From Leptospiraceae bacterium (GTDB taxonomy: Bacteria; Spirochaetota; Leptospiria; Leptospirales; Leptospiraceae), in assembly GCA_024233835.1 (NCBI GenBank), contig JACKPC010000001.1, positions 1,541,442-1,605,441 on the forward strand: 64,000 nucleotides of DNA, given 5' to 3'. The translations under genes were made by a program, and so were the position numbers. Below are positions 1 through 64,000 of this stretch, one piece after another. Position 1 is the stretch's first letter. Every line of letters begins with the position of its first letter. The notes under the pieces were generated by a model. The model was not told the DNA's origin. It did not search any database and saw nothing but the letters and a program-made list of their open reading frames with translations.

Positions 1-696
1 CGTAAAGAAGTCAGTGTATTAAAAAATATAAACTTAAATCTTTATCCGGGTGAACTGGTCTGTCTTATAGGTTCTAACGGAGCCGGCAAGTCAAGCCTGA
101 TTAAAACTATATTAGGAATACATAAACCACTTTCGGGAAAAATTTATCTTTATAATAAAGATACAACGCAATTAAGCATTTCAGAACTCTCCCGATTTTG
201 TAGTATCGTTTTTAGTTCAAACGGGAATGCCGGACATATGAATGTTCTGGATTTAGTTTCTATGGGACGGTATCCGCACACAGGTTGGTTTGGAAAACTA
301 AAGCAAGAAGATAAAAATTTAATAGATAAAGCTCTGGAAATTACGGGAATTTCAGAACTCGCCCTTAGAAAACTGGATGAATTAAGTGATGGAGAAAAAC
401 AAAGAGCCTATATAGCGAGAGCCATTGCTCAGGACACTCCCCTGCTTCTTTTAGATGAGCCAACCGCCCACATCGATTATCCGGGAAGAATTCTTATTCT
501 GGATTTACTTCTTCGTTTATGCCGGGATGAAAGTAAAACCATATTATTTTCGAGTCACGAATTGGAACTGGCCGCTCGATATGCAAACAGATTTTTCCTG
601 ATAGATAAAGACCAAAACTTAATAGAAGGAACACCAGGGGAAATTCTTCAGTCTAAAGAGTTTTACGAAGTGTTTCAACTGAAAATGGTACAATAG
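1..696 (+). CDS. ABC transporter ATP-binding protein, C-terminal part (5' end outside window); FecE/BtuD-like
   Basis: Frame 1 is open from nt 1. Walker A GSNGAGKSS, ABC signature LSDGEKQR, Walker B LLLLDEP. Stop TAG at 694-696. Confidence 0.8.
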   Translation, partial: RKEVSVLKNINLNLYPGELVCLIGSNGAGKSSLIKTILGIHKPLSGKIYLYNKDTTQLSISELSRFCSIVFSSNGNAGHMNVLDLVSMGRYPHTGWFGKLKQEDKNLIDKALEITGISELALRKLDELSDGEKQRAYIARAIAQDTPLLLLDEPTAHIDYPGRILILDLLLRLCRDESKTILFSSHELELAARYANRFFLIDKDQNLIEGTPGEILQSKEFYEVFQLKMVQ

Positions 697-714
697 AAGG
701 CGAAGCACATAGAA

Positions 715-736
715 GGCGAACCACCGGTGGTTCGCC
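715..736. terminator. perfect 22-bp palindrome GGCGAACCACCGGTGGTTCGCC between convergent genes (bidirectional terminator-like hairpin)
   Basis: Seen directly. Lies between the ABC gene stop (696) and the MCP stop (750). A-run follows. Member of a hairpin family also seen at 34836-34856 and 52526-52549. Confidence 0.5.
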
Positions 737-749
737 TGCGAGAAAAAAA

Positions 750-2447
750 TTACAGTTCAAATTTAGCCAGAATTTGTCCTATTTCACGGCTCGAATCATC
801 CAGTCCCGAAGAAAGTTTTTCCAGCTTTTCAGACTCCTGTAAAATAGACTTAGCAGATTGCAATAAACTCTCTGAAAATGTATTTACAGACTGAATATAT
901 TTTTCCTGTCCGGAAGTATTTTCCTGAATTTGTTTTGAGGACTCTGAAATCTTTTGAATAGAAGTTTCTATAATATGACTGGCTTCCAGTTGGGTGCTAA
1001 AACTTTTTTGAATCTGAATGTTAAAATCATTCACTTCTTTTATTTCTTCTAACATATTTTTTAAAAACTTGGAAGTAGTTTCTACTTTTTCTTTACCATT
1101 CTCTACCGACTTAGCTGTTTTATCAATAGTAGATTTAATGTCCTTTACGCTTGAAATGGTCTTATCTGCTAAATTCGTAATCTCCAGTGCTACTACGGAA
1201 AAACCCTTTCCGGTTTCACCGGCTCTCGCAGCTTCAATCGAGGCATTCAATGAAAGTAAATTTGTCTTATCTGAAATCTCTGTAATAATTTGAATAAAGT
1301 TACTCACCTGGCCTGTACTATCCTTTATCTCATTCATAGCCTGGTTTAAAGTTTGGATACTCTTTTCATTATCCTGAATCTTAAGCATAATCTTATCCAT
1401 AGTTTCAGAAAATTTGTCTATAATCAATTTACTTTCTTCAATAGTTCCGAGGTGCTTCTCCAAATTATCTTTTATTGAAACAGTCTGATGATTTGAATCC
1501 TCTACACTTCTATAAATGGCCTTTGAAGCAATAGAAAGGCTCTCAGCAGTCCGGGTAAAATTATGAGAAGTTTCCATCTGTTCAGAAGAAGAATGGTTTA
1601 AATTTTTAGAATGCTCTTTCAACATACTTACAAATGTATTATTTTTCTCAATTAAGCCCATCAGGTTTTGTAAGACAGAATGCAAATTTTCTTTCATTAT
1701 CCGAAAACTTCTGGCTAAATTTTGTATCTCAAAAACGGCACTTTCCACATCTATAGAAGTTTTTAAAACTCCACCAGAAACTTTTTCAACTTCAGAGGAA
1801 AGTAACAATAAAGGCCTGCTTTGTCTGGAAACAAAAAAGTAAACCAATACACAGCCAAGACTGAGAATTGCCAGGATAAATATAGCCATAGCCTTCCGGA
1901 AACCTTTAAAAAGATATTCGAAAGAGGAAGCCGGCACTCCAACATACCAGATACCTATAACTTCTCCCTCTTTATTTCGAATGGGTTCATAGGCAGTCTG
2001 GTTTAAAACTCCCACAACAACTGCTTCCCCGATATAGGCCTCACCCTTTTTTAAAACTGTATCACTTACAATTTGGGATACTTTGGTTCCGATAGCTCTT
2101 TCCCCGGAAGAAGTCTTCACATTGGTACAAACCCTTACATCACCCAGAAAAATAGTAGCAGTATCTCCATTCGTTAAATCCCGGACTTTATCAACAATTT
2201 CATAATTCTCATTGATAAGAGTCTTACCCTTATATAATTTCCCTTCCTGAAATGACCAATCACCCGGAATCTTTGCTTCGATATAAGCTCTTCCAAGAGC
2301 CAGATCTGTCTTGAGTTTATTATGAACATTTTCCATCAACTTTGACCGAAAGGTGAAATAAGAAAAGGTAGCAATAAGAATTGCACCTAAAGACATAAGG
2401 GATAAAAATAATGCGAGGATTTGGTACTTAAACGAAACACTTTTCAA
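750..2447 (-). CDS. methyl-accepting chemotaxis protein (N-terminal TM, periplasmic Cache-like domain, HAMP, MA domain)
   Basis: Highly conserved MCP signalling motif [21 protein letters not shown]. Two predicted TM segments. Confidence 0.9.
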
Positions 2448-2595
2448 TGAATTTCTCCGGCTAAAGAATGCGCAACTTTCAGTTTTGCAAAGAAATAAAA
2501 AATAGCAATGAATAAAATCTTATATTTCAAAAATTATGGGTACATAAAAAAAGCTCTCGATTCCGAGAGCTTATCACAGGAGTAGACAGTTCTGT

Positions 2596-3786
2596 CTAAT
2601 TATTCATAGGTCTTCTTAAGTATGTAGGTATGTCGTAGTCTTCATTGAAATTATAAGGATTACCGGCCCTCTGACCGCGGATAGACCTTGTAATCTCAAT
2701 AGTTTCTTTTTCGGGTTCTTTTTCTTTCTCTTTAGGAATTCCAATTACACGTTGACGATTTGGCATTTCGTGTTTAATTTCTTCTTTTTCACGAAAGTCT
2801 TTCTTTATAGGAGTAACATTGGAAGCTGTTTTACGGTTAAAACCGGTAGCGATTACCGTTACGCGTATTTTATCCTGAAGAGAAGAATCAGAATTTAAGC
2901 CAATGATGATATTCGAATTAGAATCTACCTGAGAAGTAATAATTTGGGAAACTTCGTTCCAATCGTGAATAGTCAGATCCGTTCCACCACTCACATTGAT
3001 AAGAAGTGAAGTGGCTCCGGAAACTGAAGTTTCTTCCAGAAGAACATTGTTTATAGCATTCTCAACTGCATTGGCTACTTTATTATCACCTTCACCTTCA
3101 CCCACGCCCATAATGGCATCACCGGTATCTTTCATAATTGTGCGAACATCAGCAAAGTCTACGTTGATAATTCCTGGATTATTAATAATATCACTGATGC
3201 CTTTTACTGCATTCACCAGAATATCATCAATAACTTTAAAAGCCATATCAATGGAAGTAGAACGATCTACTACCTTAAAAATCGAATCATTCTTGATTGT
3301 AATAAGCGTGTCCACATGCTGTCTCATTTTTTCGAGACCGCGTTTAGCCTGGTCGCCTCTCCTTCTACCTTCAAAAGCAAAAGGAACGGTTACAACTCCC
3401 ACTACAAGACATTTTAATTCCCTTGCTACTTCTGCGATAATCGGAGCTGCACCTGTACCGGTTCCGCCTCCCATACCGGCAGTGATAAAAACCATATCTG
3501 CACCCTTAAGGGCCTGGGTGATCTTGTCTTTATCTTCTGCAGCAGACTTTTCCCCAATTTCAGGATCTCCACCGGCCCCCATACCGCGGGTTATTTTATG
3601 TCCGAGCTGAAGCTTATTTTCTATGCTCGACTTTGCCAGCACCTGCTGGTCTGTATTCATAATAATAAATTCAACACCCCTGAGATTGGAGTTCAGCATG
3701 CGACTCACCGCATTCATTCCGCCTCCTCCAACACCCACAACCTTAATGGTTACCGGACTGGTTCTTTCTTCTTCCATGTACATCAT
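2596..3786 (-). CDS. ftsZ: cell division GTPase FtsZ
   Basis: Tubulin signature [17 protein letters not shown]-terminal motif, full-length alignment-level similarity to FtsZ. True start may be the 4th Met (3777). Confidence 0.95.
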
Positions 3787-3797
3787 AGGACAACACC

Positions 3798-5042
3798 TTA
3801 TAAATTAGTTTCCATCCAACGCCAGACCTTTTTAGACCAGCTATCTTTTTCCTGTGAGTTATATAGTTTTTGGGGCCGTTTTGTATCTATTTGTAAACTT
3901 CTGGCCACATACTTGATGAGTCCTACCGCAGTTGAATACTCCGGTGAAGCCACTCGTTCTGCAAGTCCAGTAAGTCCTGCCGGCTTGGCCCTTCCGACAG
4001 ATAATTCTAAAACTTCTTCTGCTAAAACATCAATTCCCTGCAAGAGACTTGTTCCACCCGTGAGAATAACTCCCCCCGCTAAGAAAGATTTTTTACCGGA
4101 GGTTTCTAATTCATTATTCACGAGTTCTAAAATTTCTTTTACCCTGGGGGCAATAATTCGAATTAAATCCTGACGAAGAACTACACGGGGAACTCTTCCG
4201 CTGGTAGCGGGAACTTCGATCTTCTCGGTAGGATCCACATCATTAATCATAGTATGGCCGTAACGCTTTTTGATAAGTTCTGCGGCTTCAACAGGGGTTT
4301 TTAAACCTATAGAAATATCATTTGTAATGTGGTTTCCACCGAAGGGAATTACACAGGAGAAGGCAATTCCTCCATCGATATAAACCACTACATCTGTAAT
4401 GCCGGCTCCTATATCTACTACAGCCGTTCCGAGTTCTTTTTCTCCACTGGTAAGTACTGCTTCCGAGGAAGCAAAACTGGAGAGAACCTTGTCTATCTGG
4501 GAAAGTCCTGCCATTTCCAGACATTTATCTATATTATGAATTGTAGTAATGCCTGCAGTAACAATGTGAACATCGGCTTCAAGGCGAACTCCGGTCATTC
4601 CGAGAGGTTCTTTAATATTTGTCTGGTCATCAACTGCGAATTCCCTCGAAAGTACATGCAGGATTTGCTGGTCGGTAGGGATGCGAATGGACTGGGCGGC
4701 TTCTATGACTCTTCTGACATCACTTTCAATTACCGTACGTTCTTTGTTTGTGATGGCCACCACGCCCCTTGAATTGTCTGCTTTGATAGTTTTACCGGTA
4801 ATGTTTACGATTACACTATCCAGATCCTGACCAGACATCAGGGCTGCATCATCGATGGCTTCAATAATTGATTTGGTAGTTGTTTCGAGGTTAATGATGG
4901 CACCATTTTTAATGCCGGTGCATCGAGACGTACCGGTTCCGATGATTTCTATTTCGTTTTCCTTAATCGGTCTCCCTACAACAACCTTGACTAAAGAGGA
5001 ACCCAGATCCAGTGCAGCTATTCCATTGTATAAATCTTGCAT
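3798..5042 (-). CDS. ftsA: cell division protein FtsA (actin-like ATPase)
   Basis: N-terminal ALDLGSS...[11 protein letters not shown] and GGT motifs of the actin/HSP70 fold. Lies immediately upstream of ftsZ. Confidence 0.9.
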
Positions 5043-5048
5043 AATCCC

Positions 5049-5804
5049 TTAATAATAAACCGCGTCATCTCCCCTAAGATCTAAAAGACCTACCTTGTTT
5101 TTCTTCTTTTCAAAGTAAGCCAAAGAGGAATATAACTTCCTCACCTGTTTCCGATTTAGAGTATCTCCCATAAGAACTTTCATCCTCATAGGTCGATAGA
5201 TAAAGATACTGATCTCTCCATCGGAACCGAGAACAACTTCCGAAATCCTATCCATAAGAACAGGAAATTGTCCAAAATTTTCCCAGACAGTTTCCGCAAA
5301 ATCCCGGAATTTCGTGTCCTTGTTGTTTTTCGGATTAAAGCTAAAGTCACCACTGAGAATGATTACGGAGGTATCTACAACGAAGTTTGAGGAAATGATA
5401 TTGAAATCCTCATCTATCTCGTAGAGGTTGTCTCCTGTATTTACAATAAACCTGGCATCTCTCTCAATAATTGAGAGCAGAAGCCTGGTTCCCGATCTCT
5501 GCACCAACCTTGCATCCTTTATCCGGGGATGCTCTTTTACCCGTTCTTCTATTTCATCCAGGTTATAATCCTTAATGGATAGACCCTGTTTTAAGTCTAA
5601 TAAATGAATAATCTCTTCTTTACTTAACTTCTTATGTCCCGTAATCAGGATTTTCTCCACAGAATCTCGCGATTTAATCCTGTCTCCCATGGCCAGATCG
5701 TAAATGAAATAGATGCAGGAAGCAGCTATAAACAAAATTACGTTGACCTTGAGAAAATTCCAATTTTTCCCCGGAGGCTTAATTTCTAATTCAGGACTTT
5801 CCAT
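5049..5804 (-). CDS. ftsQ: FtsQ/DivIB-like cell division protein
   Basis: 251 aa with a short cytoplasmic N-terminus, one TM and a POTRA-like region. Its position directly upstream of ftsA-ftsZ supports the call. Confidence 0.6.
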   Translation of the reverse strand: MESPELEIKPPGKNWNFLKVNVILFIAASCIYFIYDLAMGDRIKSRDSVEKILITGHKKLSKEEIIHLLDLKQGLSIKDYNLDEIEERVKEHPRIKDARLVQRSGTRLLLSIIERDARFIVNTGDNLYEIDEDFNIISSNFVVDTSVIILSGDFSFNPKNNKDTKFRDFAETVWENFGQFPVLMDRISEVVLGSDGEISIFIYRPMRMKVLMGDTLNRKQVRKLYSSLAYFEKKKNKVGLLDLRGDDAVYY

Positions 5805-5974
5805 CTCAGGGAATTATATCTCTTTAGTAATTGATTATCCATAATGTCAATAGAGAAAAAATGTACAACCATTATATTTATCGGAAACAGGTTTTTTTTA
5901 AAATAAATTTTTTTATGAACAAAAAAAAAGATTCTGTCTCATTAGATTTCTGGCGAAAGAACAGGAGTGAAGAT

Positions 5975-6049
5975 GGGTGAACGACGGGATTTGAACCCGC
6001 GACCACCAGAGCCACAATCTGGTGCTCTACCAACTGAGCTACGCCCACC
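5975..6049 (-). tRNA. tRNA-His (anticodon GTG)
   Basis: Reverse complement folds as a cloverleaf with extra 5' G(-1) pairing to C73, which is typical of tRNA-His. Anticodon loop TTGTGGC, T-loop GGTTCAAATCC. Confidence 0.85.
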
Positions 6050-6058
6050 ATATATCTA

Positions 6059-6132
6059 TGACCCGGAAGGGATTCGAACCCCTGACCATCTGCTTAGAAG
6101 GCAGATGCTCTATCCAGCTGAGCTACCGGGTC
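6059..6132 (-). tRNA. tRNA-Arg (anticodon TCT)
   Basis: Acceptor GACCCGG/CCGGGTC, D-arm GCTCAGCTGGATAGAGC, anticodon loop CTTCTAA, T-loop GGTTCGAATCC. Confidence 0.85.
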
Positions 6133-6139
6133 AAATGGA

Positions 6140-6211
<72 letters not shown>

Positions 6212-6264
6212 CAATCCGTAAATGCTAATATTTTAGACTCTCTTTTTCTGTCAATAGATATTGT

Positions 6265-6513
6265 CTAAAAAGGTTTTCCTTCCTTAAGTAGCTTTTTCTT
6301 AATTCTTAATTCACCATTAATCATTGACTGCAAACCGCTCCCTGAAGAGATGAAGGGAATACTATTGTTATTTTTAAAATGCGTATGATTCTTGCACTCC
6401 GCAAGCAGATGTAGTTCTTTGAGTTCTCCATTGATGAGAGCTTCTTTCGTTCCAGCCCTGTATTTGTTTTTCTCGATAAAAAGCATCACATTCCTCAAAG
6501 TAAACCAGTTCAA
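6265..6513 (-). CDS. hypothetical small protein (82 aa) at island edge
   Basis: ORF only. No recognisable motif. Confidence 0.3.
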   Translation of the reverse strand: MNWFTLRNVMLFIEKNKYRAGTKEALINGELKELHLLAECKNHTHFKNNNSIPFISSGSGLQSMINGELRIKKKLLKEGKPF

Positions 6514-6562
6514 GCGGAAGCCTGGCTTCGGCTCATTTCACTCTCTCAGCCGTCGCAGTTAA

Positions 6563-6964
6563 TCAAGAGAGGAGCCTATCAGTATCTTCCTCAATATCTT
6601 TATTTTCTTCTATCATCCCTTCTAAAATACTGGCGGATGTAGTTGTATTGCGTTCTATTGACTTAACAATTTCTTCCAACTTATTCAGCTTATCTAATAT
6701 ATCTCTCGAATTTCTTTGGCTATCCAATGCTATAGAACAAAGATTAAATACCATGTGATATAAATTCTCAAATAATTCTTCTGTTAGTGATGAGCATTCA
6801 CTATCTTCTAATTCATATTCTAAATAGGAAATTTTATCAATTCTATTTTCAATATCAGCAAGAATAGAAGAATTATAGTATCCTAACTCTCTCATTTCTT
6901 TTACTTGAGAACTCAAGATATTTATTCTTTCCCTGTAATCTATTTCTTCGTAGTAATTATCCAT
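6563..6964 (-). CDS. hypothetical acidic coiled-coil protein (133 aa), downstream of the ATPase/subtilase pair
   Basis: ORF, same strand, about 96 bp after the subtilase stop. AT-rich, like the rest of the island. Confidence 0.4.
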   Translation of the reverse strand: MDNYYEEIDYRERINILSSQVKEMRELGYYNSSILADIENRIDKISYLEYELEDSECSSLTEELFENLYHMVFNLCSIALDSQRNSRDILDKLNKLEEIVKSIERNTTTSASILEGMIEENKDIEEDTDRLLS

Positions 6965-7060
6965 TGTTTGTATTTAAAAAAGTATTTTTAATATACCCCG
7001 CATTCAGTACTATTACAAAATATTTAAACGAGTAGTAATTCAATTTTGTTTAAAACTTTT

Positions 7061-9370
7061 TCAAGTAATATTCTGTATTCTTTCTTGAATTAAATTTGAA
7101 ATTCTATTGTAAAGATCATAATTTAAAGCTTCCTTATCTTTTATGATAATTGATAATACATAATTCTCATATTCATTTGTAATATCTTTTGCCCAAGGAA
7201 AGTCATTTCTTGTAACTACAACATAATATTTAGAGAAATCTTTAAAACTCATAAACGACCAAGTAGAAGATTGAATAGTTCCTTTACCTCTTAATTTTGA
7301 AGAGATATTACGATTATTATTTACTTCTGGAATGTTCTTATATTCATCTTTTGGAGTCGATTTATCAAACATTGTGCTTATTTCTTCTAAATTATTACCT
7401 CTTACTAATTTAAAGAACATTCTAACTGCACGATATTTGACGCGAGTATTTTTAACTGGAGAAAAGTAAGATAAAGTAATTGTAATTTCTCTCTTTCTTT
7501 GTCCTGAGAAAAATTCATCTGGTAAAGGAAGCTCAAAAAAATGGTTTTTATTATTTTCAATACTTTCTATCGCATAAAGAACTATAACATCATTTCCAGA
7601 TTTATATAAAAAATCTTCATTTACTTTTCCATATCCTACCATTTTAATCTTTTTCTCATCTTCAATGCTATCAGAAAAAACTATATTATCATGCTCCGCC
7701 ATTCCTACCAATAAAGCTCTTATTAATAATATATTTTCGATTTGACTTTGTACCAGTAACTTTCCTGCCAAATTAGTAATATATGGTGTAGAAAAACTTG
7801 TTCCACAGTTTTCTGAAAATATTTTTCCATCCAAAAAAGAAGAATTTAGTGATAATTCACCAAGTCCATGTTTGTGAATCAAACTAGTTCTATAATCAAA
7901 TGCTAAATTTCCACCATAAGCTACTAATTCTGGTTTTATACTTTCAGCAATACCGAAACCAATTCGAGAAAAAGGTGAGAGAGAATTTCTTGGTGCAATC
8001 GGTTGGTAAGAAGGATCATTAGGATATTTTATAGAAGATCTCGTTTGATCATATCTTGCGATACTTCCAACTGTAAGGGAATTTATTGAGTTTGAAGGTT
8101 CCAGAATATTATGGCCATTAAAAAAATATTCTGGATAATCATATCCGTTAAGAATTTCATCTTTTATAATGCTGGAGTCAATATTTCCGGTAGATATAAT
8201 AAATAATACTCCAAGTTCATGAGCAAGATTATCTAATATCATAGATAAAGAACTCGGTTTACCTCCTTTATAAGGTCTTTTGGAATCTCCTATCGATAAA
8301 TTAAATATTTTACAATTATATTCATTATGAAGTTCTCTTACTGCAAATTCGATTTGGTTTTCTATAAATTCAGGATGATATGCACTCTCTCGATCCAACA
8401 CCCTTCCACTAATTATCCAAAAATCTGGAATAAAACTATTATTTTCTAAATTAGCAGCAACATCCCCATACAAAGCAATTCCGGCAACAGATGTACCATG
8501 GCCACTTTCATCTTCAGAGGCTAATCCTTTTATATATGACTTTGTATCTCCAATAGAAGGTGATAATAATGGATGTCCTGAAGAAATACCACTATCCAAA
8601 ATAGCAATTCTGGGAGCTTTATCATCTGGAGCAACTGGTTGTGCTATGTTTTCAATATCAAAATTTAATAGAGAATACTTTAGGGTAAAATTTGGAGGTA
8701 CGTCAATAGTACGTACATCTCGATATTTAAATAATTCTTTATAATTAAAATGATTGCATTTGGCACGTAAGATTGTAAGAAATTTTTTAGAAATTTGATC
8801 TAAGATTTGAATATTATTTTTAGAAACAAAATTTTTAAATGCAAAAATCATTTGTTCTCTATGATAATTATTTTCTGTTGGCCATAATTCTATATCTAAC
8901 AAAAAGTCTTCAGTATCGGGTAAGCCTTCTCTTTTTAATACTTCGCCTTTTCTATCTTCTTCTGTCCATAGTTTAAATTCCCTTGATGCTTCAATCAATT
9001 CTTTTCGAGTAACTTTTCCTGTTGAAGCAAAAGTAGATAAACGCTTTTCAAATTCCTCCAAGGCATTTTCAGAAGCAAATAAAAGAACAATTTCATTACT
9101 TTCTTGGCTTACAATTGTTATACCTTCTATTGACTCAAAACCTGTCGGATCAAAACTTTCCATAGTTTTTAATTTTAATAATAGTCTATCATCAAAACCG
9201 GATATTTCTTCTGATTTTCTTATTATCTTAATAAGTTCTAATTCATCTTTTAATTTTTGTGCATGTGCACTTTTATCCCCGGTAAATTTTTTAGGATTAA
9301 AAGGTTTTCCTCTTCGCTCGTTAATTACTGTTTCTCTTTGGAATTGAATATGTTCGTAAATTTCAGGCAT
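7061..9370 (-). CDS. cytoplasmic S8 family subtilisin-like serine peptidase (IetS-like)
   Basis: Catalytic triad motifs in order D (AILDSGIS), H (GHGTSVAGIA), S (GTSFSTPYI). No signal peptide. About 240-aa N-terminal extension. Start overlaps the upstream ATPase stop (TAATG). Confidence 0.8.
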   Translation of the reverse strand: MPEIYEHIQFQRETVINERRGKPFNPKKFTGDKSAHAQKLKDELELIKIIRKSEEISGFDDRLLLKLKTMESFDPTGFESIEGITIVSQESNEIVLLFASENALEEFEKRLSTFASTGKVTRKELIEASREFKLWTEEDRKGEVLKREGLPDTEDFLLDIELWPTENNYHREQMIFAFKNFVSKNNIQILDQISKKFLTILRAKCNHFNYKELFKYRDVRTIDVPPNFTLKYSLLNFDIENIAQPVAPDDKAPRIAILDSGISSGHPLLSPSIGDTKSYIKGLASEDESGHGTSVAGIALYGDVAANLENNSFIPDFWIISGRVLDRESAYHPEFIENQIEFAVRELHNEYNCKIFNLSIGDSKRPYKGGKPSSLSMILDNLAHELGVLFIISTGNIDSSIIKDEILNGYDYPEYFFNGHNILEPSNSINSLTVGSIARYDQTRSSIKYPNDPSYQPIAPRNSLSPFSRIGFGIAESIKPELVAYGGNLAFDYRTSLIHKHGLGELSLNSSFLDGKIFSENCGTSFSTPYITNLAGKLLVQSQIENILLIRALLVGMAEHDNIVFSDSIEDEKKIKMVGYGKVNEDFLYKSGNDVIVLYAIESIENNKNHFFELPLPDEFFSGQRKREITITLSYFSPVKNTRVKYRAVRMFFKLVRGNNLEEISTMFDKSTPKDEYKNIPEVNNNRNISSKLRGKGTIQSSTWSFMSFKDFSKYYVVVTRNDFPWAKDITNEYENYVLSIIIKDKEALNYDLYNRISNLIQERIQNIT

Positions 9371-10365
9371 TATTTGTTTTCTCTTAATATATTTTGTCTT
9401 GATTCTTCTCGTAGATATGAAGTTTCTATATATCTATCTTCCAAAAATTCTTTTCCTTGCATTATCATTTCCTTAATTGCTCTACGAAGAATTCTTTCTA
9501 TATCAGCATGTGATAATCCCTTAAACTTCTGCGATAACTCATTTATATCTGTACGTAAATTTCTTCTGACACCCCTTAGTTTTAATTCAATCAGTTTTTT
9601 TATTTGTTCTTTATTAGGATAGCTGAAATTTAAAACTTCTTCAAATCTTCTCCATACTGCACTATCTAATGTTTTTTCATGATTGGTAGCGGCAATTAAT
9701 ATGCTATTTCCACGATAACTATCTAACATTTGCAATAAAGCATTGACTACTCGCTTTATTTCTCCATGCTCTGAATTATCGGCTCTTTCTCTACCCAGAG
9801 CATCAAATTCATCAAATAGTACTACCATATTTGTTTTATTGATGAAGTCAAAAACCTTTCTAAGATTTGCCGAGGTTTCTCCAAGATAGGATGAAACGAT
9901 TGAGTCTATTCTAATGATTGCCAAAGGTAATTCTAACTCGAATGCTATGACTTCTGCTGAAATTGTCTTGCCACAACCCGGTGGGCCATAAAATAATATT
10001 TTGTCTACCGGTTTCAAACCATGTAGTTTTAAAATCTCTCCTCGATTATGCTCCAATAAAATTTCTTCCATAATTGACTTGTTTTCATCAGAAAGAATAA
10101 TCTCATCTATTGAGCGGGTAGGGGTAATTATATGGATTAATGGTAAACCTTTTTCTTTATCATTCGGAATTTCAAGATTCAATATTTGAAAAGAATTTTT
10201 TTCTGGTTCTTTTCCATATAAAATTCTTTCTAAATCATTTGCTAATAAGTGATGCTTTTTAGCTCTTTCCTCATTGATTATTTCCTCTGCAACCTGTTTG
10301 AATGAGTCTTTATCTCCAGAAGTGCCAAATTGAATCATCTTGCGTAAAAGTTTTGAACTGGCCAT
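9370..10365 (-). CDS. AAA+ ATPase (IetA-like)
   Basis: Walker A GPPGCGKT, Walker B VVLFDEFD, second region of homology, arginine finger region (AATNHEKTLDSAVWRRF). Translationally coupled to the subtilase. Confidence 0.8.
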   Translation of the reverse strand: MASSKLLRKMIQFGTSGDKDSFKQVAEEIINEERAKKHHLLANDLERILYGKEPEKNSFQILNLEIPNDKEKGLPLIHIITPTRSIDEIILSDENKSIMEEILLEHNRGEILKLHGLKPVDKILFYGPPGCGKTISAEVIAFELELPLAIIRIDSIVSSYLGETSANLRKVFDFINKTNMVVLFDEFDALGRERADNSEHGEIKRVVNALLQMLDSYRGNSILIAATNHEKTLDSAVWRRFEEVLNFSYPNKEQIKKLIELKLRGVRRNLRTDINELSQKFKGLSHADIERILRRAIKEMIMQGKEFLEDRYIETSYLREESRQNILRENK

Positions 10366-10425
10366 TGTTATACCTTATCACCTATTATTTATATAGTATG
10401 TTAAAATCATCAAGTAAAAAAAAAC

Positions 10426-13400
10426 TCACAGCCTATCATACTCTTCCAAAACACCCAGCTTTACTTCATCCTTAACCAGTGGGAATGTGCTGAGAATGTA
10501 TTCCAACTCTTCTCTTGTTAGTTTGTAAATCTTTGCAACCATAGCATCAATCTGGTTTTTCAAAGCCTGTCGTTCTTTTTCGACTTTCACACCATGAACC
10601 TCATGAGGCTTCTTACTGCCTTTCCCTTTCAAACCCACTTCTTCCAAAAGCTCGTCAAATTCTTCTGTAGTTCCCACAAGCTTCGCAGCTCTTTCGACTA
10701 ATTTAGAAAAGTAAGGATGGTCTTTATCCGACTGAAACCGCGGAATGGGAAGAGATAATAAGTAAAAAACATTTAATGTAGCTGATACTTTAAGTCTAAT
10801 TGTATAGTCTAAGATATAGCTATTCATTATGGATGAAAAAAATAACTGCTGAGAATTAGAAATGTTAGATTTTTCTATATTAATAGTAGCACAATTTACT
10901 TCTGATAACGATTTTTTAGGAATTATACTCGAAATTAAAGTTCGTTCATTAGTATTTGAAGCTATTCTTCTGTGCCCCCATCTATAATAATTGTAGTTAT
11001 AATGACTGACTTTTTCTAACATTTTATTATCTACCCAAAATTTTGGCTTATCATAATTTGAATCGTATTGCCAAATCATTTTACCTTCAAAAAGTGGAAT
11101 TCCATTTTTATTCTTATTAAATAAATAAGAGTTATTTGTAATATGTGATTCAGAAATAAGTTTCACATTCCATGTTCCTTCGATTTCTTCTCCCAATAGT
11201 GGATACTCTGCATATATTTTTTCTGTAATGTCGGATTCTTTCTTGGAGGAAAACTCCATGAGTGATAATGAATCGGGAGAAAATTTCTTTAGTGTTTCGA
11301 GGTTTACACTAACGTATTTTCCTTTCCTGTTATGTGCTTGCATCATTTCGTTTTCTGTTAGCATCATAAAGGCAGCGGGAACGTCTTTGGTTCCTTCTTT
11401 GGTTTTGATGGTGTTATAAGCAACAAATTTAAATCTACTATCTACATCCTCAAACATCTTCTTTCGATTTTCAAAGCCATATAAGAACTGAACTTTAGAT
11501 TCTGCAAAGAATAACTCTCGTAATTCCTTACAGCCAAGGTCTGTATAAAACCCCGATGGCATTACAATTCCAAGACTTCCTTTTGTTTTTAATAAGTAAA
11601 ACGCTCTTTCTAAGAAAAGTTTGTAGAGGTTTATATCTCCCTTGCCTCTCGCCGGATAGTCTTCACAACTTCTAAAGTATTCCGACACAGAGGAAAGGCC
11701 CATGCTGTATTCCATCCAGAGTTTCTTCAGCTTAGTATCTTTCTTGAGTGTTTCCTCTACTTTTTTCTTGGCCTGAATTTTATCCAATTTACGATAACCA
11801 TCTAAGTGCTTTTCAAAGAACTCCTGTGAATTGGGTTTCCAGGTTTCCCAGGGAGGGTTGAGTAGCATAATATCGAACCCGCCCTTGTTCATGATTTCCG
11901 AAAATTCCATCACCCAGTGAAAAGCATTCAAGTCTTCTGCCTGTATCTTGAATTCCTTAAATTGTTTTATAGCTGAAGTATCTTTCTTCAAGTCTATAAA
12001 ATCAATTTTATTCTTGGGCTTTACTTTCCATACACCTGAAATCTTGGTATTAAAATCCTTATGAAAAAGTTGTTTTAATGCACCTGTTTTCTGGTGAATT
12101 TCATCTCTTTTCTTGAGAGCAGCCTTTGGATTCTCCACTGAAAAGTAAGCCTTTATTAAATCTTCTCTCTCTTCAAAGGACTTTCGAATATCATAAAAAT
12201 CAAATAGTCTTTCGGTCTGTTGTTTCTTAGCTCCCGGAAATAATCCCTGTTGCTCTGCTTTACCCGTATTTTCAAAAGGAGAAGAAGTAAAACCGACAAG
12301 AGAATTCCCGCAGACAACATGAAAATCAATATTCGGAAGCGGTTCTTCTACCTTATCGGTAATACCCTCTATCATTGCAATAAACAGACGAAGTTTGGCA
12401 ATCTCGACTGCTTCCGGAAGAAGGTCTACTCCATAAATATTTTTACTGACTATAAATCTTCGAATTGTATAGATAGATGGAGAAGGGCTATCCATATCCT
12501 TCTTGTATTCTTTTTTCAGTGATTCCAGATTATTCGTCTTAACTACTTCGAGTAAGTTTAAATGTAATTCCGAAAGTTCATGCAAAGCTTCAATCAAGAA
12601 TTGACCGGAACCGCAGGCCGGGTCACATACGGTTATATTCGATAGCTTTTCATAATAAGCAAGGAGGTCTTTTTCAGAAGCCGAAGAAAGAAACTCCGAT
12701 ACTTTTATACACTTTATTTTTAGATTATTCTGAATAAAATATAAAAGAAAATTTTCAATTGTTTCCCTGGAAAGAAAGGAACTCAAGAAAGGTGGAGTAT
12801 AATACACACCCTGAGACTTGTTTTCACCCAGTGATTTTTCAAAAATATAACCTAAAATATAAGGGTCAATTACATCTTCATCGGTATCAGAACGTTCACT
12901 CGAATACCATAACCAGCTTTCTAAAAATGCAAAGATTTCCTGAAAGGCTTTATTGGGAATAGAAATGTCGGGATGTTTTTGTTCCAATTCATGCGTTAAA
13001 AAAAGTCCTCCATTGAGATAAGGAATTAACTCACCGGTTTCTTGAATCCAGGAAGCATCCCTATCTTCCAATTTGACACAGAGTGTTTCTAAGAAAAATC
13101 GTTTTAAAAAATTCTCATAGAAGTTACTTTTCTTGTTCTCATATTCCGCAAGCTTGCGGACCAGATACCTTTCATCTTTTTCTAAAAGATGTTTCTTCTG
13201 GAGAAAATACAGAAAGATAATTCTATCCAATAAGACCTGTGCATATAATCTCTTATCATCCGGATCTGCTACTCCTTGGATTTGTTTTACAAGCTGTAGT
13301 CTTTTTTTGGAATAGTCTGTATAAAATCTTTTGGAAACATCTTTTCTATCGAATAGGTCATCAAAGGTTTCAATCTGCTCGTATTTTAATTTAGAAACCC

Positions 13401-13749
13401 TTTGAATCCCTATTGGGTTTTCTCTATTTCTGATTTCTTCTTTTTTTATTGTATAACGAACAATTTTTGATTTTCCTTCATAACCTATTTTAACAAAAGT
13501 CATAGAAGAAAAATCTTGCGGAACGGCTAAAACACAATAGCGATTATATGTAAAGGAATTGATACGTTTGTTTATTTCAGATTTTTCCTCATAGAAGAAT
13601 ATTTCAATAAATTCGTCTTCTGCAATATTAAAAATGAATGCTCCATCATTTTCTCTGACCTGAAAACCCAAAAAAGAAAAATAGTTATACACATCATCTA
13701 TGGATTGAATTTCTAAAAACTTGCTCTTAAGCTGTTCTACCTTGGACAT
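10426..13749 (-). CDS. large gamma-class N6-adenine DNA methyltransferase, Type IIG R-M / PglX-like (1107 aa)
   Basis: Motif X GVYYTPP, motif I DPACGSGQFL, motif IV NPPW, in that order. Long N-terminal extension with a possible D...E-E-K nuclease-like segment, and a C-terminal TRD-sized region. Confidence 0.75.
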   Translation of the reverse strand: MSKVEQLKSKFLEIQSIDDVYNYFSFLGFQVRENDGAFIFNIAEDEFIEIFFYEEKSEINKRINSFTYNRYCVLAVPQDFSSMTFVKIGYEGKSKIVRYTIKKEEIRNRENPIGIQRVSKLKYEQIETFDDLFDRKDVSKRFYTDYSKKRLQLVKQIQGVADPDDKRLYAQVLLDRIIFLYFLQKKHLLEKDERYLVRKLAEYENKKSNFYENFLKRFFLETLCVKLEDRDASWIQETGELIPYLNGGLFLTHELEQKHPDISIPNKAFQEIFAFLESWLWYSSERSDTDEDVIDPYILGYIFEKSLGENKSQGVYYTPPFLSSFLSRETIENFLLYFIQNNLKIKCIKVSEFLSSASEKDLLAYYEKLSNITVCDPACGSGQFLIEALHELSELHLNLLEVVKTNNLESLKKEYKKDMDSPSPSIYTIRRFIVSKNIYGVDLLPEAVEIAKLRLFIAMIEGITDKVEEPLPNIDFHVVCGNSLVGFTSSPFENTGKAEQQGLFPGAKKQQTERLFDFYDIRKSFEEREDLIKAYFSVENPKAALKKRDEIHQKTGALKQLFHKDFNTKISGVWKVKPKNKIDFIDLKKDTSAIKQFKEFKIQAEDLNAFHWVMEFSEIMNKGGFDIMLLNPPWETWKPNSQEFFEKHLDGYRKLDKIQAKKKVEETLKKDTKLKKLWMEYSMGLSSVSEYFRSCEDYPARGKGDINLYKLFLERAFYLLKTKGSLGIVMPSGFYTDLGCKELRELFFAESKVQFLYGFENRKKMFEDVDSRFKFVAYNTIKTKEGTKDVPAAFMMLTENEMMQAHNRKGKYVSVNLETLKKFSPDSLSLMEFSSKKESDITEKIYAEYPLLGEEIEGTWNVKLISESHITNNSYLFNKNKNGIPLFEGKMIWQYDSNYDKPKFWVDNKMLEKVSHYNYNYYRWGHRRIASNTNERTLISSIIPKKSLSEVNCATINIEKSNISNSQQLFFSSIMNSYILDYTIRLKVSATLNVFYLLSLPIPRFQSDKDHPYFSKLVERAAKLVGTTEEFDELLEEVGLKGKGSKKPHEVHGVKVEKERQALKNQIDAMVAKIYKLTREELEYILSTFPLVKDEVKLGVLEEYDRL

Positions 13750-13796
13750 TACATTACCTCTGGGTTTATGACCATATTTATATATATCTTACGTTT

Positions 13797-13833
13797 ACAC
13801 TTCTATAAACTCTTTGATGCTGAGTTCTTTTCC
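13797..13833. repeat. copy 1 of an ~37-bp repeat corresponding to the 3' coding end of ORF 19048-19509 (…KELSIKEFIE-stop)
   Basis: ACTTCTATAAACTCTTTGATGCTGAGTTCTTTTCC is near-identical to 19050-19086 and 18146-18182. Confidence 0.7.
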
Positions 13834-13836
13834 TAT

Positions 13837-14190
13837 TTATAAAAGAAGAGAGTTTAAGATTTCTTTAATCTGGTTTTCTAAAACTGGAATATCATCTGTT
13901 ATGATATTCCAAACAACCTGATAATCAATACCAAAGTACTCATGAGTTATGATATTTCGAACACCGACAATACTTCTCCAATCAATATTATTGTATTCTA
14001 TTCTCATTTTATCTGAAATTCTTGCAGCTGCTTCTCCGATATCCTGTAAAGCTTTTGCACAAGCATATTTTGTTTTTAAATCATTCAGAAAATCTTGCTT
14101 ACTCAGTCCTTTTACAAATATTTGTATAACTTTAGTATTATCTAAAATATGTTTTAGCCTATCTATATCTGAAAGTTTTTCATTTCTCAT
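13837..14190 (-). CDS. hepT: HepT-like (DUF86/HEPN) toxin
   Basis: Conserved Rx4HxY motif (RNIITHEY). About 117 aa. Overlaps the upstream MntA gene. Confidence 0.8.
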   Translation of the reverse strand: MRNEKLSDIDRLKHILDNTKVIQIFVKGLSKQDFLNDLKTKYACAKALQDIGEAAARISDKMRIEYNNIDWRSIVGVRNIITHEYFGIDYQVVWNIITDDIPVLENQIKEILNSLLL

Positions 14191-14491
14191 ATATTAGAAT
14201 CTTATCCTTTTCTATTCTATTAGCAAAATCAAGTGTTTCATTATGATTGTCGTATAATGCACCGCTGGAAATGACATCTACTTCTATGGGAAACATTTCT
14301 TTAATATCCAAAATCATTCTTGAAAACAAAAGCCCCACTTTTTGCTCAGGTTCTAATTCTAAAAGTATATCCAGATCACTTTCATGATCCATTTCATTTC
14401 TTGCATAAGAACCGAATAAATAAACTTTTTTTATAGGTTTATCTGCTGCATAAGCAAACATTTTCTCTTTTACATCTTCTATAGAAATCAT
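14180..14491 (-). CDS. mntA: MntA-like minimal nucleotidyltransferase antitoxin
   Basis: GSYARNE...DSDLDILL (GS-x-n-DxD) Pol-beta NTase motif. 103 aa. 11-nt overlap with hepT. Confidence 0.8.
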   Translation of the reverse strand: MISIEDVKEKMFAYAADKPIKKVYLFGSYARNEMDHESDLDILLELEPEQKVGLLFSRMILDIKEMFPIEVDVISSGALYDNHNETLDFANRIEKDKILIYEK

Positions 14492-14520
14492 ATATATCTC
14501 TTTTTTATATTCTATCCTTT

Positions 14521-17500
14521 CTATATATAAATACTTAATACTAACTGGCTATGAATTTCCGAACTTTTGTAAAGACTTCCTCTCATACTGGAATCCTCTA
14601 AAATCACTTCATTATAGAATGTAAATAGAGCGGAAGCAAAATCATTAAAAGCGACTTTAGGAACCTGTTTAATGTTAATATTATATTTATTTAAAGTATC
14701 TTTTAATTTATTTGCTTTATCCGAAGAAAGCTGAGTCGTTCCCAGTATTTGCATCATTTCTTTAAAAACAATCTCTGCATCTTCTCGAATTGTTTTAGCA
14801 AACTCAAAAAAGTTCTCTTCCACGAAAAGAGCTTTTTGTTTTTTTAAACCCTGCAAAGTCTGTATAAGTTGAACCTGAATCCCCTTCACGGAACTCACTT
14901 TTTGAGAAACCTTATGAGGATCGGCTTCTTTAAGTCTTTCAATAAAGATTTCTTTAAATGCAAGATTTATCTCTTCTTCTGCCTTTTCCACCCATTCTTT
15001 ATTTTCCACTTCCACACGTGTAAAACCCTCTGACTGAAGATTAGCCTTTTCAAAGAACTCTTCCGGAAAAGCATATTCTACATTTTCATTTCCTTTTTTA
15101 CATAAGAATACACGGGAAAGAAGGTCTCTATTCTGATTCCGTTCTCCATAGATTTCATATAATTTATAGATGGTGTTAGGATTTTTATTGGTAATAGTAT
15201 AATATTCAGCTTTCTTTTTAGGAACACCCTTAAAATCAGAACTCCTGAGATGATTTTCTTTAGCTGCAACGAATAGCTTCGCTCTAAAGAAATCTTCTTC
15301 CGTTTCTCCTTCTATACCGGAAAAAAGAGAATTACTTTTACTGTTTATTTCATATTCACTTACGGAATTGGCATTATAATTCTTTTTAAGTTGTTCACCT
15401 ATAATCTGTGGATTGATCTCTTCTTCATCGGAACTTAAAATAGCCATTTCTTTTCCTAAAAGAGTATTTACCTGGCTTATTTTAGCACTTAAGATTTCGA
15501 GTAACTTTAAAAAACGCTCTAAAATTTTATCAGGTGTAAAATTAAAAACCTTAATTTTATTTTCAGAACCAATACGATTGATTCTACCCACTCTCTGTAC
15601 AATTTTCATTGGATTCCAGGGAAGGTCAAAATTGATAAGTAAATCTGCATCCTGTAAGTTTACACCTTCAGCTAAAACGTCGGTAGAAATTAAGAGATTT
15701 AATTCTTCACTTTCTGTTATATTTTCTACTTTTCTGGCTCTGGGTGCAAACTTATCTAAAACTTTAGATATTCTACCCGAAGTTCTATCATCACCACTTA
15801 CAGTATCAAATAATAAATCGATTTTATTATCTTCACAGGCTTGTTGAATATGATATTTAATATATTCTAAAGTATCCTTATAGGAACAAAAGCAAAGAGC
15901 CTTAATAAAATGAGAACGGTTTAATCTATCTAAGAAAATTTCTATCTTGGGCTCTTTAAGGCTTAGTGGTTCATCAGGTTTTTCTCGTAAAGGTATAATG
16001 TAAGATTCTATAAAATCATTTATTGTTTTTATATCAGTTTCACACCATTTTATAACGGTTTCTTTATCAATTAAATCCTCTTTTCCATCTTTTATATCTT
16101 CTGAATAATCCTCTAATTCCGGTTCTTCCTCTAATTTTTTCTGATTATATTTTTCAATAACTTCATTCCAGTCCTCAGAATCTATTTCGGAGCGAAGAGT
16201 TGTAATTTTTGCTTTGATGTTTTCAAGGGAACAGTAGAAAGAGTAAACACTGGATTCGATTCTTTTGAACAAAAGAAGCTTATACAAATAAGAAAGTGTT
16301 TCCCCATTGGAATTACCGGAAAGGCGTATATGGGGTAAAAATAAACTATCGAGGAATGAGTTTATATTTTCAAATATTGCTTCAAAGCCTCCTGTAAATT
16401 CGTATTCTATTTTATAAACAGTTGGTTCCTGAAACTCTAAAGGTTTACCTCCTACTTTTACATTCTTATATTTTTCTTTTATGGAAGACCTCATCCGAAG
16501 AAGCATCACAGAGTTTAAAATATCAATAATTCTTTTTTTAGCTCGCTCATAATCTGGATTATTTTCTAACTCACGAATACTGATTCCTTTACGAAGATTT
16601 TTAATTAGTTCTGAAAAAACTTGAAAACTGGATGGGTATAGACCTGCATTTGTAAGAGAAGCTTCTACTGTTGAAAGTTTTACCAGGTTTAATAAGTCGC
16701 TTACAGAGTTATTGAAAGGAGTTGCTGTTAATAACAAAACATCTGATCGAGAAGAATAAGGATGCAGTAGACTGATATGCTGATATAGCCTTGTATCTTT
16801 ATTTCTGGCTCTGTGAGCTTCATCTACTACAATTAGGTCAAATTTCTTTTTTCGTAATTTACTTTCTATGGCAGAAGGAAGCATTTGGCTTAACTTCCCC
16901 TGTGAAAGAAAAACTAAATCGGATGAAGCATCTATAGAAAAATATTTTGAAAGAGTTTCTTTCCACTGATGAAGAACAGTAGGAGGGGTTAGTATTAAAA
17001 CTTTTTTTCCTCTTTTATAGTATCTATAAATGACTTCGGAAGCTGTAAATGTTTTTCCGAGTCCTACAGAGTCAGAAACAATGGCTCCTCCAAATCGTTC
17101 TATTTTGTTTAAAATATTCTCAGCACCAATTCGTTGAAACTCAGCTAATTGATCAGTTCCTTGAAGTTCTTCTTCCTCCATCTTTCCAATAAAGTAATAA
17201 ACCATATACACAAGCATCTGAAAAGGAGTAAGGAATATATCTTCCCTTTTTTGAGTATGCTGTTTTTCTCTCAGGATTCCTTTTACAATCTGGAGTAATT
17301 CCGGACGAAAATCTATTCCTTCAGATTCCCATAGCTCATCAAACCATATTTTTAATTCGTTATATACCGGTATATCTGAAGAAGTTAGATTTAGCTCACT
17401 GTTTTCAGTAAGTCCACTTTTCGAAAAATTAGAAGAACCAACAATTGTTCTTACTTGTTCTATATTTCCCGGTAATACTGTTCGAGCAAGATAAAGCTTT

Positions 17501-17907
17501 GCATGAAAAAATCGATTTAACATCAACCGAATATGGATTTTATCATTTTCCAGCAGTTCAATAATTTTGAGTAGCTTTTCCTTTTCTAAACCGGAAACCT
17601 CAGTCTCAATATTTTGAATAATTTCTCTTTTTAATTCTGAATCAGTTTTTGGAATTTTAAATGCTGTTTCCAAAACCTTTGCAGTTGTATAATCCGTTCT
17701 TGGGCTTATCAGGAACTTAATCTGAACATCGTTTTTTTGGAAAAACTCATTATTTTCCAGACTATCCATAACCAGTTCAAATCCACTCAGATAGAAATAT
17801 CCTACGGCAATTCTCATTTCCCTGATATAAGGGAAAATTATGTGATTAATTACCCTATCAAACTGCCTATTTTCATCTCGGTTATCTATGAAAGCTGGAA
17901 ATTGCAT
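14521..17907 (-). CDS. PLD-family nuclease fused to SNF2/SF2 helicase (1128 aa); SauUSI / DISARM-DrmD+DrmC-like architecture
   Basis: N-terminal HxK(x)4D(x)6GSxN phospholipase-D motif (HAKLYLARTV…GSSNFSKSG). Then helicase motif I (GLGKT), DEAH box (IVVDEAHRARN), motif III (LLLTATP) and helicase-C motifs (QRVGRINRIG). Confidence 0.8.
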   Translation of the reverse strand: MQFPAFIDNRDENRQFDRVINHIIFPYIREMRIAVGYFYLSGFELVMDSLENNEFFQKNDVQIKFLISPRTDYTTAKVLETAFKIPKTDSELKREIIQNIETEVSGLEKEKLLKIIELLENDKIHIRLMLNRFFHAKLYLARTVLPGNIEQVRTIVGSSNFSKSGLTENSELNLTSSDIPVYNELKIWFDELWESEGIDFRPELLQIVKGILREKQHTQKREDIFLTPFQMLVYMVYYFIGKMEEEELQGTDQLAEFQRIGAENILNKIERFGGAIVSDSVGLGKTFTASEVIYRYYKRGKKVLILTPPTVLHQWKETLSKYFSIDASSDLVFLSQGKLSQMLPSAIESKLRKKKFDLIVVDEAHRARNKDTRLYQHISLLHPYSSRSDVLLLTATPFNNSVSDLLNLVKLSTVEASLTNAGLYPSSFQVFSELIKNLRKGISIRELENNPDYERAKKRIIDILNSVMLLRMRSSIKEKYKNVKVGGKPLEFQEPTVYKIEYEFTGGFEAIFENINSFLDSLFLPHIRLSGNSNGETLSYLYKLLLFKRIESSVYSFYCSLENIKAKITTLRSEIDSEDWNEVIEKYNQKKLEEEPELEDYSEDIKDGKEDLIDKETVIKWCETDIKTINDFIESYIIPLREKPDEPLSLKEPKIEIFLDRLNRSHFIKALCFCSYKDTLEYIKYHIQQACEDNKIDLLFDTVSGDDRTSGRISKVLDKFAPRARKVENITESEELNLLISTDVLAEGVNLQDADLLINFDLPWNPMKIVQRVGRINRIGSENKIKVFNFTPDKILERFLKLLEILSAKISQVNTLLGKEMAILSSDEEEINPQIIGEQLKKNYNANSVSEYEINSKSNSLFSGIEGETEEDFFRAKLFVAAKENHLRSSDFKGVPKKKAEYYTITNKNPNTIYKLYEIYGERNQNRDLLSRVFLCKKGNENVEYAFPEEFFEKANLQSEGFTRVEVENKEWVEKAEEEINLAFKEIFIERLKEADPHKVSQKVSSVKGIQVQLIQTLQGLKKQKALFVEENFFEFAKTIREDAEIVFKEMMQILGTTQLSSDKANKLKDTLNKYNINIKQVPKVAFNDFASALFTFYNEVILEDSSMRGSLYKSSEIHSQLVLSIYI

Positions 17908-17967
17908 GGTTCGTTCACCTTATACCGAAAGTCGATAGGAATTAAAGTAAAAATCCTTCCCCCTCTA

Positions 17968-18115
17968 ATTTTTCAGAATAATCTACAATTTTAGTTTATG
18001 AATTAAGAAAGACAAGAATTTTACAGTCATAAATGGGAAAAAGTCATGAAATTGGGTTTTAATGCAAACTTCCCACAAACATCCACAGTTTTCGGTTTGT
18101 ATTTCAGTGTTATCG
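17968..18115. repeat. copy A of a ~150-bp repeat homologous to the region upstream of ORF 19048-19509 (19521-19665)
   Basis: Roughly 85% identity over about 150 bp, judged by eye alignment (TTTTTCAGAATAATCTACAA…AAACATCCACAGTTTTCG…). Sits immediately upstream of the PLD-SNF2 gene start. Confidence 0.7.
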
Positions 18116-18145
18116 AGAGAAAGGAAAGCTTTTAACTGGTTTTTA

Positions 18146-18243
18146 TACTTCTATAAATTCTTTGATACTGAGTTCTTTTCCTTTTTTCAGAATAATCTAC
18201 AAATTTAGTTTAGGAATTTAAAAAGACAAGAGTTTCTGTAATG
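18146..18243. repeat. junction: copy 2 of the 37-bp gene-3'-end repeat directly abutting a truncated (~60 bp) copy of the upstream-region repeat
   Basis: TACTTCTATAAATTCTTTGATACTGAGTTCTTTTCC followed by TTTTTTCAGAATAATCTACAAATTTAGTTTAGGAATTTAAAAAGACAAGAGTTT. Confidence 0.7.
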
Positions 18244-18514
18244 GATCTTCTTCTACTTCAATACTTTCTTCATATAATACAGCAGGATCTAAGTCGATGC
18301 AGTTATAAGGATCAAAAGTACCGCTTACATCCCAGGCCAGAGTATTATTCATTACTGTACATTTTTCAAAAAAAAACGACTCATCCTGTAATTTACAAAA
18401 AACTCCCTTATCTATAAGATGACTGATGTCATAGAGTTTAATCTTACCATCATCAAAATATAGGTATACTTTATGATTTTCAGTTGGGAAAACTTGAACT
18501 ATTTTAGGTATCAT
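18218..18514 (-). CDS. DUF2442-family protein
   Basis: 98 aa. Pattern V-x-F-DG…L…FDP…DLDP…LY typical of DUF2442. Adjacent to a DUF4160 gene. Confidence 0.6.
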   Translation of the reverse strand: MIPKIVQVFPTENHKVYLYFDDGKIKLYDISHLIDKGVFCKLQDESFFFEKCTVMNNTLAWDVSGTFDPYNCIDLDPAVLYEESIEVEEDPLQKLLSF

Positions 18515-18593
18515 TAAAATTCTCCAGTATCAAATCGGGTCAATTTTTTTTATTTCTCCATGCTGCATGGCTGATTCCCAGTTTTCTAATAAC

Positions 18594-18776
18594 TCATTCT
18601 GACCAGGCTAAAACTAACTTTAATTGCCTGGAAGGAAGAGCACCCTTTATAATTACAGAGTTATTTATATCAACGATAGCCTGTAAGTCTCCATATTCTG
18701 CATGGAAATGGGGTGGCATGTGATCATTCCAATACATGTATATTTTAATACCAAAAAATTCCGAAACAAGTGGCAT
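18594..18776 (-). CDS. DUF4160-family protein
   Basis: 60 aa. MP…FFGIKIYMYWNDHMPPHFHAEYG matches the DUF4160 hallmark (…H-PPHFH…). Commonly paired with DUF2442. Confidence 0.65.
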   Translation of the reverse strand: MPLVSEFFGIKIYMYWNDHMPPHFHAEYGDLQAIVDINNSVIIKGALPSRQLKLVLAWSE

Positions 18777-18788
18777 ATTCTATCCTTT

Positions 18789-19043
18789 CTATATATAAAA
18801 ACTAAAGACTTCCAGTCTTCCTTTTATCTTTGTTAGAATTACTTCAGCAATATATCTGCACCACCCAACCGCGCGGTTTAAAAGATCGACTTGATGATTG
18901 GCTCGTGTTGAAGAACCATCTGCTTTTAGTGGCTTCCCGCAAATTCCGTACTTATAGATGTCTTTCTTTTCATTATCTATAATTTGATAAAGATGATGTT
19001 CTTCTTCACTATCATGTGAATTACCATGAACTTTTTTTGCCAT
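18789..19043 (-). CDS. hypothetical protein (84 aa)
   Basis: ORF only. Weak GIY-YIG-like YQII…IYKYGI segment, not enough for a call. Confidence 0.35.
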   Translation of the reverse strand: MAKKVHGNSHDSEEEHHLYQIIDNEKKDIYKYGICGKPLKADGSSTRANHQVDLLNRAVGWCRYIAEVILTKIKGRLEVFSFYI

Positions 19044-19047
19044 CTTC

Positions 19048-19509
19048 TTACCTTTCTATAAACTCTTTGATGCTGAGTTCTTTTCCTTTACCCCAGGCTT
19101 CCCTGTTGAAATAGGTTTCATACAATCGTTTGGGAGAATACTCCCAGTCTTCCTTTCCGGTTTTTTGGGTATATGCGTCTTTTGCTACATATAAAAGGTC
19201 TTCGGATGTATCAGCGGGCATTTGTTCCGGGTTTTCGATGACACTGTAATAAAACTTTTTTCCTTTTTCTACAGTTGAGACGCGGGAATATAAGAAACTA
19301 TCAACCGAGAATGAATCTTCTTCTGAATAGCCTACAGCTTTTGCATATTCCGGGCCATCGAGTTTAAAGAGTAAGTCTGTAAGAATTTCCTCAAATGAGT
19401 AAATTTCGGATATAGTTCTTTTGGAAAGATTATCTACCAGAACATCGATATTGAGTGCATTATTTTCTTCAGCTTCCTGTAGTATTTCCCAGAATTGGTT
19501 TTCTTCCAC
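19048..19509 (-). CDS. hypothetical protein (DUF4240-like), probable GTG start with strong SD; resident gene whose ends are repeated across the island
   Basis: ORF. AAGGAG SD 7 nt upstream of GTG 19509. 3' end 19050-19086 and upstream region 19521-19665 are both repeated elsewhere in the island. Confidence 0.5.
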   Translation of the reverse strand: MEENQFWEILQEAEENNALNIDVLVDNLSKRTISEIYSFEEILTDLLFKLDGPEYAKAVGYSEEDSFSVDSFLYSRVSTVEKGKKFYYSVIENPEQMPADTSEDLLYVAKDAYTQKTGKEDWEYSPKRLYETYFNREAWGKGKELSIKEFIER

Positions 19510-19520
19510 TTCCTTACTCC

Positions 19521-19665
19521 TTTTTTCAGAATAATCTACAAATTTAGTTTAGGATTTTAAAAAGACAAGAGTTTTACAGTCATAAATGTGAAAAAATTAT
19601 GAAATAGGGACTTTATACATATTTCGGATAAACATCCACAGTTTTCGTTCCGCATTTCACTGATA
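19521..19665. repeat. copy B (upstream region of ORF 19048-19509) of the ~150-bp repeat
   Basis: Homologous to 17968-18115 and partially to 18183-18243. Confidence 0.7.
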
Positions 19666-19688
19666 TACAACCCCTATATAAGCGATAT

Positions 19689-19804
19689 ACAGTCCATATC
19701 ATAGTAATGAAACAGTCCGTATCATAGTAATAGAACAGTTCGTATTATAGTAATGAAACGGTTCGTATTATAGTAATGAAACGGTCTGTATCATAGTAAT
19801 AATA
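19689..19804. repeat. tandem array, 5 copies of a 23-24-bp unit (consensus ACAGTYCGTATCATAGTAATGAA) plus a degenerate sixth
   Basis: Seen directly: units at 19689-19711, 19712-19735, 19736-19758, 19759-19781, 19782-19804. Confidence 0.8.
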
Positions 19805-19995
19805 CGTCCCTATTTCAGTGATATTCTGTAGTAAGCAGCTCAGTTTATACTTCGATTTTTCTCATCACGAGCACCGGAAGTTAAGAGAAAGTGTTAATAC
19901 GAGTGAGTTTACTGATGTTACCCAAAAAGCGCTTGTTAAGAAAGCTCATTCTATACGAATGAGCGATTTACAGCAGATGATTATGCCAAACTGCA

Positions 19996-21201
19996 TCAAG
20001 AAGCTACTTTGAGTTTTCGGGAAATGAATATGCAAATCACTGTAGCGCAACAGGCCATGATTCCGACTTTCGGATAATTCAAAAGCTCCTTATTACTGGA
20101 TTCAACAAGAATCATACCGGAAATTAAAGAGGCAAGGCCGGCTGAAACCTGTTGAATAGACGAATTTACGCTCATAAAACCACCCCTATTTTCCGGGTGG
20201 ACGGATGAGGTTATCATGGCCATAGCCGGAATGAAACGGCCGGAAACAAGGATAAAGAAAAGGGTAGTAGCCAGCAGAACATAAAGAATTTCGAGCTTCG
20301 GCAGGTTCGTAACAATTATAATCGGAACCATAGAAAGGCCTGCTATTGTCATGAACACCGGTTGCTTGCCAAATTTATCAGCGAGAGAGCCTATTATACG
20401 GGCAGTAAAAAAGGTAGCTCCTCCACCGAAAAGATAAACATAGGCAAGCTGTTTTTCACTCAGTCCTACATTGGAAACGAGATAGGGTGCAATAAAAGGT
20501 ATTACCGAAAAACCGGCAAACATAAGGGTCATAATCAGGCTAAAAGACCATAGGTGGTTAGGATTACGAAAAATCGCCAGAAGAGCCTTAAAGGGATTAT
20601 GTGGATTTTTAGGTTTTCTTGTGAGGTGTTCTCGAACCGGAGGGTGTAAAAAATGGGAGAAAAGAATAATAATTGTGCTTATAGCAGCAAGAGAATAGAA
20701 AGGCATTCTCCAGGTAAAGAGGGTAGCGAGGTAAAGTCCTATGGGTACCCCGGCTACAGAAGCTACAGAAAAGGCAGACATAATGGTACCGGTGGCTTTT
20801 CCTCTTCTTTCATAAGGAATCAAATCTCCTACTATGGAGAAAATCGTCGCTCCTAAAACTCCGCCGAAAGCTCCTGCCAGGGTTCTGGCTAAGAGAAGAG
20901 TTTCATAGGAAGGAGCGAAGCCGCAGGATAGAGTTCCGATAATAAAACCGAGGTAAGAAGTGTTCAAACTGGCTTTTCTATCAAATTTATCAATAAAGAG
21001 AGCACTTACAAGACCTGCAAAACCTGCACTAAAGGTATAGGAAGAAACTATCAGGCCGAACTGTCTGGGATTAATAGAGAAAAACTTCATCAACTGGGGC
21101 CCTAAGGGCATGATGATTACGAAATCCAGAATATGGGTAAACTGTATACAGGCCAGTAGAGCTAAAAGCTGCCATTCTTTGATTTTTAATTTTGGTTTCA
21201 T
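19996..21201 (-). CDS. MFS transporter
   Basis: 401 aa, about 12 TM segments, MFS-like loop motif DKFDRK after TM2. Confidence 0.85.
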   Translation of the reverse strand: MKPKLKIKEWQLLALLACIQFTHILDFVIIMPLGPQLMKFFSINPRQFGLIVSSYTFSAGFAGLVSALFIDKFDRKASLNTSYLGFIIGTLSCGFAPSYETLLLARTLAGAFGGVLGATIFSIVGDLIPYERRGKATGTIMSAFSVASVAGVPIGLYLATLFTWRMPFYSLAAISTIIILFSHFLHPPVREHLTRKPKNPHNPFKALLAIFRNPNHLWSFSLIMTLMFAGFSVIPFIAPYLVSNVGLSEKQLAYVYLFGGGATFFTARIIGSLADKFGKQPVFMTIAGLSMVPIIIVTNLPKLEILYVLLATTLFFILVSGRFIPAMAMITSSVHPENRGGFMSVNSSIQQVSAGLASLISGMILVESSNKELLNYPKVGIMACCATVICIFISRKLKVAS

Positions 21202-21204
21202 AAA

Positions 21205-21483
21205 CTAAAAGAGAATATCCTCGTCATCTGCCAGGCCTTTTTTTGGTTTTTCTTTACGGGCCGGCTCTTTTTTTAACTTTCCTTCCGGACTTTTCGAGAG
21301 CATCTCAATTTTTCCTTCGGCTTCCTTTAAAAGTTCTGTGCAGGTATGTTTTAATTCCATTCCTCTTTCATAAGCTTTTATGGAATCTTCCAGACTCAAC
21401 TGTCCTCTTTCTAATTTTTCCGTAATATCTTCCAGTTCTTTTATGGCATCCTCAAAGGATATTTTTTCTGTTTTCTTAGTCAT
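21205..21483 (-). CDS. xseB: exodeoxyribonuclease VII small subunit
   Basis: 92 aa. FEDAIKELEDITEKLERGQLSLEDSIKAYERG is the XseB consensus. Overlaps xseA. Confidence 0.85.
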   Translation of the reverse strand: MTKKTEKISFEDAIKELEDITEKLERGQLSLEDSIKAYERGMELKHTCTELLKEAEGKIEMLSKSPEGKLKKEPARKEKPKKGLADDEDILF

Positions 21484-22750
21484 TACGTATCTCCTTTACT
21501 TCGACTTCGAGTCTTCCTTTTGAAAGAATGATTTCGAGACTTTCTCCACTTTTTACTTCCCGAATATCTTTAATTACCTGTTTATTATGATTTCGTAAAA
21601 CGGAATATCCCCGTTTGAGTGTGGAAAGGGGAGAAAAGCTTTCCAGCCTGCCCTCGATTACGGCAAAAGACTTTCCTGCTTTTTCGAGTTTTGCTTTCAT
21701 ATAGAGAGGAAGTCGGTCATAATTTTGCAGGGCATTTTTTTTCAAGGAAAGATAGTTTTTTCCTATATAACCGAGACGCTCCATCATTTCGTCGAGTTTT
21801 TGCATCTTCTCGTGTAATAGAGTTTTGGGTTCTTCAAAAAACCTGCGTCTGGACAAAGATTGTAATTTTTCTTTTCCATATTGAAGCCTTGTATTTAAAG
21901 ATCGTGAGAGTTTCTCCTCTATTTCTGAAAAATAGTCTTCGTATTCTTCCATTTCCGGCACGGCCAGTTTGGCTGCTGCTGTAGGTGTTGGAGCGTAGTT
22001 ATCGGCAGCAAAGTCGCTTAGTAGAGAGTCAACCTGGTGACCTACTGCGGAGATAATCGGAACCCTCGAATGATAAAAAGCCATCACTACCTTTTCTTCG
22101 TTAAAAGCCATGAGGTCTTCAAAACTTCCTCCGCCCCTACCGGCGATGATTACATCTACCTCGAATTCAGGCTGGTTCAAAGCTTCAATAGCCCGGATAA
22201 TCGAATCGGGAGCCTGTGGTCCCTGTACCTGACAGGGTGCAATGAGAATATTAATATTCGGGTAACGTTCTTTGGCAATCCGGAGGATGTCTTCTAAAGC
22301 TGCTCCATAGCCCGAAGTAGCAATTCCGAGAGTGCGGGGAAGCCTCGGTACGGGTCGTTTTCTTTCGGGGTTAAAAATTCCTTTTTGCTCTAATTCCTTT
22401 TTAAGTTTTTCAATTTTAAGAAGAATTTCTCCCCGGCCTATTTCTTCTAATTGGTTGACATTGATATTATAACTACCACCGGCTTCATAAACGGAAAGAT
22501 TTCCATATACCTGTACTTCCATTCCATCTTTTAGAGGCCTTCCCTTGTAGGAACGAAAGGCATAAGAAAAAAAAGTGCAACGAATAATACTGGAGCTATC
22601 CTTCAAAGAAAAATACTTATGACCGGTACCGGAACTGGAGTAATTGGAAATTTCTCCCCGCACCCAGATATTTTTGAACTCCGGGTTTGCATTCAGGGTA
22701 TCTTTGACATTGCGATTGATTTCCGAAACGGTATAAATTTTCTTATCCAA
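21476..22750 (-). CDS. xseA: exodeoxyribonuclease VII large subunit
   Basis: N-terminal OB-fold (YTVSEINRNVKDTL…IWVRGEISNY) and catalytic core typical of XseA. 424 aa. Confidence 0.9.
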   Translation of the reverse strand: MDKKIYTVSEINRNVKDTLNANPEFKNIWVRGEISNYSSSGTGHKYFSLKDSSSIIRCTFFSYAFRSYKGRPLKDGMEVQVYGNLSVYEAGGSYNINVNQLEEIGRGEILLKIEKLKKELEQKGIFNPERKRPVPRLPRTLGIATSGYGAALEDILRIAKERYPNINILIAPCQVQGPQAPDSIIRAIEALNQPEFEVDVIIAGRGGGSFEDLMAFNEEKVVMAFYHSRVPIISAVGHQVDSLLSDFAADNYAPTPTAAAKLAVPEMEEYEDYFSEIEEKLSRSLNTRLQYGKEKLQSLSRRRFFEEPKTLLHEKMQKLDEMMERLGYIGKNYLSLKKNALQNYDRLPLYMKAKLEKAGKSFAVIEGRLESFSPLSTLKRGYSVLRNHNKQVIKDIREVKSGESLEIILSKGRLEVEVKEIRND

Positions 22751-22752
22751 GT

Positions 22753-23910
22753 TTAAGCTTCCTTTTTAAAACCAATAAGTCGCAAAATTTCTCTTGTGGA
22801 ATGAGTAATTTTATAACTCAACCAGAAATCCCAGAGAATGACAATCAGGGTCACAGCAGCAGGGCCGAGTATAACACCTAAAATCCCGAATTCTTTTAAA
22901 CCACCCAGTAAGGCTAAAAACAGAAGGAATGGGTGTATCTTGAGTTTCTTGTCAAGTATACTGGGTTTTAAGAGGTTTTCAAATATAAGATAGAAACTAA
23001 AAGATAGACTCATCAGGATTAGAGCCGAAACCCAGTTGTTCTCAAAAATACCCAGATAAAGCCCGGCAGGAAGCCAGACAACCATGGTTCCGACAATCGG
23101 GATTAAAGAGAATATGGCAGCTATACTCCCGTAAAGAACGGGAGAAGGAATTCCTAAAAAGAAGAGAATTAGACCTACTGCGAGACCCTGCAAGAAGGAA
23201 ATAAAGAGATTACCTTTCACAATGGTTTTTAAAGCATCGGCGATTCGAATTCCAATTTTATCTTTGATTTCTTCCGAAAAAGGAAGGATGGAGAGAAGAA
23301 AGCTTTCCAGTTTATACCCATCCTTATAAAAGAAGAAAATAAGCAGAAAACCAAAGAAAAAGTTGATGAGAATCCCTACCGGTAAACGAATTCCACCTAA
23401 AATCAGGGTAGCGGCATTACTTACGATTCCATAGATACTGTCAATATTGAGAATATCTCCATAAGAACCTACAATATCTCTATAGATGGCCGGGAATTGT
23501 ATCCAGAAAAATTCCGTATCGGTAACAAGGTCTGTAAAAAAAGGAGTATTTAAAAGGCGAAGGAGTATCTTATCTTCGCTCAGATTGACTTTCAAAATGA
23601 ACAGGAAACCTAAAAACTCACTGACCAGGGTTCTCAGAATAAAAAAGGAGGGGACTACGATAATTACTAAAACCAGTATTATCATAAGCCAGGGTGCTAA
23701 GGGTTTAAAACGAAGACCTAACCTGCGTTTTAGGCGCATGTAATAGTCTCTTGAAGCCATATAAAAAATTAAGGCAATAAAGGAAGTCCAGAAGAACGAG
23801 CGATATACAAAAAACACCAGGATTGATGTAAGAATAAAAAGGCCTAAGAGAATAAAACCCAGAAGGTAGTCTTCTTTTTTTTGTTCTATAGGTGTTTCTA
23901 TTTCGCTCAT
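22753..23910 (-). CDS. AI-2E family (PerM/UPF0118) transporter
   Basis: 385 aa polytopic membrane protein with AI-2E-like topology and C-terminal amphipathic tail. Confidence 0.65.
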   Translation of the reverse strand: MSEIETPIEQKKEDYLLGFILLGLFILTSILVFFVYRSFFWTSFIALIFYMASRDYYMRLKRRLGLRFKPLAPWLMIILVLVIIVVPSFFILRTLVSEFLGFLFILKVNLSEDKILLRLLNTPFFTDLVTDTEFFWIQFPAIYRDIVGSYGDILNIDSIYGIVSNAATLILGGIRLPVGILINFFFGFLLIFFFYKDGYKLESFLLSILPFSEEIKDKIGIRIADALKTIVKGNLFISFLQGLAVGLILFFLGIPSPVLYGSIAAIFSLIPIVGTMVVWLPAGLYLGIFENNWVSALILMSLSFSFYLIFENLLKPSILDKKLKIHPFLLFLALLGGLKEFGILGVILGPAAVTLIVILWDFWLSYKITHSTREILRLIGFKKEA

Positions 23911-23919
23911 ATACCCGGC

Positions 23920-24420
23920 TTAGAACTGGTTCTTGTAAAATAGAAAAACAAATCGAGAATTTTGTTGCTCTGAAATCTGGATAGTAATGATTCGACGACT
24001 TAAGGTCTCCAGAAGAATGATATGGGAATTTTCTTTCTTCTCTTTTTGTAAAACTCGAAGTTCTTTTTCTTTAGAAAGGGTTTCATAAAAAAGCAGTAAA
24101 TCATCTATCCCCAGAGATGTCCTGTAAGCAAAACTAATTTCTGCATCCGGATAAAAACTTCCCCGGTAACGTGTGGAATAGACGTATTCCGCAGAACGGG
24201 GTATGTAACCCCTGGCAAAAAAATCGGGAATTCGACTGGGATTCTTAAAAATAGTCAGTCTATCAAAAAGAAGGATTTCCTCCTCCTGGTTTGGAACGGG
24301 CGTATCACTCAATTCTTCGGGAAGTTTTGCAGAGGGAATACTGGTTTTATTACCGGGAACTGCTAAAAGCCCGGCAAGACCGAAAAATAGAATAAAAATC
24401 CAATTATAACGCATAAACAT
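23920..24420 (-). CDS. hypothetical secreted protein (signal peptide)
   Basis: N-terminal hydrophobic signal (…FGLAGLLAVPG). Confidence 0.4.
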   Translation of the reverse strand: MFMRYNWIFILFFGLAGLLAVPGNKTSIPSAKLPEELSDTPVPNQEEEILLFDRLTIFKNPSRIPDFFARGYIPRSAEYVYSTRYRGSFYPDAEISFAYRTSLGIDDLLLFYETLSKEKELRVLQKEKKENSHIILLETLSRRIITIQISEQQNSRFVFLFYKNQF

Positions 24421-24622
24421 ATTAGGTTAGCATTGCAATAGGCATAAAGATGTAAAGCGTAATTCAGGTAAATCCAAACACTGAGCTGAAGGGCTTGTTC
24501 TTAGTGAAGTCAGAGTATAAGCCGGCTATAGGTTTTTTAAGCATATACTAAACTACTGATTATTTTTCTTAAAAACTAAAGATTTTTTCCCATCCTTCGA
24601 TGATTGTCCTGTAGGGGTACGT

Positions 24623-26284
24623 ATGATTATTTCTGATGAGCAATCCCAATCCGGTATTATGAGCTTTTTTGGTTCCAAACCAGTGGAAAGAAAGCTTCCT
24701 GATGATACAGGCTCGGTAAATTTCATTGAACTTTTAAAACAAAAGGGTAAAGAAGAAGTGGAGCCCTTTCCTTCTCCTGCACCTGAGGCTGAAAAAGTTT
24801 CCGAACCAAAGAGTTTCGGACTTTTAGAAACTATCGACAACCGTTTTGCTCCTGTACAAAGGGAAGAAAGTCCCGAGTCGAGTTCTAAAGCCTTTCAACC
24901 TGTAGAAAATAAACCAATAAAAGAAGAAACATCTTCCTTCCGGGCTTTACAGAGAGAAGACAAACCCCTGAAACTAGAGAGAAAGCCGGACACCGTTTCC
25001 GAGAAAAATACGAATTCCGAAAAGGAAATCGAAAGAAAGGTAGTTTCAAAAGAAACAGAACCTGTCCGTAAGGAAGGGCTTGAAAAGTCGGAAAACACGG
25101 TTTCGGAAGAAAAAGTTGAAAATAGGGTTTCCGAAAAGGAAGTTCGGACGGACACGAAAAAAGCGGTAAACGAGTATGAAAAGAATACCGCGAAGGGTAA
25201 AGCTCCGGAAAAGAAAGCAAAGGCTGAAGATTCTAAACCTTCAAATGAATCCGTATTTGCATTTATAGAACCCCAGGAAAAAAAGTCCAATAAAGAATCT
25301 AAAAAACTGGAAACTTCGGACCTTAAGTCCGGCATGAAGGTTAAAGAAGGAAAAGTTTCGGAAGAGCTGAAAAAAGCAGAGAAATTAGAAAATCTCGATT
25401 CCGAAAACCTGAAAACCGAGAAAAAGCAGGAAGTAAAGCTGGATAAGCTCAGCCTGAAAGCCATTATAGAAGAAAATAAGGGGCAGGGAGAAGAAAAAGT
25501 TTCCAGACTCTCCGAAAAGAATGAAGTTTCCGAAAAAGGGAAAGGTCATTCCGAAAAAATAGAAAATAATCGTTTTACTTTTAGTTTTGAAACCGGCAGG
25601 CAGCCGGAAACGAATCAAAAACAGGAAGGTAAGCTGCAACAGCAAAGAAACGCCTCCGCTACCGAGACTACTAAACTTTCGGATGCTTTTCTTCAGAAAG
25701 CGAGTTCTTCACAAACCGGAACCGGTTCTGAAAATGGAAATCAGTCCCGCTCGGAGGATTTTCTAACGAATCTGAATCAAACCTTTAACCGAATTACGAA
25801 AGATTCGGCGAATCCTGAGGTTCAGACCGAAAAATTTGTGAGCAGAGAAGCTTTTAAAAACTCTCTTTCTGAACTGGTGCAAAAAGCGAGGGTGAATATT
25901 GTAGAAAATGGCAGAAATTCTGCCCAGATTTCTCTCTATCCCCGTGAACTGGGTAAAATGACCCTGAATATCAGTGTTTTACAGGATAAGGTAGAAGGAA
26001 GGGTTTTAGTTGAATCAGAAGCTATTAAAAATATTTTATTATCCGAAATCAATGGTTTGAAAACCGATTTGAAACTGGCGGGTTTAAATTTGGAAAACAT
26101 CCAGATCGATGTTCGTCAGGAAGGAGATTTTCTATCTGAATACGCCGAAAACCGCGAGAGAAGTGATGAGGGAGAAAAATCACAATCTTCCGGTAAGGCA
26201 ACAAAAGAAGAGGATTTTATCGATGAGGTTGAGGATGCGGGCTATGAGCCTGAGTCTAAGCGCGTACTGGATATAAAGGTGTAA
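24623..26284 (+). CDS. fliK: flagellar hook-length control protein FliK (long low-complexity E/K/S-rich N-terminus, conserved C-terminal FliK domain)
   Basis: C-terminal [37 protein letters not shown] matches the FliK C-domain (Flg_hook). Immediately upstream of flgD-flgE. Confidence 0.75.
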
Positions 26285-26286
26285 AT

Positions 26287-26979
26287 ATGCCGGCTCCTAT
26301 AGAATCATCAAAGGCAATTAAAGAGCGTTATCTGAACTCAGATAAAAAGGTCAATATCAAAGACCATCTGAATCAGATGGAAAAAGAAGAAAAATCCGGC
26401 TTAAAGGGAATTGATGTTCACATAAGTCCCAAGCAGCTCGGAAAGGATGATTTTTTAAAACTTTTGATTACTCAACTTTCCAAGCAGGATCCTACAAATC
26501 CGGTAAAAGACCAGGACTTCATTGCCCAGATGGCCCAGTTTTCCAGTCTTGAGCAGATGAAAAATATTTCAGCTGGAATCCAGAAGTTGGAAGCCAAGCA
26601 GGCTTATAACCTTGTCGGAAAATTTGTTTCCGGACCGGACTATGTGAGCGGAGAACCGCTTTCCGGAGTAGCTCATGCGGTTTTTTATGATGGAGAGGGC
26701 AAGGCTTTTGTGCGGGTAAATGGAAGAACCATGGAAACCGATAAAATTCAGTTTATTTCAGACCCGGCGATTATGAAACAGGCTGAAGAAGCAGCTAAAG
26801 CTATGGAAAATAAAGCTCCCCAGTTTGAATCTCCCCAAACTTTCAAAAAACAGGAAGAAAAAAATGTAAATTCCCTTACGGAAGAAGCGAAATCGAACGA
26901 TACTACTAAAGAGCAAAGGGAAAATGAATGGAAGTATCCCGGTGTTCGCGGTAAAAATCAGGAATCATATACAAAATAA
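26287..26979 (+). CDS. flgD: flagellar hook capping/assembly protein FlgD
   Basis: [22 protein letters not shown]…[14 protein letters not shown] is the FlgD N-domain consensus. Confidence 0.85.
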
Positions 26980-27006
26980 ATAGATGAATATTGAGGTAAT
27001 TGCCAT

Positions 27007-28401
27007 ATGATGCGTTCACTATACTCCGGTGTATCCGGCTTGAAAAATCACCAGGTCAGGATGGACGTGATCGGAAATAACATCTCCAATGTTAATACTC
27101 ACGGTTTTAAAGCAGAAAGGGTAACCTTTCAGGACATGATCTCACAGGAGCTTTCTGCTGCATCCGAACCCAAAGAAAATATTGGGGGGATTAACCCCAA
27201 GCAGGTAGGACTGGGAGCCCTTATTGCAAGTATTGATAAGATTATGAACCAGGGTTCTTTACAATCTACCGGTAAGAATACAGATGTGTCTATCGTAGGC
27301 GAAGGTTTCTTCGTATTGAAAGAAGGTGATAAGCAGTTCTACACCCGTGCTGGAGCCTTTAATGTAGACAAGAATGGTTCTTATGTAAACCCGGCTAATG
27401 GCATGAAAGTTCAGGGTTGGAATGCAAGAGTGGATGAAAACGGGAATAAATACATCAACTCATCTGCTACTATAGAAGATATTACAATTCCCATATATTC
27501 TAAAGAACCGGCAAAAGCTACTTCGGAAGTAACTTATCAATCGAATCTCAATTCGGCTGCATTAGCTGTTCCTCAGGATGCAACTCCGGAAGAAATTGAT
27601 AAATACATCAACGAACCCGATCCGAATAAACGCAGAGGCCATGTAACTACAATTAAAGTTTTCGATGATCAGGGTATTGAAAGGGAACTCAGACTTGAAC
27701 TCTACAAAACCAAGGAGAATACCTGGAGAGCCCGTACCAGTCTTTCTGATGCGACTCAGGTTTCGGTTGACGTGGAAAGTGCCGGTGGTGCAAATACAAA
27801 GCAACCGGAGAATACCGAATTTGAACTGAGTTTTACTCCCGATGGAAGACTTACTGCTGTTTCCGATGGGGTAGATTCTCAAACCAGGGGAGACCTCAAA
27901 GTAAACGTAACTTACAGAGTGCCCGGAAATCCAAGTCCTCAGAATTTTTCTTTGAACCTCGGAGAAGCCAACAAAATCAATGGGGTTACACAATTTTCTG
28001 CTGATTTTACAACCAAGGCAATCAAGCAGGATGGTTATCCCATGGGTTATATGGAAGCCTTTTCTATCGATAATTCAGGAACGATTATTGGGGTTTTCTC
28101 CAATGGTGTACAGCAACCCCTGGCTAAAATGGCGATGGCGATTTTTACCAACCCTGCCGGTTTGAATAAAGCTGGTGATACAAATTACACGTATTCTATC
28201 AACTCAGGTGAAGCCAATATCGGAGTATCCGGTATCGCGGGAAGAGGAAAGATCAATGCAGGACTTTTAGAAATGTCGAATGTAGATCTTTCGGATCAGT
28301 TCACTGATATGATAGTAACCCAGAGAGGTTTTCAGGCTAACTCGAGAACCATTGTTACTTCTGACCAGATGATCCAGGAAGTTTTAGGACTTAAACGGTA
28401 A
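27007..28401 (+). CDS. flgE: flagellar hook protein FlgE
   Basis: [36 protein letters not shown]-terminus and the C-terminal [28 protein letters not shown] rod/hook motif. Confidence 0.95.
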
Positions 28402-28430
28402 TTAACTCAAACTTAATCTCAATCTCTCTA

Positions 28431-28457
28431 AAGCCGGTCTCTGACCGGCTTTTTTTG
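28431..28457 (+). terminator. rho-independent terminator after flgE
   Basis: Hairpin AAGCCGGTC-TCTG-ACCGGCTT followed by TTTTTTGTTTT. Confidence 0.6.
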
Positions 28458-28509
28458 TTTTCTCTATTCGCATTTATAAAATATAGTTCTATATAAATAC
28501 TTCCAGAGT

Positions 28510-30330
28510 TTGAATTTTATGTTTTCTAAAAGAATTTTTATCTTCCTGTCTTATTTATTTATTATCCTGAAGTTTACTTCTCTATTATTCGCTGAGAGCC
28601 CGGTCTTTATTCGTCTTAAAGCGGGAAGTATCTATTTTTCTCCTAATAATGATGGGGAGAAGGATACAATTACTTTTCAGATTGAAAAACTGAGTGAAGA
28701 ATTTGAAGTAACCGACTGGCGTCTGGATATCCATGTAGAAAGTGGAACCCTGGTGAAAAGTTTTCACGCAGATAAAAGGCACAAGAGAAGAAATAGTTCA
28801 GTATATTACCTTTTTTCTAAAGATAGCCAGTTAGAAGAAAATAAGATACGACTTCCGGAAAAACTGGAATGGAGCGGGACTGATTTGTCAGGCTTAGTTC
28901 CGAAAGATGGTATCTATTATGCGGTATTGCAGTACAAAGACAATGCGGGGGCTTTGCGTTTTACCCGACCGACTTATTTTTATCTTGATTCAAAAGCCCC
29001 TTATGCTGATTTGCAGTGTAATAGAAGATTTTTTAGTCCGGACAAAGATGGCATATACGATACATTAGAAATTCAGCATAAACTTAAAGCTGATAAAAAA
29101 GATCGATGGAGAGGAAGCTTTCTCGATGAAAAAGGAAAGGAACTTCGTTCTTTTGTCTGGGAAACTCAAAATTTACCCGAAACGATTCACTGGGACGGCA
29201 AGGATGACAGGGGGATTATGCAGGAAACCGGCTTGTACTATTATCGACTTTCGGGAGAAGATTTTTCGGGTAATATTCGGGAGTATAAACTTGGTCCCTT
29301 ATCTTTGCGGAAAGATTCAGTTAATATCGATGTTAATGTAAATCAAAATGAATTTTCTCCGAACGGAGATAAATATAGAGATATTCTTGTTTTCTTTCCC
29401 CAAAAACCGGATAGCTTAGAGATAGATTCTTATTCCTTAAAAATTTATAAAGCCGGAAGTGAAAAGAAAGGTGCTGAAAGAGAATTTAGTGGAGAAAATA
29501 TACTGCCTTCCTTTATCAACTGGGATGGGAAAAATGCCGGAAATAAAGTCTTGGAAGGAAAGTATCTATATAGATTGGATTTGAAGAAGGGTGACAAACT
29601 TTATTCTTCTCTTCCCAAAGAACTTGTTATTCATACAGAACAAATGCATATTTACTTCGGTATCAATCACGAAAATTTTACTCCGGATAATGATGGAGAA
29701 AGAGACATTCTGGAGATTTATCCGGAATTAGAAAATTTAAATATGCAGAATTGGGAAGTTGTTTTAGTTGAAAGATATATATTGCATAAGAAAAGTCGCA
29801 TACGTGTTTTAAAGCGCTGGAAGGGACATGAAAAAATTGCAAAACGACTCGTCTGGGATGGAATTAGCAATGAAGGTGTGGCTTTAAGTTCTCTTGCCCG
29901 TTTAGAATTATACTTCTATTTCACCAATGATTTAGAGGAAAAAAAATATTTCCAGGTAAAGAAATTTCAATCCGGGATTAGTGTAAGACAGGTGAAAGGT
30001 GGTTATAAAATTTCAATTCCTGAGTATGCGATAGAAGGCAGGGAAGAAGAGGTATTAAATCATCTAAAAGATACTCTTAAGCTTTATCCCGGTTATTTAT
30101 TTGAAATTCAGTCTCACTCAAAACAGCCGGGAGATGATAGAACTAACCTCCAGAAAACAGAAAAAAGGGCGGAAGACTTCTTTTTCAAGCTCTACGGCAA
30201 GAAAGAGAAGTTTGATCGCTTTGATTTTCGCGGATATGGAGAAGTGGAACCCCTGTTTTTAAGTGAAAAAAGCTTTTACCAGGAAAAGAACGAAAGGATA
30301 GATATTCATTTTAGCTTACCCGCAAATTAG
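28510..30330 (+). CDS. secreted protein with four FlgD-Ig-like repeats and a C-terminal OmpA-like peptidoglycan-binding domain
   Basis: Signal peptide. Four repeats of FSPNNDGEKDTITF / FSPDKDGIYDTLEI / FSPNGDKYRDILVF / FTPDNDGERDILEI. C-terminal …RAEDFF…GYGEVEPL OmpA-like segment. Confidence 0.65.
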   Translation: MNFMFSKRIFIFLSYLFIILKFTSLLFAESPVFIRLKAGSIYFSPNNDGEKDTITFQIEKLSEEFEVTDWRLDIHVESGTLVKSFHADKRHKRRNSSVYYLFSKDSQLEENKIRLPEKLEWSGTDLSGLVPKDGIYYAVLQYKDNAGALRFTRPTYFYLDSKAPYADLQCNRRFFSPDKDGIYDTLEIQHKLKADKKDRWRGSFLDEKGKELRSFVWETQNLPETIHWDGKDDRGIMQETGLYYYRLSGEDFSGNIREYKLGPLSLRKDSVNIDVNVNQNEFSPNGDKYRDILVFFPQKPDSLEIDSYSLKIYKAGSEKKGAEREFSGENILPSFINWDGKNAGNKVLEGKYLYRLDLKKGDKLYSSLPKELVIHTEQMHIYFGINHENFTPDNDGERDILEIYPELENLNMQNWEVVLVERYILHKKSRIRVLKRWKGHEKIAKRLVWDGISNEGVALSSLARLELYFYFTNDLEEKKYFQVKKFQSGISVRQVKGGYKISIPEYAIEGREEEVLNHLKDTLKLYPGYLFEIQSHSKQPGDDRTNLQKTEKRAEDFFFKLYGKKEKFDRFDFRGYGEVEPLFLSEKSFYQEKNERIDIHFSLPAN

Positions 30331-30335
30331 GTAAG

Positions 30336-30809
30336 CTATTTCCTCATAAGTTCTCGCATATGAACCGGGATATCATCGTAACGGTCATAGCGCTTTTTCT
30401 TGCCGTTAGGTGTGGTCACATAATAGGAACCATTAATTATTTCCATAAAGTAGTTATCCGAACTTTTCTTTTGCTGGGATAATTTGTCCAGTTCCCGAAC
30501 CATATTCTGGAATTGTTTCGGTAGGGATTGCCAGTTTGGATAGGTGTCTACTTTTCCTTTATGGTTTACAATGTATTTTCCTTTATCATGAAGAATTTTG
30601 GTACCTAGGTAGTCAAAAATCTCAGTGACAAGAGAGTCAGATTCATTTAAATCCCTATACCTCATATCAGGAATTTGCAATAGTTTATCTCGCTTTGAAT
30701 TTCCTGTTGACCCCTTCTGTCCCCTGATAAGATAAATAACAAAGATACTCAGGAGTACAAGAAGTAAGAATAGGGATTCAATGGGAGAGTTGAGAAGAAA
30801 GTTTAACAT
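30336..30809 (-). CDS. hypothetical membrane-anchored protein
   Basis: ORF with N-terminal TM. Confidence 0.4.
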   Translation of the reverse strand: MLNFLLNSPIESLFLLLVLLSIFVIYLIRGQKGSTGNSKRDKLLQIPDMRYRDLNESDSLVTEIFDYLGTKILHDKGKYIVNHKGKVDTYPNWQSLPKQFQNMVRELDKLSQQKKSSDNYFMEIINGSYYVTTPNGKKKRYDRYDDIPVHMRELMRK

Positions 30810-30969
30810 TCTCTATTACCTTTTATTACCTCTAATAACAATTGGAACGGTTTTTTTTTCATTTTCTTGCAGACTAAAGGAAAAAACTCTAAGAAAGTTT
30901 ACTATATCCTGAGATTCTGTAAACAAATTTTAGATTTAAAAAGCGATAAATTAGCAAAGAAAGGTTACA

Positions 30970-32052
30970 ATGAAAATAGGCATTGATTGTAGGATGATAC
31001 TTCATTCAGGGATCGGGGTTCACCTGGAAAATATTTTGAAACACCTGCAAAAAGAAGAGGGTTTTACATATTATCTTTTTGCCCCCGGAGAGATCCTTGA
31101 TAAGGTAAAACTTCCTGACTTTTATCAGCATATTGAATACCGGGCCGGAGTTTATTCTCTTTCTGAAATGAGGGGGCACCCCCGCATGTCTGAAATGGAT
31201 TTATTACATATCCCTCATTTTAATGTTCCCTTTCCTTACATAAAGAAATGTATCGTTACTATTCATGATATTATCCCTTACAGAATGAATGAACTTCATA
31301 CCGGTATAAAAAAACGCCTCTATCTATTTTTTAGCCTGTATGCTATCAGGACTTATGCAAAAAAAATCGTAACGGTTTCTGATTTTACGGCAAAAGATCT
31401 GGAGCTGGCCTTTTCCTATCCGCAGGAGCGTATGCAGACCATTTATAATGCGGTAAATACCCGGCTTTTTGTTCCCGGTGAAAAACTAAAAAGTTTTAAG
31501 TCAAAATATAACTTACCCGAACGGTATCTTCTCTCGGTCGGAATTGGGAAAGAACATAAAAATTTGGCTTTTTTGCTGGATGCTCTTCTCCCCCTCTGGA
31601 AAAATGAAAGCTTGAAACTTCCTCTCGTATTGGCCGGTTCGGGAGGAAAGATTCCGGATTATTTAAAGCCTTACCGGGAAGAAGTTGCAGAATTTATATG
31701 GGCCTGCCCGCATTTACCTTATGAAGAACTTCCGGAACTTTATAGAAATGCTGAACTTCTTATATATCCTTCTCTTTATGAAGGTTTCGGTTTTCCTGTT
31801 TTAGAAGCCCAGGCGGTAGCCTGTCCTGTGTATTCATCAAACGCTAGCGTATTACCTGAAATTTTAAAAGATAGTGCTTATTATTTTAACCCGAGAGATA
31901 AGGAAGAGTTACAAAAAGGCTTACTTCATATTCTTTCCTCGGAAGAAAATAGGTTGATGTTTGTAGAAAAGGGACTGAAGAATATAGAACGTTTTAGTTG
32001 GGAACGTTCTGCGGCAGAGTTTTCGAAACTTTACAAAAGTTTCTTAGTTTAA
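30970..32052 (+). CDS. glycosyltransferase family 1 (GT4-type)
   Basis: C-terminal EGFGFPVLEAQAVACPV E-x7-E-like motif of GT-B retaining glycosyltransferases. Confidence 0.8.
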   Translation: MKIGIDCRMILHSGIGVHLENILKHLQKEEGFTYYLFAPGEILDKVKLPDFYQHIEYRAGVYSLSEMRGHPRMSEMDLLHIPHFNVPFPYIKKCIVTIHDIIPYRMNELHTGIKKRLYLFFSLYAIRTYAKKIVTVSDFTAKDLELAFSYPQERMQTIYNAVNTRLFVPGEKLKSFKSKYNLPERYLLSVGIGKEHKNLAFLLDALLPLWKNESLKLPLVLAGSGGKIPDYLKPYREEVAEFIWACPHLPYEELPELYRNAELLIYPSLYEGFGFPVLEAQAVACPVYSSNASVLPEILKDSAYYFNPRDKEELQKGLLHILSSEENRLMFVEKGLKNIERFSWERSAAEFSKLYKSFLV

Positions 32053-32094
32053 AAAGCTTAGTATATTCATAATCCCTAAAATTCTTAGGATCGA

Positions 32095-32310
32095 TTATTT
32101 GGGAGGACGTTTATGTGGTGAAAACATAAAACTTCTTTGCTTTGCTTTGGGAGTATTGCTGTTTTTCTTCTTTTTTTTGGGAGCAGGCTTCTTTTTTTTC
32201 TTTGTTACTTCAATAAAGTCCCCTGCATTATCTTTGATTTCCTGAATAGCGGAGTATGCTGGTACGCTAAGAAATAAACAGACCATAGTCAATATTACGA
32301 ATTGTTTCAT
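32095..32310 (-). CDS. small secreted lysine-rich protein
   Basis: Signal peptide plus K-rich tract. 4-nt overlap with the upstream gene. Confidence 0.3.
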   Translation of the reverse strand: MKQFVILTMVCLFLSVPAYSAIQEIKDNAGDFIEVTKKKKKPAPKKKKKNSNTPKAKQRSFMFSPHKRPPK

Positions 32311-33308
32311 TGTTTTTGCTCCTCGCCTGGTTCTTTTGTATTGGTTTTAGTTTCTTCCGGAACTTCCGGTAAGGGCGGAACTTTTTCTTTTGTTTGTAGG
32401 GCAGCTACAAGTAAAGGATGGCTGTCCAAATTATAGAGGTCCCGGTTCTCGGATGGAATTTTTTCCATTTGCTTTTGAATGTCTTTGATTTCAATATTTT
32501 CACCTGCCAGTTTTTGAATAGCAAGGCTCAGAGCGTAAAAGTAAATACTTCTCTCTTTTATATTTTCTTCAAGTAACCACTGGTATACTTTTTTAGAGTT
32601 TTCATCTCCGTTTTTCGCCAGATCCTGAAGTTTTTGAATTTGCAAGAGATTATCTTTGGAATACTGTATACATTGAGAAGCTAAAATTTTTCTTTCTTTA
32701 GATTCTTCCTGTAGGGAAGCCAACATATAATATAAGCTGGTAATTATATACGATTTTTCAATTCGGATTCCGTAACCTTCTTTTTCCGTATCAAGTTTTT
32801 GAATTTCTTCAAGCAGGGCTTTGGATTTATTTTTTACATCAAGGCTTAGGGCAGGGCTTGTATCAATTTCATTGAACTTACTGGTAAGCTTATAAAATTC
32901 GGTTACAAGTTCGTTATATCTTTCTTTCGATATGGGCTCATTTGTTTTTTCTTCGATTTGAGGTTTACCTGTTTCCTTAATTGTTGGCACGTTTTCTCTT
33001 GTATCTGTTTTTTGTGGGATAACGAGGCTTGCCGGGGAAAAAAAATAGATAATTACAAAAACGGCTATAGCTCCACCTGCCTTGACAATTCCGCTCGCAT
33101 TTACATTCAAGGAACCCGGAAGCATAGCACCGATTCCCGCTCCGGCCAGTGCGAGAACAATTGTAATGATATTTTTTTGGAACTCTGTAGGTTCTTTTAA
33201 AAATATTACTACAAACAAGAGGATAAGGACAAACACTACACCAAAGATAAAAGCGGCTACTCTTTCGGCTGTGTGGGAACTTGTAGATTGCTGTTTCGAT
33301 ACCGGCAT
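32307..33308 (-). CDS. hypothetical membrane protein with coiled-coil region
   Basis: ORF with 3-4 N-terminal TM segments. Confidence 0.4.
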   Translation of the reverse strand: MPVSKQQSTSSHTAERVAAFIFGVVFVLILLFVVIFLKEPTEFQKNIITIVLALAGAGIGAMLPGSLNVNASGIVKAGGAIAVFVIIYFFSPASLVIPQKTDTRENVPTIKETGKPQIEEKTNEPISKERYNELVTEFYKLTSKFNEIDTSPALSLDVKNKSKALLEEIQKLDTEKEGYGIRIEKSYIITSLYYMLASLQEESKERKILASQCIQYSKDNLLQIQKLQDLAKNGDENSKKVYQWLLEENIKERSIYFYALSLAIQKLAGENIEIKDIQKQMEKIPSENRDLYNLDSHPLLVAALQTKEKVPPLPEVPEETKTNTKEPGEEQKQ

Positions 33309-33576
33309 AAGCTAAACTGAATTTATTATACAAAAGCTGTCAAACGAAAAAGTTTTTAGATACTATAGCTTTTTCAGTTTAAATTAAATAAGTACATTCT
33401 AAAACTCTAAATTATTTTTGATTATTTTACTCTTACCGAAAGTAGAAATATCCTTATCCTAAAAAAAGATAGGAGAAAAATAATTTTTTTAGTATAGTAA
33501 AAGCAGTTGTTCAATTCAATCTTGGAAAATAAATTGATTGAAACAAATAATTTCATACCAATACAAGGAGGTATAA

Positions 33577-34803
33577 ATGAGTGCTAAAAATTTACCCAGG
33601 CCGATAGGTATTTTATTTGAATACTCTGCCTTTTTAATTGTGGGATCCCTGCTTGCTCTTTTTTGGGCGAACATCAATTACGATTCATACCACGGTTTTG
33701 TTCATCATGATCTTATCTCAAACCTCAAACATAGCAGTATACATTTTGTGGTAAACGATATTTTTATGGTGTTCTTCTTCGGAATCGCGATGAAGGAAGT
33801 TACCGAAGCTTTCTTGCCGGGAGGTTCGCTTTCCTCTTTTGACAAGGCAGCCCTTCCGGTTATCGGAACTATCGGAGGGGTTGTAGGTCCTGCCACTCTG
33901 TTTGTGGTTCTGGCTTTACTTTTTAAACAGGGACATGCACAAACAGCCATGCTTCATGGTTGGGCGATTCCTACAGCTACTGATATAGCCTATTCCTGGC
34001 TTTTTGCTAAGATTGTCTTTGGAGCCAGTCACCCGGCTGTTACTTTCCTTCTGGTTCTGGCTGTTTTAGACGACCTTATCGGGATGGGAATTATTGCCAT
34101 TTTTTACTCCTCTGATATTAAAGTGATGTATCTCGGTCTTCTGGCCCTGGGAATGGCAATGGCTTTCGGTCTTCGTAAGATGAATGTAAAAAACTTCTGG
34201 CCCTATGTACTTTTAGGGGGAATTCCGGCCTGGTTCGGTCTTTTATATACCGGGGTTCATTCCAGTTTGGCCCTGGTGTTTATAGTACCCTTTATGCCGG
34301 CAGCCATTGATGGAGAGGATAAATTTTTTGATTCGGAAGAAATGGAAGAAGAGCATGATACTCTTAATGCCTTTGAACACTTCTTTAAATCTCCCGTAGA
34401 CATAGGTCTTTTCTTTTTCGGTCTGGCGAATGCAGGAGTTCCGGCAGAAGCAGCGGGTCTTGGAACAGCAATTACCATTTCTTCTATCTTTTTTGGAAAA
34501 ACTTTTGGTATTTTCCTGTTTTCCATGATTGGAAACAAGGTATTTAAAATGGCTTTCCCTGATCATACAGGTTATAAGGAACTCTTTGTCCTGGGGGTAG
34601 TGGCGGCTATAGGCTTCACTGTGGCTATTTTTGTAACGACTGTAGCTTTTGGAGAACCACCGGCAGCCCTGAAAGGAGAGGAATTTAAAGGAATCCTTAT
34701 TGCTTATGAAAAAGAAATGAAAATGGGTGCTTTACTCAGTTTCCTTTCCGGCTTTACAGCTTTAGTGCTCGGAAAAGTGTTAAAAATCAAAAAAGTAGAG
34801 TGA
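33577..34803 (+). CDS. nhaA: Na+/H+ antiporter NhaA
   Basis: 408 aa, about 12 TM. Overall similarity to NhaA including discontinuous helices around …ATDIAYS… and …DDLIGMGIIA…. Strong SD AAGGAGG. Confidence 0.75.
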   Translation: MSAKNLPRPIGILFEYSAFLIVGSLLALFWANINYDSYHGFVHHDLISNLKHSSIHFVVNDIFMVFFFGIAMKEVTEAFLPGGSLSSFDKAALPVIGTIGGVVGPATLFVVLALLFKQGHAQTAMLHGWAIPTATDIAYSWLFAKIVFGASHPAVTFLLVLAVLDDLIGMGIIAIFYSSDIKVMYLGLLALGMAMAFGLRKMNVKNFWPYVLLGGIPAWFGLLYTGVHSSLALVFIVPFMPAAIDGEDKFFDSEEMEEEHDTLNAFEHFFKSPVDIGLFFFGLANAGVPAEAAGLGTAITISSIFFGKTFGIFLFSMIGNKVFKMAFPDHTGYKELFVLGVVAAIGFTVAIFVTTVAFGEPPAALKGEEFKGILIAYEKEMKMGALLSFLSGFTALVLGKVLKIKKVE

Positions 34804-34835
34804 GAATATAAGATCTCATTTTCCCCGAAGGCGAA

Positions 34836-34856
34836 CCATCGGTGGTTCGCTTTCAA
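34836..34856. terminator. palindromic hairpin GGCGAACCATCGGTGGTTCGC between convergent genes
   Basis: Same family as 715-736. Lies between the nhaA stop and the stop of the 34864-35145 gene. Confidence 0.45.
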
Positions 34857-34863
34857 GCCAGTC

Positions 34864-35145
34864 TTATTTATTCAGATAGAGCATCAAGTTCATCGAAAAA
34901 TCACAGACCGTGTCACAATTGGAATGGCAGGATTGAACGCAGGGGTAAAGAGTGTTCGTAACCGCGTCGGCACTTAAACCACACTGTCCGGCACAACTAT
35001 TCTTACAGGCTTCCTTACTCCCTCCTGTGCAGCTTATCAAAAATGTAAAAATTGACTTTTCCAGACTATCATCCTTCCGAGAAGAGCAGGATGAGAACAG
35101 AAAAAGAGAAAAAATTAGAATAAAAATATGAAAAAGTGATTTCAT
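34864..35145 (-). CDS. small Cys-rich lipoprotein
   Basis: Lipobox …LFSSC. 12 Cys in 93 aa. Confidence 0.4.
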   Translation of the reverse strand: MKSLFHIFILIFSLFLFSSCSSRKDDSLEKSIFTFLISCTGGSKEACKNSCAGQCGLSADAVTNTLYPCVQSCHSNCDTVCDFSMNLMLYLNK

Positions 35146-35189
35146 TCTTACAGCATTTTAGGAAACAATTCATACGTCAATTACTCTAA

Positions 35190-35402
35190 TTGGAGGAGAA
35201 GGTGTTACTGAACGGAAAGTTGTATTCTCTCGAAACCCTCAAAGAAAAAAACTTACTGTCTCTTCTGAATTCTTTGGAAATTAATCCATCTACCATTGCA
35301 ATTGAGAAGAATGGAGATATTATACCCAGAGAAGATTGGGAAAAAACCGAGTTAATGGCAGACGATGAATTAGAATTGATCAAGTTTGTTGGAGGAGGCT
35401 GA
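35190..35402 (+). CDS. thiS: sulfur carrier protein ThiS
   Basis: About 66 aa, C-terminal GG, overlaps thiE start. Probable GTG start at 35199. Confidence 0.7.
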   Translation: MEEKVLLNGKLYSLETLKEKNLLSLLNSLEINPSTIAIEKNGDIIPREDWEKTELMADDELELIKFVGGG

Positions 35403-36043
35403 TGTTTTCTGAAATTCCCGGATTATATCCTATTCTTGATTTCTCCTTCTTAAACAGAGAGGGACTCAAATGGGAAGATGTTTTAAAAACCTGGGAAGCT
35501 TATAAAGAGGTAATTCCTTTTATTCAGCTTAGAGCGAAAGACTTAAGCGAGACAGATTATGAAAAGACTTATCTTAAAATTAAAGAAAGCACTGCGTTTC
35601 CAATTATTATCAATGATTTTTATGAGCTGGCCATTCGCTTAAAGGCTTTTGGCTTTCATCTTGGAAAAGAAGAATACGAAGCTTTGAGCCCAAAAGAGAA
35701 AGATTCTCTGAAGGAAAATACCTGCCTTCGGGGAACCTCTTCTCATTCTCTAAAGGATTTAGAAGAATTAGATACTTCCCTCTGGCATTATACCGGCTTC
35801 GGACCTATTTTTCCAACCTCGTCTAAAAAGACTTCATATCCGGTACTGGGTACTCAAATAATAAAAGAAGCTATAAAGATTAGTCCGATTCCTATTACCT
35901 GTATCGGAGGAATTAATGAAATGAATCTTCAGGAGATATTTCAGTATTCATCTCCTTCTATGATTACCTGTATAGAAGCTGCCTGTAAAGAAGAAAGTTT
36001 TTATCAGCTAATTAAGGTTTTTAAAACTTTTCAGAAAAGATAA
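35402..36043 (+). CDS. thiE: thiamine-phosphate synthase ThiE
   Basis: 213 aa. YPILD N-terminus and TIM-barrel ThiE-like pattern. Coupled to thiS. Confidence 0.6.
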   Translation: MFSEIPGLYPILDFSFLNREGLKWEDVLKTWEAYKEVIPFIQLRAKDLSETDYEKTYLKIKESTAFPIIINDFYELAIRLKAFGFHLGKEEYEALSPKEKDSLKENTCLRGTSSHSLKDLEELDTSLWHYTGFGPIFPTSSKKTSYPVLGTQIIKEAIKISPIPITCIGGINEMNLQEIFQYSSPSMITCIEAACKEESFYQLIKVFKTFQKR

Positions 36044-36091
36044 ATAAATTTCTTGCAGTCTTCTTAATTAATATATAATACAAATGGGAAG

Positions 36092-38638
36092 ATGGCTATG
36101 AAATCTTTATTCATACTTTTATTTTTATTCTTGTCTTCGTTTTTTACTCTAAGGGCTGTTCCCTCTATTAATTTAATACAGGACTGTGAAACAGATACCT
36201 ATACCTGTAAGCCGAGAACCTGGTATTATAACCCTGTTTTTTCTGATAATTTTCTTCGGATGAAGCTTCCGGATTCGAATTGGAAGCCGGTAAAGTTTCC
36301 GATTACAGTGAGAAGCCTGCATAAAGGAAACGAAACTTTTATTGATTATGCTTTTTTTACAGAAATAAATGTTACGAAAGAGTTTTTACAAAAAGTTTCT
36401 CACCCCACTATACATTTAAGCTACATTGGCTCTGCTTTTTCGATTTATATGAATGGAAAGCTTATTGCAAAGGAAGGGGAGTTTAAAGATGGGCAAATGA
36501 CATTTTACAGAGCTTTGCGGCATCATAACTGGCCTATAGACAAGTTGTTATTTATTGAAGGAAAAAATTTCCTCCTGATACGAATCTCCGGTGATCCAAG
36601 GTATTCAGGCACCGGTTTTTATTATAAGGATGGGTATCATATTACCGAACATGCTGTGGCTGAGTATGAAAGTCGAGATTGGGCCGGAACTATCTTAACG
36701 TTTTTATATCTTGCCTTCGGTTTTTATCACCTTTTCTTATTTATTAAACGCAGGCAGGAAGTATATAACCTAACATATGCTTTGCTTTCTATTGATATAT
36801 TTATTTACTTTATCTGTCGTATTGGAATTCCTCTTGATTACCGGGGGCTTGACTCTATGTACATAGAGCGAATGGAGTATTTCTTTCTCTTCTATGCCAA
36901 TACCCTTATATACATCTTTATTGATCAGTTATTTGAAAGAAGAATAAGTTTATTTAGCAAGTTCTGTCTTTTTATTTCTTTAATTCTTTCTATGGCTGTA
37001 CTATTTGCTCCTGCTTATTTTACGGAATATCTATTACTTGCCTGGCAGATTAGTGCTTTGCTCAGTGTTCCTTATGGTTTTAGCGTTCTTATTCGACATA
37101 TAAAGTTAAAAAATAAAAATGCGATGGCTCTCCTGATTGGCTTGAGTATGTACATTATTGTAGTTATTTATGATATAGCCAATTCTATGTTTTTAAATTA
37201 TTCTATATACTTAGCCAAATATGCGTTCTTTTCGTTTATCGTAGGAATTGCCGTGGTTCTGGCTAATCGGTTTTTAAACCTGTATGAAACAGTTGAGGAT
37301 TTGAACGAGAACCTGGAACGTAAAGTGGAGAAGAGAACAAGGGAATTGCAGCATTCGTTTGAAGAAATAAAAAATTTAAAAGAAAAACAGGATGGAGATT
37401 ATTTCTTAACCACTTTGCTTTTTAAACCTCTTATGTCTAATGTAAATAAAAAAGCAAATTTAAAAATCGAGTTTTTACTGAAACAAAAAAAACAATTTCA
37501 ATTTAAAGGAAAAGAACATGAAATCGGAGGAGATATTTGTATATCAGATAGTATTTATCTGGAAGAAAAAGAATATGCAGTGTTTATAAATGGAGATGCA
37601 ATGGGCAAGTCCATACAGGGAGCAGGAGGAGCTATTGTTTTGGGTGTTGTTTTTAAATCTATCCTTTCCCGAACCAGACTTCTTAAAGAAATGCAAAAAG
37701 TCAGTCCGGAGGAATGGTTAAAATTAGCTTTTATTGAATTACAGAATGTTTTTGAGTCCTTCGATTGTTCCATGCTGATTTCTATTGTAATGGGACTTGT
37801 CGATGTTGAGACAGGAATGATGTATTATATCAATGCAGAACATCCATTTATCTGTTTATATAGGGATGATAAGGCTTCTTTTTTAGATACGGAATTGTCT
37901 TTGAGTAAAGTTGGAATTCCGGGATTATATAATCCTATACAGGTTTCCACTTTTACCTTAAATAAGGATGATGTAATAATAATGGGTTCAGATGGAAGGG
38001 ATGATCTCAAGATTGAAATGGGTGATGTTCTGGTAATGAATGAAGATGAAACTTTATTTCTTTCTATGATAGAAAAAGGGCAGGGAAAATTGGAGTTAAT
38101 TTACAAAGCCTTGCTGGAGGTTGGGGAAATAACTGATGATCTAAGCTTATTGAAGATCTCCTATTATGGAAGGAGTGAGCAGGTTGTGAATGAAAAAGAT
38201 AGGAAACTTCTTGAACAGGGAATTGAACTATTACAAAAAGGAAAAGAAGAGGGATTAAATATATTAAATAGTATTGAAATGTTGCTTCCTTTACTGACAC
38301 AGGCCAGTAGAGCTATTGTAAGCTATCTTGAGGATAATAATCGCTACAAGGATGCTGCGATAAAATTAGAAGAATATATTAATTTTTATCCCTGGGATGA
38401 AAAAGCCATTCTGGAACTTTCGAAAAACTATTTGATTATAAAAGATTATCCGAAAGCATTATTTTATGCGAATAAACTTAAACTCCGAAAACCCGATGAT
38501 AAAGAAGTTCTTTACCATCTTTTGAGTATTTACCTGGAATTAAAAGAAAAAGATAAGTCTATTAAAACACTTGATAAAATTCTACATTACTACCCGAATG
38601 ATAAAAAAGCCCAGTTATTAAAAGCAGATATTAAATAA
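36092..38638 (+). CDS. 7TM-DISM-type membrane sensor fused to PP2C/SpoIIE-family serine phosphatase with C-terminal TPR-like repeats
   Basis: N-terminal extracytoplasmic domain plus 7 TM. GGDICISD…FINGDAMGKSIQGAG PP2C metal-binding motifs. TPR-like C-terminus. Confidence 0.7.
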   Translation: MAMKSLFILLFLFLSSFFTLRAVPSINLIQDCETDTYTCKPRTWYYNPVFSDNFLRMKLPDSNWKPVKFPITVRSLHKGNETFIDYAFFTEINVTKEFLQKVSHPTIHLSYIGSAFSIYMNGKLIAKEGEFKDGQMTFYRALRHHNWPIDKLLFIEGKNFLLIRISGDPRYSGTGFYYKDGYHITEHAVAEYESRDWAGTILTFLYLAFGFYHLFLFIKRRQEVYNLTYALLSIDIFIYFICRIGIPLDYRGLDSMYIERMEYFFLFYANTLIYIFIDQLFERRISLFSKFCLFISLILSMAVLFAPAYFTEYLLLAWQISALLSVPYGFSVLIRHIKLKNKNAMALLIGLSMYIIVVIYDIANSMFLNYSIYLAKYAFFSFIVGIAVVLANRFLNLYETVEDLNENLERKVEKRTRELQHSFEEIKNLKEKQDGDYFLTTLLFKPLMSNVNKKANLKIEFLLKQKKQFQFKGKEHEIGGDICISDSIYLEEKEYAVFINGDAMGKSIQGAGGAIVLGVVFKSILSRTRLLKEMQKVSPEEWLKLAFIELQNVFESFDCSMLISIVMGLVDVETGMMYYINAEHPFICLYRDDKASFLDTELSLSKVGIPGLYNPIQVSTFTLNKDDVIIMGSDGRDDLKIEMGDVLVMNEDETLFLSMIEKGQGKLELIYKALLEVGEITDDLSLLKISYYGRSEQVVNEKDRKLLEQGIELLQKGKEEGLNILNSIEMLLPLLTQASRAIVSYLEDNNRYKDAAIKLEEYINFYPWDEKAILELSKNYLIIKDYPKALFYANKLKLRKPDDKEVLYHLLSIYLELKEKDKSIKTLDKILHYYPNDKKAQLLKADIK

Positions 38639-40041
38639 TGAGAGTTTTTCTTTTTGCAATTATACTTTTTCTTTATACTTCCGCTTCGGCACAGGATTAT
38701 TATAACATTAAAGGTCTATTTGGTGAGAAAGCTCCGGGTATGGGCGGTGCTTTTACCGCTATTTCTGATGATGTGTCAGGCATGTACTATAATCCTGCCG
38801 GCCTTTCTTTCAGTGATAAAAACTATATTTCTATAAATGCCAGTAGTTATAAGATGCAAAATGTCTATCTTAAAGATATGTTCGGTCCTCAACAGGACTA
38901 TGATAGGGCTTCTAAAAATTATTTACCAAATTTTATTGGAATTGTAAAAGCTTACGGGAATTGGAACTTCGGTTTTTCTGTTATTAATTCTGTTTCCGAG
39001 AATTTTGATCAAGCTGACCAGATAAACCTTCCTTTATTCGAGAGGGAAATAACAAGAATCAATGCAACTTTGCGGGAAGAGAATTTTGAAATTTTTGGAG
39101 GTCCGAGCTTATCCTATAAATTCTCGAATAGATTTTCTCTGGGATTCAGTTTTCACTATTTATATTCAAGTTCTTCAAACTTTCTGCATATACAGCAGGA
39201 ATATGAAACGGGAAGCATTTCGCACGTTACTCAACAGGAGAAGAAAAAAGCCTATGCATTTACTCCTATAGTAGGTTTTCAATATATGCTAATAGACAAG
39301 TTGTCTCTAGGTTTATCTTTGAGGCATCAAAAGTATACTACCGGTAATTATAGTAGTCGTAATAGTGTTAATACTTCTATAGGTATGGATAATATACTGA
39401 TAATATCTGAAGGGAATAAAAACTTTACTACAAGTGCAATAAATCAATTTGTGATTTTATCTTCTCCGGAAATTTATGAACTTCCAAATTTAACTACTAT
39501 TCGTTCGGGACTTGCTTATTTCTTTAGTACGAGGTTTCTTTTGTCTTTTGATTTGATTTATACAAGTTCTTTTAAGAAAAATATATTCAGATATGATTAT
39601 TCTGCCGGTTTCTACAGTATTTCTAATACAAATAAAAATGAACTTTATCGAGAAAGCACTTTGAACTATGCTTTGGGTACTGAAATTTTCTTATCTGAAT
39701 TTATTGCTTTTAGAGCCGGCTTTTATACGAATAATTCAAATAATACCAAATTTAGCTGGATACAGGGGGCCTTGAAGATGATCTATGAAGATACAGCCGG
39801 TCTCGATGGAATGCATGTAGATAGTAATATTTTTATTAAAGGGCCTGGTTTAAGGGATGAATATGTAAATTTAAAAGGGTATACTTTCGGTCTTGGTTTT
39901 TATACGGGAGGAAACTCAATATCTATCAGTTATGTAAGAGAAGTCGGTAGGGGCATTTCAGCCATTCCTGTGGGAAAGCTTCCCCAGATAGTAGTTGTTA
40001 ATTATAATTCGTTTTATTTAACCGCTACGAGTAGTTATTAA
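38638..40041 (+). CDS. outer-membrane beta-barrel protein (FadL/TodX-like)
   Basis: Signal peptide. GMGGAFTAISDDVSGMYYNPAGL N-terminal motif and alternating beta-strand pattern to the C-terminal aromatic. Start overlaps the previous stop (TAATG). Confidence 0.55.
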   Translation: MRVFLFAIILFLYTSASAQDYYNIKGLFGEKAPGMGGAFTAISDDVSGMYYNPAGLSFSDKNYISINASSYKMQNVYLKDMFGPQQDYDRASKNYLPNFIGIVKAYGNWNFGFSVINSVSENFDQADQINLPLFEREITRINATLREENFEIFGGPSLSYKFSNRFSLGFSFHYLYSSSSNFLHIQQEYETGSISHVTQQEKKKAYAFTPIVGFQYMLIDKLSLGLSLRHQKYTTGNYSSRNSVNTSIGMDNILIISEGNKNFTTSAINQFVILSSPEIYELPNLTTIRSGLAYFFSTRFLLSFDLIYTSSFKKNIFRYDYSAGFYSISNTNKNELYRESTLNYALGTEIFLSEFIAFRAGFYTNNSNNTKFSWIQGALKMIYEDTAGLDGMHVDSNIFIKGPGLRDEYVNLKGYTFGLGFYTGGNSISISYVREVGRGISAIPVGKLPQIVVVNYNSFYLTATSSY

Positions 40042-40058
40042 TTATAAAAGGAGTATAT

Positions 40059-40616
40059 ATGTATTATTTAATATTTGTTTCTTTTTTTGTGCTTTTTTCC
40101 TGTACCGGAAAGGACCTAAAAGTATATAAACCGGAAGAGATAAGTTTACAAGCAGATAAAGTTTTTATAACGGGAAGAAGCTTAAAAAAAGAAGAATCTT
40201 CCAAGCATAAAAAAGAAATTGATGAACTTTTAAACAAAGTGCTTCAGGGGGTATTCAATAAAAATCTAAATATACTCTTGGAACTCAGCCATCCGAAGAA
40301 AGGAATCTATGTAGATTTAAAAGCTCATTGGGATAGGAAACGTCTTGAAACCGAATTGAGTTCTAAAGATTCCTACTTTGAAACCTATTTTTTTAATCGT
40401 GAAAAATTAGTAGCAGTCAAACAGACTGAGGATGTACGGACGGTTAGAGAGCTTCTTTTATATTCCGGTGGACTTATCATTCATTACTATTTTGATGGAG
40501 ACGAAGCCTGTGAACTGAAGTTGGAATTTAAGGATAATAAAACACTGGCTTATGAATTAAACAATCCCTATTTTATAAGAGTAGATGGAAAATGGTATAT
40601 ATATAGAATGTTTTAA
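40059..40616 (+). CDS. hypothetical lipoprotein
   Basis: Lipobox LFSC. Confidence 0.4.
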   Translation: MYYLIFVSFFVLFSCTGKDLKVYKPEEISLQADKVFITGRSLKKEESSKHKKEIDELLNKVLQGVFNKNLNILLELSHPKKGIYVDLKAHWDRKRLETELSSKDSYFETYFFNREKLVAVKQTEDVRTVRELLLYSGGLIIHYYFDGDEACELKLEFKDNKTLAYELNNPYFIRVDGKWYIYRMF

Positions 40617-40623
40617 AAGTCTT

Positions 40624-41244
40624 ATGGAAGCAGAAATATCCATTCGGGAGTTATCTTTACATTTTCAAAAAAGAGAAATTTTTCATAATTTAAGTTTTGA
40701 AGTTTATAAAAGTGAAAAAATACTTTTAACAGCCAAATCTGGTGGTGGAAAATCGAGCCTGTTTAAAATATTATTGGGTTTTGAAAAAGCTTCCTCCGGT
40801 ACTGTGTATATTCAGGGAATAGAATTAAAGGAATCTAATATAATGCAAATTCGAAGCCTGATTTCATTTATTCCTCAGGAACCCCCACTTATAGATAAGA
40901 CGGTCAATGAGTTTTATGAAGAAGTATTTAATTATAAAGCTAATAAGCTGATTTCTTGTGATGAAAATCTGAAAAAGAGCATGGCTATGAAACTATTTGG
41001 AGAACGAAATATCTTTTCTGAGAATCTCTCCAAACTTTCTGTAGGAGAACGAAAACGTGTTGTTTTGATACTGGCTTTTTTGTTAAAAAGAGAAATTCTC
41101 TTTTTAGATGAATTAAGTGCCGGTTTGGATAAAAAGGTCAGAGAAGTAGTGGAAGATCTACTAAATCAATATGAAGGTTGTATTTTGTTTTCAAGTCATG
41201 ATAAATCTCCTAAAACCATGAATTGGAAGGAACTAAGCTGGTGA
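40624..41244 (+). CDS. ABC transporter ATP-binding protein (FetA/YbbL-like); ORF-track start 40585 probably too early
   Basis: Walker A SGGGKSS, signature LSVGERKR, Walker B LFLDEL. Confidence 0.8.
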   Translation: MEAEISIRELSLHFQKREIFHNLSFEVYKSEKILLTAKSGGGKSSLFKILLGFEKASSGTVYIQGIELKESNIMQIRSLISFIPQEPPLIDKTVNEFYEEVFNYKANKLISCDENLKKSMAMKLFGERNIFSENLSKLSVGERKRVVLILAFLLKREILFLDELSAGLDKKVREVVEDLLNQYEGCILFSSHDKSPKTMNWKELSW

Positions 41245-42035
41245 AAACAGCTTTCGATTTTCCTGTTCTAAATTTTCTGTATTTTTTTATTTTTCTTATT
41301 CCGCTCTTTATCTTGTTGTATACTTTGCGAATTAAAAAGTGGAAAGCATCCCTTTTGGCTATTGTTCGTATGGCTATTCAACTTAGCTTTGCCGGATTCT
41401 ATCTGACAGTTTTATTTCAATATGATAATTACATTCTGAATCTGTTATATTTTCTTTTTATGGTATTAGTATCTTCTCATTCTATTAGTTCTAATGCAAA
41501 TCTACGATTCCTAAAGAGTTTTCCCCTGGTTTATCTTGCCAATCTTATTCCCCAGGTAATCATGATTAGCTTTATGCATTTTTTTGTTCTGGAGCTTACA
41601 AAAATTTGGGAAGCAAGGTATTTTATTCCCCTCGGAGGAATGCTCTTAGGAAATAGTCTGAATGCCAGCATTGTTGCTTTACGTACTTTTTTTCAGCTTT
41701 TAGAAAAGAATATGCCTCTGTACCAATACAAATTATCCCTGGGAGCCAGTAAGAATCAGGCTCTGCATGATACATTTAGAGAAAGCATATCCACAGCCAT
41801 TGCTCCTATCACGGGAAGTATGGCCAGTATGGGTCTTGTGTCTCTACCCGGAATGATGACAGGTCAAATATTGGGAGGTTCAAGTCCTCTGATTGCTATT
41901 AAATACCAGGTGATGATAGTTCTTGCTATTTTCTGTACGATTTTATATTCGACCCTTTTTTCTCTTTTTTTGTTTATTACCTTTGCATTTGATCCGTATT
42001 TTATGCCAAGAAAAGAATTTTTTAAAGAGGAATAA
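41223..42035 (+). CDS. ABC exporter permease (FetB/YbbM-like)
   Basis: About 270-aa polytopic membrane protein. Overlaps the ATPase gene end. Confidence 0.55.
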   Translation: MEGTKLVKTAFDFPVLNFLYFFIFLIPLFILLYTLRIKKWKASLLAIVRMAIQLSFAGFYLTVLFQYDNYILNLLYFLFMVLVSSHSISSNANLRFLKSFPLVYLANLIPQVIMISFMHFFVLELTKIWEARYFIPLGGMLLGNSLNASIVALRTFFQLLEKNMPLYQYKLSLGASKNQALHDTFRESISTAIAPITGSMASMGLVSLPGMMTGQILGGSSPLIAIKYQVMIVLAIFCTILYSTLFSLFLFITFAFDPYFMPRKEFFKEE

Positions 42036-42089
42036 ACGGAAGGCTGGATTTAGCTTTTCAAGATTAATTAATAGAATATTAAACATATC

Positions 42090-43871
42090 TTATACTCCAA
42101 AAACGAGTTTGATTTCTTTTTCATATTCTTCTAAAGCATTCATATCTTCTGAAATGGTACGAATGGTTTTAAATTCGACTTCTTCGATTTTTCCATCAAT
42201 TTTCATGGCTTCGATCAGGTGTTTGATAATCGATGTTTTTTTTGCAGAAGGTGCCGTTTTGAATTTTTCCAATAAACCTTCCATTTCCCTTAAAAATAGT
42301 TCTGTATCATTTTTTTCTAATAGATCGGATATTCTATCCAGGAAGTATTTATTGTGCCCGAACTTTCTGCAGGAGGAATTTAAGAATTCACTCTCTTCTT
42401 TAGAAAAATCATCATCCGCAAAAGAAACAAATAAAGCACCGATTACCATCACAAGGTAGTATTCTCCTTCTTCCTTTTCATTTCCTTTAGAATTGAGAAG
42501 TCTCTCTTTGTTTAAAGCGTCTAAGGGAATTAACTTTGAAAGATTCTGGTTTATGGTATTTTTTTTATATTTTGCTTTTATATTTGTATCCGTAAAAAAC
42601 ATCCGCGTGTTATAAAAATATTCCAGGGCTTTGGCACGAAATACTTCTAAGGGATGAGTTCTCAAAACATCTGAAATTTCAAAATAGGAGCCGGTTTCCA
42701 ATAAGTTGTTTGCCTGGTTCAAATAGTCATCAATTACATAAGAACCAAATTTATCTACATTTCCGGCTGATAGTTTCATAATGGCCTGTACACTGGCCTG
42801 AAAGTTTTTACTGGCAAATAACCCCAGTCTATCCGCATTTAGCTCCTGGATCTGGCTGATTAACATTGAAAACTTTAAAAGTTCAAAGCCTTCTTCTGAT
42901 TGAATAATTCGTATTTCGTCTTCGCTGCGTTCACTTTCATATTGAGGATTAAACATGCGTAAAATGTAATTGTGTAAGAAACTCTGATTATGATTGAATA
43001 CATAGTGTCCGAACTCATGACCGATAATAGTCTTGATTTCATCTTCATCATCTACCAGGTTTAAAATATTATCGGCAAAGCCTAAAATAATCTCTTTCTT
43101 ATCTGAGATAATAAAGGCATTTTCTCCCATGCCTTCTTTGGTTTTAAAAACTTTTATATTGGCTTCTATTTCAAATAGATTTTTTACTTCTTCGATAATC
43201 GAAAAAAGTTTTTCATGGTTTTTTGCATTTAACTCTACCGAGGTTTTCAAGAAATGTTTTAGGGCTGAAGTATAGCCACTCTCTCCGTATTTACTCTGAG
43301 AGTTTTGTTTCAATTTATCTGCCAGTGGAAGTTTTTCCAACTCTGTTTTTAGTTTGTCCTCTTCTATAAGTTTTAGCTCCTGAAGTTTTTTACTACAGTC
43401 AGTACGGGAAAAGTTTTTAACTTTAGGGGGTTTTATATTCAGAGGAGAACTGATTTTTATTTCAACATTCAATTTCTCTTCTGTTTTTATGGCCGCGGAT
43501 GTAGCTATGTCACCCGGAGAACTTTCTCTTCCCGAAGAAAGCTCTTCTCTCGTGTACTGTTTGGGATTTTCTTGTGGAGTAATTTTTTCAAATCGATAGG
43601 GAAAAAGTTCTCTGAATTTTTTATAAGCAAACTCTTTACCTTTAAGCATCGCAGAATCCGGGTCACTTCCCATTACCCGGGTATATAAGCGCAGCATGGA
43701 ATAGCCAATACCGGAAAGGATAAGGAGAGTCAAAAACAATAGAGTGAAACCGGAAGCCTGTTTGCCTTTTTGTATTTCATCAATAGCAACACTGAAGAGG
43801 AGGAAGCTAAAGATTGCTATAACAACAGAAACCGCAATAAAAATGTATTTGAATAACTTTTTTAAAAACAT
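42090..43871 (-). CDS. M48-family zinc metallopeptidase with N-terminal TM and extra C-terminal domain
   Basis: HEXXH (IIGHEFGHYVFNH) with a downstream E. 593 aa. Confidence 0.7.
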   Translation of the reverse strand: MFLKKLFKYIFIAVSVVIAIFSFLLFSVAIDEIQKGKQASGFTLLFLTLLILSGIGYSMLRLYTRVMGSDPDSAMLKGKEFAYKKFRELFPYRFEKITPQENPKQYTREELSSGRESSPGDIATSAAIKTEEKLNVEIKISSPLNIKPPKVKNFSRTDCSKKLQELKLIEEDKLKTELEKLPLADKLKQNSQSKYGESGYTSALKHFLKTSVELNAKNHEKLFSIIEEVKNLFEIEANIKVFKTKEGMGENAFIISDKKEIILGFADNILNLVDDEDEIKTIIGHEFGHYVFNHNQSFLHNYILRMFNPQYESERSEDEIRIIQSEEGFELLKFSMLISQIQELNADRLGLFASKNFQASVQAIMKLSAGNVDKFGSYVIDDYLNQANNLLETGSYFEISDVLRTHPLEVFRAKALEYFYNTRMFFTDTNIKAKYKKNTINQNLSKLIPLDALNKERLLNSKGNEKEEGEYYLVMVIGALFVSFADDDFSKEESEFLNSSCRKFGHNKYFLDRISDLLEKNDTELFLREMEGLLEKFKTAPSAKKTSIIKHLIEAMKIDGKIEEVEFKTIRTISEDMNALEEYEKEIKLVFGV

Positions 43872-43907
43872 ATAGAACTCCTTTTTTAGATTATAAAATC
43901 AATATAA

Positions 43908-46900
43908 TTAAGCCACATCAGCATTTCCATTTATCGCATCGATTATTTTCACGACTTTTATAGCATCTTCCCTATTGGGAAAAACTCCGGATAGACCTCC
44001 ATCATTTATGTCGATGAAGGGAGACTCGTTTAGTACTCTTTTTTCTAATGTACCATTTTTTGCCAGATAGTTGATAATCGTTTTCACAAAAGTCATCTGA
44101 TCACCTCTCAGGTTTCCGGCCTGTAAAAATTCGGCAAAGGCCTGATTCAGGGCTTCTGTTTCCAAACCGGTGATACTGCGAATGAAAACTCCTAAAGGCC
44201 TTTCACCGTATTCCTGAACAAATTGCTCTTTACTTCCTGCTACATCATCTGTAAAAAGTATTCTTTCCAGAGCATTTATGTCGTGCTCTGTGATAGATTC
44301 ATTATGCCGGAGTTTATAGATTGTGATGTGGTCTTTGTTATTTCGAATATAGCTTTCTACCCTGTCTTTATAGGATTGCAGGCTGGTATAAATATCTAAG
44401 GGATATTTTTCATCTATTCTTGTTGTATCTAATTTGTCTTTAAAGTTTGTATAGATTGGTTCCTGCTTTTCCGGGTCCAAATATTTTATCAAACTTCGGA
44501 TGGATTTTCTAAGTTCTTCCAGACTGTGCACATGAGCCTTTTGCCAGTAAGCATCGGTTTGGACGGATTGAATAAGTTCTATTTGCTTTGCTATCTGGGG
44601 TATATTGGCTTTTTTTTCCAGCTCTTTTGCCAGTCCTGCGATTTTATTTGTGTATTGGCTGAGACTATTTGTTTCCAGTAAGTAAAGCATACTGCTATGT
44701 ACCAATACATCAAATCTTCTGGCTTTATCATCATCGCCTTTTTGCGGAGGTTCTAAATGGGAAAGATGTTCACTGATGATTGACAGGTCTAATTTGTTTA
44801 GGTTTAACCATTTTTCTTTATAGCTGTATTCTTTCACATATCTCCATTGCTTTTGCACGATAAAGCGATCCTCGTCCAGAGTCGATATGATGTGCTGTAG
44901 TTCCTTTGCATAAAGTTCCTTGATTTGCTTCTCTTCTTCCGTGGTTTCTGTCTTCTGGTTGATAATTACCAGGACTCTGGCTTTGGCCTCAAATATTTGT
45001 TGCTGTAACGATTTTACATTTTTGCTGATATAGCCTTCCGGCTTTGCTTCAAAAAATTCAAAGTTTTCACAATAATCGAAAATAAGAAATTCTTTCTTAT
45101 GAACACCCGGAGCAAATAAATCAGGACAGAGCCTTGTGCCCCTGCCTATCATCTGCCAGAACTTGGTGACGCTGCGTACCAGTTTGAAAAAGACCAGATT
45201 TACCACTCGCGGTGCATCTACACCGGTATCCATCATATCTACGGATACGGCGATTTGTGGATCTTTTTCACTGTGTTCATCACTAAATTTTTCTACGAGA
45301 TCTTCTGCTTTCTCTATGTAGTTGTCAATTACCTGTAAAAACTTGTTGCTGTATTCCGGATAGTTCTTTTCAAATCGTTTCTTGATGAACTCGGCATGGT
45401 TATGGTTTTTAGCAAAGATAATCGTCTTCCCGATTTTATCTCCACCCTCGACCTTTATCCCGTCTTTCATCAGATGTTCAAGAACTTTGTCTACCGTATC
45501 CTGATTGAATAACCAGTTATTTAATGCTTCGCTGCTAATGCTGTCCGGTGCTTCTTCGTTTGATGGGTCGCCGAACTTCTCTTCATATTCCTGTTTTTCT
45601 TTTTCGGATAGCTCGTGGTATTTAATGCCTTCTCTCTGGAATTTCAAGGGAACACTGTAGGCTTTGGCTGGCACCAAATATTTGTCTTTGACGGCTGCGT
45701 CTAATTCGTAGGCGAAGGTAGGGTTGTCATCTTCGATTTGGAAGAGGGAATAGGTATTTTTATCAAAGTCTTTTTTGGGTGTAGCAGTAAGTCCTAATAG
45801 TAAAGAATCAAAATATTCAAAGATGGCTTTATACTTCTGATAGACCGACCTGTGGGTTTCATCAATAATGATGAGATCAAAATGTCCTACTCCGAAATAA
45901 CGCTTATTGTCTATTCTCGTGTGGTCGATTTGATTCATCATCGTTGGATAAGTAGAAAAAACAAGTCTTGCTTCCAAATTGACCTTATCCCTGGTTAGAT
46001 CAATGGAAGACAATTCGGGTAAATGATTATTAAACGCTTTTTTCGCCTGGGTGACAAGGGCGTTTCTGTCAGCTAAGAATAAGACTCTTTTCACCCAATT
46101 GCATTTGAATAACATATCTACAATGGCGGCTGCCGTCCGGGTTTTGCCGCTTCCGGTCGCCATTACCAGCAGGGCTTCTCTTTTAAAGCCTTTGAGATTT
46201 CCCTTCCTGTCGCTTATCACATAGGCTTCGGCAACTCTTCGCAGGGCTTCTAACTGATAGGGTCTATTGATAATATTATGATTTACTGAAAAGTTTCGCA
46301 GGTCTTTTTTATCCAGACGTCTGTCTATGAGAAGTTGTAGTTCATCCTGTGTATAAAAGCCCTGGGTTTGTCTTTCGCTATAGAAAGTATCATCATAGAG
46401 ATAGGTTTCAAAACCATTGGTATAGAAGATAATCGGTCTCTGTCCGTGCATCTTTTCCAGACAGTCGGCATAGAGTTCAGCCTGATGTCTGCCGGATTCT
46501 GCATGTAGCATGGTTCGTTTGGCTTCGATGACAGCAAGAGGTTTGCCGTCCTTTCCCCAGAGAACATAGTCCGCATAGCCCGTGCCGGAAGGGTTTACGC
46601 TTTTAGGCAAGCCCGTTACTTTATATTCCAGATCCTTTCCCTTTTGCAAATGCTCCCAGCCTGCATCCCGAAGGAGGAGGTCGATAAAACGCTCGCGTGT
46701 TTCTTTTTCGGTTACAAGAACGGGAACCACCTGCATCGGGTCGGTTTCTTTGTTTCTTTCTTCTCTTCTGTCTGCGATTTCTTGTTTTAGTCTTTCTAAT
46801 TCCCTGCGTAAAGACTCATTTTCCCTTGCCTGCTCCTGTTGTTTTTTGCGCTCTTCGGCTTCTTTTGCCTGAAGTTGTTCTTTTTCCTGTTCTAAAGCTT

Positions 46901-47354
46901 TGAGCTTTTTGAGAGTTTCCTGTTCCTTCTTGCCATCGGGAATGTGGGAGAGAGAAAACGCGGGTGGCCTGGTTTTTTGCAGAGAGTAGCAAAAATGAAA
47001 AGCACCTAAGAATCGAAATAGGTTTTTGACAGAGACAATGGAATGTTCTTCGGTGATGCTACTGCCGTGGGCCGCGGAATTTCCATAACGGCGGATAAGT
47101 TCAATTTCCCGGGAGAGCCTGGCCGGGCGGATGATTTCTTGAAAATTGGCATCGAAAATAAGAGCGGAAAGATTGTCGGAATAGGGCCTGGTGAGTTTCT
47201 TGTCATGGTCATACATCCAGTTGACAGCCAGCTCCAGGGCACTACGGGCAAGAATGGCACTGGCTTTGGGCGAAAGGAGCGCAAGTCTTTCGGCTTCTTT
47301 TGCCTCAGCAAAAATTGTGGGCCAGGCGGATTGGAGAAAAACAAAGTTCGACAT
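43908..47354 (-). CDS. hsdR: Type I restriction enzyme R subunit HsdR (start chosen at MSNFVF…; ORF track extends to 47474)
   Basis: N-terminal MSNFVFLQSAW consensus and PD-(D/E)xK (…DYVLW…VIEAKRT). Helicase motif I MATGSGKT and motif II IIIDETHR. TGAnATG coupling to the hsdS stop. Confidence 0.85.
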   Translation of the reverse strand: MSNFVFLQSAWPTIFAEAKEAERLALLSPKASAILARSALELAVNWMYDHDKKLTRPYSDNLSALIFDANFQEIIRPARLSREIELIRRYGNSAAHGSSITEEHSIVSVKNLFRFLGAFHFCYSLQKTRPPAFSLSHIPDGKKEQETLKKLKALEQEKEQLQAKEAEERKKQQEQARENESLRRELERLKQEIADRREERNKETDPMQVVPVLVTEKETRERFIDLLLRDAGWEHLQKGKDLEYKVTGLPKSVNPSGTGYADYVLWGKDGKPLAVIEAKRTMLHAESGRHQAELYADCLEKMHGQRPIIFYTNGFETYLYDDTFYSERQTQGFYTQDELQLLIDRRLDKKDLRNFSVNHNIINRPYQLEALRRVAEAYVISDRKGNLKGFKREALLVMATGSGKTRTAAAIVDMLFKCNWVKRVLFLADRNALVTQAKKAFNNHLPELSSIDLTRDKVNLEARLVFSTYPTMMNQIDHTRIDNKRYFGVGHFDLIIIDETHRSVYQKYKAIFEYFDSLLLGLTATPKKDFDKNTYSLFQIEDDNPTFAYELDAAVKDKYLVPAKAYSVPLKFQREGIKYHELSEKEKQEYEEKFGDPSNEEAPDSISSEALNNWLFNQDTVDKVLEHLMKDGIKVEGGDKIGKTIIFAKNHNHAEFIKKRFEKNYPEYSNKFLQVIDNYIEKAEDLVEKFSDEHSEKDPQIAVSVDMMDTGVDAPRVVNLVFFKLVRSVTKFWQMIGRGTRLCPDLFAPGVHKKEFLIFDYCENFEFFEAKPEGYISKNVKSLQQQIFEAKARVLVIINQKTETTEEEKQIKELYAKELQHIISTLDEDRFIVQKQWRYVKEYSYKEKWLNLNKLDLSIISEHLSHLEPPQKGDDDKARRFDVLVHSSMLYLLETNSLSQYTNKIAGLAKELEKKANIPQIAKQIELIQSVQTDAYWQKAHVHSLEELRKSIRSLIKYLDPEKQEPIYTNFKDKLDTTRIDEKYPLDIYTSLQSYKDRVESYIRNNKDHITIYKLRHNESITEHDINALERILFTDDVAGSKEQFVQEYGERPLGVFIRSITGLETEALNQAFAEFLQAGNLRGDQMTFVKTIINYLAKNGTLEKRVLNESPFIDINDGGLSGVFPNREDAIKVVKIIDAINGNADVA

Positions 47355-47355
47355 A

Positions 47356-48513
47356 TCAGGTAAGTTCTCCTTTGAAGGCTTTTTGCAAGAGACAGTTAAA
47401 TAGATCATCGGCTTTTTGAAGGGAAGCCTCCGCATTTGCTTTCTGGGATTCAATTTCTTGAATCCGTTCCGCAAATTGGTTTTGAAGCTCGATGGGTGGG
47501 AGAGGGTAGTCCAAGTCTCTTAAAATTGCTAAGTTAATATTTTTTTGTGCAGATTCAGGTGCAGTTTCTTCGAGAATTTTTTGTAAAAATGACATCCAAA
47601 AATGAGCGTAAATATTATTAGTATTTTCATTTGGAATAAATCCAACAACACTATCAGGAAAACATGCATTAAAAGTTAATATTCCAGTTTTAGCAATATT
47701 AGCTGCAATAGTAATACATAAAGTTCCTGAAGGCCATTTTTTACTTTGTGCTAATCCTATATCTGAATAAGTCGAATCATAAGTTTTTACAAATATTCCA
47801 CTATTTGCTATATCTCCTGTCTGAATTAAGGGATGGGATCCTCCAAGTAGTTCAGGGGCATTTCTTGGTCTATGCTTTGATTTTCCTCTATCCAGTTTCC
47901 CCACTTCTGAAAACTTTACAACCTCCCAGCCTTTGGGGTTCACAACCGGGTCGCCGAACATGTCTAAGAATAGGCTCTGGGCCAGCTCGTCGTATTTGGT
48001 GAGAAGTGCTTTGGTCTTCTGCCGGAACTCATCCGCCGCATCCAGTATCGCCGCGATTTTCTTTTGTTCATCGAGGGGCGGCAGGGGGATTTTGATATCT
48101 TTCAAATATTTAAAATGTCGATTGTATCCAGTATCTGGAATATTTAATTGAGATAAAAAATAATAAATATATTTTGTGTAATTGTTTCTTTCTTTATCTT
48201 GTAATACCTTAACACCATCAGCACCCATAACAAATTTAAAATCTATATATTTGAAAATTCTTGTATGGTCTCCAAAAATTATATAAGGAGGTTCTGATTT
48301 TACTATTTTTTTTTCATCAGAAAGGTAACCTGCAATCTTATTTTTACCTTGATCAATAATAGGAATCTTTCCAGAACTTTCAAACTTTGATTTAGGTATT
48401 TTAAAATTGCCAGCAGAATTATCTTCTAAAACTTCTTCAAAATTTTTAATAACCCATGTTTTTGGTAGTTTACGTAATGTACTTAAATTCTGTACCAAAC
48501 TAAAATCTTTCAT
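47356..48513 (-). CDS. hsdS: Type I R-M specificity subunit HsdS (start moved to MKDFSL… with GGGAGG SD)
   Basis: Two TRDs separated and followed by conserved coiled-coil repeats (LPPLDEQKKIAAILD…, PLPPIELQNQFAERIQ…). The ORF-track N-terminus (MQCVSTGLQCVSTG) is just a REP element read through. Confidence 0.85.
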   Translation of the reverse strand: MKDFSLVQNLSTLRKLPKTWVIKNFEEVLEDNSAGNFKIPKSKFESSGKIPIIDQGKNKIAGYLSDEKKIVKSEPPYIIFGDHTRIFKYIDFKFVMGADGVKVLQDKERNNYTKYIYYFLSQLNIPDTGYNRHFKYLKDIKIPLPPLDEQKKIAAILDAADEFRQKTKALLTKYDELAQSLFLDMFGDPVVNPKGWEVVKFSEVGKLDRGKSKHRPRNAPELLGGSHPLIQTGDIANSGIFVKTYDSTYSDIGLAQSKKWPSGTLCITIAANIAKTGILTFNACFPDSVVGFIPNENTNNIYAHFWMSFLQKILEETAPESAQKNINLAILRDLDYPLPPIELQNQFAERIQEIESQKANAEASLQKADDLFNCLLQKAFKGELT

Positions 48514-48591
48514 TTCATACCTCCCGTTGTTTGAACAGGATTTTTGGATTTCCATCGTGGGTGGAATTGTGGTATTTGAATGGTTGGTTTT

Positions 48592-48647
48592 TCCGGTAGA
48601 TACGCATTGCAACCCGGTAGATACGCATTGCAATGCGTATCTACCGG
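48592..48647. repeat. REP-like element: direct duplication of CCGGTAGATACGCATTGCAA followed by its inverted copy, forming a ~36-bp perfect hairpin
   Basis: Seen directly. Located between hsdS and the RAYT gene. Confidence 0.65.
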
Positions 48648-48686
48648 GTTGAACCGATTGTGGTTGTTTATTTGCATATTATCTTC

Positions 48687-49388
48687 CTATAATTCCTTTT
48701 TGTTTGTGTTTGCAGGATTATCCCGGATATACCGACGCACATTTTCCAGTTCCCGTTGGCTGCGGATAATGCGGTCATAAAACCGGGATTGCCATTGGAA
48801 ATTTGGGTTTATGGTTTCATGAATCCGTCGCGTGGATTTGGATTTAAACCCCCGGATGATATTGGATATATTTTGAATGTACATATATGAATAATGATGG
48901 ATGGTATCAATCCCCGTAGGGACGCATTGCAATGCGTCCCTACGGGACAATGCGTCCCTACGGGGCAATGAATCCCCACGGGGCAATGAATCCCCACGGG
49001 GCAATGAATCCCCACGGGGCAATGAATCCCTACGGGGCAATGAATCCCCACGGGGCAATGAATCCCCACGGGGCAATGAATCCCCACGGGGCAATGAATC
49101 CCCACGACGGGGGCGGGGATAATCAATTTGGATGATGCCGTGGATATGATCCGGCATGATGATAAATTCGTCCAGATATACATTGGGTCGCATGATAATG
49201 GTTCTGTACCATTCCTCGTGGATGATTTGTCCGATGGTGGATAATATCATTTGATGATTAAAAATATTACCCAAATAGGGTTCGCGGTTCTTCGTGCAAA
49301 TGGTGATAAAATAATACCCCGGATGGGAATAATCCCAATTTTTTAACCTTGCTGATTCGACGCGGTATTTATTATTGTATAAGGTCAT
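48687..49388 (-). CDS. REP-associated tyrosine transposase (RAYT, IS200/IS605-like Y1 HUH transposase) with internal repeat expansion
   Basis: HUH motif (MPDHIHGII). Catalytic Tyr motif (WQSRFYDRII) and C-terminal …YIRDNP. Between them an in-frame (RGDSLP)n insertion encoded by REP-derived 18-bp repeats. Confidence 0.75.
   Translation of the reverse strand: MTLYNNKYRVESARLKNWDYSHPGYYFITICTKNREPYLGNIFNHQMILSTIGQIIHEEWYRTIIMRPNVYLDEFIIMPDHIHGIIQIDYPRPRRGDSLPRGDSLPRGDSLPRGDSLPRRDSLPRGDSLPRGDSLPRGDSLPRRDALSRRDALQCVPTGIDTIHHYSYMYIQNISNIIRGFKSKSTRRIHETINPNFQWQSRFYDRIIRSQRELENVRRYIRDNPANTNKKEL
48911..49108. repeat. REP-like 35-bp hairpin (CCCCGTAGGGACGCATTGCAATGCGTCCCTACGGG) followed by 8 tandem 18-bp units (CAATGAATCCCCACGGGG)
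   Basis: Seen directly. Lies inside the RAYT ORF and keeps all six frames open across the region. Confidence 0.85.
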
Positions 49389-49416
49389 TTGATTTACCTA
49401 TAATTCCTATATCAGT

Positions 49417-49872
49417 TTAGCCCTTTTTCTTTTTCAATTCCATTAGAATTTTAAGGTCCCATTTGTCCTGCTCTCTTTCTGTTTGCTTACTTTTAATTAA
49501 AGAATCCAGACCCAAATATGGAATTTCTAATTTATCTAATTCTAAAATACATACATCTTTCATTGCATCATCGTAAGTTAAAGACCAGGCACTGAGCAAA
49601 ATGTCTAACTCGGGTTCATCATATATTTTAATCACAATATTCTCTAAAAAGTCTTCAACTGTAACTTTTTCTAAATGAGGATATAATTCCTCGATACAGG
49701 AAATCACATTTTGAATGTTCTTTCTGTCGTTTTGAATTAACACGTCAATATCTTCTGTGGCGCGTACATACCCATGAAAAGAACAGGCTCTTGCACCCAC
49801 AATTACAAACTTAACATCATGCTTCTTTAGCAAAAAACAAACTCTTTGGATCTCATTCATAATGTTCCACAT
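49417..49872 (-). CDS. nucleotidyltransferase-fold protein (MNT-like), paralog of 50295-50837
   Basis: G-A…R-x-T-E-DIDVLI (GS/x…DxD) Pol-beta NTase-like motif. 151 aa. Confidence 0.5.
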   Translation of the reverse strand: MWNIMNEIQRVCFLLKKHDVKFVIVGARACSFHGYVRATEDIDVLIQNDRKNIQNVISCIEELYPHLEKVTVEDFLENIVIKIYDEPELDILLSAWSLTYDDAMKDVCILELDKLEIPYLGLDSLIKSKQTEREQDKWDLKILMELKKKKG

Positions 49873-50038
49873 ACCTTTTGAGAGAGAATAGGTAATGTTC
49901 CTCCCAGGTACGAAATTTAAAAATCTTTCCTTTCTTCTTTTGAATGGGAGAATTCTTTTTTAATTCAGCAATCAATTTTTCCTGAACTTCGAGATTCTCC
50001 AGGGCTGTTCTTTCTTTCTTATTGCCGATGATTTTCAT
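49853..50038 (-). CDS. small hypothetical protein (61 aa)
   Basis: ORF in a tight operon (20-nt overlap with the downstream gene). Confidence 0.3.
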   Translation of the reverse strand: MKIIGNKKERTALENLEVQEKLIAELKKNSPIQKKKGKIFKFRTWEEHYLFSLKRYVEHYE

Positions 50039-50050
50039 AAGTTTTCCATC

Positions 50051-50302
50051 TCACTTTTTCTCTAAGTTCCGAAGATGCTGGATGAACTTCTCTTTTTCTT
50101 CTTCAGAAAAATCATTACCGTAATACCTCAGAAAAAGACGGATTTTGATTTCTGTTTTGCTGAGCCCCGGTGGAAAAGAAGCCAATACAATTTTTCTTGC
50201 TGCTGTGCAACTGGCAAACCCCAGCTTCATCCTTTCTTCACCGGTAAGTTTCGCATAACGTTCTCTTAGCATCTGACGTATTTCGGGTGAGGTATCATCC
50301 AT
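50051..50302 (-). CDS. small hypothetical protein (83 aa)
   Basis: ORF. 8-nt overlap with the upstream NTase-like gene. Confidence 0.35.
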   Translation of the reverse strand: MDDTSPEIRQMLRERYAKLTGEERMKLGFASCTAARKIVLASFPPGLSKTEIKIRLFLRYYGNDFSEEEKEKFIQHLRNLEKK

Positions 50303-50837
50303 TTTCTAACTCCTGTAAAAGTTCATAAACTCCGAGTTCTTTACTATATTCATTCACATAGGCTTTATCAAAATTAGAAGAGAGAAGGTTTATTAAGTCC
50401 CGTTTTTGCATTTCGGATTGAGATTTTTTCATCCAATCTAATTTGGAAAGTATTAAGTCTTCCTTACTAACCATAAACGTTTCAAAATCTTCTATTACTA
50501 CTTTAACCCTTCTTTCAAACTCTAATCGTCTATAAGCTGTTTTTTTACGCAGGATGAAGTCTATTTTGATAATACTTTCATTGTGAATGATATTGAACAT
50601 TTTATTATTCTCAATAGCCAATTTGATAGCATCAGGATCAATATAATATACTTCAGAAAAAATTTTCTCAAGTATAGTAATATCTTCCTGCTGTAAATAA
50701 ACTACTATATCAATATCTCTGGTCATTCTCGGTTCAATATAAAAGTTCATTGCCATAGAGCCTGTAACCATAAATGGAATTTGATTCTCTATAAGTTTGT
50801 TAGAAACATCTTTTAATATTTTAATATCATCACTCAT
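50295..50837 (-). CDS. nucleotidyltransferase-fold protein (MNT-like), paralog of 49417-49872
   Basis: GSMAMNFYIEPRMTRDIDIVV motif. Shared C-terminal …Q-x-ER/KRD…DL…L segment with the 151-aa paralog. Confidence 0.5.
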   Translation of the reverse strand: MSDDIKILKDVSNKLIENQIPFMVTGSMAMNFYIEPRMTRDIDIVVYLQQEDITILEKIFSEVYYIDPDAIKLAIENNKMFNIIHNESIIKIDFILRKKTAYRRLEFERRVKVVIEDFETFMVSKEDLILSKLDWMKKSQSEMQKRDLINLLSSNFDKAYVNEYSKELGVYELLQELENG

Positions 50838-50849
50838 TCTCTAAGTTCC

Positions 50850-52328
50850 TCACTTCAAAAGCTTTTTCAAGACCTTCAATGTCTCATTTCGTTCTTTATC
50901 AAAGGCTTCGATTTCAGCAATGATTTCGGATGGTGGAGCATAGCTTTCTTCCTCGTATTCAACTTCTCTGTAGCGATTAATTGATAGGTCCCAGCCATTG
51001 GCCTCGTTTATTTCTTTTTTGGGAACTAAGAAACTCTTATCTGTCCGTTTACGTTTCTTCTCCTTAGGTAAATTAGAAAAACGTTGTATAATATCCGGAA
51101 TGTCATTATCTTTAATAGGATTACGCTTATCGTCCAAACTGTAACCATCCGCCTGCATATCATAAAACCAGATATTTTCTGTACCTCCGGTCCCGGTTTT
51201 GGTAAAATAGAGAATAGCTGTACTTACACCGGCATAGGGTTTAAACACGCCACTCGGCATAGAAATCACCGCATCGAGTTTTTGATTTTCCACAAGCTCT
51301 TTACGGATTTGCTTATGTGCTGTGGAACTTCCGAAAAGAACACCATCCGGTACTATCACAGAAGCTCTTCCACCCACTTTTAACATACGTAAAATCAATC
51401 CTAAGAATAATAACTCAGTTTTTTTAGATTTAACAATCGTTAAAATGGAGCCTTCAATTCCATCATAGTCCACACTGCCCTTGAAAGGAGGATTGGCCAG
51501 AATCAAAGTAAATTTGTCTCTATACTGTTTTGCATTTTCACTGAGTGAGTCCATTTTTTTTAGATCGGGATTTTCTATTCCGTGCAGGACCATATTCATC
51601 GCACCAATGCGAATCATGGTATCATCAAACTCAAGGCCATGAAACATGGTATCACTAAAATGCTTTCTAAACTTTTTATCATGAAACCAATCTTTATGAT
51701 TGTCCCGAAAATATTCACCGGCATTTACTAAGAATCCGGAGGTACCGGCTGCCGGGTCACAAATGATGTCCTCTCTTTTTGGTTCTACGATATCTACCAT
51801 CAGACGGATAATATGGCGTGGAGTGCGGAACTGTCCGTTTCTTCCGGCAGAAGCAATTTTGGAAAGCATATACTCATACAAATCACCCTTGGTATCCCGG
51901 TCTTTCATGTCGATTTTATCGATGAGTTGCACGACCTGATCCAGAAGTCTCGGAGTTGAAATGACAAAGGTTGCCCGTCCCATAAATTCGGCAAATGCTC
52001 CACCGGATTTACCCACCTGTTTCATGTGCTCAAAAACGGAAAGATTATCTACAGAGGATTTTGTGAAAAGTTCAAACATGGCTTCCGGGTCTTTATTTTT
52101 AAATGAATGCCAGCGAAGATTTTTTTGCTTGCTGGAGAATATTTTTACTTCCCGTGGAATGCCTAAGAGAACAGAATTTTCTTCATCGGCTAATTGGATT
52201 TCATCAATTCTGCGTAGAAAAAGGAGGTAGGTAAACTGCTCAATGACAGTTAAAGCATTGGTGATACCTCCCCAGGCAAAAGCCTCCCAGATTCTATCAA
52301 CTTGTGATTTTAATTCCCCTGTAATCAT
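50850..52328 (-). CDS. hsdM: Type I R-M N6-adenine methyltransferase HsdM
   Basis: N-terminal HsdM_N (…ELKSQVDRIWEAFAWGGITNALTVIEQFTYLLFLRR). Motif I DPAAGTSGFL. Motif IV NPPF. Confidence 0.9.
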   Translation of the reverse strand: MITGELKSQVDRIWEAFAWGGITNALTVIEQFTYLLFLRRIDEIQLADEENSVLLGIPREVKIFSSKQKNLRWHSFKNKDPEAMFELFTKSSVDNLSVFEHMKQVGKSGGAFAEFMGRATFVISTPRLLDQVVQLIDKIDMKDRDTKGDLYEYMLSKIASAGRNGQFRTPRHIIRLMVDIVEPKREDIICDPAAGTSGFLVNAGEYFRDNHKDWFHDKKFRKHFSDTMFHGLEFDDTMIRIGAMNMVLHGIENPDLKKMDSLSENAKQYRDKFTLILANPPFKGSVDYDGIEGSILTIVKSKKTELLFLGLILRMLKVGGRASVIVPDGVLFGSSTAHKQIRKELVENQKLDAVISMPSGVFKPYAGVSTAILYFTKTGTGGTENIWFYDMQADGYSLDDKRNPIKDNDIPDIIQRFSNLPKEKKRKRTDKSFLVPKKEINEANGWDLSINRYREVEYEEESYAPPSEIIAEIEAFDKERNETLKVLKKLLK

Positions 52329-52525
52329 GAATATATCCTTAAAAAATCTTCAAACTTCCGGTGGCCGTAAGCCTTCATTTTCTTCGGTGCCTGCGGATTT
52401 CATTTTTTATTTGCCATAAAAATAACTAAAACTAAATAAGTTTGGATTGCAACAAATAAATGAGAACAGAATCGAAAATAATAAACACTATTACAACGTA
52501 TCTCCTCATTTTTTCCGGGCAAATG

Positions 52526-52549
52526 CAAGCGACCCACCGATGGTCGCTT
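52526..52549. repeat. hairpin AAGCGACC-(CACCGAT)-GGTCGCTT, third member of the GCGAMCCACCGRTGGTYCGC palindrome family
   Basis: Seen directly, in the hsdM upstream/divergent region. Confidence 0.4.
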
Positions 52550-52709
52550 TCTGAAGACATTCTCCCTGAGCCGGATACTTTAATCTCCAGTTTGGATGGA
52601 AAGTGGATATTTTCCCTACTTTTTTAAACTTTTTTTAGAAGACCCTGTTCCATTTTGCATTTTTCAAACCTTTATATATAGAGCCTTAAAAAAAATCAAA
52701 GGAAGAACT

Positions 52710-53447
52710 ATGAAACGAAAATTGCTAAGCTATCTGTCTTTTTCAGTCTTACTCATTCTTTTCCTGAACTGTAGTAAATTAAAAAAGGAGAATCACAGTC
52801 TTTTGGAAATACTCCTGAGTATTCAATCTCAGTCGGAGGAAAATGCGGGGAGTTTTAATAAAAACCAAAGGGTTCCTGTTGAAAGTGATACGGATATAGA
52901 CATAGAAAAATTGGAAGACAATTCTCTGTTGTATTCCTTTGAGCTGATAGGAGGAAAAAAATATCTCTTTGAAGTATTAACAGATTCTAAATTACCCTAT
53001 AAACTTCATATTTATTTCGGAAGAGAGAAGTTGAGTTCCTATGAAAATCTATACTCCCGGAAGGCTTTTTCTTTTACCGCGAATCAGACAGGGACATACC
53101 AGCTCGGTCTTAAGTCTTCGGAAGACCCCTCGTCTTTGTGGAAACTTCTTCTTGTTTCGAAAGCCGCTCAGGGTGGAGGAATCTGTATGGATGCAGAAAC
53201 AGGAAGCTGTATGAGTTTTTCTAAAGAAACCTCAAATGAGTATAACCGCGGAGAATGTGTCTCTGATAATAATAAGAATCAATACAGCTATTATCATAAT
53301 TGCCCTGAATCGGGACGGGTAGGTTCCTGTACTTACTTTGCAGAATCCGGTCTTCGTACATGGGTATATTATAATACTTTGTATAATCGAGAAGCTGCAA
53401 GTCTTCACTGTGATAAGCAGAGTAGCGGAATTAATATTTTTCAATAA
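52710..53447 (+). CDS. lipoprotein, Cys-rich C-terminal domain (start at MKRKLL…, lipobox LFLNC)
   Basis: SD AAAGGAAG. Signal peptide plus lipobox. 8 Cys in the C-terminal 100 aa. Confidence 0.5.
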   Translation: MKRKLLSYLSFSVLLILFLNCSKLKKENHSLLEILLSIQSQSEENAGSFNKNQRVPVESDTDIDIEKLEDNSLLYSFELIGGKKYLFEVLTDSKLPYKLHIYFGREKLSSYENLYSRKAFSFTANQTGTYQLGLKSSEDPSSLWKLLLVSKAAQGGGICMDAETGSCMSFSKETSNEYNRGECVSDNNKNQYSYYHNCPESGRVGSCTYFAESGLRTWVYYNTLYNREAASLHCDKQSSGINIFQ

Positions 53448-53456
53448 GGATTAAAA

Positions 53457-53897
53457 ATGAAACGAATACTTTGTAAAATACTCATCACGTTTGGTCTGTT
53501 CCTAATCGGAACAGAAATTTTAGCCGGAGAACATAAGCTGACAATTCCGGCTTTGGGACTTGATACTTTTGCAGCTTATTCCATGCAGGAAAACTCTCTT
53601 GAGATGGAAGAAATCGGATTGAAGTTTCTCATGGAAATAGATACTTTCCGAATTTTATCTATTGGTCGGGATAAGATTCAAAAGAAGAGTGAATTCCATT
53701 TGAAAGGTTTATTTATATTCGGTTTAAATTCTTCTTCAAAACAAAAATATAAGCTTCTTTCCAAAGAGAATATGGATTCCTTTGAAATAGTTAGAAGCAC
53801 TGGAAATCTTTTGCTTTTTAAGCAGCCTCTTTATTTTCAAGTAAGAGAAATACGGCATATTTATCTTCAGATTCGTAATAAAGGAGAATCTGTATGA
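53457..53897 (+). CDS. hypothetical secreted protein (146 aa)
   Basis: Signal peptide. ATGA overlap with the giant gene start. Confidence 0.4.
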   Translation: MKRILCKILITFGLFLIGTEILAGEHKLTIPALGLDTFAAYSMQENSLEMEEIGLKFLMEIDTFRILSIGRDKIQKKSEFHLKGLFIFGLNSSSKQKYKLLSKENMDSFEIVRSTGNLLLFKQPLYFQVREIRHIYLQIRNKGESV

Positions 53898-56800
53898 AGT
53901 ATTTAGTTTATATTATATATTTATTCTGGAATATTGGAATGTTCGCTTATGACTTACCCGGACTTAGATATACCAAACCGGATATTATAAATGAAGTAAA
54001 GCCTCATATCGAAAGAGCGAATCTGGAAGAGAATGAAGTAGCCTGGAAAGAAAGTATGGAGACAGCAAAAACAAAACTATTTGAAAACTGGAATCAGGAC
54101 CTGGAAGGGGAAATTCAACAGATACTTTCCTCTATTCCTTCAACCGAAACCGGGATGGAAACAGAAATTTATACTTCGGAAATACTTAACTTTTTAAAAA
54201 TTCAAAAAGAAGCTTTATTGAAGCAATGGAACTCAGAAATGGAACAGTATATACTCGGGGAATTTTCTAACTTTTTAAATCTTCACACCGGAGGGGAAGA
54301 AGAAAAGGGAGAATCCTATGACCAGGAAGTTCTATCGATTGATGATTCTATAGCAAAAGAAATGCAGCCGGATACAGTTACGGAAGAATATTATCTAGGA
54401 AAAGATTACTGGGAAAAAAATGCAGCAGAACTTCTGGAAAGAAGAAAGAAATGGGAAGACGAATCTTTACAAACCATACAAAAAGGTATGGAGGAGTGGA
54501 ATCGACTGATAGGGGATTTGGAAACTGAAAAAGAAAAACAGGAAACCGGAATCGAAGAAAGGATTAATTATTGGAAGAATTATAAACTAAATTTGGAACT
54601 CTTACTTAAGAAGAATCGAGAAGACTTACAGGCCTATCTGGTAAATACAAGAAGTGAGATGAATCAGATGTTATCTACCGTTGATACAAATGAGGCTATA
54701 GTAGACAAGGAAGCCTTTAAGCAGTCTATCGGAAATTATTTGCAATTACAGGAAAGTCTGAATACAGCCTTAGCTTCCGGTGCTTCTCTGGAAGAGCTAT
54801 CTTTGCAAATATCAAAATATTACGATACAAAGAAATTAGAAGCTTCGAATAAAGCTGAATACTGGAAGGCTGAGAAAAGCATCACCGGAAAGATACATGA
54901 AGAAACGGTAAATTTTAATACAGATTTGGGTTATAGTAAAATCTATTGCGAAACGCTTCGAAGAGAAGGATTTGAAGATGCCTGTCCTTTCGGAACAGTT
55001 GATTCTCCCACATATAAGGCTATGAGCATGACAGAAGATGGAACCATGCTTGGCTGGCATATGGATGCTTCCACAAAAGAACTGTATTTAGGAACGAGAT
55101 ATTATTACAATACAGACTCTTATAAAATACCTATATACGGGTATTATACAGAAGTTAATAATGGTTTCTCGGAAGAGATTCACGGGCCTGTATATGATGT
55201 CAGGTTTGATAATACCGGGTTTGATATGATAAAGTATCAGGAAAATATTAGAATATTAGGTATTATAAGAAAAACGGGAACTCAGGATCTCAGTCGTTTT
55301 CTGAATGGAAATATCAGGATAGACTCACAGTCCAGCCAACTAAAAGCTAAGGATCCGGGCAGTGGAGAGTGGAGATATTTTACCGAAGCAGGAACTCATT
55401 CTTCCGAATTCAAGTATTATGGAGAAAAGATAACTATGGACTGGCAGATTCCTGTTTCGACTGCAAATGTCCGAAATGATCTAATTATAGAAACCAATTA
55501 TTCTTATACAGATAGGAATGCAGAGGCGAATGAAACATTCTGGAATAATTTGTCGCAAAAGTATTCTTCCTATGCTGAGAACTTTCGCAACCTTTCTATA
55601 GCTTTAAGCGGTATAGAAAAGAAAGTTAGTGATTTCTTGAATATTTATGATTCCAGTCTGGAAAGTCTTACAAACTATAAAGCTGAAATTGCAGAGAGCA
55701 TGAACAAAGAGATTGCCGCTCAGGTGAAGGAAAGAGATATTTGGATTGAAGAAGTATATGGCTATACACTTGATGATTTTACAAATTCAGTCGGAGAAAA
55801 TGTAAATTCTGAATACAGACTGGGGCAAAAAGAATGGGAGGATGCCTTCCGAGCCTATAGAAGAAGAGAATTGACATGGTTGGAAGAAGCTGCAAAAGAA
55901 TTGGATAAGAAAGTCTACGGGCCGAATGAGAGTGAAACAAGTCTTTTAAGTAAAATTGAAACTTCTACAAAAAGCATGAAAGAAGATATTCTGGAATCTG
56001 AAGAAAGAGTGGAAGATCTAAAGCAGTATGCTGAAACACAGAGGGATTCTTTTTACTTTAAAAGTGCAAAGGAGCTAATTGAAGAAGCTGAACTTTTAAA
56101 AGAACAGGAACTTATAAGTAATCAAAAAGCCATGCACTTATCCGAAGAGGCTCTAAATTCAAGTATAAGGGCAGAAAACTATCTTCTTGCAGAGAAGGAT
56201 TCTTTGGTTCTTGCTTCATTGATTAAATCCGAATTTGGAGAAGAAGCTTCTGTTGTAGAGCCGGATATTGAGAGGTTTCAAACCGAACAAGTTTATTGGA
56301 AAAATGAAATAGAAGGAGCGGATGGAGGTTTTGCTTATAAAAAGCGTATTCGATTAGCAGAACTGGAATTACCTGTGCTAAAGCAGAACTCTCTGGATTT
56401 ACAAAAAGCGGAGAACTTACAGGCTCAGATGATTGAAAAAGAAAAGAAATCTTTTCTTGCCCTGAATGAGAAATATAAAAAGGCTGAATCCTATTATAGC
56501 TCCTACGAAAGTGAAAAAGCAAACGCTGAGCTGGAAAATGCTGAGTATTATTATCATTTAAGTATTCGAACCCGGGAAGAAGCCAGGGAGAGTTTTTATA
56601 AGGAATATAAAGAAAATCTTAAAGATGCAGAAACATCATTTAATGAAAGTAAATTGATATATTCCTATAGTGCTATGGAGAATTATCTCAAAAGAAAAAA
56701 ATCTTTATTAGAATATGATTATGCTATATTAATCGCTCAAGTAAAAGAAGATGCTTTCAAACAGGAATCTGATTTAAACTCAGAAATTAAAGACATTCTA

Positions 56801-59800
56801 TCGAAAAGCCGCATAAACAGAACAAGGCAACAAGAGAATTTACAGGATCTCGGAGCCTTATTGGAGCTTGCTAAAAGGCTTTCGACTTCGAGTATTCCTG
56901 AAATCATGAACTGGAAAGAAGAAGCTTTACAGCTAAGCTATAAAGGTCCTATGAATCTGAATCCCAAACGATTGGATGTTTCCAATCTTTCTTACCTGGA
57001 AGCGGAATATCGGAAGGGTATCTTACACTATAATGAACTGGAAAAGCATTCCTTTCTAACAGAAGAAGAAGTGCAGTCCATTAATAGCCTGTTTGCAGGT
57101 ATGAGTGAAAGCTTAAATAGTGCCGGTAATGAGTCGATTCGAAACTACACAAACTCAATTATGGAAAAGTTAATTAGCAAAGCTAAGAATCTTGGTTCCG
57201 GTTTGCAGGATAAACTGATTAAGGAGCTAAACTCGGATGTAAAGTATAAATATTTGCGGGATAAAGGATACGAGTTTCAAAAAGTATCCTCAGATATAAT
57301 TCGGATAGGGAAAAACATAAAAAATGGGGAGCTCAATGCCTATGGTTATGCCATGGAAGAAAATACCTATGGACCGCAGTATACCTATTTACAGTTTACG
57401 ATTCAGACCGAATACAGAGTCCCGGCTTTTTCTCTTGGGAATGCAGATTCTATATTTCGGGAAGAATTTAAAGCTCTTGAATTGCAGGGGAGCTTAGAAA
57501 GTATTCAAGAATATTATAATTCAGTGGAATCCGAAATCGCTCTTTTCTTTGATAAGGCTAAAGAAATTGAAGACGCCTATAAAGCTGAGGAATTGAATAT
57601 ACAAACTCTTGAAGATAACTACATTTCATTAAAAGATAGCTATGTAGAGAACTATCAGGGTCTTGAACCAGCTTATCGCACATCCTATGACGCAAGTATC
57701 TCTGACTTCAAGAAGAGCATGGAGAGCATGGAATATACTTTTTCCGGAAAACAGGGAAAACGTGTATTGAAGGGGAAAGCGAATGTGCCAACTCCTATCG
57801 GGGTCTTGCCTATGGATATAGTTTACGGAGAGCAGACTCTGGAATTACCTTCTGATTTTACATTAGCTGATTTAAAACGTTCTTATGAGTTAAGCGGTCA
57901 GGGGAGTTCGTATGTAGCGAACACGATTCAGGAATCCAATGACGATTTTTCAAAATACCTTAGAGAAAAGATAAACGCTTTACAGAAAGTTTATGAAGCG
58001 AATGAAAGAGACAAAGAAGAAAAAGGTTTTCTTTTTGATGTGCTGAGCGGAGCTGCCGGAAGTTCCGGGAGTGTGAAAAAGGCGATTCAAACTTCCTTGA
58101 AGAATGAAGTTCAGTCGAGAGTATCGGCTCAGATAGCAAAAGATTCCGGACTTCCCACCGAATTTGTCTCAGCTTTAATGGGAGGAAAGAAACCTCAGGA
58201 AGCAGCCAGGTCTTATGTTGAATCGAAGGCTAAAACTGAACTGGCAAAAGCTTTGAATCTTCCACCGGAATTGATGATGAGCTACCTGGAAAAGAACGGT
58301 GTGGTTAAGAAAAAAGATCCACTGCGTCAATATACAAATGCCGGTAGTGCTTTACTTGTAAGCGGTGCTGCCGGTCTTGTATTGGGGCCTTCTGCCGCTT
58401 TACTTCCCCTTGCAGTAGAGGTTTTAAATAGTACTGCTTCGAAAAGCTTAGGGAAAAATAACCCCTTAACTAAGGGCGTAAATTCCTATTCAAATTTTAT
58501 GGATAGAACAGTAAGAAATGATGTAAGTGATTTCTTATATAAGAACGATCAAATAATTGATACAACTGTAACAGTAGGGGCTCACGTAACTACTGCTATG
58601 GCCTATGGAACCGCAGCCGTGGGGACGGCTTTTGCCTGGACGGGTGTGGGAGCAGGGATTGCCGCCGGAGGAGTAAGTCTGGGGATGGCAGTAAGTTCAG
58701 GTTACGCGGCCTATAAGGCTGCTCGTGGAGCTGTATTTGGTGGAACAAAGGGAGCTCTGGCCGGTGTACTTACAGCCGGTGCTACTGTTAGCCAGGTTGT
58801 TGGTGTTACTTATGATGTTTCCTATACTTATGACGGAGGTTTTGCGGGAGGTTTAGGACTCAGTCTTCCGGGAACCGGAAGCTTCCTTAGTGCCGGAGTT
58901 CGATTTGGAGAGGGAAGGAAAGCTTCCTATAGATTGGGAGCTGAATACGGAGGACTGAATCTGGGTCTAAATATGGATGGACAGCAAATCCAGTCCGCCT
59001 CTTTATCTTATGGAACAAGAGTTAGTGATGTAAAAATGAATCTGGGCTATAATTGGTCAGCTACGAATGGAAATGGACTGGGATTGAGTCTTGGGAATGA
59101 AAACGTCAAGATAGGTATAGATCACAGCGAATATGGTGGCACTGATTTTTCTCTGGATGGAAGCTTGAAGCTGAACCCTTTATTAACTACAAATGCGGGT
59201 ATAAGCTGGAATACTAAGGGAAAATGGGGTGTTGATGCGTCTATTGAATATAAGGAACAGAGAAAGCGAGGGGAATACTCTGACATATTATCTAACGGAG
59301 AATTCGGTATTCACTATGATGGTAGAAATATAAGTGCTAATTTAGATCTTGCCGGTACCAACGCATTTCGATATGAAAATGGTACTGTAATCGGAAATAC
59401 AAATTTTGCCCAGGAATTTGGTAACGCTTATTTTAAGAAACGTACTCTTGAACAGATGGAAGTGGAAAGAGAAATAAAAGAAGAGGAAGAAAGAAGGCAG
59501 GAAGAAGAACGCAGGAAAGAGTCCAGACGTAATTTCTTGAATTCCCTGGGGATTGTTGAAGAGAAAGATGAAGATGAAACCGATACAGAAGAAGATAAAC
59601 TGGAAGAAGAAAAGCGTACTCTGTCTATTGTGTATATAAAAACTACTACAGAAGAAGCGGAAGATTATATTCAGGATCTGGAAAAGAGCGGGAAGTATAC
59701 GGCTGAAGAAATAGCTGATCTAAAGAACTCATTAAAAACAGCACAGAAAAGTTGGTCGGACAAAGATAAGAGAACTGAGATGTTAGAAGCCACTAAAAAC

Positions 59801-60775
59801 CTGGATCCGCAGAAACTCTATGAAATGGGAATGGGAGATGAGGAAATTGAGCATTTATATTCATCTCTTGTTACGGCAGAAGGCAGGAAGAGTAATCGGG
59901 AATACTCCGAACTCTCAGACAAAACAGCAGAGGCTGCAAGGGAGAAAAAAAGAGAGGCAGAAAGAAAATATAAAGAAACAGTAGAGCCCCTTTTAAAACT
60001 AATGGGCTCGGATTATGAAACGGAAATGGCGGTTGCTGAAAAAATGAGACAGGCGAGGGAAACAGGACTTACAGATATATTCTCGGAAGAAGAACTCATG
60101 CAGATATTTAGAGAGAGTTCCGGCAGTCAAAAACTCAAGCAGAATAGGATGTATGATTCTTATGAAGGCATGAAGTTGATTGCAGAAACCGATGCAAACC
60201 AGAAAAAAGGTGGTGGCGAACATGAAGTTGTAAAAGATATCGCGAAAGAAATTAAAGAAGGTGTATTTACAACCGGAAACAAGGAACTGGATAAGAAAAT
60301 TAAAGATAATGCAGCTAAAGATAATATTGCGAATACTTTATGTTGGGCGAATCAAATAATATTTGCCAGTAATAAGGCCAGAAGAGATATGGGGCAAGAA
60401 ACCTTATCTATGAAAGATGCCTATAAGTTGTTATTAACTAAAGGAGGTATTGAAGCGAATAAAATGACATCTGTTTTATACGATAAAGCTTATGAAGTAC
60501 TGGCACCGAGTGGCTATGAGACTAACATTGTCAGGGAACAGAAGGATTTTGAGGAGTTTGTAAAAAACTCTCCCGATAATTCCTACTTTCATGTTCGCAC
60601 TACCTACGGAGACTCTTTTACCGGGGCAGGACATTCTACCGGTATTTATAAGTCGGGAAATGAATTACGCAGAGTGGATACTATGCAGTATACAACGGTT
60701 CCGGACTTTGATGAAAAATGGGAGAAGAGAAAAGTCACCATGATAGAAAGGGTTTATTATCAAAAAACAAATTAA
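53894..60775 (+). CDS. giant (2293 aa) secreted/membrane-associated coiled-coil protein with central glycine-zipper hydrophobic segment and Gly/Asn-rich beta region
   Basis: N-terminal hydrophobic segment. About 1400 aa E/K-rich predicted coiled coil. GxxxG/AxxxG-rich hydrophobic helices around aa 1490-1600 (e.g. GVGAGIAAGGVSLGMAVSSGYAAY). Then alternating G-x-N/L beta-like repeats, a second coiled coil and a unique C-terminus. Confidence 0.7.
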   Translation: MKYLVYIIYLFWNIGMFAYDLPGLRYTKPDIINEVKPHIERANLEENEVAWKESMETAKTKLFENWNQDLEGEIQQILSSIPSTETGMETEIYTSEILNFLKIQKEALLKQWNSEMEQYILGEFSNFLNLHTGGEEEKGESYDQEVLSIDDSIAKEMQPDTVTEEYYLGKDYWEKNAAELLERRKKWEDESLQTIQKGMEEWNRLIGDLETEKEKQETGIEERINYWKNYKLNLELLLKKNREDLQAYLVNTRSEMNQMLSTVDTNEAIVDKEAFKQSIGNYLQLQESLNTALASGASLEELSLQISKYYDTKKLEASNKAEYWKAEKSITGKIHEETVNFNTDLGYSKIYCETLRREGFEDACPFGTVDSPTYKAMSMTEDGTMLGWHMDASTKELYLGTRYYYNTDSYKIPIYGYYTEVNNGFSEEIHGPVYDVRFDNTGFDMIKYQENIRILGIIRKTGTQDLSRFLNGNIRIDSQSSQLKAKDPGSGEWRYFTEAGTHSSEFKYYGEKITMDWQIPVSTANVRNDLIIETNYSYTDRNAEANETFWNNLSQKYSSYAENFRNLSIALSGIEKKVSDFLNIYDSSLESLTNYKAEIAESMNKEIAAQVKERDIWIEEVYGYTLDDFTNSVGENVNSEYRLGQKEWEDAFRAYRRRELTWLEEAAKELDKKVYGPNESETSLLSKIETSTKSMKEDILESEERVEDLKQYAETQRDSFYFKSAKELIEEAELLKEQELISNQKAMHLSEEALNSSIRAENYLLAEKDSLVLASLIKSEFGEEASVVEPDIERFQTEQVYWKNEIEGADGGFAYKKRIRLAELELPVLKQNSLDLQKAENLQAQMIEKEKKSFLALNEKYKKAESYYSSYESEKANAELENAEYYYHLSIRTREEARESFYKEYKENLKDAETSFNESKLIYSYSAMENYLKRKKSLLEYDYAILIAQVKEDAFKQESDLNSEIKDILSKSRINRTRQQENLQDLGALLELAKRLSTSSIPEIMNWKEEALQLSYKGPMNLNPKRLDVSNLSYLEAEYRKGILHYNELEKHSFLTEEEVQSINSLFAGMSESLNSAGNESIRNYTNSIMEKLISKAKNLGSGLQDKLIKELNSDVKYKYLRDKGYEFQKVSSDIIRIGKNIKNGELNAYGYAMEENTYGPQYTYLQFTIQTEYRVPAFSLGNADSIFREEFKALELQGSLESIQEYYNSVESEIALFFDKAKEIEDAYKAEELNIQTLEDNYISLKDSYVENYQGLEPAYRTSYDASISDFKKSMESMEYTFSGKQGKRVLKGKANVPTPIGVLPMDIVYGEQTLELPSDFTLADLKRSYELSGQGSSYVANTIQESNDDFSKYLREKINALQKVYEANERDKEEKGFLFDVLSGAAGSSGSVKKAIQTSLKNEVQSRVSAQIAKDSGLPTEFVSALMGGKKPQEAARSYVESKAKTELAKALNLPPELMMSYLEKNGVVKKKDPLRQYTNAGSALLVSGAAGLVLGPSAALLPLAVEVLNSTASKSLGKNNPLTKGVNSYSNFMDRTVRNDVSDFLYKNDQIIDTTVTVGAHVTTAMAYGTAAVGTAFAWTGVGAGIAAGGVSLGMAVSSGYAAYKAARGAVFGGTKGALAGVLTAGATVSQVVGVTYDVSYTYDGGFAGGLGLSLPGTGSFLSAGVRFGEGRKASYRLGAEYGGLNLGLNMDGQQIQSASLSYGTRVSDVKMNLGYNWSATNGNGLGLSLGNENVKIGIDHSEYGGTDFSLDGSLKLNPLLTTNAGISWNTKGKWGVDASIEYKEQRKRGEYSDILSNGEFGIHYDGRNISANLDLAGTNAFRYENGTVIGNTNFAQEFGNAYFKKRTLEQMEVEREIKEEEERRQEEERRKESRRNFLNSLGIVEEKDEDETDTEEDKLEEEKRTLSIVYIKTTTEEAEDYIQDLEKSGKYTAEEIADLKNSLKTAQKSWSDKDKRTEMLEATKNLDPQKLYEMGMGDEEIEHLYSSLVTAEGRKSNREYSELSDKTAEAAREKKREAERKYKETVEPLLKLMGSDYETEMAVAEKMRQARETGLTDIFSEEELMQIFRESSGSQKLKQNRMYDSYEGMKLIAETDANQKKGGGEHEVVKDIAKEIKEGVFTTGNKELDKKIKDNAAKDNIANTLCWANQIIFASNKARRDMGQETLSMKDAYKLLLTKGGIEANKMTSVLYDKAYEVLAPSGYETNIVREQKDFEEFVKNSPDNSYFHVRTTYGDSFTGAGHSTGIYKSGNELRRVDTMQYTTVPDFDEKWEKRKVTMIERVYYQKTN

Positions 60776-60786
60776 AGGAAAAACAA

Positions 60787-61416
60787 ATGAAGAAAACAGG
60801 TACAAAGAGTATATTCTGGATTGCTTTTATATTGATAGCGATCTTGAATTGTAAAGGAAAAAAGGGCAGTTTCAAGGAGTATTGTTTTGGTGCTTTCGGA
60901 AACCCCGTGTTTTATACCGAACCGGGGAATAAGGGAAAATACAAAAAGATGGGTTGTATGCAGGGAGAAATAATGGAAACCTTTCAGGAATACTCGGATC
61001 CTAACAGAATAGAGAAAAAAGCAAGCTGGAAGTATGCGAGTTGCGGAAGGTTTGAGGGTTGGATAGAAACGAATGATTTATTTTGTTCTAAGGACAGGGC
61101 CTATTTAGAAGAAAGCTGGAAGCTGGGAAAGTTATTTGATGAAAGATATCAGAGACCGAGGGGATATGATTTCGATGGCAAAATCCTGATGATTAATCTG
61201 AATATACGGGAGCATGTATTTTCCCTGAGTATGTCCAAATTTGATATTTCTTTCAGGGAATATCAAATTATCCAGAAAGATACCTGGAGGGTGCAAAATA
61301 AAACCGAATCTTTGCTCTTGCAGTATAAGCCCGGAGGAATTATCAGTTTTACAGTAGAGAAAGACCCGAATAACAAGTTAAGCTTTTTAAATGGCAGAGA
61401 ACTTCAGGGTAAATGA
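60787..61416 (+). CDS. SH3b-like lipoprotein (start at MKKTGTK…, lipobox ILNC)
   Basis: Lipobox. SH3b-like pattern (…VFYTEPG…GKYKKMG…GWIETNDL). Paralog of 61443-62069. Confidence 0.5.
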   Translation: MKKTGTKSIFWIAFILIAILNCKGKKGSFKEYCFGAFGNPVFYTEPGNKGKYKKMGCMQGEIMETFQEYSDPNRIEKKASWKYASCGRFEGWIETNDLFCSKDRAYLEESWKLGKLFDERYQRPRGYDFDGKILMINLNIREHVFSLSMSKFDISFREYQIIQKDTWRVQNKTESLLLQYKPGGIISFTVEKDPNNKLSFLNGRELQGK

Positions 61417-61442
61417 AATAGGAAGAAAATGAGGAAAAACTA

Positions 61443-62069
61443 ATGAATAGAATAATGGAAAAAATTTTAAGTCTTATATTTTTATCTGTCCTGATGACAG
61501 CTTGCAAAGAAAAGCGTATTCCTCTTGAATACTGTGTGCATTTTTCGGATATGGCTCTTTATGCTGAGCCCAAAGTAGATAAGTCGAAACAGTTGGGAAG
61601 CTGCAAAAAAGAGAAACCTTTTGAAGAGTATGATTCGGAATCTATAGAACAGGGAAAAAAATATAATACCTGGCTAAATGTGGTATGCTCCGGAAAAGAA
61701 GGCTGGGTTTTATCTGAAGGAAGTTATTGCCATAGGGATAATGGCTTTATTGAAGCCAACCTGAATAAGATAAAGCTGGCCAGACAATTTAATAAGGAAT
61801 TGGATCAGGGAGAAAATTACGGCGGAGCTTCATTTGGAGTTATGGTGCATAAGGATGACCTTCGAGCTGTGATATATTTGGGAAAACAGTATTTCTTTTC
61901 AAATTATACTCGGATTGGCTACATGCAATGGAGGCTTACGAATGAGTTTGGGGAATCTATAGTCGTAAAAAGGGTAAACCGAACCATATACTTTCAGGTA
62001 GAAAAAGATCCGGATGAAAGGTTCAGAGAACTCAGAACGGAGAGTTTTACCGCAGAACCACAGCTTTAA
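61443..62069 (+). CDS. SH3b-like lipoprotein, tandem paralog
   Basis: Lipobox LMTAC. Shared motifs YC-x-F, GSCKKEKPFEEY vs GCMQGEIMETFQEY, VEKDP. Confidence 0.5.
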   Translation: MNRIMEKILSLIFLSVLMTACKEKRIPLEYCVHFSDMALYAEPKVDKSKQLGSCKKEKPFEEYDSESIEQGKKYNTWLNVVCSGKEGWVLSEGSYCHRDNGFIEANLNKIKLARQFNKELDQGENYGGASFGVMVHKDDLRAVIYLGKQYFFSNYTRIGYMQWRLTNEFGESIVVKRVNRTIYFQVEKDPDERFRELRTESFTAEPQL

Positions 62070-62112
62070 ACGGTATTTTAGATAAACAGAAAATACACAG
62101 TTCCTAAATTAT

Positions 62113-62146
62113 CCTGCGGAAAACTCTTTTTCCGTAGGCTTTTTTT
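62113..62146 (+). terminator. rho-independent terminator closing the giant-protein operon
   Basis: Stem CCTGCGGAAAA…TTTTCCGTAGG followed by CTTTTTTTAT. Confidence 0.55.
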
Positions 62147-62186
62147 ATCAAGAAAATAATAGCTGTTTAACCCGGAAATTCTTACT

Positions 62187-62210
62187 GACTACCGGTTTAA
62201 ACCGGTAGTC
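62187..62210. promoter_or_regulatory. perfect 24-bp palindrome GACTACCGGTTTAAACCGGTAGTC flanked by direct repeats TGTTTAACCCGGA (62164-62176, 62230-62242)
   Basis: Seen directly, downstream of the LuxR-type regulator stop. It may be that gene's terminator or a dimeric-regulator operator. Confidence 0.4.
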
Positions 62211-62233
62211 AAGGGAATGTTAGTAGATGTTGT

Positions 62234-62845
62234 TTAACCCGGATTTTGATTTATGAATTGTTGTATGAGTTCTATATTATTTTTAACACCAAATTTCTTA
62301 CGTAAATGTGCTGCATGATATTCTATGGTTCTTTGAGATTTCCCCAGTTCTTTTCCGATTTCTTTTGCTGATTTTCCGAGACTGAGTTGCTTTAGAATCT
62401 GCTGTCTGATTTGCCCTTCTTCATCTGATAGAATATTAGAATATAATAGATGCTTAATTTCCTGACTATAATAAGTTTCTCCGAGAGAGATGTTATAAAG
62501 TGCTTTGAGGATAGTTAGCAGTCCTTCTGATTTCAAAATATAGCCATCGACACCGATTTTTTTAGCCTGATTAATAAAGATTAATTCACTATGCAGAGAA
62601 AATATAACTCTTTTTATTTCAGGATATTGTTTTTTTACTTCTTTGAGAAATTCAATTCCATTCATTCCCGGAATATCAATATCGCTGATGATAGCGAAGA
62701 TATGGGATTTGCTTTTTTTAAGATACTGTAAGGCCTGTCTTGCCCTGGTGAATTTTTCTATGATTTGAAAGTTTGCTTTTTGGCTCAGGATTTCAATACC
62801 TTCTAATACAATCTCATGGTCATCGACTAAAATTATATTCTTCAT
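62234..62845 (-). CDS. two-component response regulator, NarL/FixJ (LuxR HTH) family
   Basis: REC domain (DDHEIV…D55 region ISDIDIPGMNG…K) and C-terminal LuxR HTH (LSLGKSAKEIGKELGKSQRTIEYH). Confidence 0.85.
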   Translation of the reverse strand: MKNIILVDDHEIVLEGIEILSQKANFQIIEKFTRARQALQYLKKSKSHIFAIISDIDIPGMNGIEFLKEVKKQYPEIKRVIFSLHSELIFINQAKKIGVDGYILKSEGLLTILKALYNISLGETYYSQEIKHLLYSNILSDEEGQIRQQILKQLSLGKSAKEIGKELGKSQRTIEYHAAHLRKKFGVKNNIELIQQFINQNPG

Positions 62846-62987
62846 TTTTTGAACTTATTGTAAATCCTTGCATTCAATAAATAAAAAAAATTAAAAAGAC
62901 TAGTAAATTTACTAGTTTCATTAAAAAAAACTCTGTAACTTTCTTATTTGATTTGATACTCGTACTGTAAAATCGAGGAGAGGTATA

Positions 62988-64000
62988 ATGAAGTCTATTT
63001 TATTCCTGAGTTTTTTATGTAGCTTCGGGCTTTTAAGTGCAGAGAGTTTGGATGGGTACGTGAAAAGAACCCTTGCCGGAGCTAAAAATGGTAAAAAGGC
63101 AATTTTTAATATGAATGAACCTTCAGTTCCGGAGGTAAAAAGTCGCAGTCTGGAAAAAGAAGATCCGCTTGGTGAGGAACTAATTCGAGCGGTGAGTGAG
63201 GGAGACTTAAATAAAGTGAAAAGTCTGGTTGGCAGAGGAGCCAATGTGAATTACGGTCGAAGAAGCGGTCGTTGTTTTAAAGGGGCAACCCCACTCTGGG
63301 AGGCTACTAATCAATATAAATACGAAATAGCTTCTTATCTGGTTTCTAAAGGAGCAGATGTAAATAAGCAAGATGACTATGGTTGGACTCCCTTATATTT
63401 AACTGCACAAAAAGGCCCCTGGACATTGCTAAATTATTATTAAAAAATGGTGCGAATGTAAATCATCAAACAAAAGATGGAAATAGTATTCTTATGGCAG
63501 CTGCTACAGGTAAATATGAAGTCTTCATGGAAGTGCTACATTATAATCCTAATCTGAAATTGAAAGATGATAAGGGTTTAACCGTGAATTCATACGTGAT
63601 TAATGAATTGGCTGAAGTGAAAGAACAAACAATTAGAGGCTCAAAGAGATATAAGTATTTAACAGAAACGCTTAAAATTTCACCTGAAAATGTATTCGCC
63701 AGTCGATCCTGGAGAGAACCATGGCTAAGATCACGTTTAGTTGTTTTAAATACAGGAATTCAAAATCATAAAAGTTGTTTTGAGCAATTAAAAAGTAAAA
63801 CCTCCATGCGCTGGGAAACAAAACGTGCAAGTTCCGGAAAAACAATTGGGTATGGTACATTGAGGCTTACCCCTGCCACTTATAATAGTATTTCTGGAGT
63901 AAAAACAAGTTACTTCAATATTGTGCAAATCAATGATAAGCGTAAGGGGCAAGAAGTTAAAGGGAATATTTATTCTACTGAATCCACACTTGAATTAAAA
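62988..64000 (+). pseudogene. ankyrin-repeat secreted protein, frameshifted at a C4 tract (63416-63419); continues in +1 frame to window end
   Basis: Signal peptide. ANK repeats (GATPLWEATNQYKYEIASYLVSKGADVN; GWTPLYLTAQKGP/W…). The ORF stops at 63443, but inserting one C restores …AQKGPLDIAKLLLKNGANVNHQTKDGNSILMAAATGKYEV…, open to nt 64000. Confidence 0.6.

Follow-up and report, generated by a model that had tools for sequence, protein, structure and literature searches.

The locus described here, in a 64-kb stretch of DNA (the window) from a Leptospiraceae MAG, is most probably a horizontally acquired Type I restriction-modification (R-M) operon of order M-S-R, with an EcoAI/EcoEI-like HsdR, which has gained at its M-S junction three modules of selfish or defensive kind, independent of one another and most likely passengers. 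The first, NT1-sm1, would be a toxin-antitoxin pair resembling MenT1/MenA1 in which the toxin gene leads; the second, sm2-NT2, would be another nucleotidyltransferase like MenT1, preceded by the gene for a small partner unrelated to sm1; and the third is a RAYT transposase with its REP hairpins. The three modules are all co-oriented and packed at operon spacing.

Organization of the locus

The eight genes share the minus strand, where they run in the order hsdM, NT1, sm1, sm2, NT2, RAYT, a strong hairpin, hsdS and hsdR. The order, strand and coordinates given in a preliminary description of this DNA were recovered in the ORF list of the window with shifts of a few bases at most. The hsdM gene (50850..52328, 492 aa) encodes a Type I N6-adenine methyltransferase with the Pfam domains N6_Mtase (2e-64) and HsdM_N and a PADLOC MTase_I score of 604 bits. 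The specificity subunit, hsdS (47356..48513, 385 aa), has two target-recognition domains, was matched by Methylase_S in two stretches (1.4e-31) and by PADLOC Specificity_I (298 bits), and is preceded by the Shine-Dalgarno sequence GGGAGG, 7 nt ahead of its ATG. The restriction/translocase subunit, hsdR (43908..47354, 1148 aa), carries HSDR_N, an N-terminal DUF4145, ResIII (1.7e-36) and an EcoEI_R_C tail (1.2e-21), and was matched by PADLOC REase_I (559 bits) and, below threshold, by the NCBIfam model of the EcoAI-type R subunit. All three subunits of a Type I system are encoded here with intact domains, and additional genes part hsdM from hsdS, as had been proposed.

The extra genes occupy about 2.3 kb. 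Reading from the sequence, 12 nt separate the hsdM stop from the ATG of NT1, NT1 and sm1 overlap by 8 nt (ATGGATGA), sm1 and sm2 are 12 nt apart, sm2 and NT2 overlap, and gaps of 28 and 173 nt follow between NT2 and RAYT and between RAYT and hsdS. The TGAnATG coupling of hsdS to hsdR that had been suggested was read as TGAtATG. With regard to the suggested uncoupling of hsdM from hsdSR, the spacing from hsdM to hsdR is operon-like and terminator and promoter scans of the locus stayed at chance level, whereas a stable hairpin stands between RAYT and hsdS; hsdM and the cargo genes as far as RAYT probably share a transcript. GC3 forms a mosaic against a background of 0.29, with 0.25 for NT1 and hsdS, 0.38-0.43 for hsdM and hsdR, and about 0.5 for RAYT. 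Directly 3' of hsdR, after a 36-nt gap and with its own AAAGGAG, lies a minus-strand gene for a 593-aa M48-domain membrane protein (42090..43871; Peptidase_M48, 2.1e-16), an uncertain member of the locus whose homolog was not found in related hsd loci.

The same locus was found in two further assemblies. In L030 it is identical to that of the window, and in L029 it differs by a handful of substitutions and by the copy number of a repeat array. The hsdS gene of L029 carries a GGA-to-TGA nonsense change at codon 81 and four further substitutions in codons 96-100; apart from these and the array, only one other substitution was observed over 13.7 kb. The R-M part may therefore be non-functional in some populations.

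Two nucleotidyltransferase modules

An HMM search of the four small cargo proteins, which the preliminary description had recommended, placed NT1 (50295..50837, 180 aa) in Pfam AbiEii (24.4 bits for a cut-off of 22.5) and left NT2 (49417..49872, 151 aa, or 147 aa from an alternative ATG at 49860) just under the cut-off of DUF6036 (22.7 against 23.6 bits), with no Pfam nucleotidyltransferase family reaching threshold for NT2; sm1 and sm2 gave no match. NT1 is a MenT1-like minimal nucleotidyltransferase and a predicted toxin, with 7639 homologs. The best PDB fold for its AF2 model (pLDDT 93) was MenT1 (8an5/8an4; E 1.6e-9, TM 0.67-0.70, full length), and the family profile also matched 8an4 (E 8e-6). 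Residues T39, D41, D43, K132 and D147 are invariant in the family. The first three aligned with PRFTRDVDIVV of MenT1, and K132 and D147 have the same 15-residue spacing as K137 and D152 of MenT1, both of which are essential (PMC10435456); Thr39 is a phospho-site (PMC11375011).

The small gene sm1 (50051..50302, 83 aa) was recognized by neighbourhood conservation as the partner of NT1 and is a predicted MenA1-like antitoxin. At 81 of 86 loci an sm1 homolog came immediately 3' of that of NT1, usually with a start that overlapped the NT1 stop by 4, 8 or 13 nt (76 complete ORFs), and D3, T4, R24, G28, S42, R59 and Y61 are invariant. Eight of 28 family members matched Pfam PF18993, the Rv0078B-related antitoxin family, in one register at 12.7-19.4 bits, all below the cut-off of 27.1; the sm1 of the window itself did not match it, and a PDB search with the sm1 profile missed the MenA1 chain. 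No hsd gene was detected by tblastn near NT1 homologs at any of the 86 loci, in a search that picked up an hsdM of only 23% identity. NT1-sm1 is a huge stand-alone family, an autonomous two-gene module that elsewhere occupies unrelated, non-hsd contexts.

NT2 is a second MenT1-like minimal nucleotidyltransferase, whose AF2 model (pLDDT 91.7) also had MenT1 as its best PDB fold (8an5_B; E 1.4e-4, TMq 0.69) and whose family keeps G26, T39, D41, D43, K129, D136 and D139 invariant. Its representative clusters numbered 19, 914 and 7909 at E 1e-30, 1e-10 and 1e-3, respectively. The gene upstream, sm2 (49853..50038, 61 aa), is a conserved small partner and predicted antitoxin without detectable relatives of known function; homologs of 60-63 aa (47-59% identity) overlap the start of the NT2 homolog in three unrelated genomic contexts, in none of which tblastn detected hsd genes. 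sm2-NT2 is a smaller family than NT1-sm1 and likewise an autonomous two-gene module. RAYT was absent from all of the NT loci examined (86 NT1 loci and three NT2 contexts).

NT1 and NT2 are distant members of one superfamily, with about 25% identity across 63 N-terminal residues only and an hhalign probability of 93.6% over 66 columns, the homology being confined to the N-terminal core. No similarity was detected between sm1 and sm2, and the gene order is opposite, with the nucleotidyltransferase first in one module and the partner first in the other. The earlier picture of two paralogous nucleotidyltransferase-fold proteins was thus right about the fold, which is MenT1-like in both, but overstated the paralogy; the four small genes are real, and group as two independent modules with unrelated partners. 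The label Abi-like agrees with the AbiEii match of NT1 and with both folds. The suggestion that these genes might be retrons was rejected, since a reverse transcriptase domain and a retron RNA were both looked for at the locus and neither was found.

Both proteins keep the catalytic residues of MenT1 and, in the models, its fold, at 16-19% identity in structure-based Foldseek alignments. Given this homology, each nucleotidyltransferase would extend the 3' acceptor ends of tRNAs with added nucleotides, thereby blocking translation, and would normally be neutralised by its small partner through sequestration, possibly also by induced auto-phosphorylation of the conserved Thr39.

The RAYT and its REP-like palindromes

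The third module encodes a RAYT-type Y1 (HUH) transposase of 233 aa (48687..49388, minus strand) whose HUH motif is followed by a long insert. It was matched by Pfam Y1_Tnp in two stretches (3.8e-9) and by NCBIfam REP_Tyr_transpos at 54 bits, under the cut-off of 80, and the family alignment shows no variation at H81, H83 or Y220. A RAYT with REPs had been placed at 49388-48592; both elements are present, but the ORF itself stops at 48687, and the rest down to 48593 comprises a REP-like palindrome and a half copy (48593..48651) in the interval before hsdS. This palindrome (48610-48651) has 21-nt arms and an RNA fold of -44.7 kcal/mol (z -9.0) without a U-tract; it may influence the stability of the mRNA or read-through, short of blocking the latter.

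A second, perfect GTAG-headed palindrome (48912..48946; arms of 17-18 nt, 100% complementary, RNA fold -33.2 kcal/mol, z -6.1) and an in-frame 18-bp tandem array (48929..49106; 9.9 copies, TRF score 300, 95% matches) lie inside the RAYT ORF, at 48912-49106. The array unit CCCGTGGGGATTCATTGC shares 15 of its 18 positions with the REP arm CCCGTAGGGACGCATTGC, and the array is built from diverged copies of the REP left arm. In L029 it has five fewer units, which gives a RAYT of 203 aa. Within the 64-kb window the 16-nt REP core ACGCATTGCAATGCGT was found only in the RAYT ORF and in the RAYT-hsdS gap, so its repetitiveness is not demonstrated for this window.

A separate observation, which may be new, is that members of this RAYT subfamily hold their GTAG-headed REP hairpin in one copy within the reading frame, expanded here into the 18-bp array of variable copy number, and that the subfamily recurs inside R-M operons.

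Related hsd loci

HsdM shared 66-74% identity with the HsdM of Flavobacteriaceae, Polaribacter and Reichenbachiella loci. In the closest relatives, from Flavobacteriaceae, hsdM is directly followed by hsdS, as had been predicted, and NT1, sm1, sm2, NT2 and RAYT are all absent. The four small genes were not a universal feature of the related loci recovered. The cargo is therefore lineage-specific, as had been proposed, and the extra genes look like acquired passengers, both two-gene modules being autonomous elsewhere; the insertion may also be recent, judging from distant hsd relatives only.

Related hsd loci carry other defence cargo, mostly between hsdS and hsdR, including GmrSD with DUF1643, Schlafen/AlbA_2, an AbiU2-like protein, TIR, and SIR2 with Hypoth_Ymh. 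Two have inserts between M and S (IS3 with unannotated genes in L007, uncharacterised genes in L008). The view of the M-S junction as a known hotspot thus found some backing, but cargo sits more often at the S-R junction, in this hsd family as well as in published systems.

Discussion

MenAT1 of M. tuberculosis (Rv0078A/Rv0078B), together with the DUF1814/AbiEii nucleotidyltransferase toxins, is the closest known system for the two nucleotidyltransferase modules. Beyond the best structural match, they share with MenAT1 the Thr39-x-Asp41-x-Asp43 loop and the downstream Lys/Asp pair and a small, translationally coupled partner (61-83 aa) for each nucleotidyltransferase; relatives of sm1 also gave the sub-threshold matches to the Rv0078B antitoxin family. 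However, rv0078B precedes rv0078A whereas the toxin gene leads in NT1-sm1, sm2 shows no relation to MenA1, and NT2, at 147-151 aa, is the smaller protein and is missing part of the C-terminal helical region. Moreover, the modules described here are set within an hsd operon instead of standing on their own. The RAYT resembles REPtrons in that perfect, GTAG-headed palindromes adjoin a gene for a Y1 HUH transposase (Nunvar 2010, PMC2817692; Di Nocera 2013, PMC3733652), but differs in the REP copy and REP half-unit array that lie within the ORF, in the loop that follows the HUH motif, in the lack of a REP upstream of the gene and of other copies in the 64 kb, and its NCBIfam score under the cut-off.

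A toxin-antitoxin module inside a Type I R-M operon has been described in the EPEC RptR-RMS-DarTG-M48 island, where DarTG2 is embedded and an M48 peptidase follows hsdR (PMC12255303). That island is thought to be horizontally acquired, and the M48-domain protein directly 3' of hsdR is a likeness at the domain level. By contrast, the EPEC toxin is an ADP-ribosyltransferase and its cargo lies between hsdS and hsdR, while the M48 protein of the window has 593 aa and a membrane N-terminus; an RptR-like regulator gene was not apparent, there being no minus-strand ORF of at least 50 aa upstream of hsdM in the ORF list of the window. PrrC is also embedded in a Type I R-M operon (PMC12707154), and genes embedded in Type I RM, BREX and DISARM form a guilt-by-embedding class (Payne et al. 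2024 preprint, 10.1101/2024.01.29.577857). The present locus shares with PrrC/EcoprrI and this class the placement of predicted translation-targeting suicide effectors inside an hsd operon, and with the class the variable cargo between hsd genes of related loci.

The precedent of PrrC, together with RM guardian systems such as PARIS (PMC12707154; 10.1101/2024.01.29.577857), raises the alternative that the toxins are functionally linked to the R-M enzyme in the manner of PrrC and EcoprrI. Silenced by an intact Hsd complex or by expression of the operon, they would be set free as an abortive-infection second line once a phage anti-restriction protein or a transcription shut-off disables restriction. 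The translational-coupling distances would suit this reading, and labile small antitoxins made from the hsd transcript would drop upon host transcription shut-off. It is nonetheless distinctly improbable: PrrC is confined almost entirely to Type I RM (10.1101/2024.01.29.577857), whereas the great majority of NT1-sm1 and sm2-NT2 modules stand apart from hsd operons and therefore have their own control and need no Hsd partner, and the cargo showed no PrrC or RloC homology and none to an ABC-ATPase or anticodon nuclease. Decay of the system, in which cargo and REP hairpin cut or abolish hsdS-hsdR expression and an orphan methylase is left with selfish elements, would accommodate the stable hairpin in the 173-nt gap and the damaged hsdS of L029; it is unlikely, given the full-length, intact hsdS and hsdR of the window and L030 with their good Shine-Dalgarno sequence and TGAtATG coupling, a hairpin without a U-tract, no terminator-like site above chance, and the established tendency of REPs in other bacteria to stabilise upstream mRNA without full termination (PMC3733652).

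The nucleotidyltransferases might instead be MNT-like antitoxins, partner modifiers or antibiotic nucleotidyltransferases of the ANT(2'')/LnuA type, since fold matches to ANT(2'')-Ia, LnuA and TM1012 were also significant and one NT2 homolog is annotated as a PF10706 aminoglycoside-2''-adenylyltransferase. We consider this very unlikely, because MenT1 is the top full-length match for both models, a strictly conserved and coupled small partner is typical of toxin-antitoxin systems and not of resistance enzymes, the HEPN Rx4-6H motif was not found in the small partners, and the PF18993 matches, although sub-threshold, point to an antitoxin family. Least probable of all is delivery of the four genes by RAYT as a composite single-strand transposon between REP hairpins. 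RAYT adjoins the cargo, keeps its HUH and Tyr residues and has homologs in R-M operons, but the REP core occurs only within and just 3' of RAYT and not at the hsdM-proximal end of the cargo, and other RAYT loci lack NT1, sm1, sm2 and NT2 just as the NT loci lack RAYT.

The embedding of defence or toxin-antitoxin genes in Type I operons is already documented, and this locus is a new example rather than a new system. On the preferred reading of independent passengers, the modules are probably not part of the R-M enzyme; they would most likely serve as addiction or abortive-infection passengers that stabilise the island and back up restriction.

Organization of the hsd Locus

ORF reading of window positions 43908-52328 confirmed the eight co-oriented minus-strand ORFs of the preliminary description: hsdM (52328-50850), four small genes (50837-49417), a RAYT gene starting at 49388, hsdS (48513-47356) and hsdR (47354-43908). 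In order, the small genes encode NT1 (180 aa), sm1 (83 aa), sm2 (61 aa) and NT2 (151 aa), that is, two minimal nucleotidyltransferases (NTases) and their small partners; with the RAYT gene they make up the cargo between hsdM and hsdS. The HsdM protein matched N6_Mtase (2e-64) and HsdM_N (1.6e-10) in Pfam and MTase_I in PADLOC (604 bits), and its translation shows the motifs DPAAGTSGF and NPPF. In HsdS, two Methylase_S stretches (Pfam) and a full-length match to the PADLOC model Specificity_I (residues 14-384) indicate two target-recognition domains. HsdR was matched by HSDR_N, ResIII, Helicase_C and EcoEI_R_C (Pfam), by REase_I (559 bits, residues 3-1139; PADLOC) and, below the threshold, by the EcoAI-type R subunit model of NCBIfam, and it shows the Type I pattern, with a PD-(D/E)xK nuclease at the N-terminus, an SF2 translocase, and an assembly domain at the C-terminus. 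By domain content, these three genes form a Type I restriction-modification set, for which ATP-dependent restriction of unmodified DNA and bipartite-motif methylation are predicted. A DUF4145 domain was also observed at the N-terminus of HsdR (47000-47354, residues 1-105); it belongs to the family as a whole and is no local fusion, because the Flavobacteriaceae relatives have it and align from residue 1.

The genes are closely packed: NT1 starts 12 nt past hsdM and sm2 12 nt past sm1, and the gap is 28 nt from NT2 to the RAYT gene and 173 nt from the latter to hsdS. NT1 and sm1 share an 8-nt overlap, ATGGATGA, the sm2 and NT2 ORFs also overlap, and hsdS is coupled to hsdR through TGAtATG, as had been described. 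These junctions appear operon-like, and the gene spacing suggests co-transcription from hsdM to hsdR. As to the earlier idea that the insertion may have uncoupled hsdM from hsdSR, simple scans of the locus for promoters and terminators gave counts that match those of shuffled sequence. The only notable element there was the REP, the GTAG-headed palindrome of the RAYT, located between the RAYT gene and hsdS, which as RNA would fold at -44.7 kcal/mol (z -9) and has no U-tract. This hairpin might make the transcript upstream of it more stable or dampen read-through.

The NT1 protein of the window is identical to one that NCBI assigns to a Leptospiraceae bacterium MAG. The same locus was found in two other assemblies, GCA_020440905.1 (L029) and an ENA assembly (L030), where its flanking context is the same. 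In the L029 hsdS gene, a GGA-to-TGA nonsense change at codon 81 and four clustered substitutions at codons 96-100 were observed (window 48214-48273 versus L029 10751-10810), and in the remaining 13.7 kb, the repeat array of the RAYT gene aside, a single substitution separates L029 from the window. In some populations, specificity may therefore have been lost. The first target-recognition domain could have been lost or recombined, or the changes could reflect the consensus of a mixed population.

Past hsdR, after 36 nt, starts a gene for a 593-aa protein (42090-43871, minus strand) that carries a Peptidase_M48 domain; its N-terminus is membrane-like and its C-terminus weakly TerB-like. It recalls the RptR-RMS-DarTG-M48 island of EPEC, which ends with an M48 metallopeptidase gene, and no homolog of the window protein follows hsdR in the related hsd loci. 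On the other side, about 1.6 kb from hsdM and on the opposite strand, lies an ORF of 2293 aa (53894-60775, plus strand), rich in low-complexity and coiled-coil-like sequence; the two small ORFs ahead of it have N-termini that resemble signal peptides. Rfam matched nothing in the window except a cluster of tRNA-His(GTG), tRNA-Arg(TCT) and tRNA-Pro(TGG) at 5975-6211 on the minus strand.

Origin of the Genes Between hsdM and hsdS

The nearest HsdM relatives retrieved, 66-74% identical, came from MAGs of Flavobacteriaceae, Polaribacter and Reichenbachiella (HsdR 49-63%), followed by Planctomycetota (55%). The expectation that in relatives hsdM would be directly followed by hsdS held for five related loci (L001, L002, L003, L005 and L006), where the two genes are a few bases apart, and failed for two, which have inserts at this junction: an IS3 element with unannotated genes in L007 and uncharacterised genes in L008. 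Several of these loci have cargo between hsdS and hsdR, namely DUF1643 and GmrSD (L001), Schlafen/AlbA_2 and HATPase_c_4 (L002), an AbiU2-like protein (L006), a TIR protein (L007), and Hypoth_Ymh and SIR2_2 (L008). Another locus, L022, carries genes for a GIY-YIG protein and a RAYT 3' of hsdS.

Homologs of NT1, sm1, sm2 and NT2 were absent from all 28 related hsd loci. Conversely, no hsd genes were detected near NT1 homologs (86 loci) or in the NT2 loci by a tblastn search that detects a 23%-identical hsdM elsewhere, and comparison of the NT loci provided no evidence of the five-gene block travelling as one unit. The GC3 values form a mosaic, with 0.25 for NT1 and hsdS, 0.33 for NT2, 0.38 for hsdM, 0.43 for hsdR and about 0.5 for the RAYT gene against a background of 0.29, which is consistent with a locus assembled from parts of differing origin. 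The overall GC of the 5' third of hsdR is 0.45-0.47.

Related hsd loci without this cargo, NT modules elsewhere without hsd genes and the GC3 mosaic indicate that the earlier reading of an acquired cargo was largely right; among the recovered loci there was no sign of a conserved hsd accessory, for which related genomes would universally carry all four genes. The data fit a lineage-specific capture of autonomous modules, in a comparison that rests on hsd relatives from other lineages.

NT1-sm1, a Probable MenT1/MenA1-like Pair

The four small genes do lie between hsdM and hsdS as initially described, and they constitute two unrelated two-gene modules instead of a single four-gene unit. NT1 scored 24.4 bits with AbiEii (PF08843), above the Pfam cut-off of 22.5, and belongs to a well-conserved, very large family of 7639 clusters with about 50% identity across sources. 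Its AlphaFold model (pLDDT 93) had as the best solved relative MenT1, the tRNA-modifying toxin of M. tuberculosis (Rv0078A; 8an5/8an4), with an alignment over the whole length, an E-value of 1.6e-9 and a TM-score of 0.67-0.70 (0.67 for 8an5_B). A sequence-level match to MenT1 (E 8e-6) also came from the NT1 family profile, with PRMTRDIDIVV opposite PRFTRDVDIVV; the match was weak (E 0.078) in a single-sequence PDB search.

NT1 presents the G[GS]...[ST]xDxD loop of NTases with the downstream catalytic Lys and Asp, and residues G26, S27, T39, D41, D43, K132 and D147 are invariant in the family alignment. In MenT1, toxicity requires D41, K137 and D152 (PMC10435456), and T39 is a regulatory phospho-site (PMC11375011). 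T39, D41, D43, K132 and D147 of NT1 would thus correspond to T39, D41, D43, K137 and D152 of MenT1; for the Lys and Asp, this equivalence is deduced from their invariance and the identical 15-residue spacing.

A homolog of sm1 was found directly 3' of the NT1 homolog in 81 of 86 loci, its start usually overlapping the NT1 stop by 4, 8 or 13 nt (76 complete ORFs). PF18993, the family of the Rv0078B-related antitoxin (MenA1), was matched by eight of 28 sm1 relatives with 12.7-19.4 bits, below the cut-off of 27.1, and these alignments keep one register, from profile positions 1-25 up to 1-52. The sm1 of the window had no PF18993 match itself and no family assignment in Pfam, NCBIfam or PADLOC, and its profile retrieved zero PDB chains. 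Because of the fold, the profile match, the invariant residues, the adjacency of sm1 and the sub-threshold PF18993 matches, the best interpretation of NT1-sm1 is a MenT1/MenA1-like pair in which the toxin gene comes first, the toxin and antitoxin roles being predicted. A HEPN/MNT pair was also considered and discarded: the small partners are too short and have no conserved Rx4-6H motif.

sm2-NT2 Is a Second, Distinct Module

NT2 reached 22.7 bits with DUF6036 in Pfam, below the cut-off of 23.6, and did not match AbiEii (PF08843). Its close family is small, with 29 clusters in a word-indexed search and 19, 914 and 7909 representative clusters at E-values of 1e-30, 1e-10 and 1e-3, respectively. 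The top match of its model (pLDDT 91.7) was again MenT1 (8an5_B; E 1.4e-4, TMq 0.69), and the invariant residues of the family (G26, T39, D41, D43, K129, D136 and D139) have T39/D41/D43 and the K/D pattern in common with NT1. As a single sequence, NT2 retrieved from the PDB an unrelated protein with an E-value of 1.1; such searches were insufficient, and the relatives of both NTases became clear only with profiles and structure prediction. The term "paralogous" used for them in the preliminary description was too strong, since the homology of NT1 and NT2 is confined to the N-terminal NTase core (25% identity over 63 residues; hhalign 93.6%, 66 columns).

In three unrelated chromosomal contexts, NT2 homologs are preceded by an overlapping ORF of 60-63 aa homologous to sm2. 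No family was detected for sm2 in Pfam, including PF18993, and no similarity was found between sm2 and sm1.

Proposed Function of the NT Modules

By homology to MenT1, each NTase is predicted to add to the 3' ends of tRNAs and so cause translation arrest, and the small partner would hold it in check by sequestration. Partner-induced auto-phosphorylation of Thr39 might add to this restraint, as in MenAT1. Embedded in the hsd operon, the pairs most likely serve as addiction or abortive-infection passengers. Documented parallels are found in DarTG2 within a Type I RMS (PMC12255303), PrrC within EcoprrI (PMC12707154) and the "guilt-by-embedding" pattern of Type I RM, BREX and DISARM systems (10.1101/2024.01.29.577857).

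Other readings of the cargo were weighed against this one. Retrons had been suggested earlier and were rejected: no reverse transcriptase domain was present in the cargo proteins (Pfam, NCBIfam and PADLOC), and Rfam gave the three tRNAs and no retron RNA. The four small proteins had no useful match in PADLOC or NCBIfam. The NT modules could also depend functionally on the Hsd complex as PrrC does. Like the PrrC/RloC guardians, which combine an ABC-ATPase and an anticodon nuclease within an hsd locus, the window cargo is embedded, but it has neither domain (Pfam and PADLOC). Such a dependence is possible but unlikely, because both NT1-sm1 and sm2-NT2 are normally free-standing.

The RAYT Gene Contains Its Own REP

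The preliminary description of a RAYT with REPs was correct as to the RAYT; its ORF stops at 48687, and some of the material taken as REP lies inside the ORF. The 233-aa protein matched Y1_Tnp in Pfam (3.8e-9) and reached 54 of the 80 bits required for REP_Tyr_transpos in NCBIfam, and H81 and H83 of the HUH motif and the catalytic Tyr220 are invariant among 29 relatives. A perfect GTAG-headed palindrome is located 36 nt past the stop (48610-48651), followed by a half copy, and a near-identical copy lies inside the ORF (48912-48946). In the ORF, this internal REP is preceded by an in-frame tandem array of 9.9 units of 18 bp (48929-49106), the unit being identical to the left arm of the REP at 15 of 18 positions. 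In L029 the array (about 10008-10095) is five units shorter, a difference of 90 bp or 30 aa, and several of the units vary, so that the RAYT measures 203 aa instead of 233. Because two otherwise near-identical assemblies differ by five units, the length of the array varies in natural populations without loss of the reading frame.

The REP core had two matches in the 64-kb window, both at the RAYT gene, and none upstream of it, so that inverted two-sided flanking is absent. The classical definition, a REP-flanked gene with dispersed REPs, therefore applies only in part.

The RAYT homologs have a hypervariable insert of 12-100 aa, often repetitive, at one fixed place after the HUH motif. Insert peptides such as VETHCNASLQ, RRDALQCVST and VETPNLGVST are translated GTAG-headed palindromes, and in the DNA of four loci of RAYT homologs (L132, L135, L138 and L140) a perfect palindrome with a 15-18-bp stem was found in the ORF, with an identical or near-identical twin just outside (REP copies at L132 1776-1805 and 2056-2085, and L140 5272-5303). 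A stem of at least 14 nt was encodable by the insert in 69 of 103 homologs, compared with 23 for the N-terminal flank, 14 for the C-terminal flank and four for shuffled inserts. Among 120 homologs, the hairpin occurs in at least two codon phases (47 of the VET type and 14 of the RDA..VST type); since it is read in different phases across homologs, it is conserved at the DNA level. In term searches of Nunvar 2010, Di Nocera 2013, Bertels 2017 and a literature library, no description of REPs inside RAYT genes turned up, the intragenic REPs reported there being in other genes. This is the most unusual feature of the region.

To examine their genomic context, nine RAYT homologs were sampled blind to it. 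Three are in or beside defence operons. In L140 (2111-9287) the RAYT gene separates hsdS from hsdR in a Type I system of another family, in L132 (1-3531) it lies between a SNF2 helicase and a DUF1156 methylase, and in L143 (5941-12492) it immediately precedes a Type I-B cas operon; the other six are in non-defence contexts. These nine samples, the window and the homolog past hsdS and the GIY-YIG gene of L022 (11542-14611) suggest an enrichment of the subfamily in defence loci. RAYT relatives on viral contigs amounted to four short loci. One REP copy of L140 was located inside the 3' end of hsdS. It is a tentative and rather doubtful proposal that the internal REP, with units expanding and contracting in frame, is a self-targeting, autoregulatory or phase-variable switch, and that such RAYTs prefer R-M and other defence operons and perhaps help to remodel them.

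Significance of the Locus

Overall, the cargo is read from sequence and structural models as two MenT1-like toxin-antitoxin modules and a RAYT, with predicted roles; embedding of this type is already known, and current concepts are unchanged. The REP hairpins within RAYT genes would, if true, be of interest to mobile-DNA specialists. The locus provides a clean natural case of "defence-in-defence" embedding in a little-studied lineage, in which a Type I R-M operon holds two different minimal MenT-like modules. The large uncharacterised NT1-sm1 family (more than 7600 clusters at 90% identity, toxin-first) can now be placed as MenAT1-like, and sm2-NT2 adds another minimal NTase family, whose partner is novel. 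Both modules are candidates for testing a role in phage defence of nucleotidyltransferase toxins that target tRNA 3' ends.

Follow-up and report, generated by a model that had tools for sequence, protein, structure and literature searches.

Does a RAYT (TnpAREP) gene that carries a REP palindrome and a long array of REP arms inside its own reading frame still encode an intact enzyme, and how were these sequences acquired? This question is raised by a locus in the 64-kb stretch of DNA analyzed here (the window). The first-pass annotation had offered two readings of it, a recent REP invasion that inactivates the RAYT or a tolerated linker expansion. The features of the locus and of its surroundings are collected in Table 1.

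Table 1. Features at the RAYT locus and in its surroundings; positions are those of the window.
Feature	Position	Strand	Basis
RAYT (TnpAREP) gene, Y1 HUH endonuclease, 233 aa	48687..49388	-	ORF, profile, alignment, model and fold matches
RAYT motifs: HUH, H81-I-H83; GTAG-guide strand, W199-Q200...R209; catalytic Y220 in YIRDNP			
Codons for the HUH strand PDHIHGIIQID, directly 5' of the array, at the upstream edge of the variable loop	49113..49145	-	
Tandem array, ten direct 18-nt copies of the left REP arm	48930..49109	-	TRF and codon-aligned reading
Intragenic "double-foot" REP, perfect palindrome CCCCGTAGGGACGCATTGCAATGCGTCCCTACGGG, read in frame as RRDALQCVPTG	48912..48946	.	
Flanking REP past the stop codon, perfect 42-nt palindrome CAACCCGGTAGATACGCATTGCAATGCGTATCTACCGGGTTG	48610..48651	.	
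Additional direct copy of the flanking REP's left arm (21-bp unit, two copies)	48593..48612	+	TRF 48593-48633, 2.0 copies, 100% matches
hsdM, type I restriction-modification (R-M) operon around the RAYT	50850-52328		
AbiEii-like nucleotidyltransferase (toxin-like); small ORFs also in the operon	50295-50837		
DUF6036 nucleotidyltransferase	49417-49872		
hsdS	47356-48513		
hsdR, followed by an M48 peptidase gene	43908-47474		

The identification of the gene as a RAYT was upheld by profile and fold matches. Pfam Y1_Tnp (PF01797) matched the ORF in two stretches (3.8e-9, 37.1 bits against a cutoff of 23). The NCBIfam model REP_Tyr_transpos (NF047646) gave 54 bits, under its 80-bit cutoff, because the loop splits the match into two stretches; this is an equivalog model built on proteobacterial-type RAYTs, and the score therefore concerns that narrow model and not the wider RAYT class. 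The only sequence match of the family profile in the PDB was 4ER8, the E. coli TnpAREP bound to REP. The same entry was the best Foldseek match of an AlphaFold2 model built with a 54-sequence alignment, followed by the TnpA of IS608 and ISDra2 (matches 2-24 were IS200/IS605 TnpA), and the top 30 matches were all TnpAREP or IS200/IS605 TnpA. The IS200/IS605 enzymes share the Y1 HUH fold and the recognition of single-strand hairpins with this RAYT. However, they are only about 125-155 aa long and lack the N-terminal KYRxxSxRL motif, and their hairpins are subterminal transposon ends and not GTAG-footed REPs. Membership in IS200/IS605 TnpA was rejected on the NCBIfam model transpos_IS200 (NF033573; 19.7 bits against a cutoff of 55) and on gene context, as no tnpB adjoins the RAYT and its neighbours are type I R-M and toxin-antitoxin-like genes. 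No second RAYT was found when all stop-free frames of the window were searched with a profile.

The segment WQSRFYDRII, previously read as the Tyr motif, proved to be another element of the protein. In the profile alignment to 4ER8, WQSRFYDRIIR fell on WQPRFWEHAIR and RYIRDNP on DYIYINP, which places W199, Q200 and R209 at E. coli W94, Q95 and R104, and D205 and R206 at E100 and H101. In the E. coli enzyme, W94, Q95 and R104 read the GTAG foot (PMC6006769). The segment was therefore reassigned to the guide-recognition strand, and the catalytic Tyr is Y220. All 15 invariant positions of the family and all 22 nearly invariant ones were kept. H81, H83 and Y220 lie in invariant columns, as do the Y, I, N224 and P225 of the Y motif, and the conserved N-terminal columns are represented by K7, Y8, R9, S12, R14, L15, D19 and Y20. 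The protein ends 8 residues past YIRDNP, without the conserved C-terminal extension. The distance from HuH to WQ is 118 aa. An expansion between HUH and Tyr had been noticed in the first-pass annotation (about 110 aa against a usual 60 or so, with WQSRFYDRII taken as the Tyr motif); HuH and Y220 are 139 aa apart, and the median among homologues is 88 aa.

The expansion is made of REP sequence. TRF reported a tandem repeat at 48929-49106 with a period of 18 bp, 9.9 copies, 95% matches and a score of 300, the top-scoring tandem repeat of the window. On the coding strand, a codon-aligned reading from 49109 to 48930 resolves the array into one 5'-degenerate copy (CGTCGTGGGGATTCATTG), CCCCGTGGGGATTCATTG (PRGDSL) six times, CCCCGTAGGGATTCATTG (PRRDSL) once and two true-arm copies, (C/T)CCCGTAGGGACGCATTG (RRDAL), at 48930-48965. 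The final true arm doubles as the left arm of the palindrome, and the array is followed by one complementary right arm, CAATGCGTCCCTACGGGG, at 48929-48912. The eight in-frame 18-bp copies described before correspond to the ATT-variant units (RGDSLP/RRDSLP) at 48966-49109; ten are counted when the two true arms are included. Derivation from a REP half-site was also supported, as the unit is identical to the REP arm at 15 of 18 positions. Each unit retains a GT[AG]G foot, at a spacing of 18 nt, and the array adds about 54 residues, rich in R, G, D, S, L and P, to the loop. The REP hairpin reported next to the array was found to be a perfect palindrome at 48912/13-48946, with arms of 17-18 nt (GTAG...CTAC), and folded as ssDNA it reached -19.6 kcal/mol (z = -8.4).

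Three additional stop-free ORFs run across the array, at 48809-49183 (-), 48901-49122 (+) and 48932-49135 (+). They are by-products of the 18-bp periodicity, as had been proposed. The RGD tripeptides were considered as an adhesion motif and dismissed, being a by-product of CGTGGGGAT read in the sole stop-free frames. The hexamer ATTGAT (Ile-Asp) occurs on the coding strand just before the array (49122-49127) and again just after the palindrome (48906-48911). The REP-derived tract is thus flanked by a 6-bp direct repeat, which may be due to chance.

A second REP, absent from the first-pass annotation, lies 36 nt 3' of the RAYT stop codon. It has a 16-nt core, ACGCATTGCAATGCGT, in common with the intragenic REP, and the differences in the stems are compensated (GATAC/GTATC versus GGGAC/GTCCC). 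As an ssDNA hairpin it was predicted at -23.1 kcal/mol (z = -10.1). The core was found twice in 64 kb against 0.01 expected, both times at the RAYT gene, and a chance origin of the two cores there is excluded. These two are the only REPs in the window. Group 4 RAYTs are common in Cyanobacteria, Chlorobia and Caldilineae, and their flanking 16-mers are only moderately abundant (Bertels et al., 2017; PMC5581495), with which two REPs in 64 kb are in agreement.

The RAYT and its flanking REP sit between hsdM and hsdS/hsdR, inside a type I R-M operon. The region 42090-52328, which holds the R-M genes, the AbiEii-like and DUF6036 genes, small ORFs and the RAYT, has a defence-island-like arrangement. 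An exact 12-bp direct repeat, CCTATAATTCCT, flanks the RAYT ORF at 48686-48697 and 49397-49408. The copy at 48686-48697 overlaps the stop codon, and the second precedes the ATG by 9 nt; the two are the only copies in 64 kb, against 0.02 expected. These repeats could be the edges of an inserted gene cassette of 711 bp. To our knowledge, target duplications are not known for Y1 transposases. A target-site duplication or cassette boundary was considered for CCTATAATTCCT, but a similar flanking repeat was not found as a feature of the family, the direct repeats at the other loci being short or REP arms. Elsewhere in the window, an unrelated tandem repeat at 19689-19800 has 4.9 copies of a 23-bp unit (ACAGTCCGTATCATAGTAATGAA), and a very long ORF of 2293 aa at 53894-60775 (+) lies downstream of ORFs 52596-53447 and 53457-53897, both without a Pfam match.

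In the AlphaFold2 model, the core was predicted with a pLDDT above 90 for 120 residues. Residues from about 90 to 170 were modelled as coil with a pLDDT of about 45-55, between the HUH strand 81-88 and the helix 174-192. The entire REP-encoded tract is therefore predicted to lie in a disordered surface loop beside the folded core and away from the active site. This agrees with the earlier placement of the tract between HUH and the C-terminal catalytic part, for which a check by modelling of the surface loop had been suggested.

A protein search yielded 1558 relatives, the best 120 of which were compared. These 120 proteins were 155-256 aa long, and nearly all of the length variation was in the β3/αC loop. 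The HuH-to-Y distance in 115 homologues ranged from 63 to 158 aa, and in only two of them was it as long as in this RAYT. Loop peptides such as VETHCNASLQ, RRDALQCVST, VETPNLGVST and RDAINRVST were present in 70 of the best 120 relatives, and the VET and RD peptides are translations of GTAGAGAC-core-GTCTCTAC palindromes.

For 72 genes, drawn from 80 genome loci, the DNA of the loops was compared as well. Most of the loci are from Bacteroidota, the others from Cyanobacteria and non-photosynthetic relatives of that phylum, Patescibacteria, Cloacimonadota, Ignavibacteria, Chloroflexota and Gammaproteobacteria. In 39 of the 72 genes the loop holds a perfect palindrome with GT[AG]G feet and arms no shorter than 9 nt. 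The cores of these palindromes varied among loci, with self-complementarity kept. Twenty of them were read in the VET frame and 19 in the RD frame, both of which are stop-free, and none in the TAG frame. Many of the homologues are also flanked by such palindromes (L014, L018, L024, L041, L060, L064, L074 and others), and the mean best arm identity of intragenic and flanking REPs was 0.95 within a locus and 0.69 between loci.

Tandem repeats of at least 2.5 copies were found in the loops of 23 of the 72 genes, with a period divisible by 3 in 22 of the 23. The repeat unit was a REP arm in L004 (18 bp, also with a GTGG foot), L018, L036, L025 and L045, and the arm duplicates stood on either side of the REP, depending on the homologue. 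Many other loop arrays were built of units unrelated to REP arms (GNGGG, HLQS, PPGGPPPP). The TRF score of the array studied here was the highest of the set, other arrays being 11 × 9 bp in L063 and 8.8 × 12 bp in L054; it is long but not unique in kind. A 179-bp unit repeated 5.2 times lies some 2 kb downstream of a RAYT homologue from Bacteroidales (L021, 12078-13001). With a GTAGAGACGCGATGCATCGCGTCTCTAC REP in every unit and 19-bp duplications of the arm ahead of it, this is a regular, BIME-like REP array.

The REP and the array differ in age. The closest relative found (P0001) is 49% identical overall, with the array as a gap. It has the core ACGCATTGCAATGCGT at the orthologous site, read in the same frame (RRDALQCVST), in a near-perfect palindrome extended to 60 nt, without a tandem array. 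Since core, site and frame are the same in P0001 and the feature is family-wide, the intragenic REP is, by these comparisons, inherited and not recently acquired. A very recent REP invasion that inactivates the RAYT was therefore rejected, given the orthologous REP of P0001 and the loop palindromes across phyla. The same (RGDSLP)n tract in relatives, with identical copy number, had been named in advance as the sign of an ancestral linker, but GDSLP was absent from all of the best 120 of 1558 homologues, and two consecutive array units had no match in JGI metagenomes. The RGDSLP expansion thus appears, on these comparisons, to be specific to this lineage. The exact RAYT protein was not in the protein cluster table.

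The class of the enzyme was assessed against the scheme of Quentin, Siguier, Chandler and Fichant (2018, BMC Genomics 19:475; PMC6006769), in which Y1 HuH proteins are split into subclasses. In this scheme, only subclass 2.4 has REPs placed in frame within tnpAREP, in the part between HuH and Y; it also has short repeats in a variable β3/αC insertion modelled as a peripheral loop. The REPs of this subclass include "double foot" forms with a 5' GT[AG]G and a 3' C[TC]AC. Its motifs are tabulated as NH[IFV]H, WQ and YIxNNP, with a median HuH-to-Y distance of 88 aa, and it ranges over Cyanobacteria, Bacteroidetes and various phyla and corresponds to group 4 of Bertels et al. (PMC6006769). The RAYT studied here shares with subclass 2.4 the WQ, the YIxxNP catalytic motif, the conserved N-terminal motif, the missing C-terminal extension, the variable β3/αC insertion with short loop repeats, and long double-foot REPs (GT[AG]G...C[TC]AC) both flanking the gene and in frame within it. 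The published distance equals the median of the homologues of this RAYT. Their taxa are likewise mainly Bacteroidota and Cyanobacteria with scattered other phyla, and homologues from Cyanobacteria and Bacteroidota were found with E values of 1e-27 to 1e-48.

Four differences were noted. The RAYT has DHIH in place of the consensus NH[IFV]H and YIRDNP in place of YIxNNP (D for the first N). Its ten REP-arm units, with the extra residues that they encode, are at the long extreme of the family, and the RGDSLP unit was present in none of the 120 closest homologues. DH[IFV]H was found in many close homologues, and DHIH looks like within-family variation. Apart from the two motif substitutions, the RAYT has the features of subclass 2.4 that were compared, and it is on these features that it is assigned to the subclass. 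The case is therefore less unusual than first proposed, as in-frame REPs and short loop repeats are already a published hallmark of subclass 2.4 (PMC6006769). A REP in the loop of its own transposase is a known phenomenon; here the arm array is unusually long and the locus is otherwise ordinary.

Taken as a whole, the locus is very probably an intact TnpAREP/RAYT of subclass 2.4 (Bertels group 4) arranged as a small REPtron, with an inherited REP, one arm of which was expanded to ten copies, most likely by slippage, and a probably functional enzyme. The tolerated linker expansion proposed at first pass fits these data, with family residues kept, a disordered loop and a preserved frame. An unlikely alternative is that the array is a disabling lesion and the RAYT a decaying, pseudogene-like relic, impaired through the loop, the mRNA structure or both, whose frame is open only since 18-bp units cannot bring stops. 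Few homologues have so long a HuH-to-Y distance, the mRNA was predicted to be strongly structured (-118 kcal/mol over 246 nt, z = -3.8), and the NCBIfam REP_Tyr_transpos score is under the cutoff. Moreover, the periodic tract is open in all frames, so that being in frame is weak evidence within it. However, the roughly 175 codons outside the repeat are intact and every invariant and nearly invariant residue is kept. Loops longer than this one exist, up to 158 aa from HuH to Y, and the loop is predicted to be disordered beside the folded core and is peripheral in the published model (PMC6006769). Judged from the conserved residues and the structural model, the RAYT is probably still functional.

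For the preferred reading, an intact enzyme with a slippage-expanded arm, the following course can be proposed. The gene carries a cognate double-foot REP in frame in the β3/αC loop, with a second REP of that family just past the stop codon. In this lineage one REP arm was copied head-to-tail ten times, most likely by hairpin-promoted or slipped-strand replication slippage, with the single right arm able to pair with any of the ten left arms. We infer slippage because of this pairing and because arm duplications also occur at extragenic REPs. Selection would purge frame-breaking or stop-containing outcomes, so that stop-free units of 18 nt, or six codons, survive. The enzyme would tolerate the additional disordered residues. 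It probably binds single-stranded REP hairpins through the WQ...R strand and cleaves and joins with Y220.

It is very unlikely that the RAYT itself made the array, by cutting ssDNA at one GT[AG]G foot after another and rejoining it, with the internal REP as a functional cis site for autoregulation or self-processing. Every unit does keep its foot at the regular spacing, the intragenic REP follows the flanking REPs of its locus in sequence, and arm duplications recur beside REPs both inside and outside genes. In addition, cleavage by E. coli TnpAREP occurs at GTAG-footed REPs or close to them, and the enzyme was proposed to give rise to REP dimers and arrays (Di Nocera et al., 2013; PMC3733652). 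However, the many homologue arrays of non-REP units fit generic slippage in an unconstrained loop, the arm is duplicated on either side of the REP in different homologues, and the cleavage site here is only putative. From the sequences compared, slippage and enzyme-mediated duplication cannot be told apart.

The 28-nt REP GTAGGGACGCATTGCAATGCGTCCCTAC was found in identical form in 15 unrelated metagenome contigs (L082-L096) with a G+C content of 34-55%. This REP seems to be common to very different genomes. No RAYT was found in the fetched DNA of the 15 contigs, and most copies lay outside long ORFs. Duplicated arms beside the extragenic REP were seen in L085, L088 and L092. The contig L082 is a whole-contig palindrome of 1718 bp centred on the REP, and L083, L086, L090, L091 and L094 are similar fold-backs or end at the REP. 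Such fold-back contigs are assembly artefacts, hairpins being able to break or chimerise short-read assemblies. These contigs show the 28-nt REP to be dispersed in other genomes and say nothing on the REP family of this genome.

The fold-back contigs raise the question of whether the copy number, or the whole tract, could itself be an artefact of short-read metagenome assembly at a hairpin or repeat, which we regard as extremely improbable. The copy number comes from a single short-read-style assembly, and the sole other contig encoding the RAYT (ENA, L081) is identical to window positions 45288-57201 and so gives no independent support. However, variant units cap perfect periodicity at about 72 bp, below the k of 141 to which the contig name points. 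The tract is also in frame and flanked by collinear conserved coding sequence, and comparable arrays occur in many independent genomes, long-read chromosomes included.

Two other known systems were compared. The E. coli TnpAREP (PDB 4ER8; Messing et al., 2012), a member of subclass 2.2, resembles the RAYT in fold, HUH motif, WQxRF(W/Y)(E/D) guide strand and YIxxNP helix, and in its association with GTAG-footed REP hairpins. However, it is 165 aa long, its HUH strand is followed by a short loop and its coding sequence lacks a REP, the structural alignment gave about 17% identity, and E. coli REPs are imperfect, bulged hairpins with a single foot. GTAG REPs and in-frame REP insertions in unrelated genes were described by Di Nocera et al. 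(PMC3733652). These GTAG/CGTC insertions and the Rickettsia palindromic elements are likewise in-frame palindromes tolerated within coding genes. They often occur as dimers or in groups and lengthen the protein by 20-30 or more residues, presumably at permissive loops. The hosts of the GTAG/CGTC insertions are unrelated genes (uvrA, recB, tRNA synthetases) and their sites are mostly not conserved, whereas here the REP sits in the gene of its own transposase, at a site conserved throughout the subclass.

For annotation, the gene is to be recorded as an intact TnpAREP/RAYT of subclass 2.4 and not as a disrupted transposase, with little significance beyond that. The locus may serve as a test substrate for the effect of the loop and the internal hairpin on RAYT activity or expression, and for slippage versus enzyme-driven duplication. 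A quite improbable but more far-reaching idea is that the ten GT[AG]G-footed arm copies are footprints of a RAYT cutting and rejoining its own gene on ssDNA, with the conserved REP as a functional cis element, for example for autoregulation by an enzyme that binds the hairpin of its own coding DNA or mRNA. If this were true, the loop of subclass 2.4 enzymes would be actively remodelled and tuned by the enzymes themselves. As it stands, the locus offers a clean and extreme example of the published and mechanistically unexplained in-frame REPs of this subclass, with their recurrent in-frame arm expansion.

Follow-up and report, generated by a model that had tools for sequence, protein, structure and literature searches.

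Two MenT1-like nucleotidyltransferase and small-partner gene pairs, putative toxin-antitoxin modules, in a type I restriction-modification operon of a Leptospiraceae bacterium

What is encoded by the four short, closely packed open reading frames (ORFs) that separate hsdM from hsdS in the type I restriction-modification (R-M) operon of a Leptospiraceae metagenome-assembled genome, and do they form one system or several? A preliminary description of the window, the stretch of 64,000 nucleotides that was analysed, had read these ORFs, all on the minus strand, as a four-gene cassette in which two paralogous minimal nucleotidyltransferases (NTases) are joined by two small partners. We favour a different arrangement, namely two independent bicistronic toxin-antitoxin (TA) modules of the MenAT/AbiE (DUF1814 NTase) kind, lying back to back inside the R-M operon, a reading to which we assign a probability of about 0.68. 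Module 1 would consist of N180 followed by S83 (toxin first) and module 2 of S61 followed by N147 (antitoxin first). The features are as follows.

43908..47474, minus strand: hsdR, restriction subunit with an N-terminal DUF4145 (Pfam ResIII, EcoEI_R_C, HSDR_N and DUF4145)
47356..48633, minus strand: hsdS, specificity subunit (Pfam Methylase_S, 1.9e-31)
48687..49388, minus strand: REP-associated Y1 (IS200-like) transposase-like ORF (Pfam Y1_Tnp and NCBIfam REP_Tyr_transpos, in two stretches)
49417..49860, minus strand: N147, a 147-aa divergent MenT1-like NTase, putative toxin of module 2
49417..49872, minus strand: longer form of N147 from the ATG at 49872, 151 aa
49853..50038, minus strand: S61, a 61-aa basic small partner, putative antitoxin of module 2
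50051..50302, minus strand: S83, an 83-aa small partner, distantly like MenA1 (Rv0078B), putative antitoxin of module 1
50295..50837, minus strand: N180, a 180-aa MenT1-like (DUF1814/AbiEii superfamily) NTase, putative toxin of module 1
50850..52328, minus strand: hsdM, type I R-M methylase (Pfam N6_Mtase, 2e-64, and HsdM_N)

The R-M operon has hsdM, hsdS and hsdR on one strand, each recognisable by its Pfam domains, and the four ORFs lie within it exactly where they had been placed. The start codon of N180 is 12 nt from the end of hsdM, N180 and S83 overlap by 8 nt (ATGGATGA), and 12 nt separate S83 from S61. This 8-nt overlap had been reported before, as had one of 20 nt between the 61-aa and 151-aa ORFs; the latter holds only for the first ATG of N147 (49872), whereas the ATG at 49860, which is preferred by gene callers and by the family alignment and yields 147 aa, gives an overlap of 8 nt. 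Six contigs of nearly identical sequence, recovered from different samples, preserve the four-gene arrangement, and none of the four is a chance ORF, since all are conserved at the protein level across phyla. A promoter and terminator scan of the locus revealed nothing clearly above shuffled background (promoter-like matches fell within ~2 sd of the shuffled expectation), and detected neither a separate promoter or operator for the modules nor a terminator-like site within them on the minus strand.

Both larger proteins carry the NTase-type motifs that had been noticed in them. Motifs I/II of DUF1814 proteins follow the pattern hG[G/S]x9-15DhD with an Arg within motif II (PMC3985639), and both proteins have the motifs described by Dy et al., down to the Arg that precedes the first Asp by four residues. 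Motif III is an essential Lys set in a hydrophobic helix. In N180, motifs I/II read V-T-G26-S27-x13-D41-I-D43 with R37 inside motif II (G26-S27...R37-M-T39-R-D41-I-D43), and G26, S27, R37, T39, D41, D43, D93, K132 and D147 are kept in 79-80 of 80 homologues; K132, the motif III Lys (L-S-K-L-x-W), and T39, a candidate phospho-acceptor that lies two positions ahead of the first catalytic Asp, are kept in all 80. N147 carries V-G22-A23-x13-D37-I-D39 with R33 (G-A...R-A-T-E-D-I-D; G-A or G-G across the family), and these residues are kept in at least 76 of 78 homologues. Its candidate phospho-acceptor T35 is found in 76 of the 78 and its motif III residue K125 (L-I-x-S-K) in 77, a profile alignment pairing K125 with the Lys of MenT1. 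Motif IV (+DxxD; D192 in AbiEii, D152 in MenT1) is kept only in part, each protein having one invariant Asp, D147 in the R-D-x-x-N of N180, 15 residues past the Lys as in MenT1, and D135 in the Q-D-x-x-D of N147. The functional residues of MenT1, T39 (the Thr that becomes auto-phosphorylated), D41, K137 and D152 (PMC10435456, PMC11375011), correspond to T39, D41, K132 and D147 of N180, with identical K-to-D spacing, and to T35, D37, K125 and D135 of N147, and are essentially invariant in the 80 and 78 homologues, respectively.

Profile and structure comparisons point to the same relative, and the solved MenT toxins are the closest folds to both NTases. N180 passes Pfam AbiEii (PF08843) at 24.4 bits (gathering cut-off 22.5), a family matched at E<=0.01 by all 33 members of its own family, 30 of which also match DUF6036, and it bears the NCBI name AbiEii/AbiGii toxin family protein. 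MenT1 (8an4) is the first PDB match of the N180 family profile (E 4.5e-6), and the AF2 model of N180 (pLDDT 92) has the MenT1 structures 8an5, 8an4 and 8rr5 as its best Foldseek matches (E 1e-8, TM 0.66-0.69). This family, that of the 180-aa/83-aa pair, comprises more than 7,600 clusters at 90% identity. For N147, MenT1 is likewise the first PDB match of the family profile and the top structural match of a high-confidence AF2 model. The Pfam signal of the window protein is near threshold for DUF6036 (matched by 8 of 30 family members) and absent for PF08843, which is matched by 4 of 30 relatives. Several N147 relatives are labelled "acylphosphatase" by JGI.

The two NTases are related to each other, as had been proposed, but distantly: they share 25% identity over 63 aa, hhalign gives a probability of 94% (E 1.3e-7), and the profile-profile alignment places K132 opposite K125 and D147 opposite D135, in support of the C-terminal segment said to be common to both. 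They come from two separate, widespread families and so are not recent paralogues. Both are small members of the DUF1814 superfamily.

Could these proteins instead be small-molecule NTases, modifying an antibiotic or metabolite as LnuA or ANT(2'')-Ia do, with the small ORFs as accessory or regulatory genes? We consider this unlikely. The structural similarity to such enzymes is real but lower-ranked, MenT1 coming first by both sequence profile and fold for each NTase, and every match to Aminoglyc_resit is below threshold (14.1 bits against a Pfam cut-off of 21 for N180; 11 of 33 N180 relatives and 5 of 30 N147 relatives). Furthermore, the MenT-type R-x-T-x-D-x-D with its phospho-acceptor Thr is invariant, and an NTase gene so strictly tied to a very small, overlapping ORF, and scattered as a single copy over housekeeping contexts, is typical of TA modules, not of resistance genes.

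The small ORFs had been taken for partners of the NTases, and their conservation bears this out. The NTase is immediately followed by an S83-type ORF in 79 of 80 genome loci from many phyla, the one remaining locus being cut at its end. A word-index search with the 83-aa protein gave only 16 matches; an exhaustive profile search revealed the true size of the family, 1137 clusters at 50% identity. Its members are 67-100 aa long and have no significant Pfam domain, and the window protein itself matches nothing in Pfam or NCBIfam, including PF18993 (Rv0078B-related antitoxin) at E<=1. Even so, PF18993 is the only family that S83 members match repeatedly, all below threshold: 8 of 35 do so at 13.8-17.2 bits and one member, P0336, reaches 23.1 bits (E 7.4e-5; cut-off 27.1), whereas neither the S83 profile nor P0336 retrieved the MenA1 chain from the PDB. 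S83 fits the description of a short protein free of a DNA-binding domain and genetically coupled to a MenT-like gene. In 77 of 80 metagenome loci, and also in L015-L022, the NTase is immediately preceded by an S61-type ORF, with the conserved core (R/K)GxxFKxxTW. S61 is unrelated to S83 when the two are compared directly, and its family has no match in Pfam or the PDB; among 36 members scanned, none matches PF18993 and no family is matched by more than one member. S61 thus represents a small-partner family without a description in any database.

The closest characterised system is MenAT1 of Mycobacterium tuberculosis, in which a DUF1814 NTase toxin of about 190 aa (MenT1, Rv0078A) is paired with a 68-aa helical antitoxin without a DNA-binding domain (MenA1, Rv0078B). 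Both window NTases have MenT1, a tRNA-modifying toxin, as their best match in sequence profile and in structure; N180 repeats the P-R-x-T-R-D-x-D-I-V-V segment of MenT1 almost exactly, with even the numbers of T39 and D41 the same. The weak but repeated matches of S83 relatives to the Rv0078B family extend the likeness to the antitoxin. There are also differences, and sequence identity is only 16-20%. Whereas menA1 is upstream of the toxin gene in 15 of 21 cases (PMC10435456), S83 is downstream in all 79 loci and has an extra conserved N-terminal segment of ~17 aa (M-x-D-T-x-P-E); S61, though upstream of its NTase, is unrelated to MenA1, and N147 is shorter than MenT1 by about 45 aa. AbiE (AbiEi/AbiEii) and MenAT3/MenAT4 (COG5340-DUF1814) share the NTase superfamily, motifs I-III and the bicistronic layout, and the Lys K189 and Ser S78 of MenT3 are the equivalents of K137 and T39 of MenT1. 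Their toxins, however, reach about 290 aa and possess an additional C-terminal lobe, and their antitoxins are winged-helix proteins of ~200 aa (COG5340), of which there are none at the window locus. AbiE works in abortive-infection defence, and the toxins of this group are neutralised via a conserved active-site Ser/Thr (PMC3985639, PMC7450476, bioRxiv 10.64898/2026.01.19.700257). Minimal NTases of the DUF6036 and TM1012 type resemble the window proteins in size and fold, TM1012 being the second-best structural match, but are not known to have a partner or a function; the literature searched makes no mention of DUF6036.

A minimal NTase beside a small protein also recalls the type VII HEPN-MNT systems, which are common in defence islands. 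There the roles are reversed: the minimal NTase acts as the antitoxin of a HEPN RNase that carries an Rx4-6H motif. By this analogy, N180 and N147 would nucleotidylate, and so silence, small toxic partners, and the NTase of module 1 is indeed encoded first, the usual antitoxin position. We regard this as quite unlikely. The two NTases match AbiEii and DUF6036, with no Pfam match to the MNT families NTP_transf_2 and Polbeta; their fold is MenT-like, and they most resemble a toxin, MenT1, whose regulatory Thr they retain. The partners, 60-83 aa and hydrophilic, have no HEPN domain and no enzyme-like Pfam match. The preliminary description had seen no obvious Rx4-6H motif in them; this stands as far as a HEPN domain is concerned, but S61 does contain a literal R-x4-H (RTWEEH), which is not a HEPN motif because its His is not conserved in the family, and no conserved His exists in the S83 family. 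The conclusion that these are not standard MNT/HEPN pairs, and the view that they look like NTase-based TA modules, are therefore well founded.

The extent to which the locus is undescribed differs among its parts. Given that N180 passes Pfam AbiEii and carries an NCBI name, and that MenT1 and MenA1 are similar, the modules are of a known kind, the MenT/AbiEii NTase TA; what has not been described before is the S61 family. NCBIfam models match none of the four proteins. PADLOC returned nothing for them beyond very weak cyclase and AbiEii matches (no AbiEii match for N180, and E 0.0067 for N147), so the locus is not a catalogued defence system. A search of IMG/VR phages gave no relatives of either NTase, and relatives on plasmids are only ~30% identical and annotated as hypothetical proteins.

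Does the position between hsdM and hsdS have a meaning of its own? There is a precedent for an hsd operon that houses a toxin acting on tRNA: prrC, whose product, the anticodon nuclease PrrC, is tied to EcoprrI. By analogy, the toxins could be wired to the type I R-M enzyme and set free once a phage anti-restriction protein has disabled the R-M complex. The place of the modules 12 nt after hsdM, with no intervening terminator-like site on that strand, would suit such wiring, to which we nevertheless give little credence. In the 160 other loci of the two families (80 N180/S83 genome loci and 80 N147/S61 metagenome loci), no hsdM, hsdS or hsdR homologue is found within 3-4 kb, which also disposes of the hsd operon as a recurrent setting, and both toxins are already served by a dedicated small partner of their own. 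A REP-type transposase gene is part of the same insertion, suggesting an accidental landing in a permissive site. On the favoured reading, the position is a lineage-specific insertion, together with that transposase, without functional coupling.

The same loci decide whether the four genes belong together. Excluding near-identical copies of the locus, the N180/S83 and N147/S61 pairs are adjacent in only 1 of the 160, each NTase otherwise travelling with its own small partner only; the N147/S61 module is missing from 79 of the 80 N180/S83 loci, and the N180/S83 module is present in none of the 80 N147/S61 loci. The gaps or overlaps between NTase and partner are mostly of a few nucleotides across loci, and the pairs occur in unrelated neighbourhoods, such as the pheS-pheT interval or sites next to ETF or rfb genes. 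A single functional unit, a defence system of two NTases and two adaptors with interdependent parts, is thus very unlikely, since its tight packing (8-nt overlap, 12-nt gap, 8-nt overlap), its integrity in the six contigs and the presence of an N147-like pair beside an N180/S83 pair in one distant locus (L065) are outweighed by the occurrence of each pair alone, in housekeeping neighbourhoods, and by the swapped pair order in L065.

Taking the locus as two MenAT/AbiE-like modules, we propose that each NTase probably blocks the 3' ends of tRNA and that its small partner neutralises it. Homology with MenT1, MenT3 and AbiEii suggests that the block would prevent aminoacylation and stop growth; toxicity and the putative tRNA substrate are drawn from MenT1 at an identity of about 17-20%, and nucleotide specificity, the matching of partner to toxin and phospho-regulation are also inferred. 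The translationally coupled partner is predicted to bind its own toxin. It would cover the NTase active site, or drive the conserved Thr (T39 of N180, T35 of N147) towards the gamma-phosphate and thereby bring about auto-phosphorylation of the toxin, or do both. MenA1 induces auto-phosphorylation of MenT1, a toxin for which an antitoxin of 68 aa is enough (PMC10435456), and the same is induced in MenT3 and AbiEii by unrelated antitoxins (PMC11375011; bioRxiv 10.64898/2026.01.19.700257). Toxicity may depend on the host, since MenT1 itself is non-toxic in E. coli (PMC10435456).

More tentatively, S61/N147 could be an unannotated MenT-like branch in which S61 (RGFVFKxxTW) is a structurally new antitoxin that neutralises its toxin unlike MenA1 or AbiEi, and N180/S83 a toxin-first, MenA1-derived system; jointly, they would show antitoxin-triggered auto-phosphorylation to be common among minimal NTases well outside mycobacteria and streptococci. 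The MenT/AbiEii class of toxins has been worked out only recently: extension of the tRNA 3' end stops translation, and antitoxin-induced auto-phosphorylation switches the toxin off. If our reading is true, a minimal toxin the size of MenT1 is abundant in environmental phyla, among them Verrucomicrobiota, Acidobacteriota, Leptospiraceae, Nitrospirota and Chlamydiota, and at least two further families of small antitoxins, one without a described relative, accompany these toxins. The modules would offer compact test cases, with partners of 60-80 residues, of how a peptide-sized protein triggers auto-phosphorylation of an NTase, and would suggest a function for many "hypothetical" or mis-named ORFs of 60-180 aa.

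The window locus itself is ordinary, TA modules inserted in a type I R-M operon. Two minor observations concern its other genes. The Y1 transposase-like ORF is broken in frame by an 18-nt tandem array (48929-49106), and the real start of hsdS is probably downstream of the listed TTG, the gene being called as 385 aa in the identical contig L002.

The four genes that the preliminary description presented as one cassette are two independent bicistronic modules that are neighbours by chance in this species: N180/S83, a nucleotidyltransferase (NTase) with a small downstream partner, and S61/N147, a small upstream partner with its NTase. All four ORFs are present as first described and lie on the minus strand, amid restriction-modification (R-M) genes:

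50850-52328, minus strand: hsdM, its 3' end 12 nt ahead of N180
50295-50837, minus strand: N180, 180 aa
50051-50302, minus strand: S83, 83 aa
49853-50038, minus strand: S61, 61 aa
49417-49872, minus strand: 151-aa ORF; 147 aa (N147) from ATG 49860
48687-49388, minus strand: REP-type Y1 transposase-like ORF, 28 nt past N147
47356-48633, minus strand: hsdS (long ORF)
43908-47474, minus strand: hsdR, with an N-terminal DUF4145 domain
within 42090-47474, minus strand (as hsdR): 593-aa M48-family peptidase gene, downstream of hsdR

As described, N180 and S83 share 8 nt (ATGGATGA), and a 12-nt spacer separates S83 from S61. The 20-nt overlap reported between S61 and the last ORF holds for the first ATG and becomes 8 nt from ATG 49860, the start used by gene callers on identical contigs and with which the family alignment concurs. 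Metagenome contig L002 is 100% identical to the window, and the Leptospiraceae MAG L001 (GCA_020440905.1) 99.8%.

By scanning genomes with the N180 alignment, we collected 80 loci from Verrucomicrobiota, Acidobacteriota, Leptospiraceae, Nitrospirota, Ignavibacteria, Bacteroidota, Parachlamydiaceae, Fibrobacter, proteobacteria and others. In 79 of them the NTase is immediately followed, on its own strand, by an S83-type ORF, and the last locus is truncated; the longest S83-type ORF most often overlaps the NTase stop by 8, 13 or 4 nt. Scanning metagenomes with the N147 alignment gave a further 80 loci, 77 of which carry an S61-type ORF immediately 5' of the NTase (two of the remaining three are edge-cut) and none of which carries an N180/S83 pair. 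Both module types are adjacent at just one of the 160 loci, L065, and there in the opposite order. Elsewhere the pairs are found singly in unrelated neighbourhoods: between pheS and pheT, by ETF genes, after rfbC and before zwf. Since the pairs travel alone and adjoin at 1/160 loci, the cassette is not a unit. At L065:638-2502, a distant N147-like pair (79-aa ORF and 164-aa NTase, 4-nt overlap) sits directly upstream of the N180/S83 pair. In several metagenome and MAG contigs (L011-L014), the N180/S83 pair falls precisely between pheS and pheT, with the NTase start 4 nt past pheS, an unusual site for a toxin-antitoxin (TA) module.

The two NTases had been called paralogous, yet they share 25% identity across 63 residues and are not recent paralogues. 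An alignment of the two family profiles spans 139 columns (hhalign probability 94%, E 1.3e-7), which places the NTases as distant members of one superfamily. N180 matches Pfam AbiEii (PF08843) above threshold (24.4 bits, cut-off 22.5) and also hits DUF6036, whose threshold N147 just misses (22.7 bits, cut-off 23.6). The N180 family is very large: clustering at 90% identity gives over 7,600 clusters, almost without exception about 180 aa long; a word-index search gave about 100 clusters for N147. The best PDB match to both family profiles is the Mycobacterium tuberculosis toxin MenT1 (Rv0078A, 8AN4; E 4.5e-6 for N180, 0.0054 for N147), which is also the top structural match to both confident AF2 models (pLDDT 92.0 for N180, 92.8 for N147; N180 versus MenT1, Foldseek E 1e-8, TM 0.66-0.69). 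Relatives of N147 carry the name "hypothetical" or, curiously, "acylphosphatase". The latter label, which JGI gives to the NTase-fold proteins P0124, P0131, P0139 and P0144, looks like propagated mis-annotation, because just 2 of 30 family members match Pfam Acylphosphatase, and weakly.

The functional residues of MenT1 are T39 (the auto-phosphorylation site), D41, K137 and D152 (PMC10435456, PMC11375011). Dy et al. (PMC3985639) characterise the DUF1814 motifs as hG[G/S]x15DhD, which has an Arg inside it, a Lys in motif III and +DxxD as motif IV. N180 reads T-G26-S27...P-R37-M-T39-R-D41-I-D43-I-V-V, the latter part nearly identical to the P-R-F-T-R-D-V-D-I-V-V of MenT1, followed by D93, K132 and D147; the last two stand 15 residues apart, as do the Lys and Asp of MenT1. 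N147 has G22-A, R33, T35, D37, D39, D81/E84/D86, K125, R129, D132 and D135. Motif IV is canonical only in part in both. Among homologues drawn from the fetched loci (80 for N180, 78 for N147), each listed position is kept in at least 76 sequences, and therefore both enzymes look active.

S83 belongs to a family of 1137 clusters at 50% identity (exhaustive profile search, E<=1e-3), nearly all stand-alone proteins of 65-100 aa, with the conserved core M-x-D-T-x-P-E...E-R-x-x-M-G...A-R...L-A-S-x-P...L-F-x-R-x-Y-G. No Pfam match exceeds threshold. The sole Pfam family recurring among its members (8/35) is PF18993 ("Rv0078B-related antitoxin"); Rv0078B is MenA1, which pairs with MenT1 as its antitoxin. 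These matches score 13.8-17.2 bits and, for member P0336, 23.1 bits (E 7.4e-5; cut-off 27.1). The register is consistent in the three members with matched residues shown (S83 ~17-65 versus profile 1-52), and the same scan of 36 S61-family proteins returned neither PF18993 nor any recurrent family. The window's own S83 did not match PF18993 in the Pfam scan, and the S83 profile did not retrieve the MenA1 chain from the PDB. Distant homology of S83 to MenA1 is thus probable but unproven. A single relative, P0310 (322 aa), starts with an S83-family domain, to which a Polbeta-type NTase and then a HEPN domain are joined. It may be a genuine fusion that connects adaptors of the S83 type with MNT-HEPN systems, or the product of a gene call that ran on.

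S61 is unrelated to S83. Searches of Pfam and the PDB gave no match for the S61 family, whose core is P-x-(R/K)-(P)-R-G-F-V-F-K-x-x-T-W-x-x-Y-x-x-W. That neither partner has an obvious HEPN motif needs qualifying: S61 contains a literal R-x4-H (RTWEEH), but this is not kept across its family, so S61 is not a HEPN protein.

We therefore retain the proposal of putative NTase-based TA systems distinct from MNT/HEPN pairs, and regard the modules as MenAT-like, one toxin-first with a MenA1-like partner and the other with an undescribed small partner family. "Undescribed" applies to S61; NCBI already labels the N180 cluster "nucleotidyl transferase AbiEii/AbiGii toxin family protein". By homology to MenT1, MenT3 and AbiEii, each NTase would probably add nucleotides at tRNA 3'-CCA ends, blocking aminoacylation (PMC7450476, PMC10435456) and translation, and its small partner would probably neutralise it by covering the active site and/or inducing auto-phosphorylation of the conserved Thr (PMC11375011; bioRxiv 10.64898/2026.01.19.700257). 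MenA1 is a documented case in which one helix-sized partner is enough, and the unrelated antitoxins MenA3 and AbiEi are documented to give the same outcome. The N180/S83 module is toxin-first, unlike menAT1; other DUF1814-superfamily NTases are encoded upstream of predicted regulators (PMC11375011). Judged by modelled fold alone, a small-molecule NTase role may also be compatible, because LnuA and ANT(2'')-Ia are near neighbours in structure; they follow MenT1 among the matches, as do TM1012 (unknown function) and a fungal NTase-like protein.

PrrC-like functional coupling of these MenAT-like modules to the R-M enzyme is conceivable, given their place amid hsdM, hsdS and hsdR, but unlikely, because no hsd gene lies near any of the 160 other loci of the two families. 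The hsd surroundings first noted are thus real here and lineage-specific. The short gaps on either side, and the lack of any minus-strand terminator-like site across the modules, suggest read-through with the R-M genes; a promoter scan was uninformative. A search of IMG/VR viral contigs retrieved neither NTase family, and plasmid relatives are distant and annotated hypothetical.

The Y1 (IS200-like) ORF consists of two Pfam-matching halves separated by an in-frame 18-nt tandem array (48929-49106; 9.9 copies of GCAATGAATCCCCACGGG, coding GDSLPR repeats). This array is polymorphic in copy number, since that of L001 is 90 nt (5 units) shorter. At its 5' end, the long hsdS ORF holds a perfect 21-nt direct repeat (48593-48633; two copies of CCGGTAGATACGCATTGCAAC, encoding 'MQCVSTGLQCVSTG'); the real start probably lies further downstream, because hsdS is called at 385 aa in an identical contig. 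The M48-family peptidase gene may belong to the R-M operon as an accessory gene, and a single plus-strand ORF of 2293 aa (53894-60775) lies a few kb past that operon.

Follow-up and report, generated by a model that had tools for sequence, protein, structure and literature searches.

The 64,000-nucleotide stretch of Leptospiraceae bacterium DNA analysed here (the window) carries an operon of five co-directional genes with a single giant gene at its centre (Table 1). From 5' to 3' the intergenic distances are 9, -4, 11 and 26 nt, the second being an ATGA overlap of gene 2 with the giant gene that suggests translational coupling, and the closing hairpin (62113-62138 plus its T-run) is the top terminator-like site within 52-64 kb. 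A sequence-only reading of the same DNA had described five closely packed genes, the overlap at 53894 and a terminator at 62113-62146, and all were recovered, with open-reading frames spanning 52710-62069. The exact sequences of the operon also occur in public MAGs under the name "Leptospiraceae bacterium", where all are labelled hypothetical proteins. To the left lies a type I restriction-modification cluster and to the right a response regulator; the scanned neighbours as a whole are restriction-modification, toxin-antitoxin and regulator genes. Gene 1, which opens the operon, has a lipobox (LFLNC, by inspection) and a Cys-rich C-terminal half, with no match in Pfam, NCBIfam, PHROG or PADLOC and no similarity to the genes flanking Leptospira homologs of the giant. 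The signal-like segment of gene 2 is hydrophobic (by inspection). Small upstream genes overlapping the start of the giant recur at two other loci (209 aa in L021, 138 aa in L024), and comparison of gene 2 with such genes gave a BLAST E of 16 and a possible motif only.

Table 1. Features of the operon and of the giant protein; positions are counted from the first letter of the window.
Feature	Position	Strand	Description	Basis
Gene 1	52710-53447	+	245-aa predicted lipoprotein	ORF call
Gene 2	53457-53897	+	146 aa, signal-like N-terminus	ORF call
Giant gene	53894-60775	+	2293 aa, divergent TIGR04388-family polymorphic-toxin-like protein	
Scaffold, aa 1-1475	53894-58318	+	signal-like N-terminus, then conserved, mostly helical, heptad-compatible part	
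Block, aa 1280-1475	57731-58318	+	most widely conserved	alignment A1; exhaustive-search matches concentrate here
Glycine-zipper segment, aa 1480-1635	58331-58798	+	hydrophobic, Gly/Ala-rich, predicted helices	hydropathy
Beta module, aa 1637-1840	58802-59413	+	~16 antiparallel strands	
Linker, aa 1841-2084	59414-60145	+	helical, 45% DEKR; between beta module and C-terminal domain	composition
Variable C-terminal domain, aa 2085-2293	60146-60772	+	papain-like cysteine peptidase fold	
Putative catalytic Cys2150	60341-60343	+		
Putative catalytic His2247	60632-60634	+		
Putative catalytic Asp2262	60677-60679	+		
Gene 4	60787-61416	+	209-aa lipoprotein	ORF call; no family match
Gene 5	61443-62069	+	208-aa lipoprotein, paralogous to gene 4	ORF call
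Intrinsic-terminator-like hairpin	62113-62146	+	11 pairs, then T-run; operon end	

The giant protein matches NCBIfam TIGR04388 ("Lepto_longest") at 39.7 bits (E 1.1e-10, aa 51-619), below the curated cut-off of 45 bits on the whole-protein HMM score, and its homologs are annotated members of that family, four of them (P0015, P0025, P0026, P0028) scoring 59-87 bits. The earlier statement that no known family could be assigned therefore does not hold, as the giant falls just under the threshold of a family to which its homologs belong. The score of 39.7 against 45 was itself counted against reading the protein as a toxin scaffold. In BLASTP the giant is collinear with TIGR04388 proteins over aa ~5-1475 (22-27% identity, E down to 1e-80), and its central module also aligns with these homologs, through an "NTNF" motif. 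On sequence grounds we place it outside the curated members of TIGR04388, as an outlying subfamily or a divergent relative; the family is already named, yet unstudied. With its Leptospira proteins (L. kobayashii WP_109020106.1, L. santarosai WP_407936686.1) the giant shares, besides the collinear first 1475 residues, a glycine-zipper plus beta-repeat module that closes with an N-T-N-F-type motif and is followed by a charged linker and a C-terminal domain of variable type; in both cases a small gene lies downstream. It differs in its low identity to them (22-27%), a score below the curated cut-off, a longer linker (about 240 aa), the lack of the Leptospira "NNxEQGA...RRE" pre-toxin motif, more hydrophobic and amphipathic beta strands, and a different C-terminal domain and flanking genes.

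The signal-like N-terminal segment of the scaffold is hydrophobic (by inspection), and an insert at ~aa 330-620 is less charged and aromatic-rich and carries a Cys352/Cys364 pair. In a crude, uncalibrated heptad test, coverage was 62% for aa 1-1475 and 48% for the full 2293 residues, in rough agreement with the ~60% coiled coil first estimated. The block at aa 1280-1475 contains the motif "A(E/K)(A/D)(T/S)GLPxxF(V/I)SAL(x)GG" and is kept even in distant PT-HINT-bearing relatives; orphan modules at two loci (L002, L006) begin at or upstream of its equivalent. The scaffold matched none of the Pfam trafficking or repeat domains searched (PAAR, VgrG, LXG, RHS, filamentous haemagglutinin, MafB, SpvB etc.).

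In the central part of the giant, the GxxxG/AxxxG-rich hydrophobic segment and the Gly/Asn-rich beta-like repeats of the sequence-only reading were both found with the peptides it had quoted, and aa 1480-1640 hold 18 small-xxx-small motifs where 3.7 are expected under an even spread, a fivefold enrichment. The glycine-zipper segment is homologous across the family (alignment A4) and is a candidate membrane-interacting or barrel-plug region, its AF2 helices being of low confidence. The beta module that follows, which ends in a conserved "(G/A/S)N(T/S/Q/K)(N/D)(F/Y)" motif, is a candidate outer-membrane barrel or sheet in a central model that is poor overall (pLDDT 51, opening strands <50); its structural neighbours include the CdiB and FhaC barrels and it resembles outer-membrane barrels. 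Dyad amphipathicity is strong in the module of the window's giant but weak in Leptospira homologs (z 0.1-2.5), which was counted against this assignment. With autotransporters and inverse autotransporters (types Va/Ve: Hbp, BrkA, intimin) the giant has in common a single polypeptide, a putative Sec signal, a candidate outer-membrane beta domain and a helical segment beside it that could occupy the pore. Its barrel, however, would be internal, with large domains on both sides, and have ~16 predicted strands in place of a terminal 12-strand barrel, and the protein has no autotransporter or intimin-invasin sequence match, including to the Pfam autotransporter and intimin-barrel families.

The order of parts also recalls CdiA, modelled as a stalk, an FHA-2 beta domain proposed to insert in an outer membrane, a pre-toxin region and a C-terminal toxin (PMC13625785): a stalk, a beta domain, then a pre-toxin region and a putative toxin follow one another alike in the giant, which is predicted to be Sec-exported, and a downstream immunity gene (a candidate here) and orphan modules in the family are further likenesses. 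CdiB/FhaC barrels are among the structural neighbours of the beta module, and a CdiA-CT is among those of the C-terminal domain. The stalk of the giant is helical whereas that of CdiA is a beta-helix, and the two have no sequence homology. CdiA/CdiB two-partner secretion was rejected for this operon, as the giant lacks a TPS domain, haemagglutinin repeats and a VENN motif and none of the five genes is CdiB/Omp85-like.

The C-terminal domain gave a confident AF2 model with a papain-like fold, in which the Cys lies at a helix start, while the His and Asp are carried by adjacent strands or sit beside them; all three residues are invariant. The modelled C-terminus is thus shown to have the clan CA arrangement (papain fold, Cys at a helix N-terminus, His and Asp/Asn), and peptidase activity is predicted. 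Its structural neighbours include staphopain C (8oig), the C39 bacteriocin-processing domains of PCAT1 (8vp3) and ComA (5xe8), SpvD (5lq7) and PeiR (8z4h), together with deubiquitinase-like and UFM1 proteases, and sequence identity to clan CA peptidases is only 9-14%. No sequence match was found in Pfam or PDB, and the domain forms its own small family with phage-context proteins, its sole sequence relatives, which stand alone as genes within phage or tail-like clusters, adjoining baseplate genes or sharing clusters with terminase. This distribution points to a mobile cassette. Modularity of the papain-like domain itself is seen only in these stand-alone relatives; our searches found it fused to no other carrier, which was counted against reading the operon as a toxin system.

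Tape-measure proteins such as T5 Pb2 are long and helical, contain a Gly-rich hydrophobic stretch and end in a cell-wall hydrolase. The giant presents the same order of helical rod, hydrophobic segment and hydrolase, and given the baseplate and terminase genes around its C-terminal relatives it could be a domesticated tape-measure-like protein, the remnant of a phage or tailocin. We give this reading very little credence and rejected the tape-measure assignment, as there is no PHROG or Pfam tape-measure match, no phage genes were found among the scanned flanking ORFs (the context being restriction-modification, toxin-antitoxin and regulator genes), the giant has an N-terminal signal-like segment and a beta module resembling outer-membrane barrels, and C-termini across the family are polymorphic and accompanied by immunity genes.

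Other roles are conceivable for the papain-like domain: a processing peptidase, or an effector against eukaryotic cells or proteins that resembles virulence proteases of the SpvD, YopT or staphopain type and targets a host or grazer, with the downstream lipoproteins as chaperones or unrelated. An effector of this kind is unlikely: although staphopain, SpvD, deubiquitinase-like and UFM1 proteases are among the neighbours, these equally include C39 bacteriocin-processing peptidases, a pseudomurein endoisopeptidase and the CdiA-CT, and the nearest sequence relatives occur in phage-like bacterial contexts. The Leptospiraceae-specific polymorphic toxin domain PT8 has been reported as toxic to fungi (bioRxiv 10.1101/2021.10.19.465003), which favours a eukaryotic target, but the two exported lipoproteins directly downstream fit periplasmic self-protection, and the source here is an environmental MAG.

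Across the family, the C-termini vary even between tandem paralogs of one genome, which share 55-90% identity through a common core and then about 10%. At one locus (L021) identity is 55-73% to ~aa 1760-1900 and ~13% thereafter, and at another (L022) it is 60-90% to ~aa 1480-1530 and then <12%. A conserved N-terminus with sharply divergent C-termini is therefore seen at family level, the window having one copy; neither an orphan module nor a second giant copy occurs within it, which was counted against a toxin. Elsewhere both are found: an orphan in L002 comprises only the equivalent of aa ~1465-1844 and a C-terminal domain, a second but incomplete copy follows the main gene in L006, and truncated copies occur. 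Homolog C-termini include M23 and C39-like domains and, by inspection, HExxH, LAS-like and GxSxG ends. In the definition of Zhang et al. 2012 a releasing or pre-toxin domain such as PT-HINT or VENN is optional. Four homologs (P0026, P0038, P0044, P0046) carry PT-HINT. The giant has no such domain: its linker is without a Pfam match, and VENN, DPxGL and the Leptospira-type demarcation motif are all absent. The missing PT-HINT and recognised cleavage motif were likewise counted against a toxin. Directly after P0046 lie Imm26 and Imm51 genes, families listed with Tox-URI1 by Zhang et al. 2012 (PMC3482391).

The polymorphic toxin systems of that survey (Zhang, de Souza, Anantharaman, Iyer and Aravind 2012, PMC3482391), which does not mention Leptospira by name, share with this family a conserved N-terminus, a hypervariable enzymatic C-terminus, a small gene alongside, relatives with PT-HINT, and orphan modules; they differ from the giant, whose scaffold matches no Pfam trafficking or repeat domain and which has no pre-toxin domain. 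In Leptospira interrogans, LA_3725 is a PT-HINT-bearing protein (PMC4751964). The sequence-only reading had named invariant C-termini, universal syntenic conservation and the lack of any toxin-like domain as observations that would count against it; instead the C-termini vary sharply, the genes flanking Leptospira homologs are not conserved with those of the window, and PT-HINT, M23 and C39-like domains and a papain-like fold were found. Its picture of a polymorphic-toxin-like secreted protein with immunity or partner lipoproteins is supported, with a predicted function.

These family data also bear on a housekeeping alternative, in which a structural, periplasmic or outer-membrane TIGR04388 protein of the envelope or cytoskeleton would use its C-terminal hydrolase to remodel the producer's own wall (e.g. 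to divide, insert flagella or set cell shape), with the lipoproteins as regulators or partners and not immunity proteins. Such a role would suit the long coiled-coil-like stalk, the many peptidoglycan-type hydrolases (e.g. M23) among family C-termini, the presence of homologs in several Leptospira species and the lack of a dedicated secretion system among the scanned ORFs nearby. We consider it improbable, given the exchange of C-termini between tandem paralogs, the PT-HINT plus nuclease-like end with Imm26/Imm51 neighbours, the orphan modules, the non-syntenic locus with unconserved flanking genes, and the variable copy number with many fragmented copies.

The lipoproteins of genes 4 and 5 are indeed tandem Cys-containing paralogs, as first described (27% identity, E 1e-14), with lipoprotein signal peptides (...AILNC and ...LMTAC, by inspection). 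A longer ORF, starting at 60718, is possible for gene 4. Their description as SH3b-like was not sustained: gene 5 reaches Pfam SH3_3 at only E 0.19 and 12.4 bits (cut-off 27), Pfam and NCBIfam give no match for gene 4, and a two-sequence profile of both found nothing in PDB. No homologs were detected among Leptospira flanking genes either. The pair lies where immunity genes do, directly after the giant gene, and by analogy with other loci we regard both as candidate periplasmic immunity proteins; small downstream lipoproteins in L006, L021 and L022 are mutually unrelated, and other loci carry different small downstream genes, one being Imm26.

A nearby T1SS, T5SS or T6SS had been suggested as a point to check, and none was recognised among the ORFs of at least 120 aa scanned at 33.6-47.5 kb and between 62.2 kb and the end of the window, so any export function probably resides either in the giant or in the small genes transcribed with it. 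The gene order is that of MafA/MafB in Neisseria, where an upstream exported lipoprotein, a Sec-dependent polymorphic toxin and immunity gene(s) follow one another and MafB secretion depends on MafA, an outer-membrane protein (PMC7738311). The parallel hints at what gene 1, gene 2 or both may do; gene 1 may act as a partner in secretion or assembly. Neither MafA nor the N-terminal domain of MafB has sequence similarity here, and the giant is several times larger than MafB, with its own beta module.

Taken together, the operon is probably a polymorphic toxin system built on a TIGR04388 scaffold, with toxicity, immunity and export all predicted. The giant would be exported by Sec through its N-terminal segment, its first ~1475 residues, conserved across the family by homology, forming a long, largely helical stalk. 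As suggested by a moderate-confidence model, the glycine-zipper helices and the barrel-like beta domain may then insert into an outer membrane, either that of the producer, as in autotransporters, or that of the target, as proposed for CdiA FHA-2, and carry across the charged linker and exchangeable payload, here the predicted cysteine peptidase. Given that many of the sister proteins bear peptidoglycan hydrolases and that lipoproteins are encoded downstream, the periplasm of competing bacteria is the most likely site of payload action; the paralogous lipoproteins, by position and analogy with other loci, most likely protect the producer, and the two small upstream genes may, more speculatively, assist export or assembly. 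If true, this would be a toxin exported by Sec that contains its own membrane-inserting beta module and is paired with periplasmic lipoprotein immunity.

The five open-reading frames that the sequence-only reading had claimed were recovered at the same positions (see table), with tiny intergenic gaps of 9, -4 (the ATGA overlap), 11 and 26 nt, and a terminator-like hairpin followed by a T-run, the best in the region, lies downstream. Genes 4 and 5, which had been called paralogues, are indeed related (27% identity, E 1e-14). The third gene encodes a giant protein (MCP5499671.1, annotated as hypothetical), and the proteins of the window match "Leptospiraceae bacterium" metagenome-assembled genome entries. 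Searches of the five operon proteins against Pfam, NCBIfam, PHROGs and PADLOC gave nothing above threshold, the sole near-threshold match being the N-terminus of the giant to NCBIfam TIGR04388 ("Lepto_longest"; 39.7 bits, cut-off 45), and PDB sequence searches with the giant and with a profile of the lipoproteins of genes 4 and 5 found no match.

Features of the operon, the giant protein and their surroundings (nucleotide positions are those of the window; aa, residues of the giant)
Feature	Position	Strand	Remarks
tRNA cluster	5975-6211	-	His-GTG, Arg-TCT, Pro-TGG
Type I restriction-modification cluster	43908-52328	-	left of operon
hsdR	43908-47474	-	
hsdS	47356-48633	-	
Tandem duplication CCGGTAGATACGCATTGCAAC	48593-48633		21 bp, perfect; at annotated hsdS 5' end
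Y1 transposase-like ORF	48687-49388	-	
Tandem repeat GCAATGAATCCCCACGGG	48929-49106		18-bp unit, x9.9, 95% identity
hsdM	50850-52328	-	
Gene 1	52710-53447	+	lipoprotein signal peptide LFLNC (inspection)
Gene 2	53457-53897	+	signal-like hydrophobic N-terminus (inspection); overlaps giant
Giant	53894-60775	+	2293 aa; signal-like hydrophobic N-terminus (inspection)
Cys352 codon	54947-54949		
Cys364 codon	54983-54985		
Gene 4	60787-61416	+	lipoprotein signal peptide AILNC (inspection)
Gene 5	61443-62069	+	lipoprotein signal peptide LMTAC (inspection)
Hairpin	62113-62138		terminator-like
LuxR-type response regulator	62234-62845	-	right neighbour, convergent with operon
Ankyrin-repeat protein	62988-63443	+	small, with signal peptide
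Giant, zone 1	aa 1-1475		30% charged, Gly/Pro-poor, 62% heptad-compatible (crude test)
Giant, zone 2	aa 1480-1635		hydrophobic, Gly/Ala-rich; 18 small-xxx-small motifs vs 3.7 expected
Giant, zone 3	aa 1637-1840		Gly- and Asn-rich, beta-like
Giant, zone 4	aa 1841-2084		45% charged
Giant, zone 5	aa 2085-2293		globular composition of ordinary kind

A word-index search with the full-length giant returned zero matches, coiled-coil words having swamped the candidates, its central region alone returned one and its C-terminal domain none; the family was opened up by an exhaustive HMMER search that took aa 1101-2293 as query and found 35 relatives. BLAST alignments of the giant to these were collinear at 22-27% identity across aa ~5-1475 (E down to 1e-80); the full-length ones exceeded the TIGR04388 cut-off, and those of L. 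kobayashii and L. santarosai carry that annotation. The central module (zones 2 and 3) was alignable family-wide, through a conserved motif at its end that reads GNTNF in the giant and ANTNF in Leptospira. As the scaffold is collinear and the central module aligns, the giant, to which no known family had been assigned, is treated as a divergent relative of TIGR04388, a named family without assigned function. A literature search found no mention of TIGR04388 and nowhere a description of the scaffold itself, and of two metagenome scans, one run with the alignment of the toxin domain and one with the conserved block, neither confirmed a relative. The contig behind locus L022 (5.9 Mb) has 58.5% GC and is therefore not a Leptospira; it carries at least three paralogues (2492, 1898 and 1938 aa), and the family therefore extends beyond Leptospiraceae.

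Variable C-terminal domains follow the shared core in the homologues, the variation anticipated of a polymorphic toxin. Tandem paralogues within one genome have similar cores and sharply divergent ends: the two giants of locus L021 are 55-73% identical to about aa 1760-1900 and ~13% beyond that, the two of L022 are 60-90% identical to about aa 1480-1530 and <12% beyond. This drop in identity is, as a sequence signature, the decisive pattern for the predicted polymorphic toxin behaviour. Both loci (L021, 1-15304; L022, 8001-23166) are tandem arrays of giant and small-gene pairs, the L021 giants of 2327 and 2274 aa having downstream genes of 75 aa and 160 aa. Pfam recognised PT-HINT then Peptidase_M23 in one relative (P0026), PT-HINT then other domains in three (P0038, P0044 and P0046) and Peptidase_C39_2 in another (P0018); by inspection, other ends are M23-like, HExxH, LAS-like or GxSxG. 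Previous papers noted a PT-HINT domain in LA_3725, a large protein of L. interrogans (PMC4751964), and described PT8, a toxin domain specific to Leptospiraceae (bioRxiv 10.1101/2021.10.19.465003). P0046, whose C-terminus is weakly T5orf172/URI-like, has an Imm26 gene directly after it and an Imm51 gene next to that; both families are listed as Tox-URI1 immunity proteins (Zhang et al. 2012, PMC3482391). Locus L002 holds a C-terminal module only (the equivalent of aa ~1465-1844 plus an end domain) amid housekeeping genes, and L006 a second partial copy ~3.4 kb downstream of the main gene, the same orphan-module layout as is known in CDI and Rhs loci. Small lipoproteins lie immediately 3' of the giants in L006, L021 and L022, unrelated to each other and to genes 4 and 5, the pattern that cognate periplasmic immunity proteins should show. 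We conclude that TIGR04388 proteins behave like polymorphic toxins, and take it as shown that the giant belongs to this polymorphic family. A housekeeping envelope protein, with a hydrolase directed at its own cell, is an improbable reading in the face of the swapped C-termini, the PT-HINT domains in homologues, the Imm26/Imm51 neighbours, the orphan modules and the absence of synteny.

In the Leptospira homologues P0017-P0032 a conserved 'N(K/R/Q)NNxEQGAxxIxGxG...RRE(D/G/E)' motif occurs ~30-60 aa past ANTNF, just before the variable domain, and may mark a boundary of recombination, or a site of processing, in the Leptospira subfamily; the giant of the window lacks it.

The corresponding end of the giant (the payload, zone 5) is of a different kind. 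In an exhaustive HMMER search, aa ~2085-2265 matched five small stand-alone proteins only, and their alignment contains an invariant Cys (TLC[NW]xN), His (H[AST]T) and Asp-Thr, which in the giant are Cys2150, His2247 and Asp2262. The AlphaFold2 model built on that alignment was confident (pLDDT 80.8, pTM 0.82), placing the Cys where a helix starts and the His and Asp on or beside neighbouring strands. The fold comparison, tabulated with one figure per structural neighbour, gave Staphopain C (10.2), the C39 domain of PCAT1 (9.5), SpvD (9.0), the pseudomurein endoisopeptidase PeiR (9.0) and a CdiA-CT (8.5), and we take the papain-like fold of the payload, with its conserved triad, as shown. The domain or its profile had no match in Pfam or PDB sequences, tblastn of the domain against phage genomes none, and a BFVD fold search returned weak generic papain matches only. 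An effector directed against eukaryotes is compatible with the fold alone, and we consider it unlikely.

The stand-alone relatives sit in phage-like or tail-like clusters (P0043 in L012-L017, P0039 in L018-L019, P0035 in L011): terminase and Mu-F-like genes lie upstream of one of them, a second comes straight after Baseplate_J and a baseplate wedge gene, and a third adjoins a DNA methylase. P0043 has a hydrophobic N-terminal segment; on each of the 24 metagenomic contigs on which it was read (33 blocks in its index entry) the gene order is constant, with a 65-aa gene and a gene for DUF5131 alongside. Given these phage-like contexts the payload domain looks like a mobile cassette; HMMER, word-index and metagenome searches found it on no other toxin carrier. 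We did not adopt endolysins as an identity for the stand-alone relatives, none of which has a PHROG family to confirm it, and the place after the baseplate fits a lysin or an injected effector alike. That the giant itself is a tape-measure-like phage remnant is highly improbable and was rejected, as neither sequence nor the flanking ORFs scanned support it; an anti-phage-defence reading was also considered and rejected.

Composition is sharply zoned along the giant. For aa 1440-1850, AlphaFold2 with an 11-sequence alignment gave a model that was poor overall (pLDDT 51) and contained ~16 long antiparallel strands, with pLDDT 70-82 at aa ~1710-1840. The strands of the giant show strong alternating hydrophobicity (z = 5.0 vs shuffles) with aromatics at strand ends, a signal that is weak in the Gly/Ser-rich Leptospira homologues (z 0.1-2.5). 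Because the model is poor and the homologue signal weak, we infer with moderate confidence only that the beta module inserts in an outer membrane, with a barrel as candidate structure. The giant has three cysteines only (352, 364 and 2150); the close pair Cys352/Cys364, the sole cysteines outside the catalytic domain, sits in a less charged, aromatic-rich insert (aa ~330-620), the matching region of the L. noguchii giant is Cys-rich, and conservation between the L021 tandem paralogues drops to 25-48% at their own aa ~420-650. Speculatively, the insert could be a disulfide-stabilised receptor-binding domain.

The conserved stalk and central module, and an operon layout with two exported lipoprotein paralogues, are established and form the frame for a proposed mechanism. 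The giant would be exported by Sec, its beta module would enter an outer membrane and the C-terminal part would thereby cross; the membrane might be the producer's own, autotransporter-like, or that of the target cell; insertion in the outer membrane of the target has been proposed for the FHA-2 domain of CdiA, situated directly before the pre-toxin and toxin domains (PMC13625785). The peptidase would act in the periplasm of competitors and one or both lipoproteins would neutralise it. Genes 1 and 2 may be helpers, by analogy with MafA, whose gene shares its genomic islands with mafB and which MafB needs for its secretion (PMC7738311), and because a small upstream gene overlaps the start of the giant in L021 and L024. 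The genes immediately 5' of the giants in L006 (3395-4675), L021 (7375-8004) and L024 (2286-2702) have a C-terminal 'NRKxMRYYxI..GPP'-type motif in common, those of L006 and L021 match by BLAST (E 1e-6), and they may represent a conserved accessory protein of the system; gene 2 is a possible counterpart of the 'RYYxI..GPP' genes at non-significant similarity, and no homology was found between the flanking genes of the operon and those of Leptospira loci.

Between hsdS and hsdM, the restriction-modification cluster holds an IS200-like Y1 transposase ORF and two nucleotidyltransferases, one of DUF6036 and one of AbiEii type, the latter with an 83-aa partner, inserts that are mobile and toxin-antitoxin-like genes. 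The 18-bp repeats within the transposase-like ORF encode '(P)RGDSL' repeats, and as the ORF matches the C-terminal half of the Y1_Tnp profile only, they may interrupt or extend the domain. The 21-bp duplication encodes 'LQCVSTG' twice; its likeness to a peptide in the adjacent transposase ORF ('LQCVPTG') suggests a REP-like element tied to the transposase. Ankyrin-repeat proteins, one of which lies beyond the response regulator, serve as immunity or self-protection for some toxins, among them Imm-ank (PMC3482391) and a reported Bdellovibrio case (PMC4686830). Of the ORFs of at least 120 aa in 33.6-47.5 kb and between 62.2 kb and the end of the window, none was recognised as a secretion-system or phage gene.

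Polymorphic toxins with immunity are known as a kind of system and TIGR04388 as a database name; new here are the functional assignment of the scaffold, the putative internal barrel-forming delivery module, and the papain-like payload and lipoprotein pair without an existing family. We suggest only tentatively that the scaffold is an undescribed, self-contained toxin route across outer membranes, bringing with it new families of papain-like toxins and of lipoprotein immunity proteins: one Sec-exported polypeptide whose internal ~16-stranded barrel-forming module, preceded by glycine-zipper helices, would export its own C-terminal toxin, or enter a neighbour's outer membrane to inject it. If true, this would be a new type V-like or CDI-like branch in Leptospiraceae and at least one unrelated high-GC lineage, and the C-terminal domain and two lipoproteins would be a new papain-like toxin/immunity pair without a Pfam family. 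Should the beta module truly move its payload across a membrane, it would deliver by a new and compact principle, comparable with those of CdiA and autotransporters, and might serve as a chassis for engineered payloads. Leptospiraceae include major zoonotic pathogens, and little is understood of their interbacterial weapons or of how their proteins are exported over the unusual outer membrane of spirochaetes; TIGR04388, so far without function, gains a testable role as carrier of polymorphic toxins, in which a conserved module that inserts in membranes is combined with exchangeable payloads, many of them cell-wall hydrolases.
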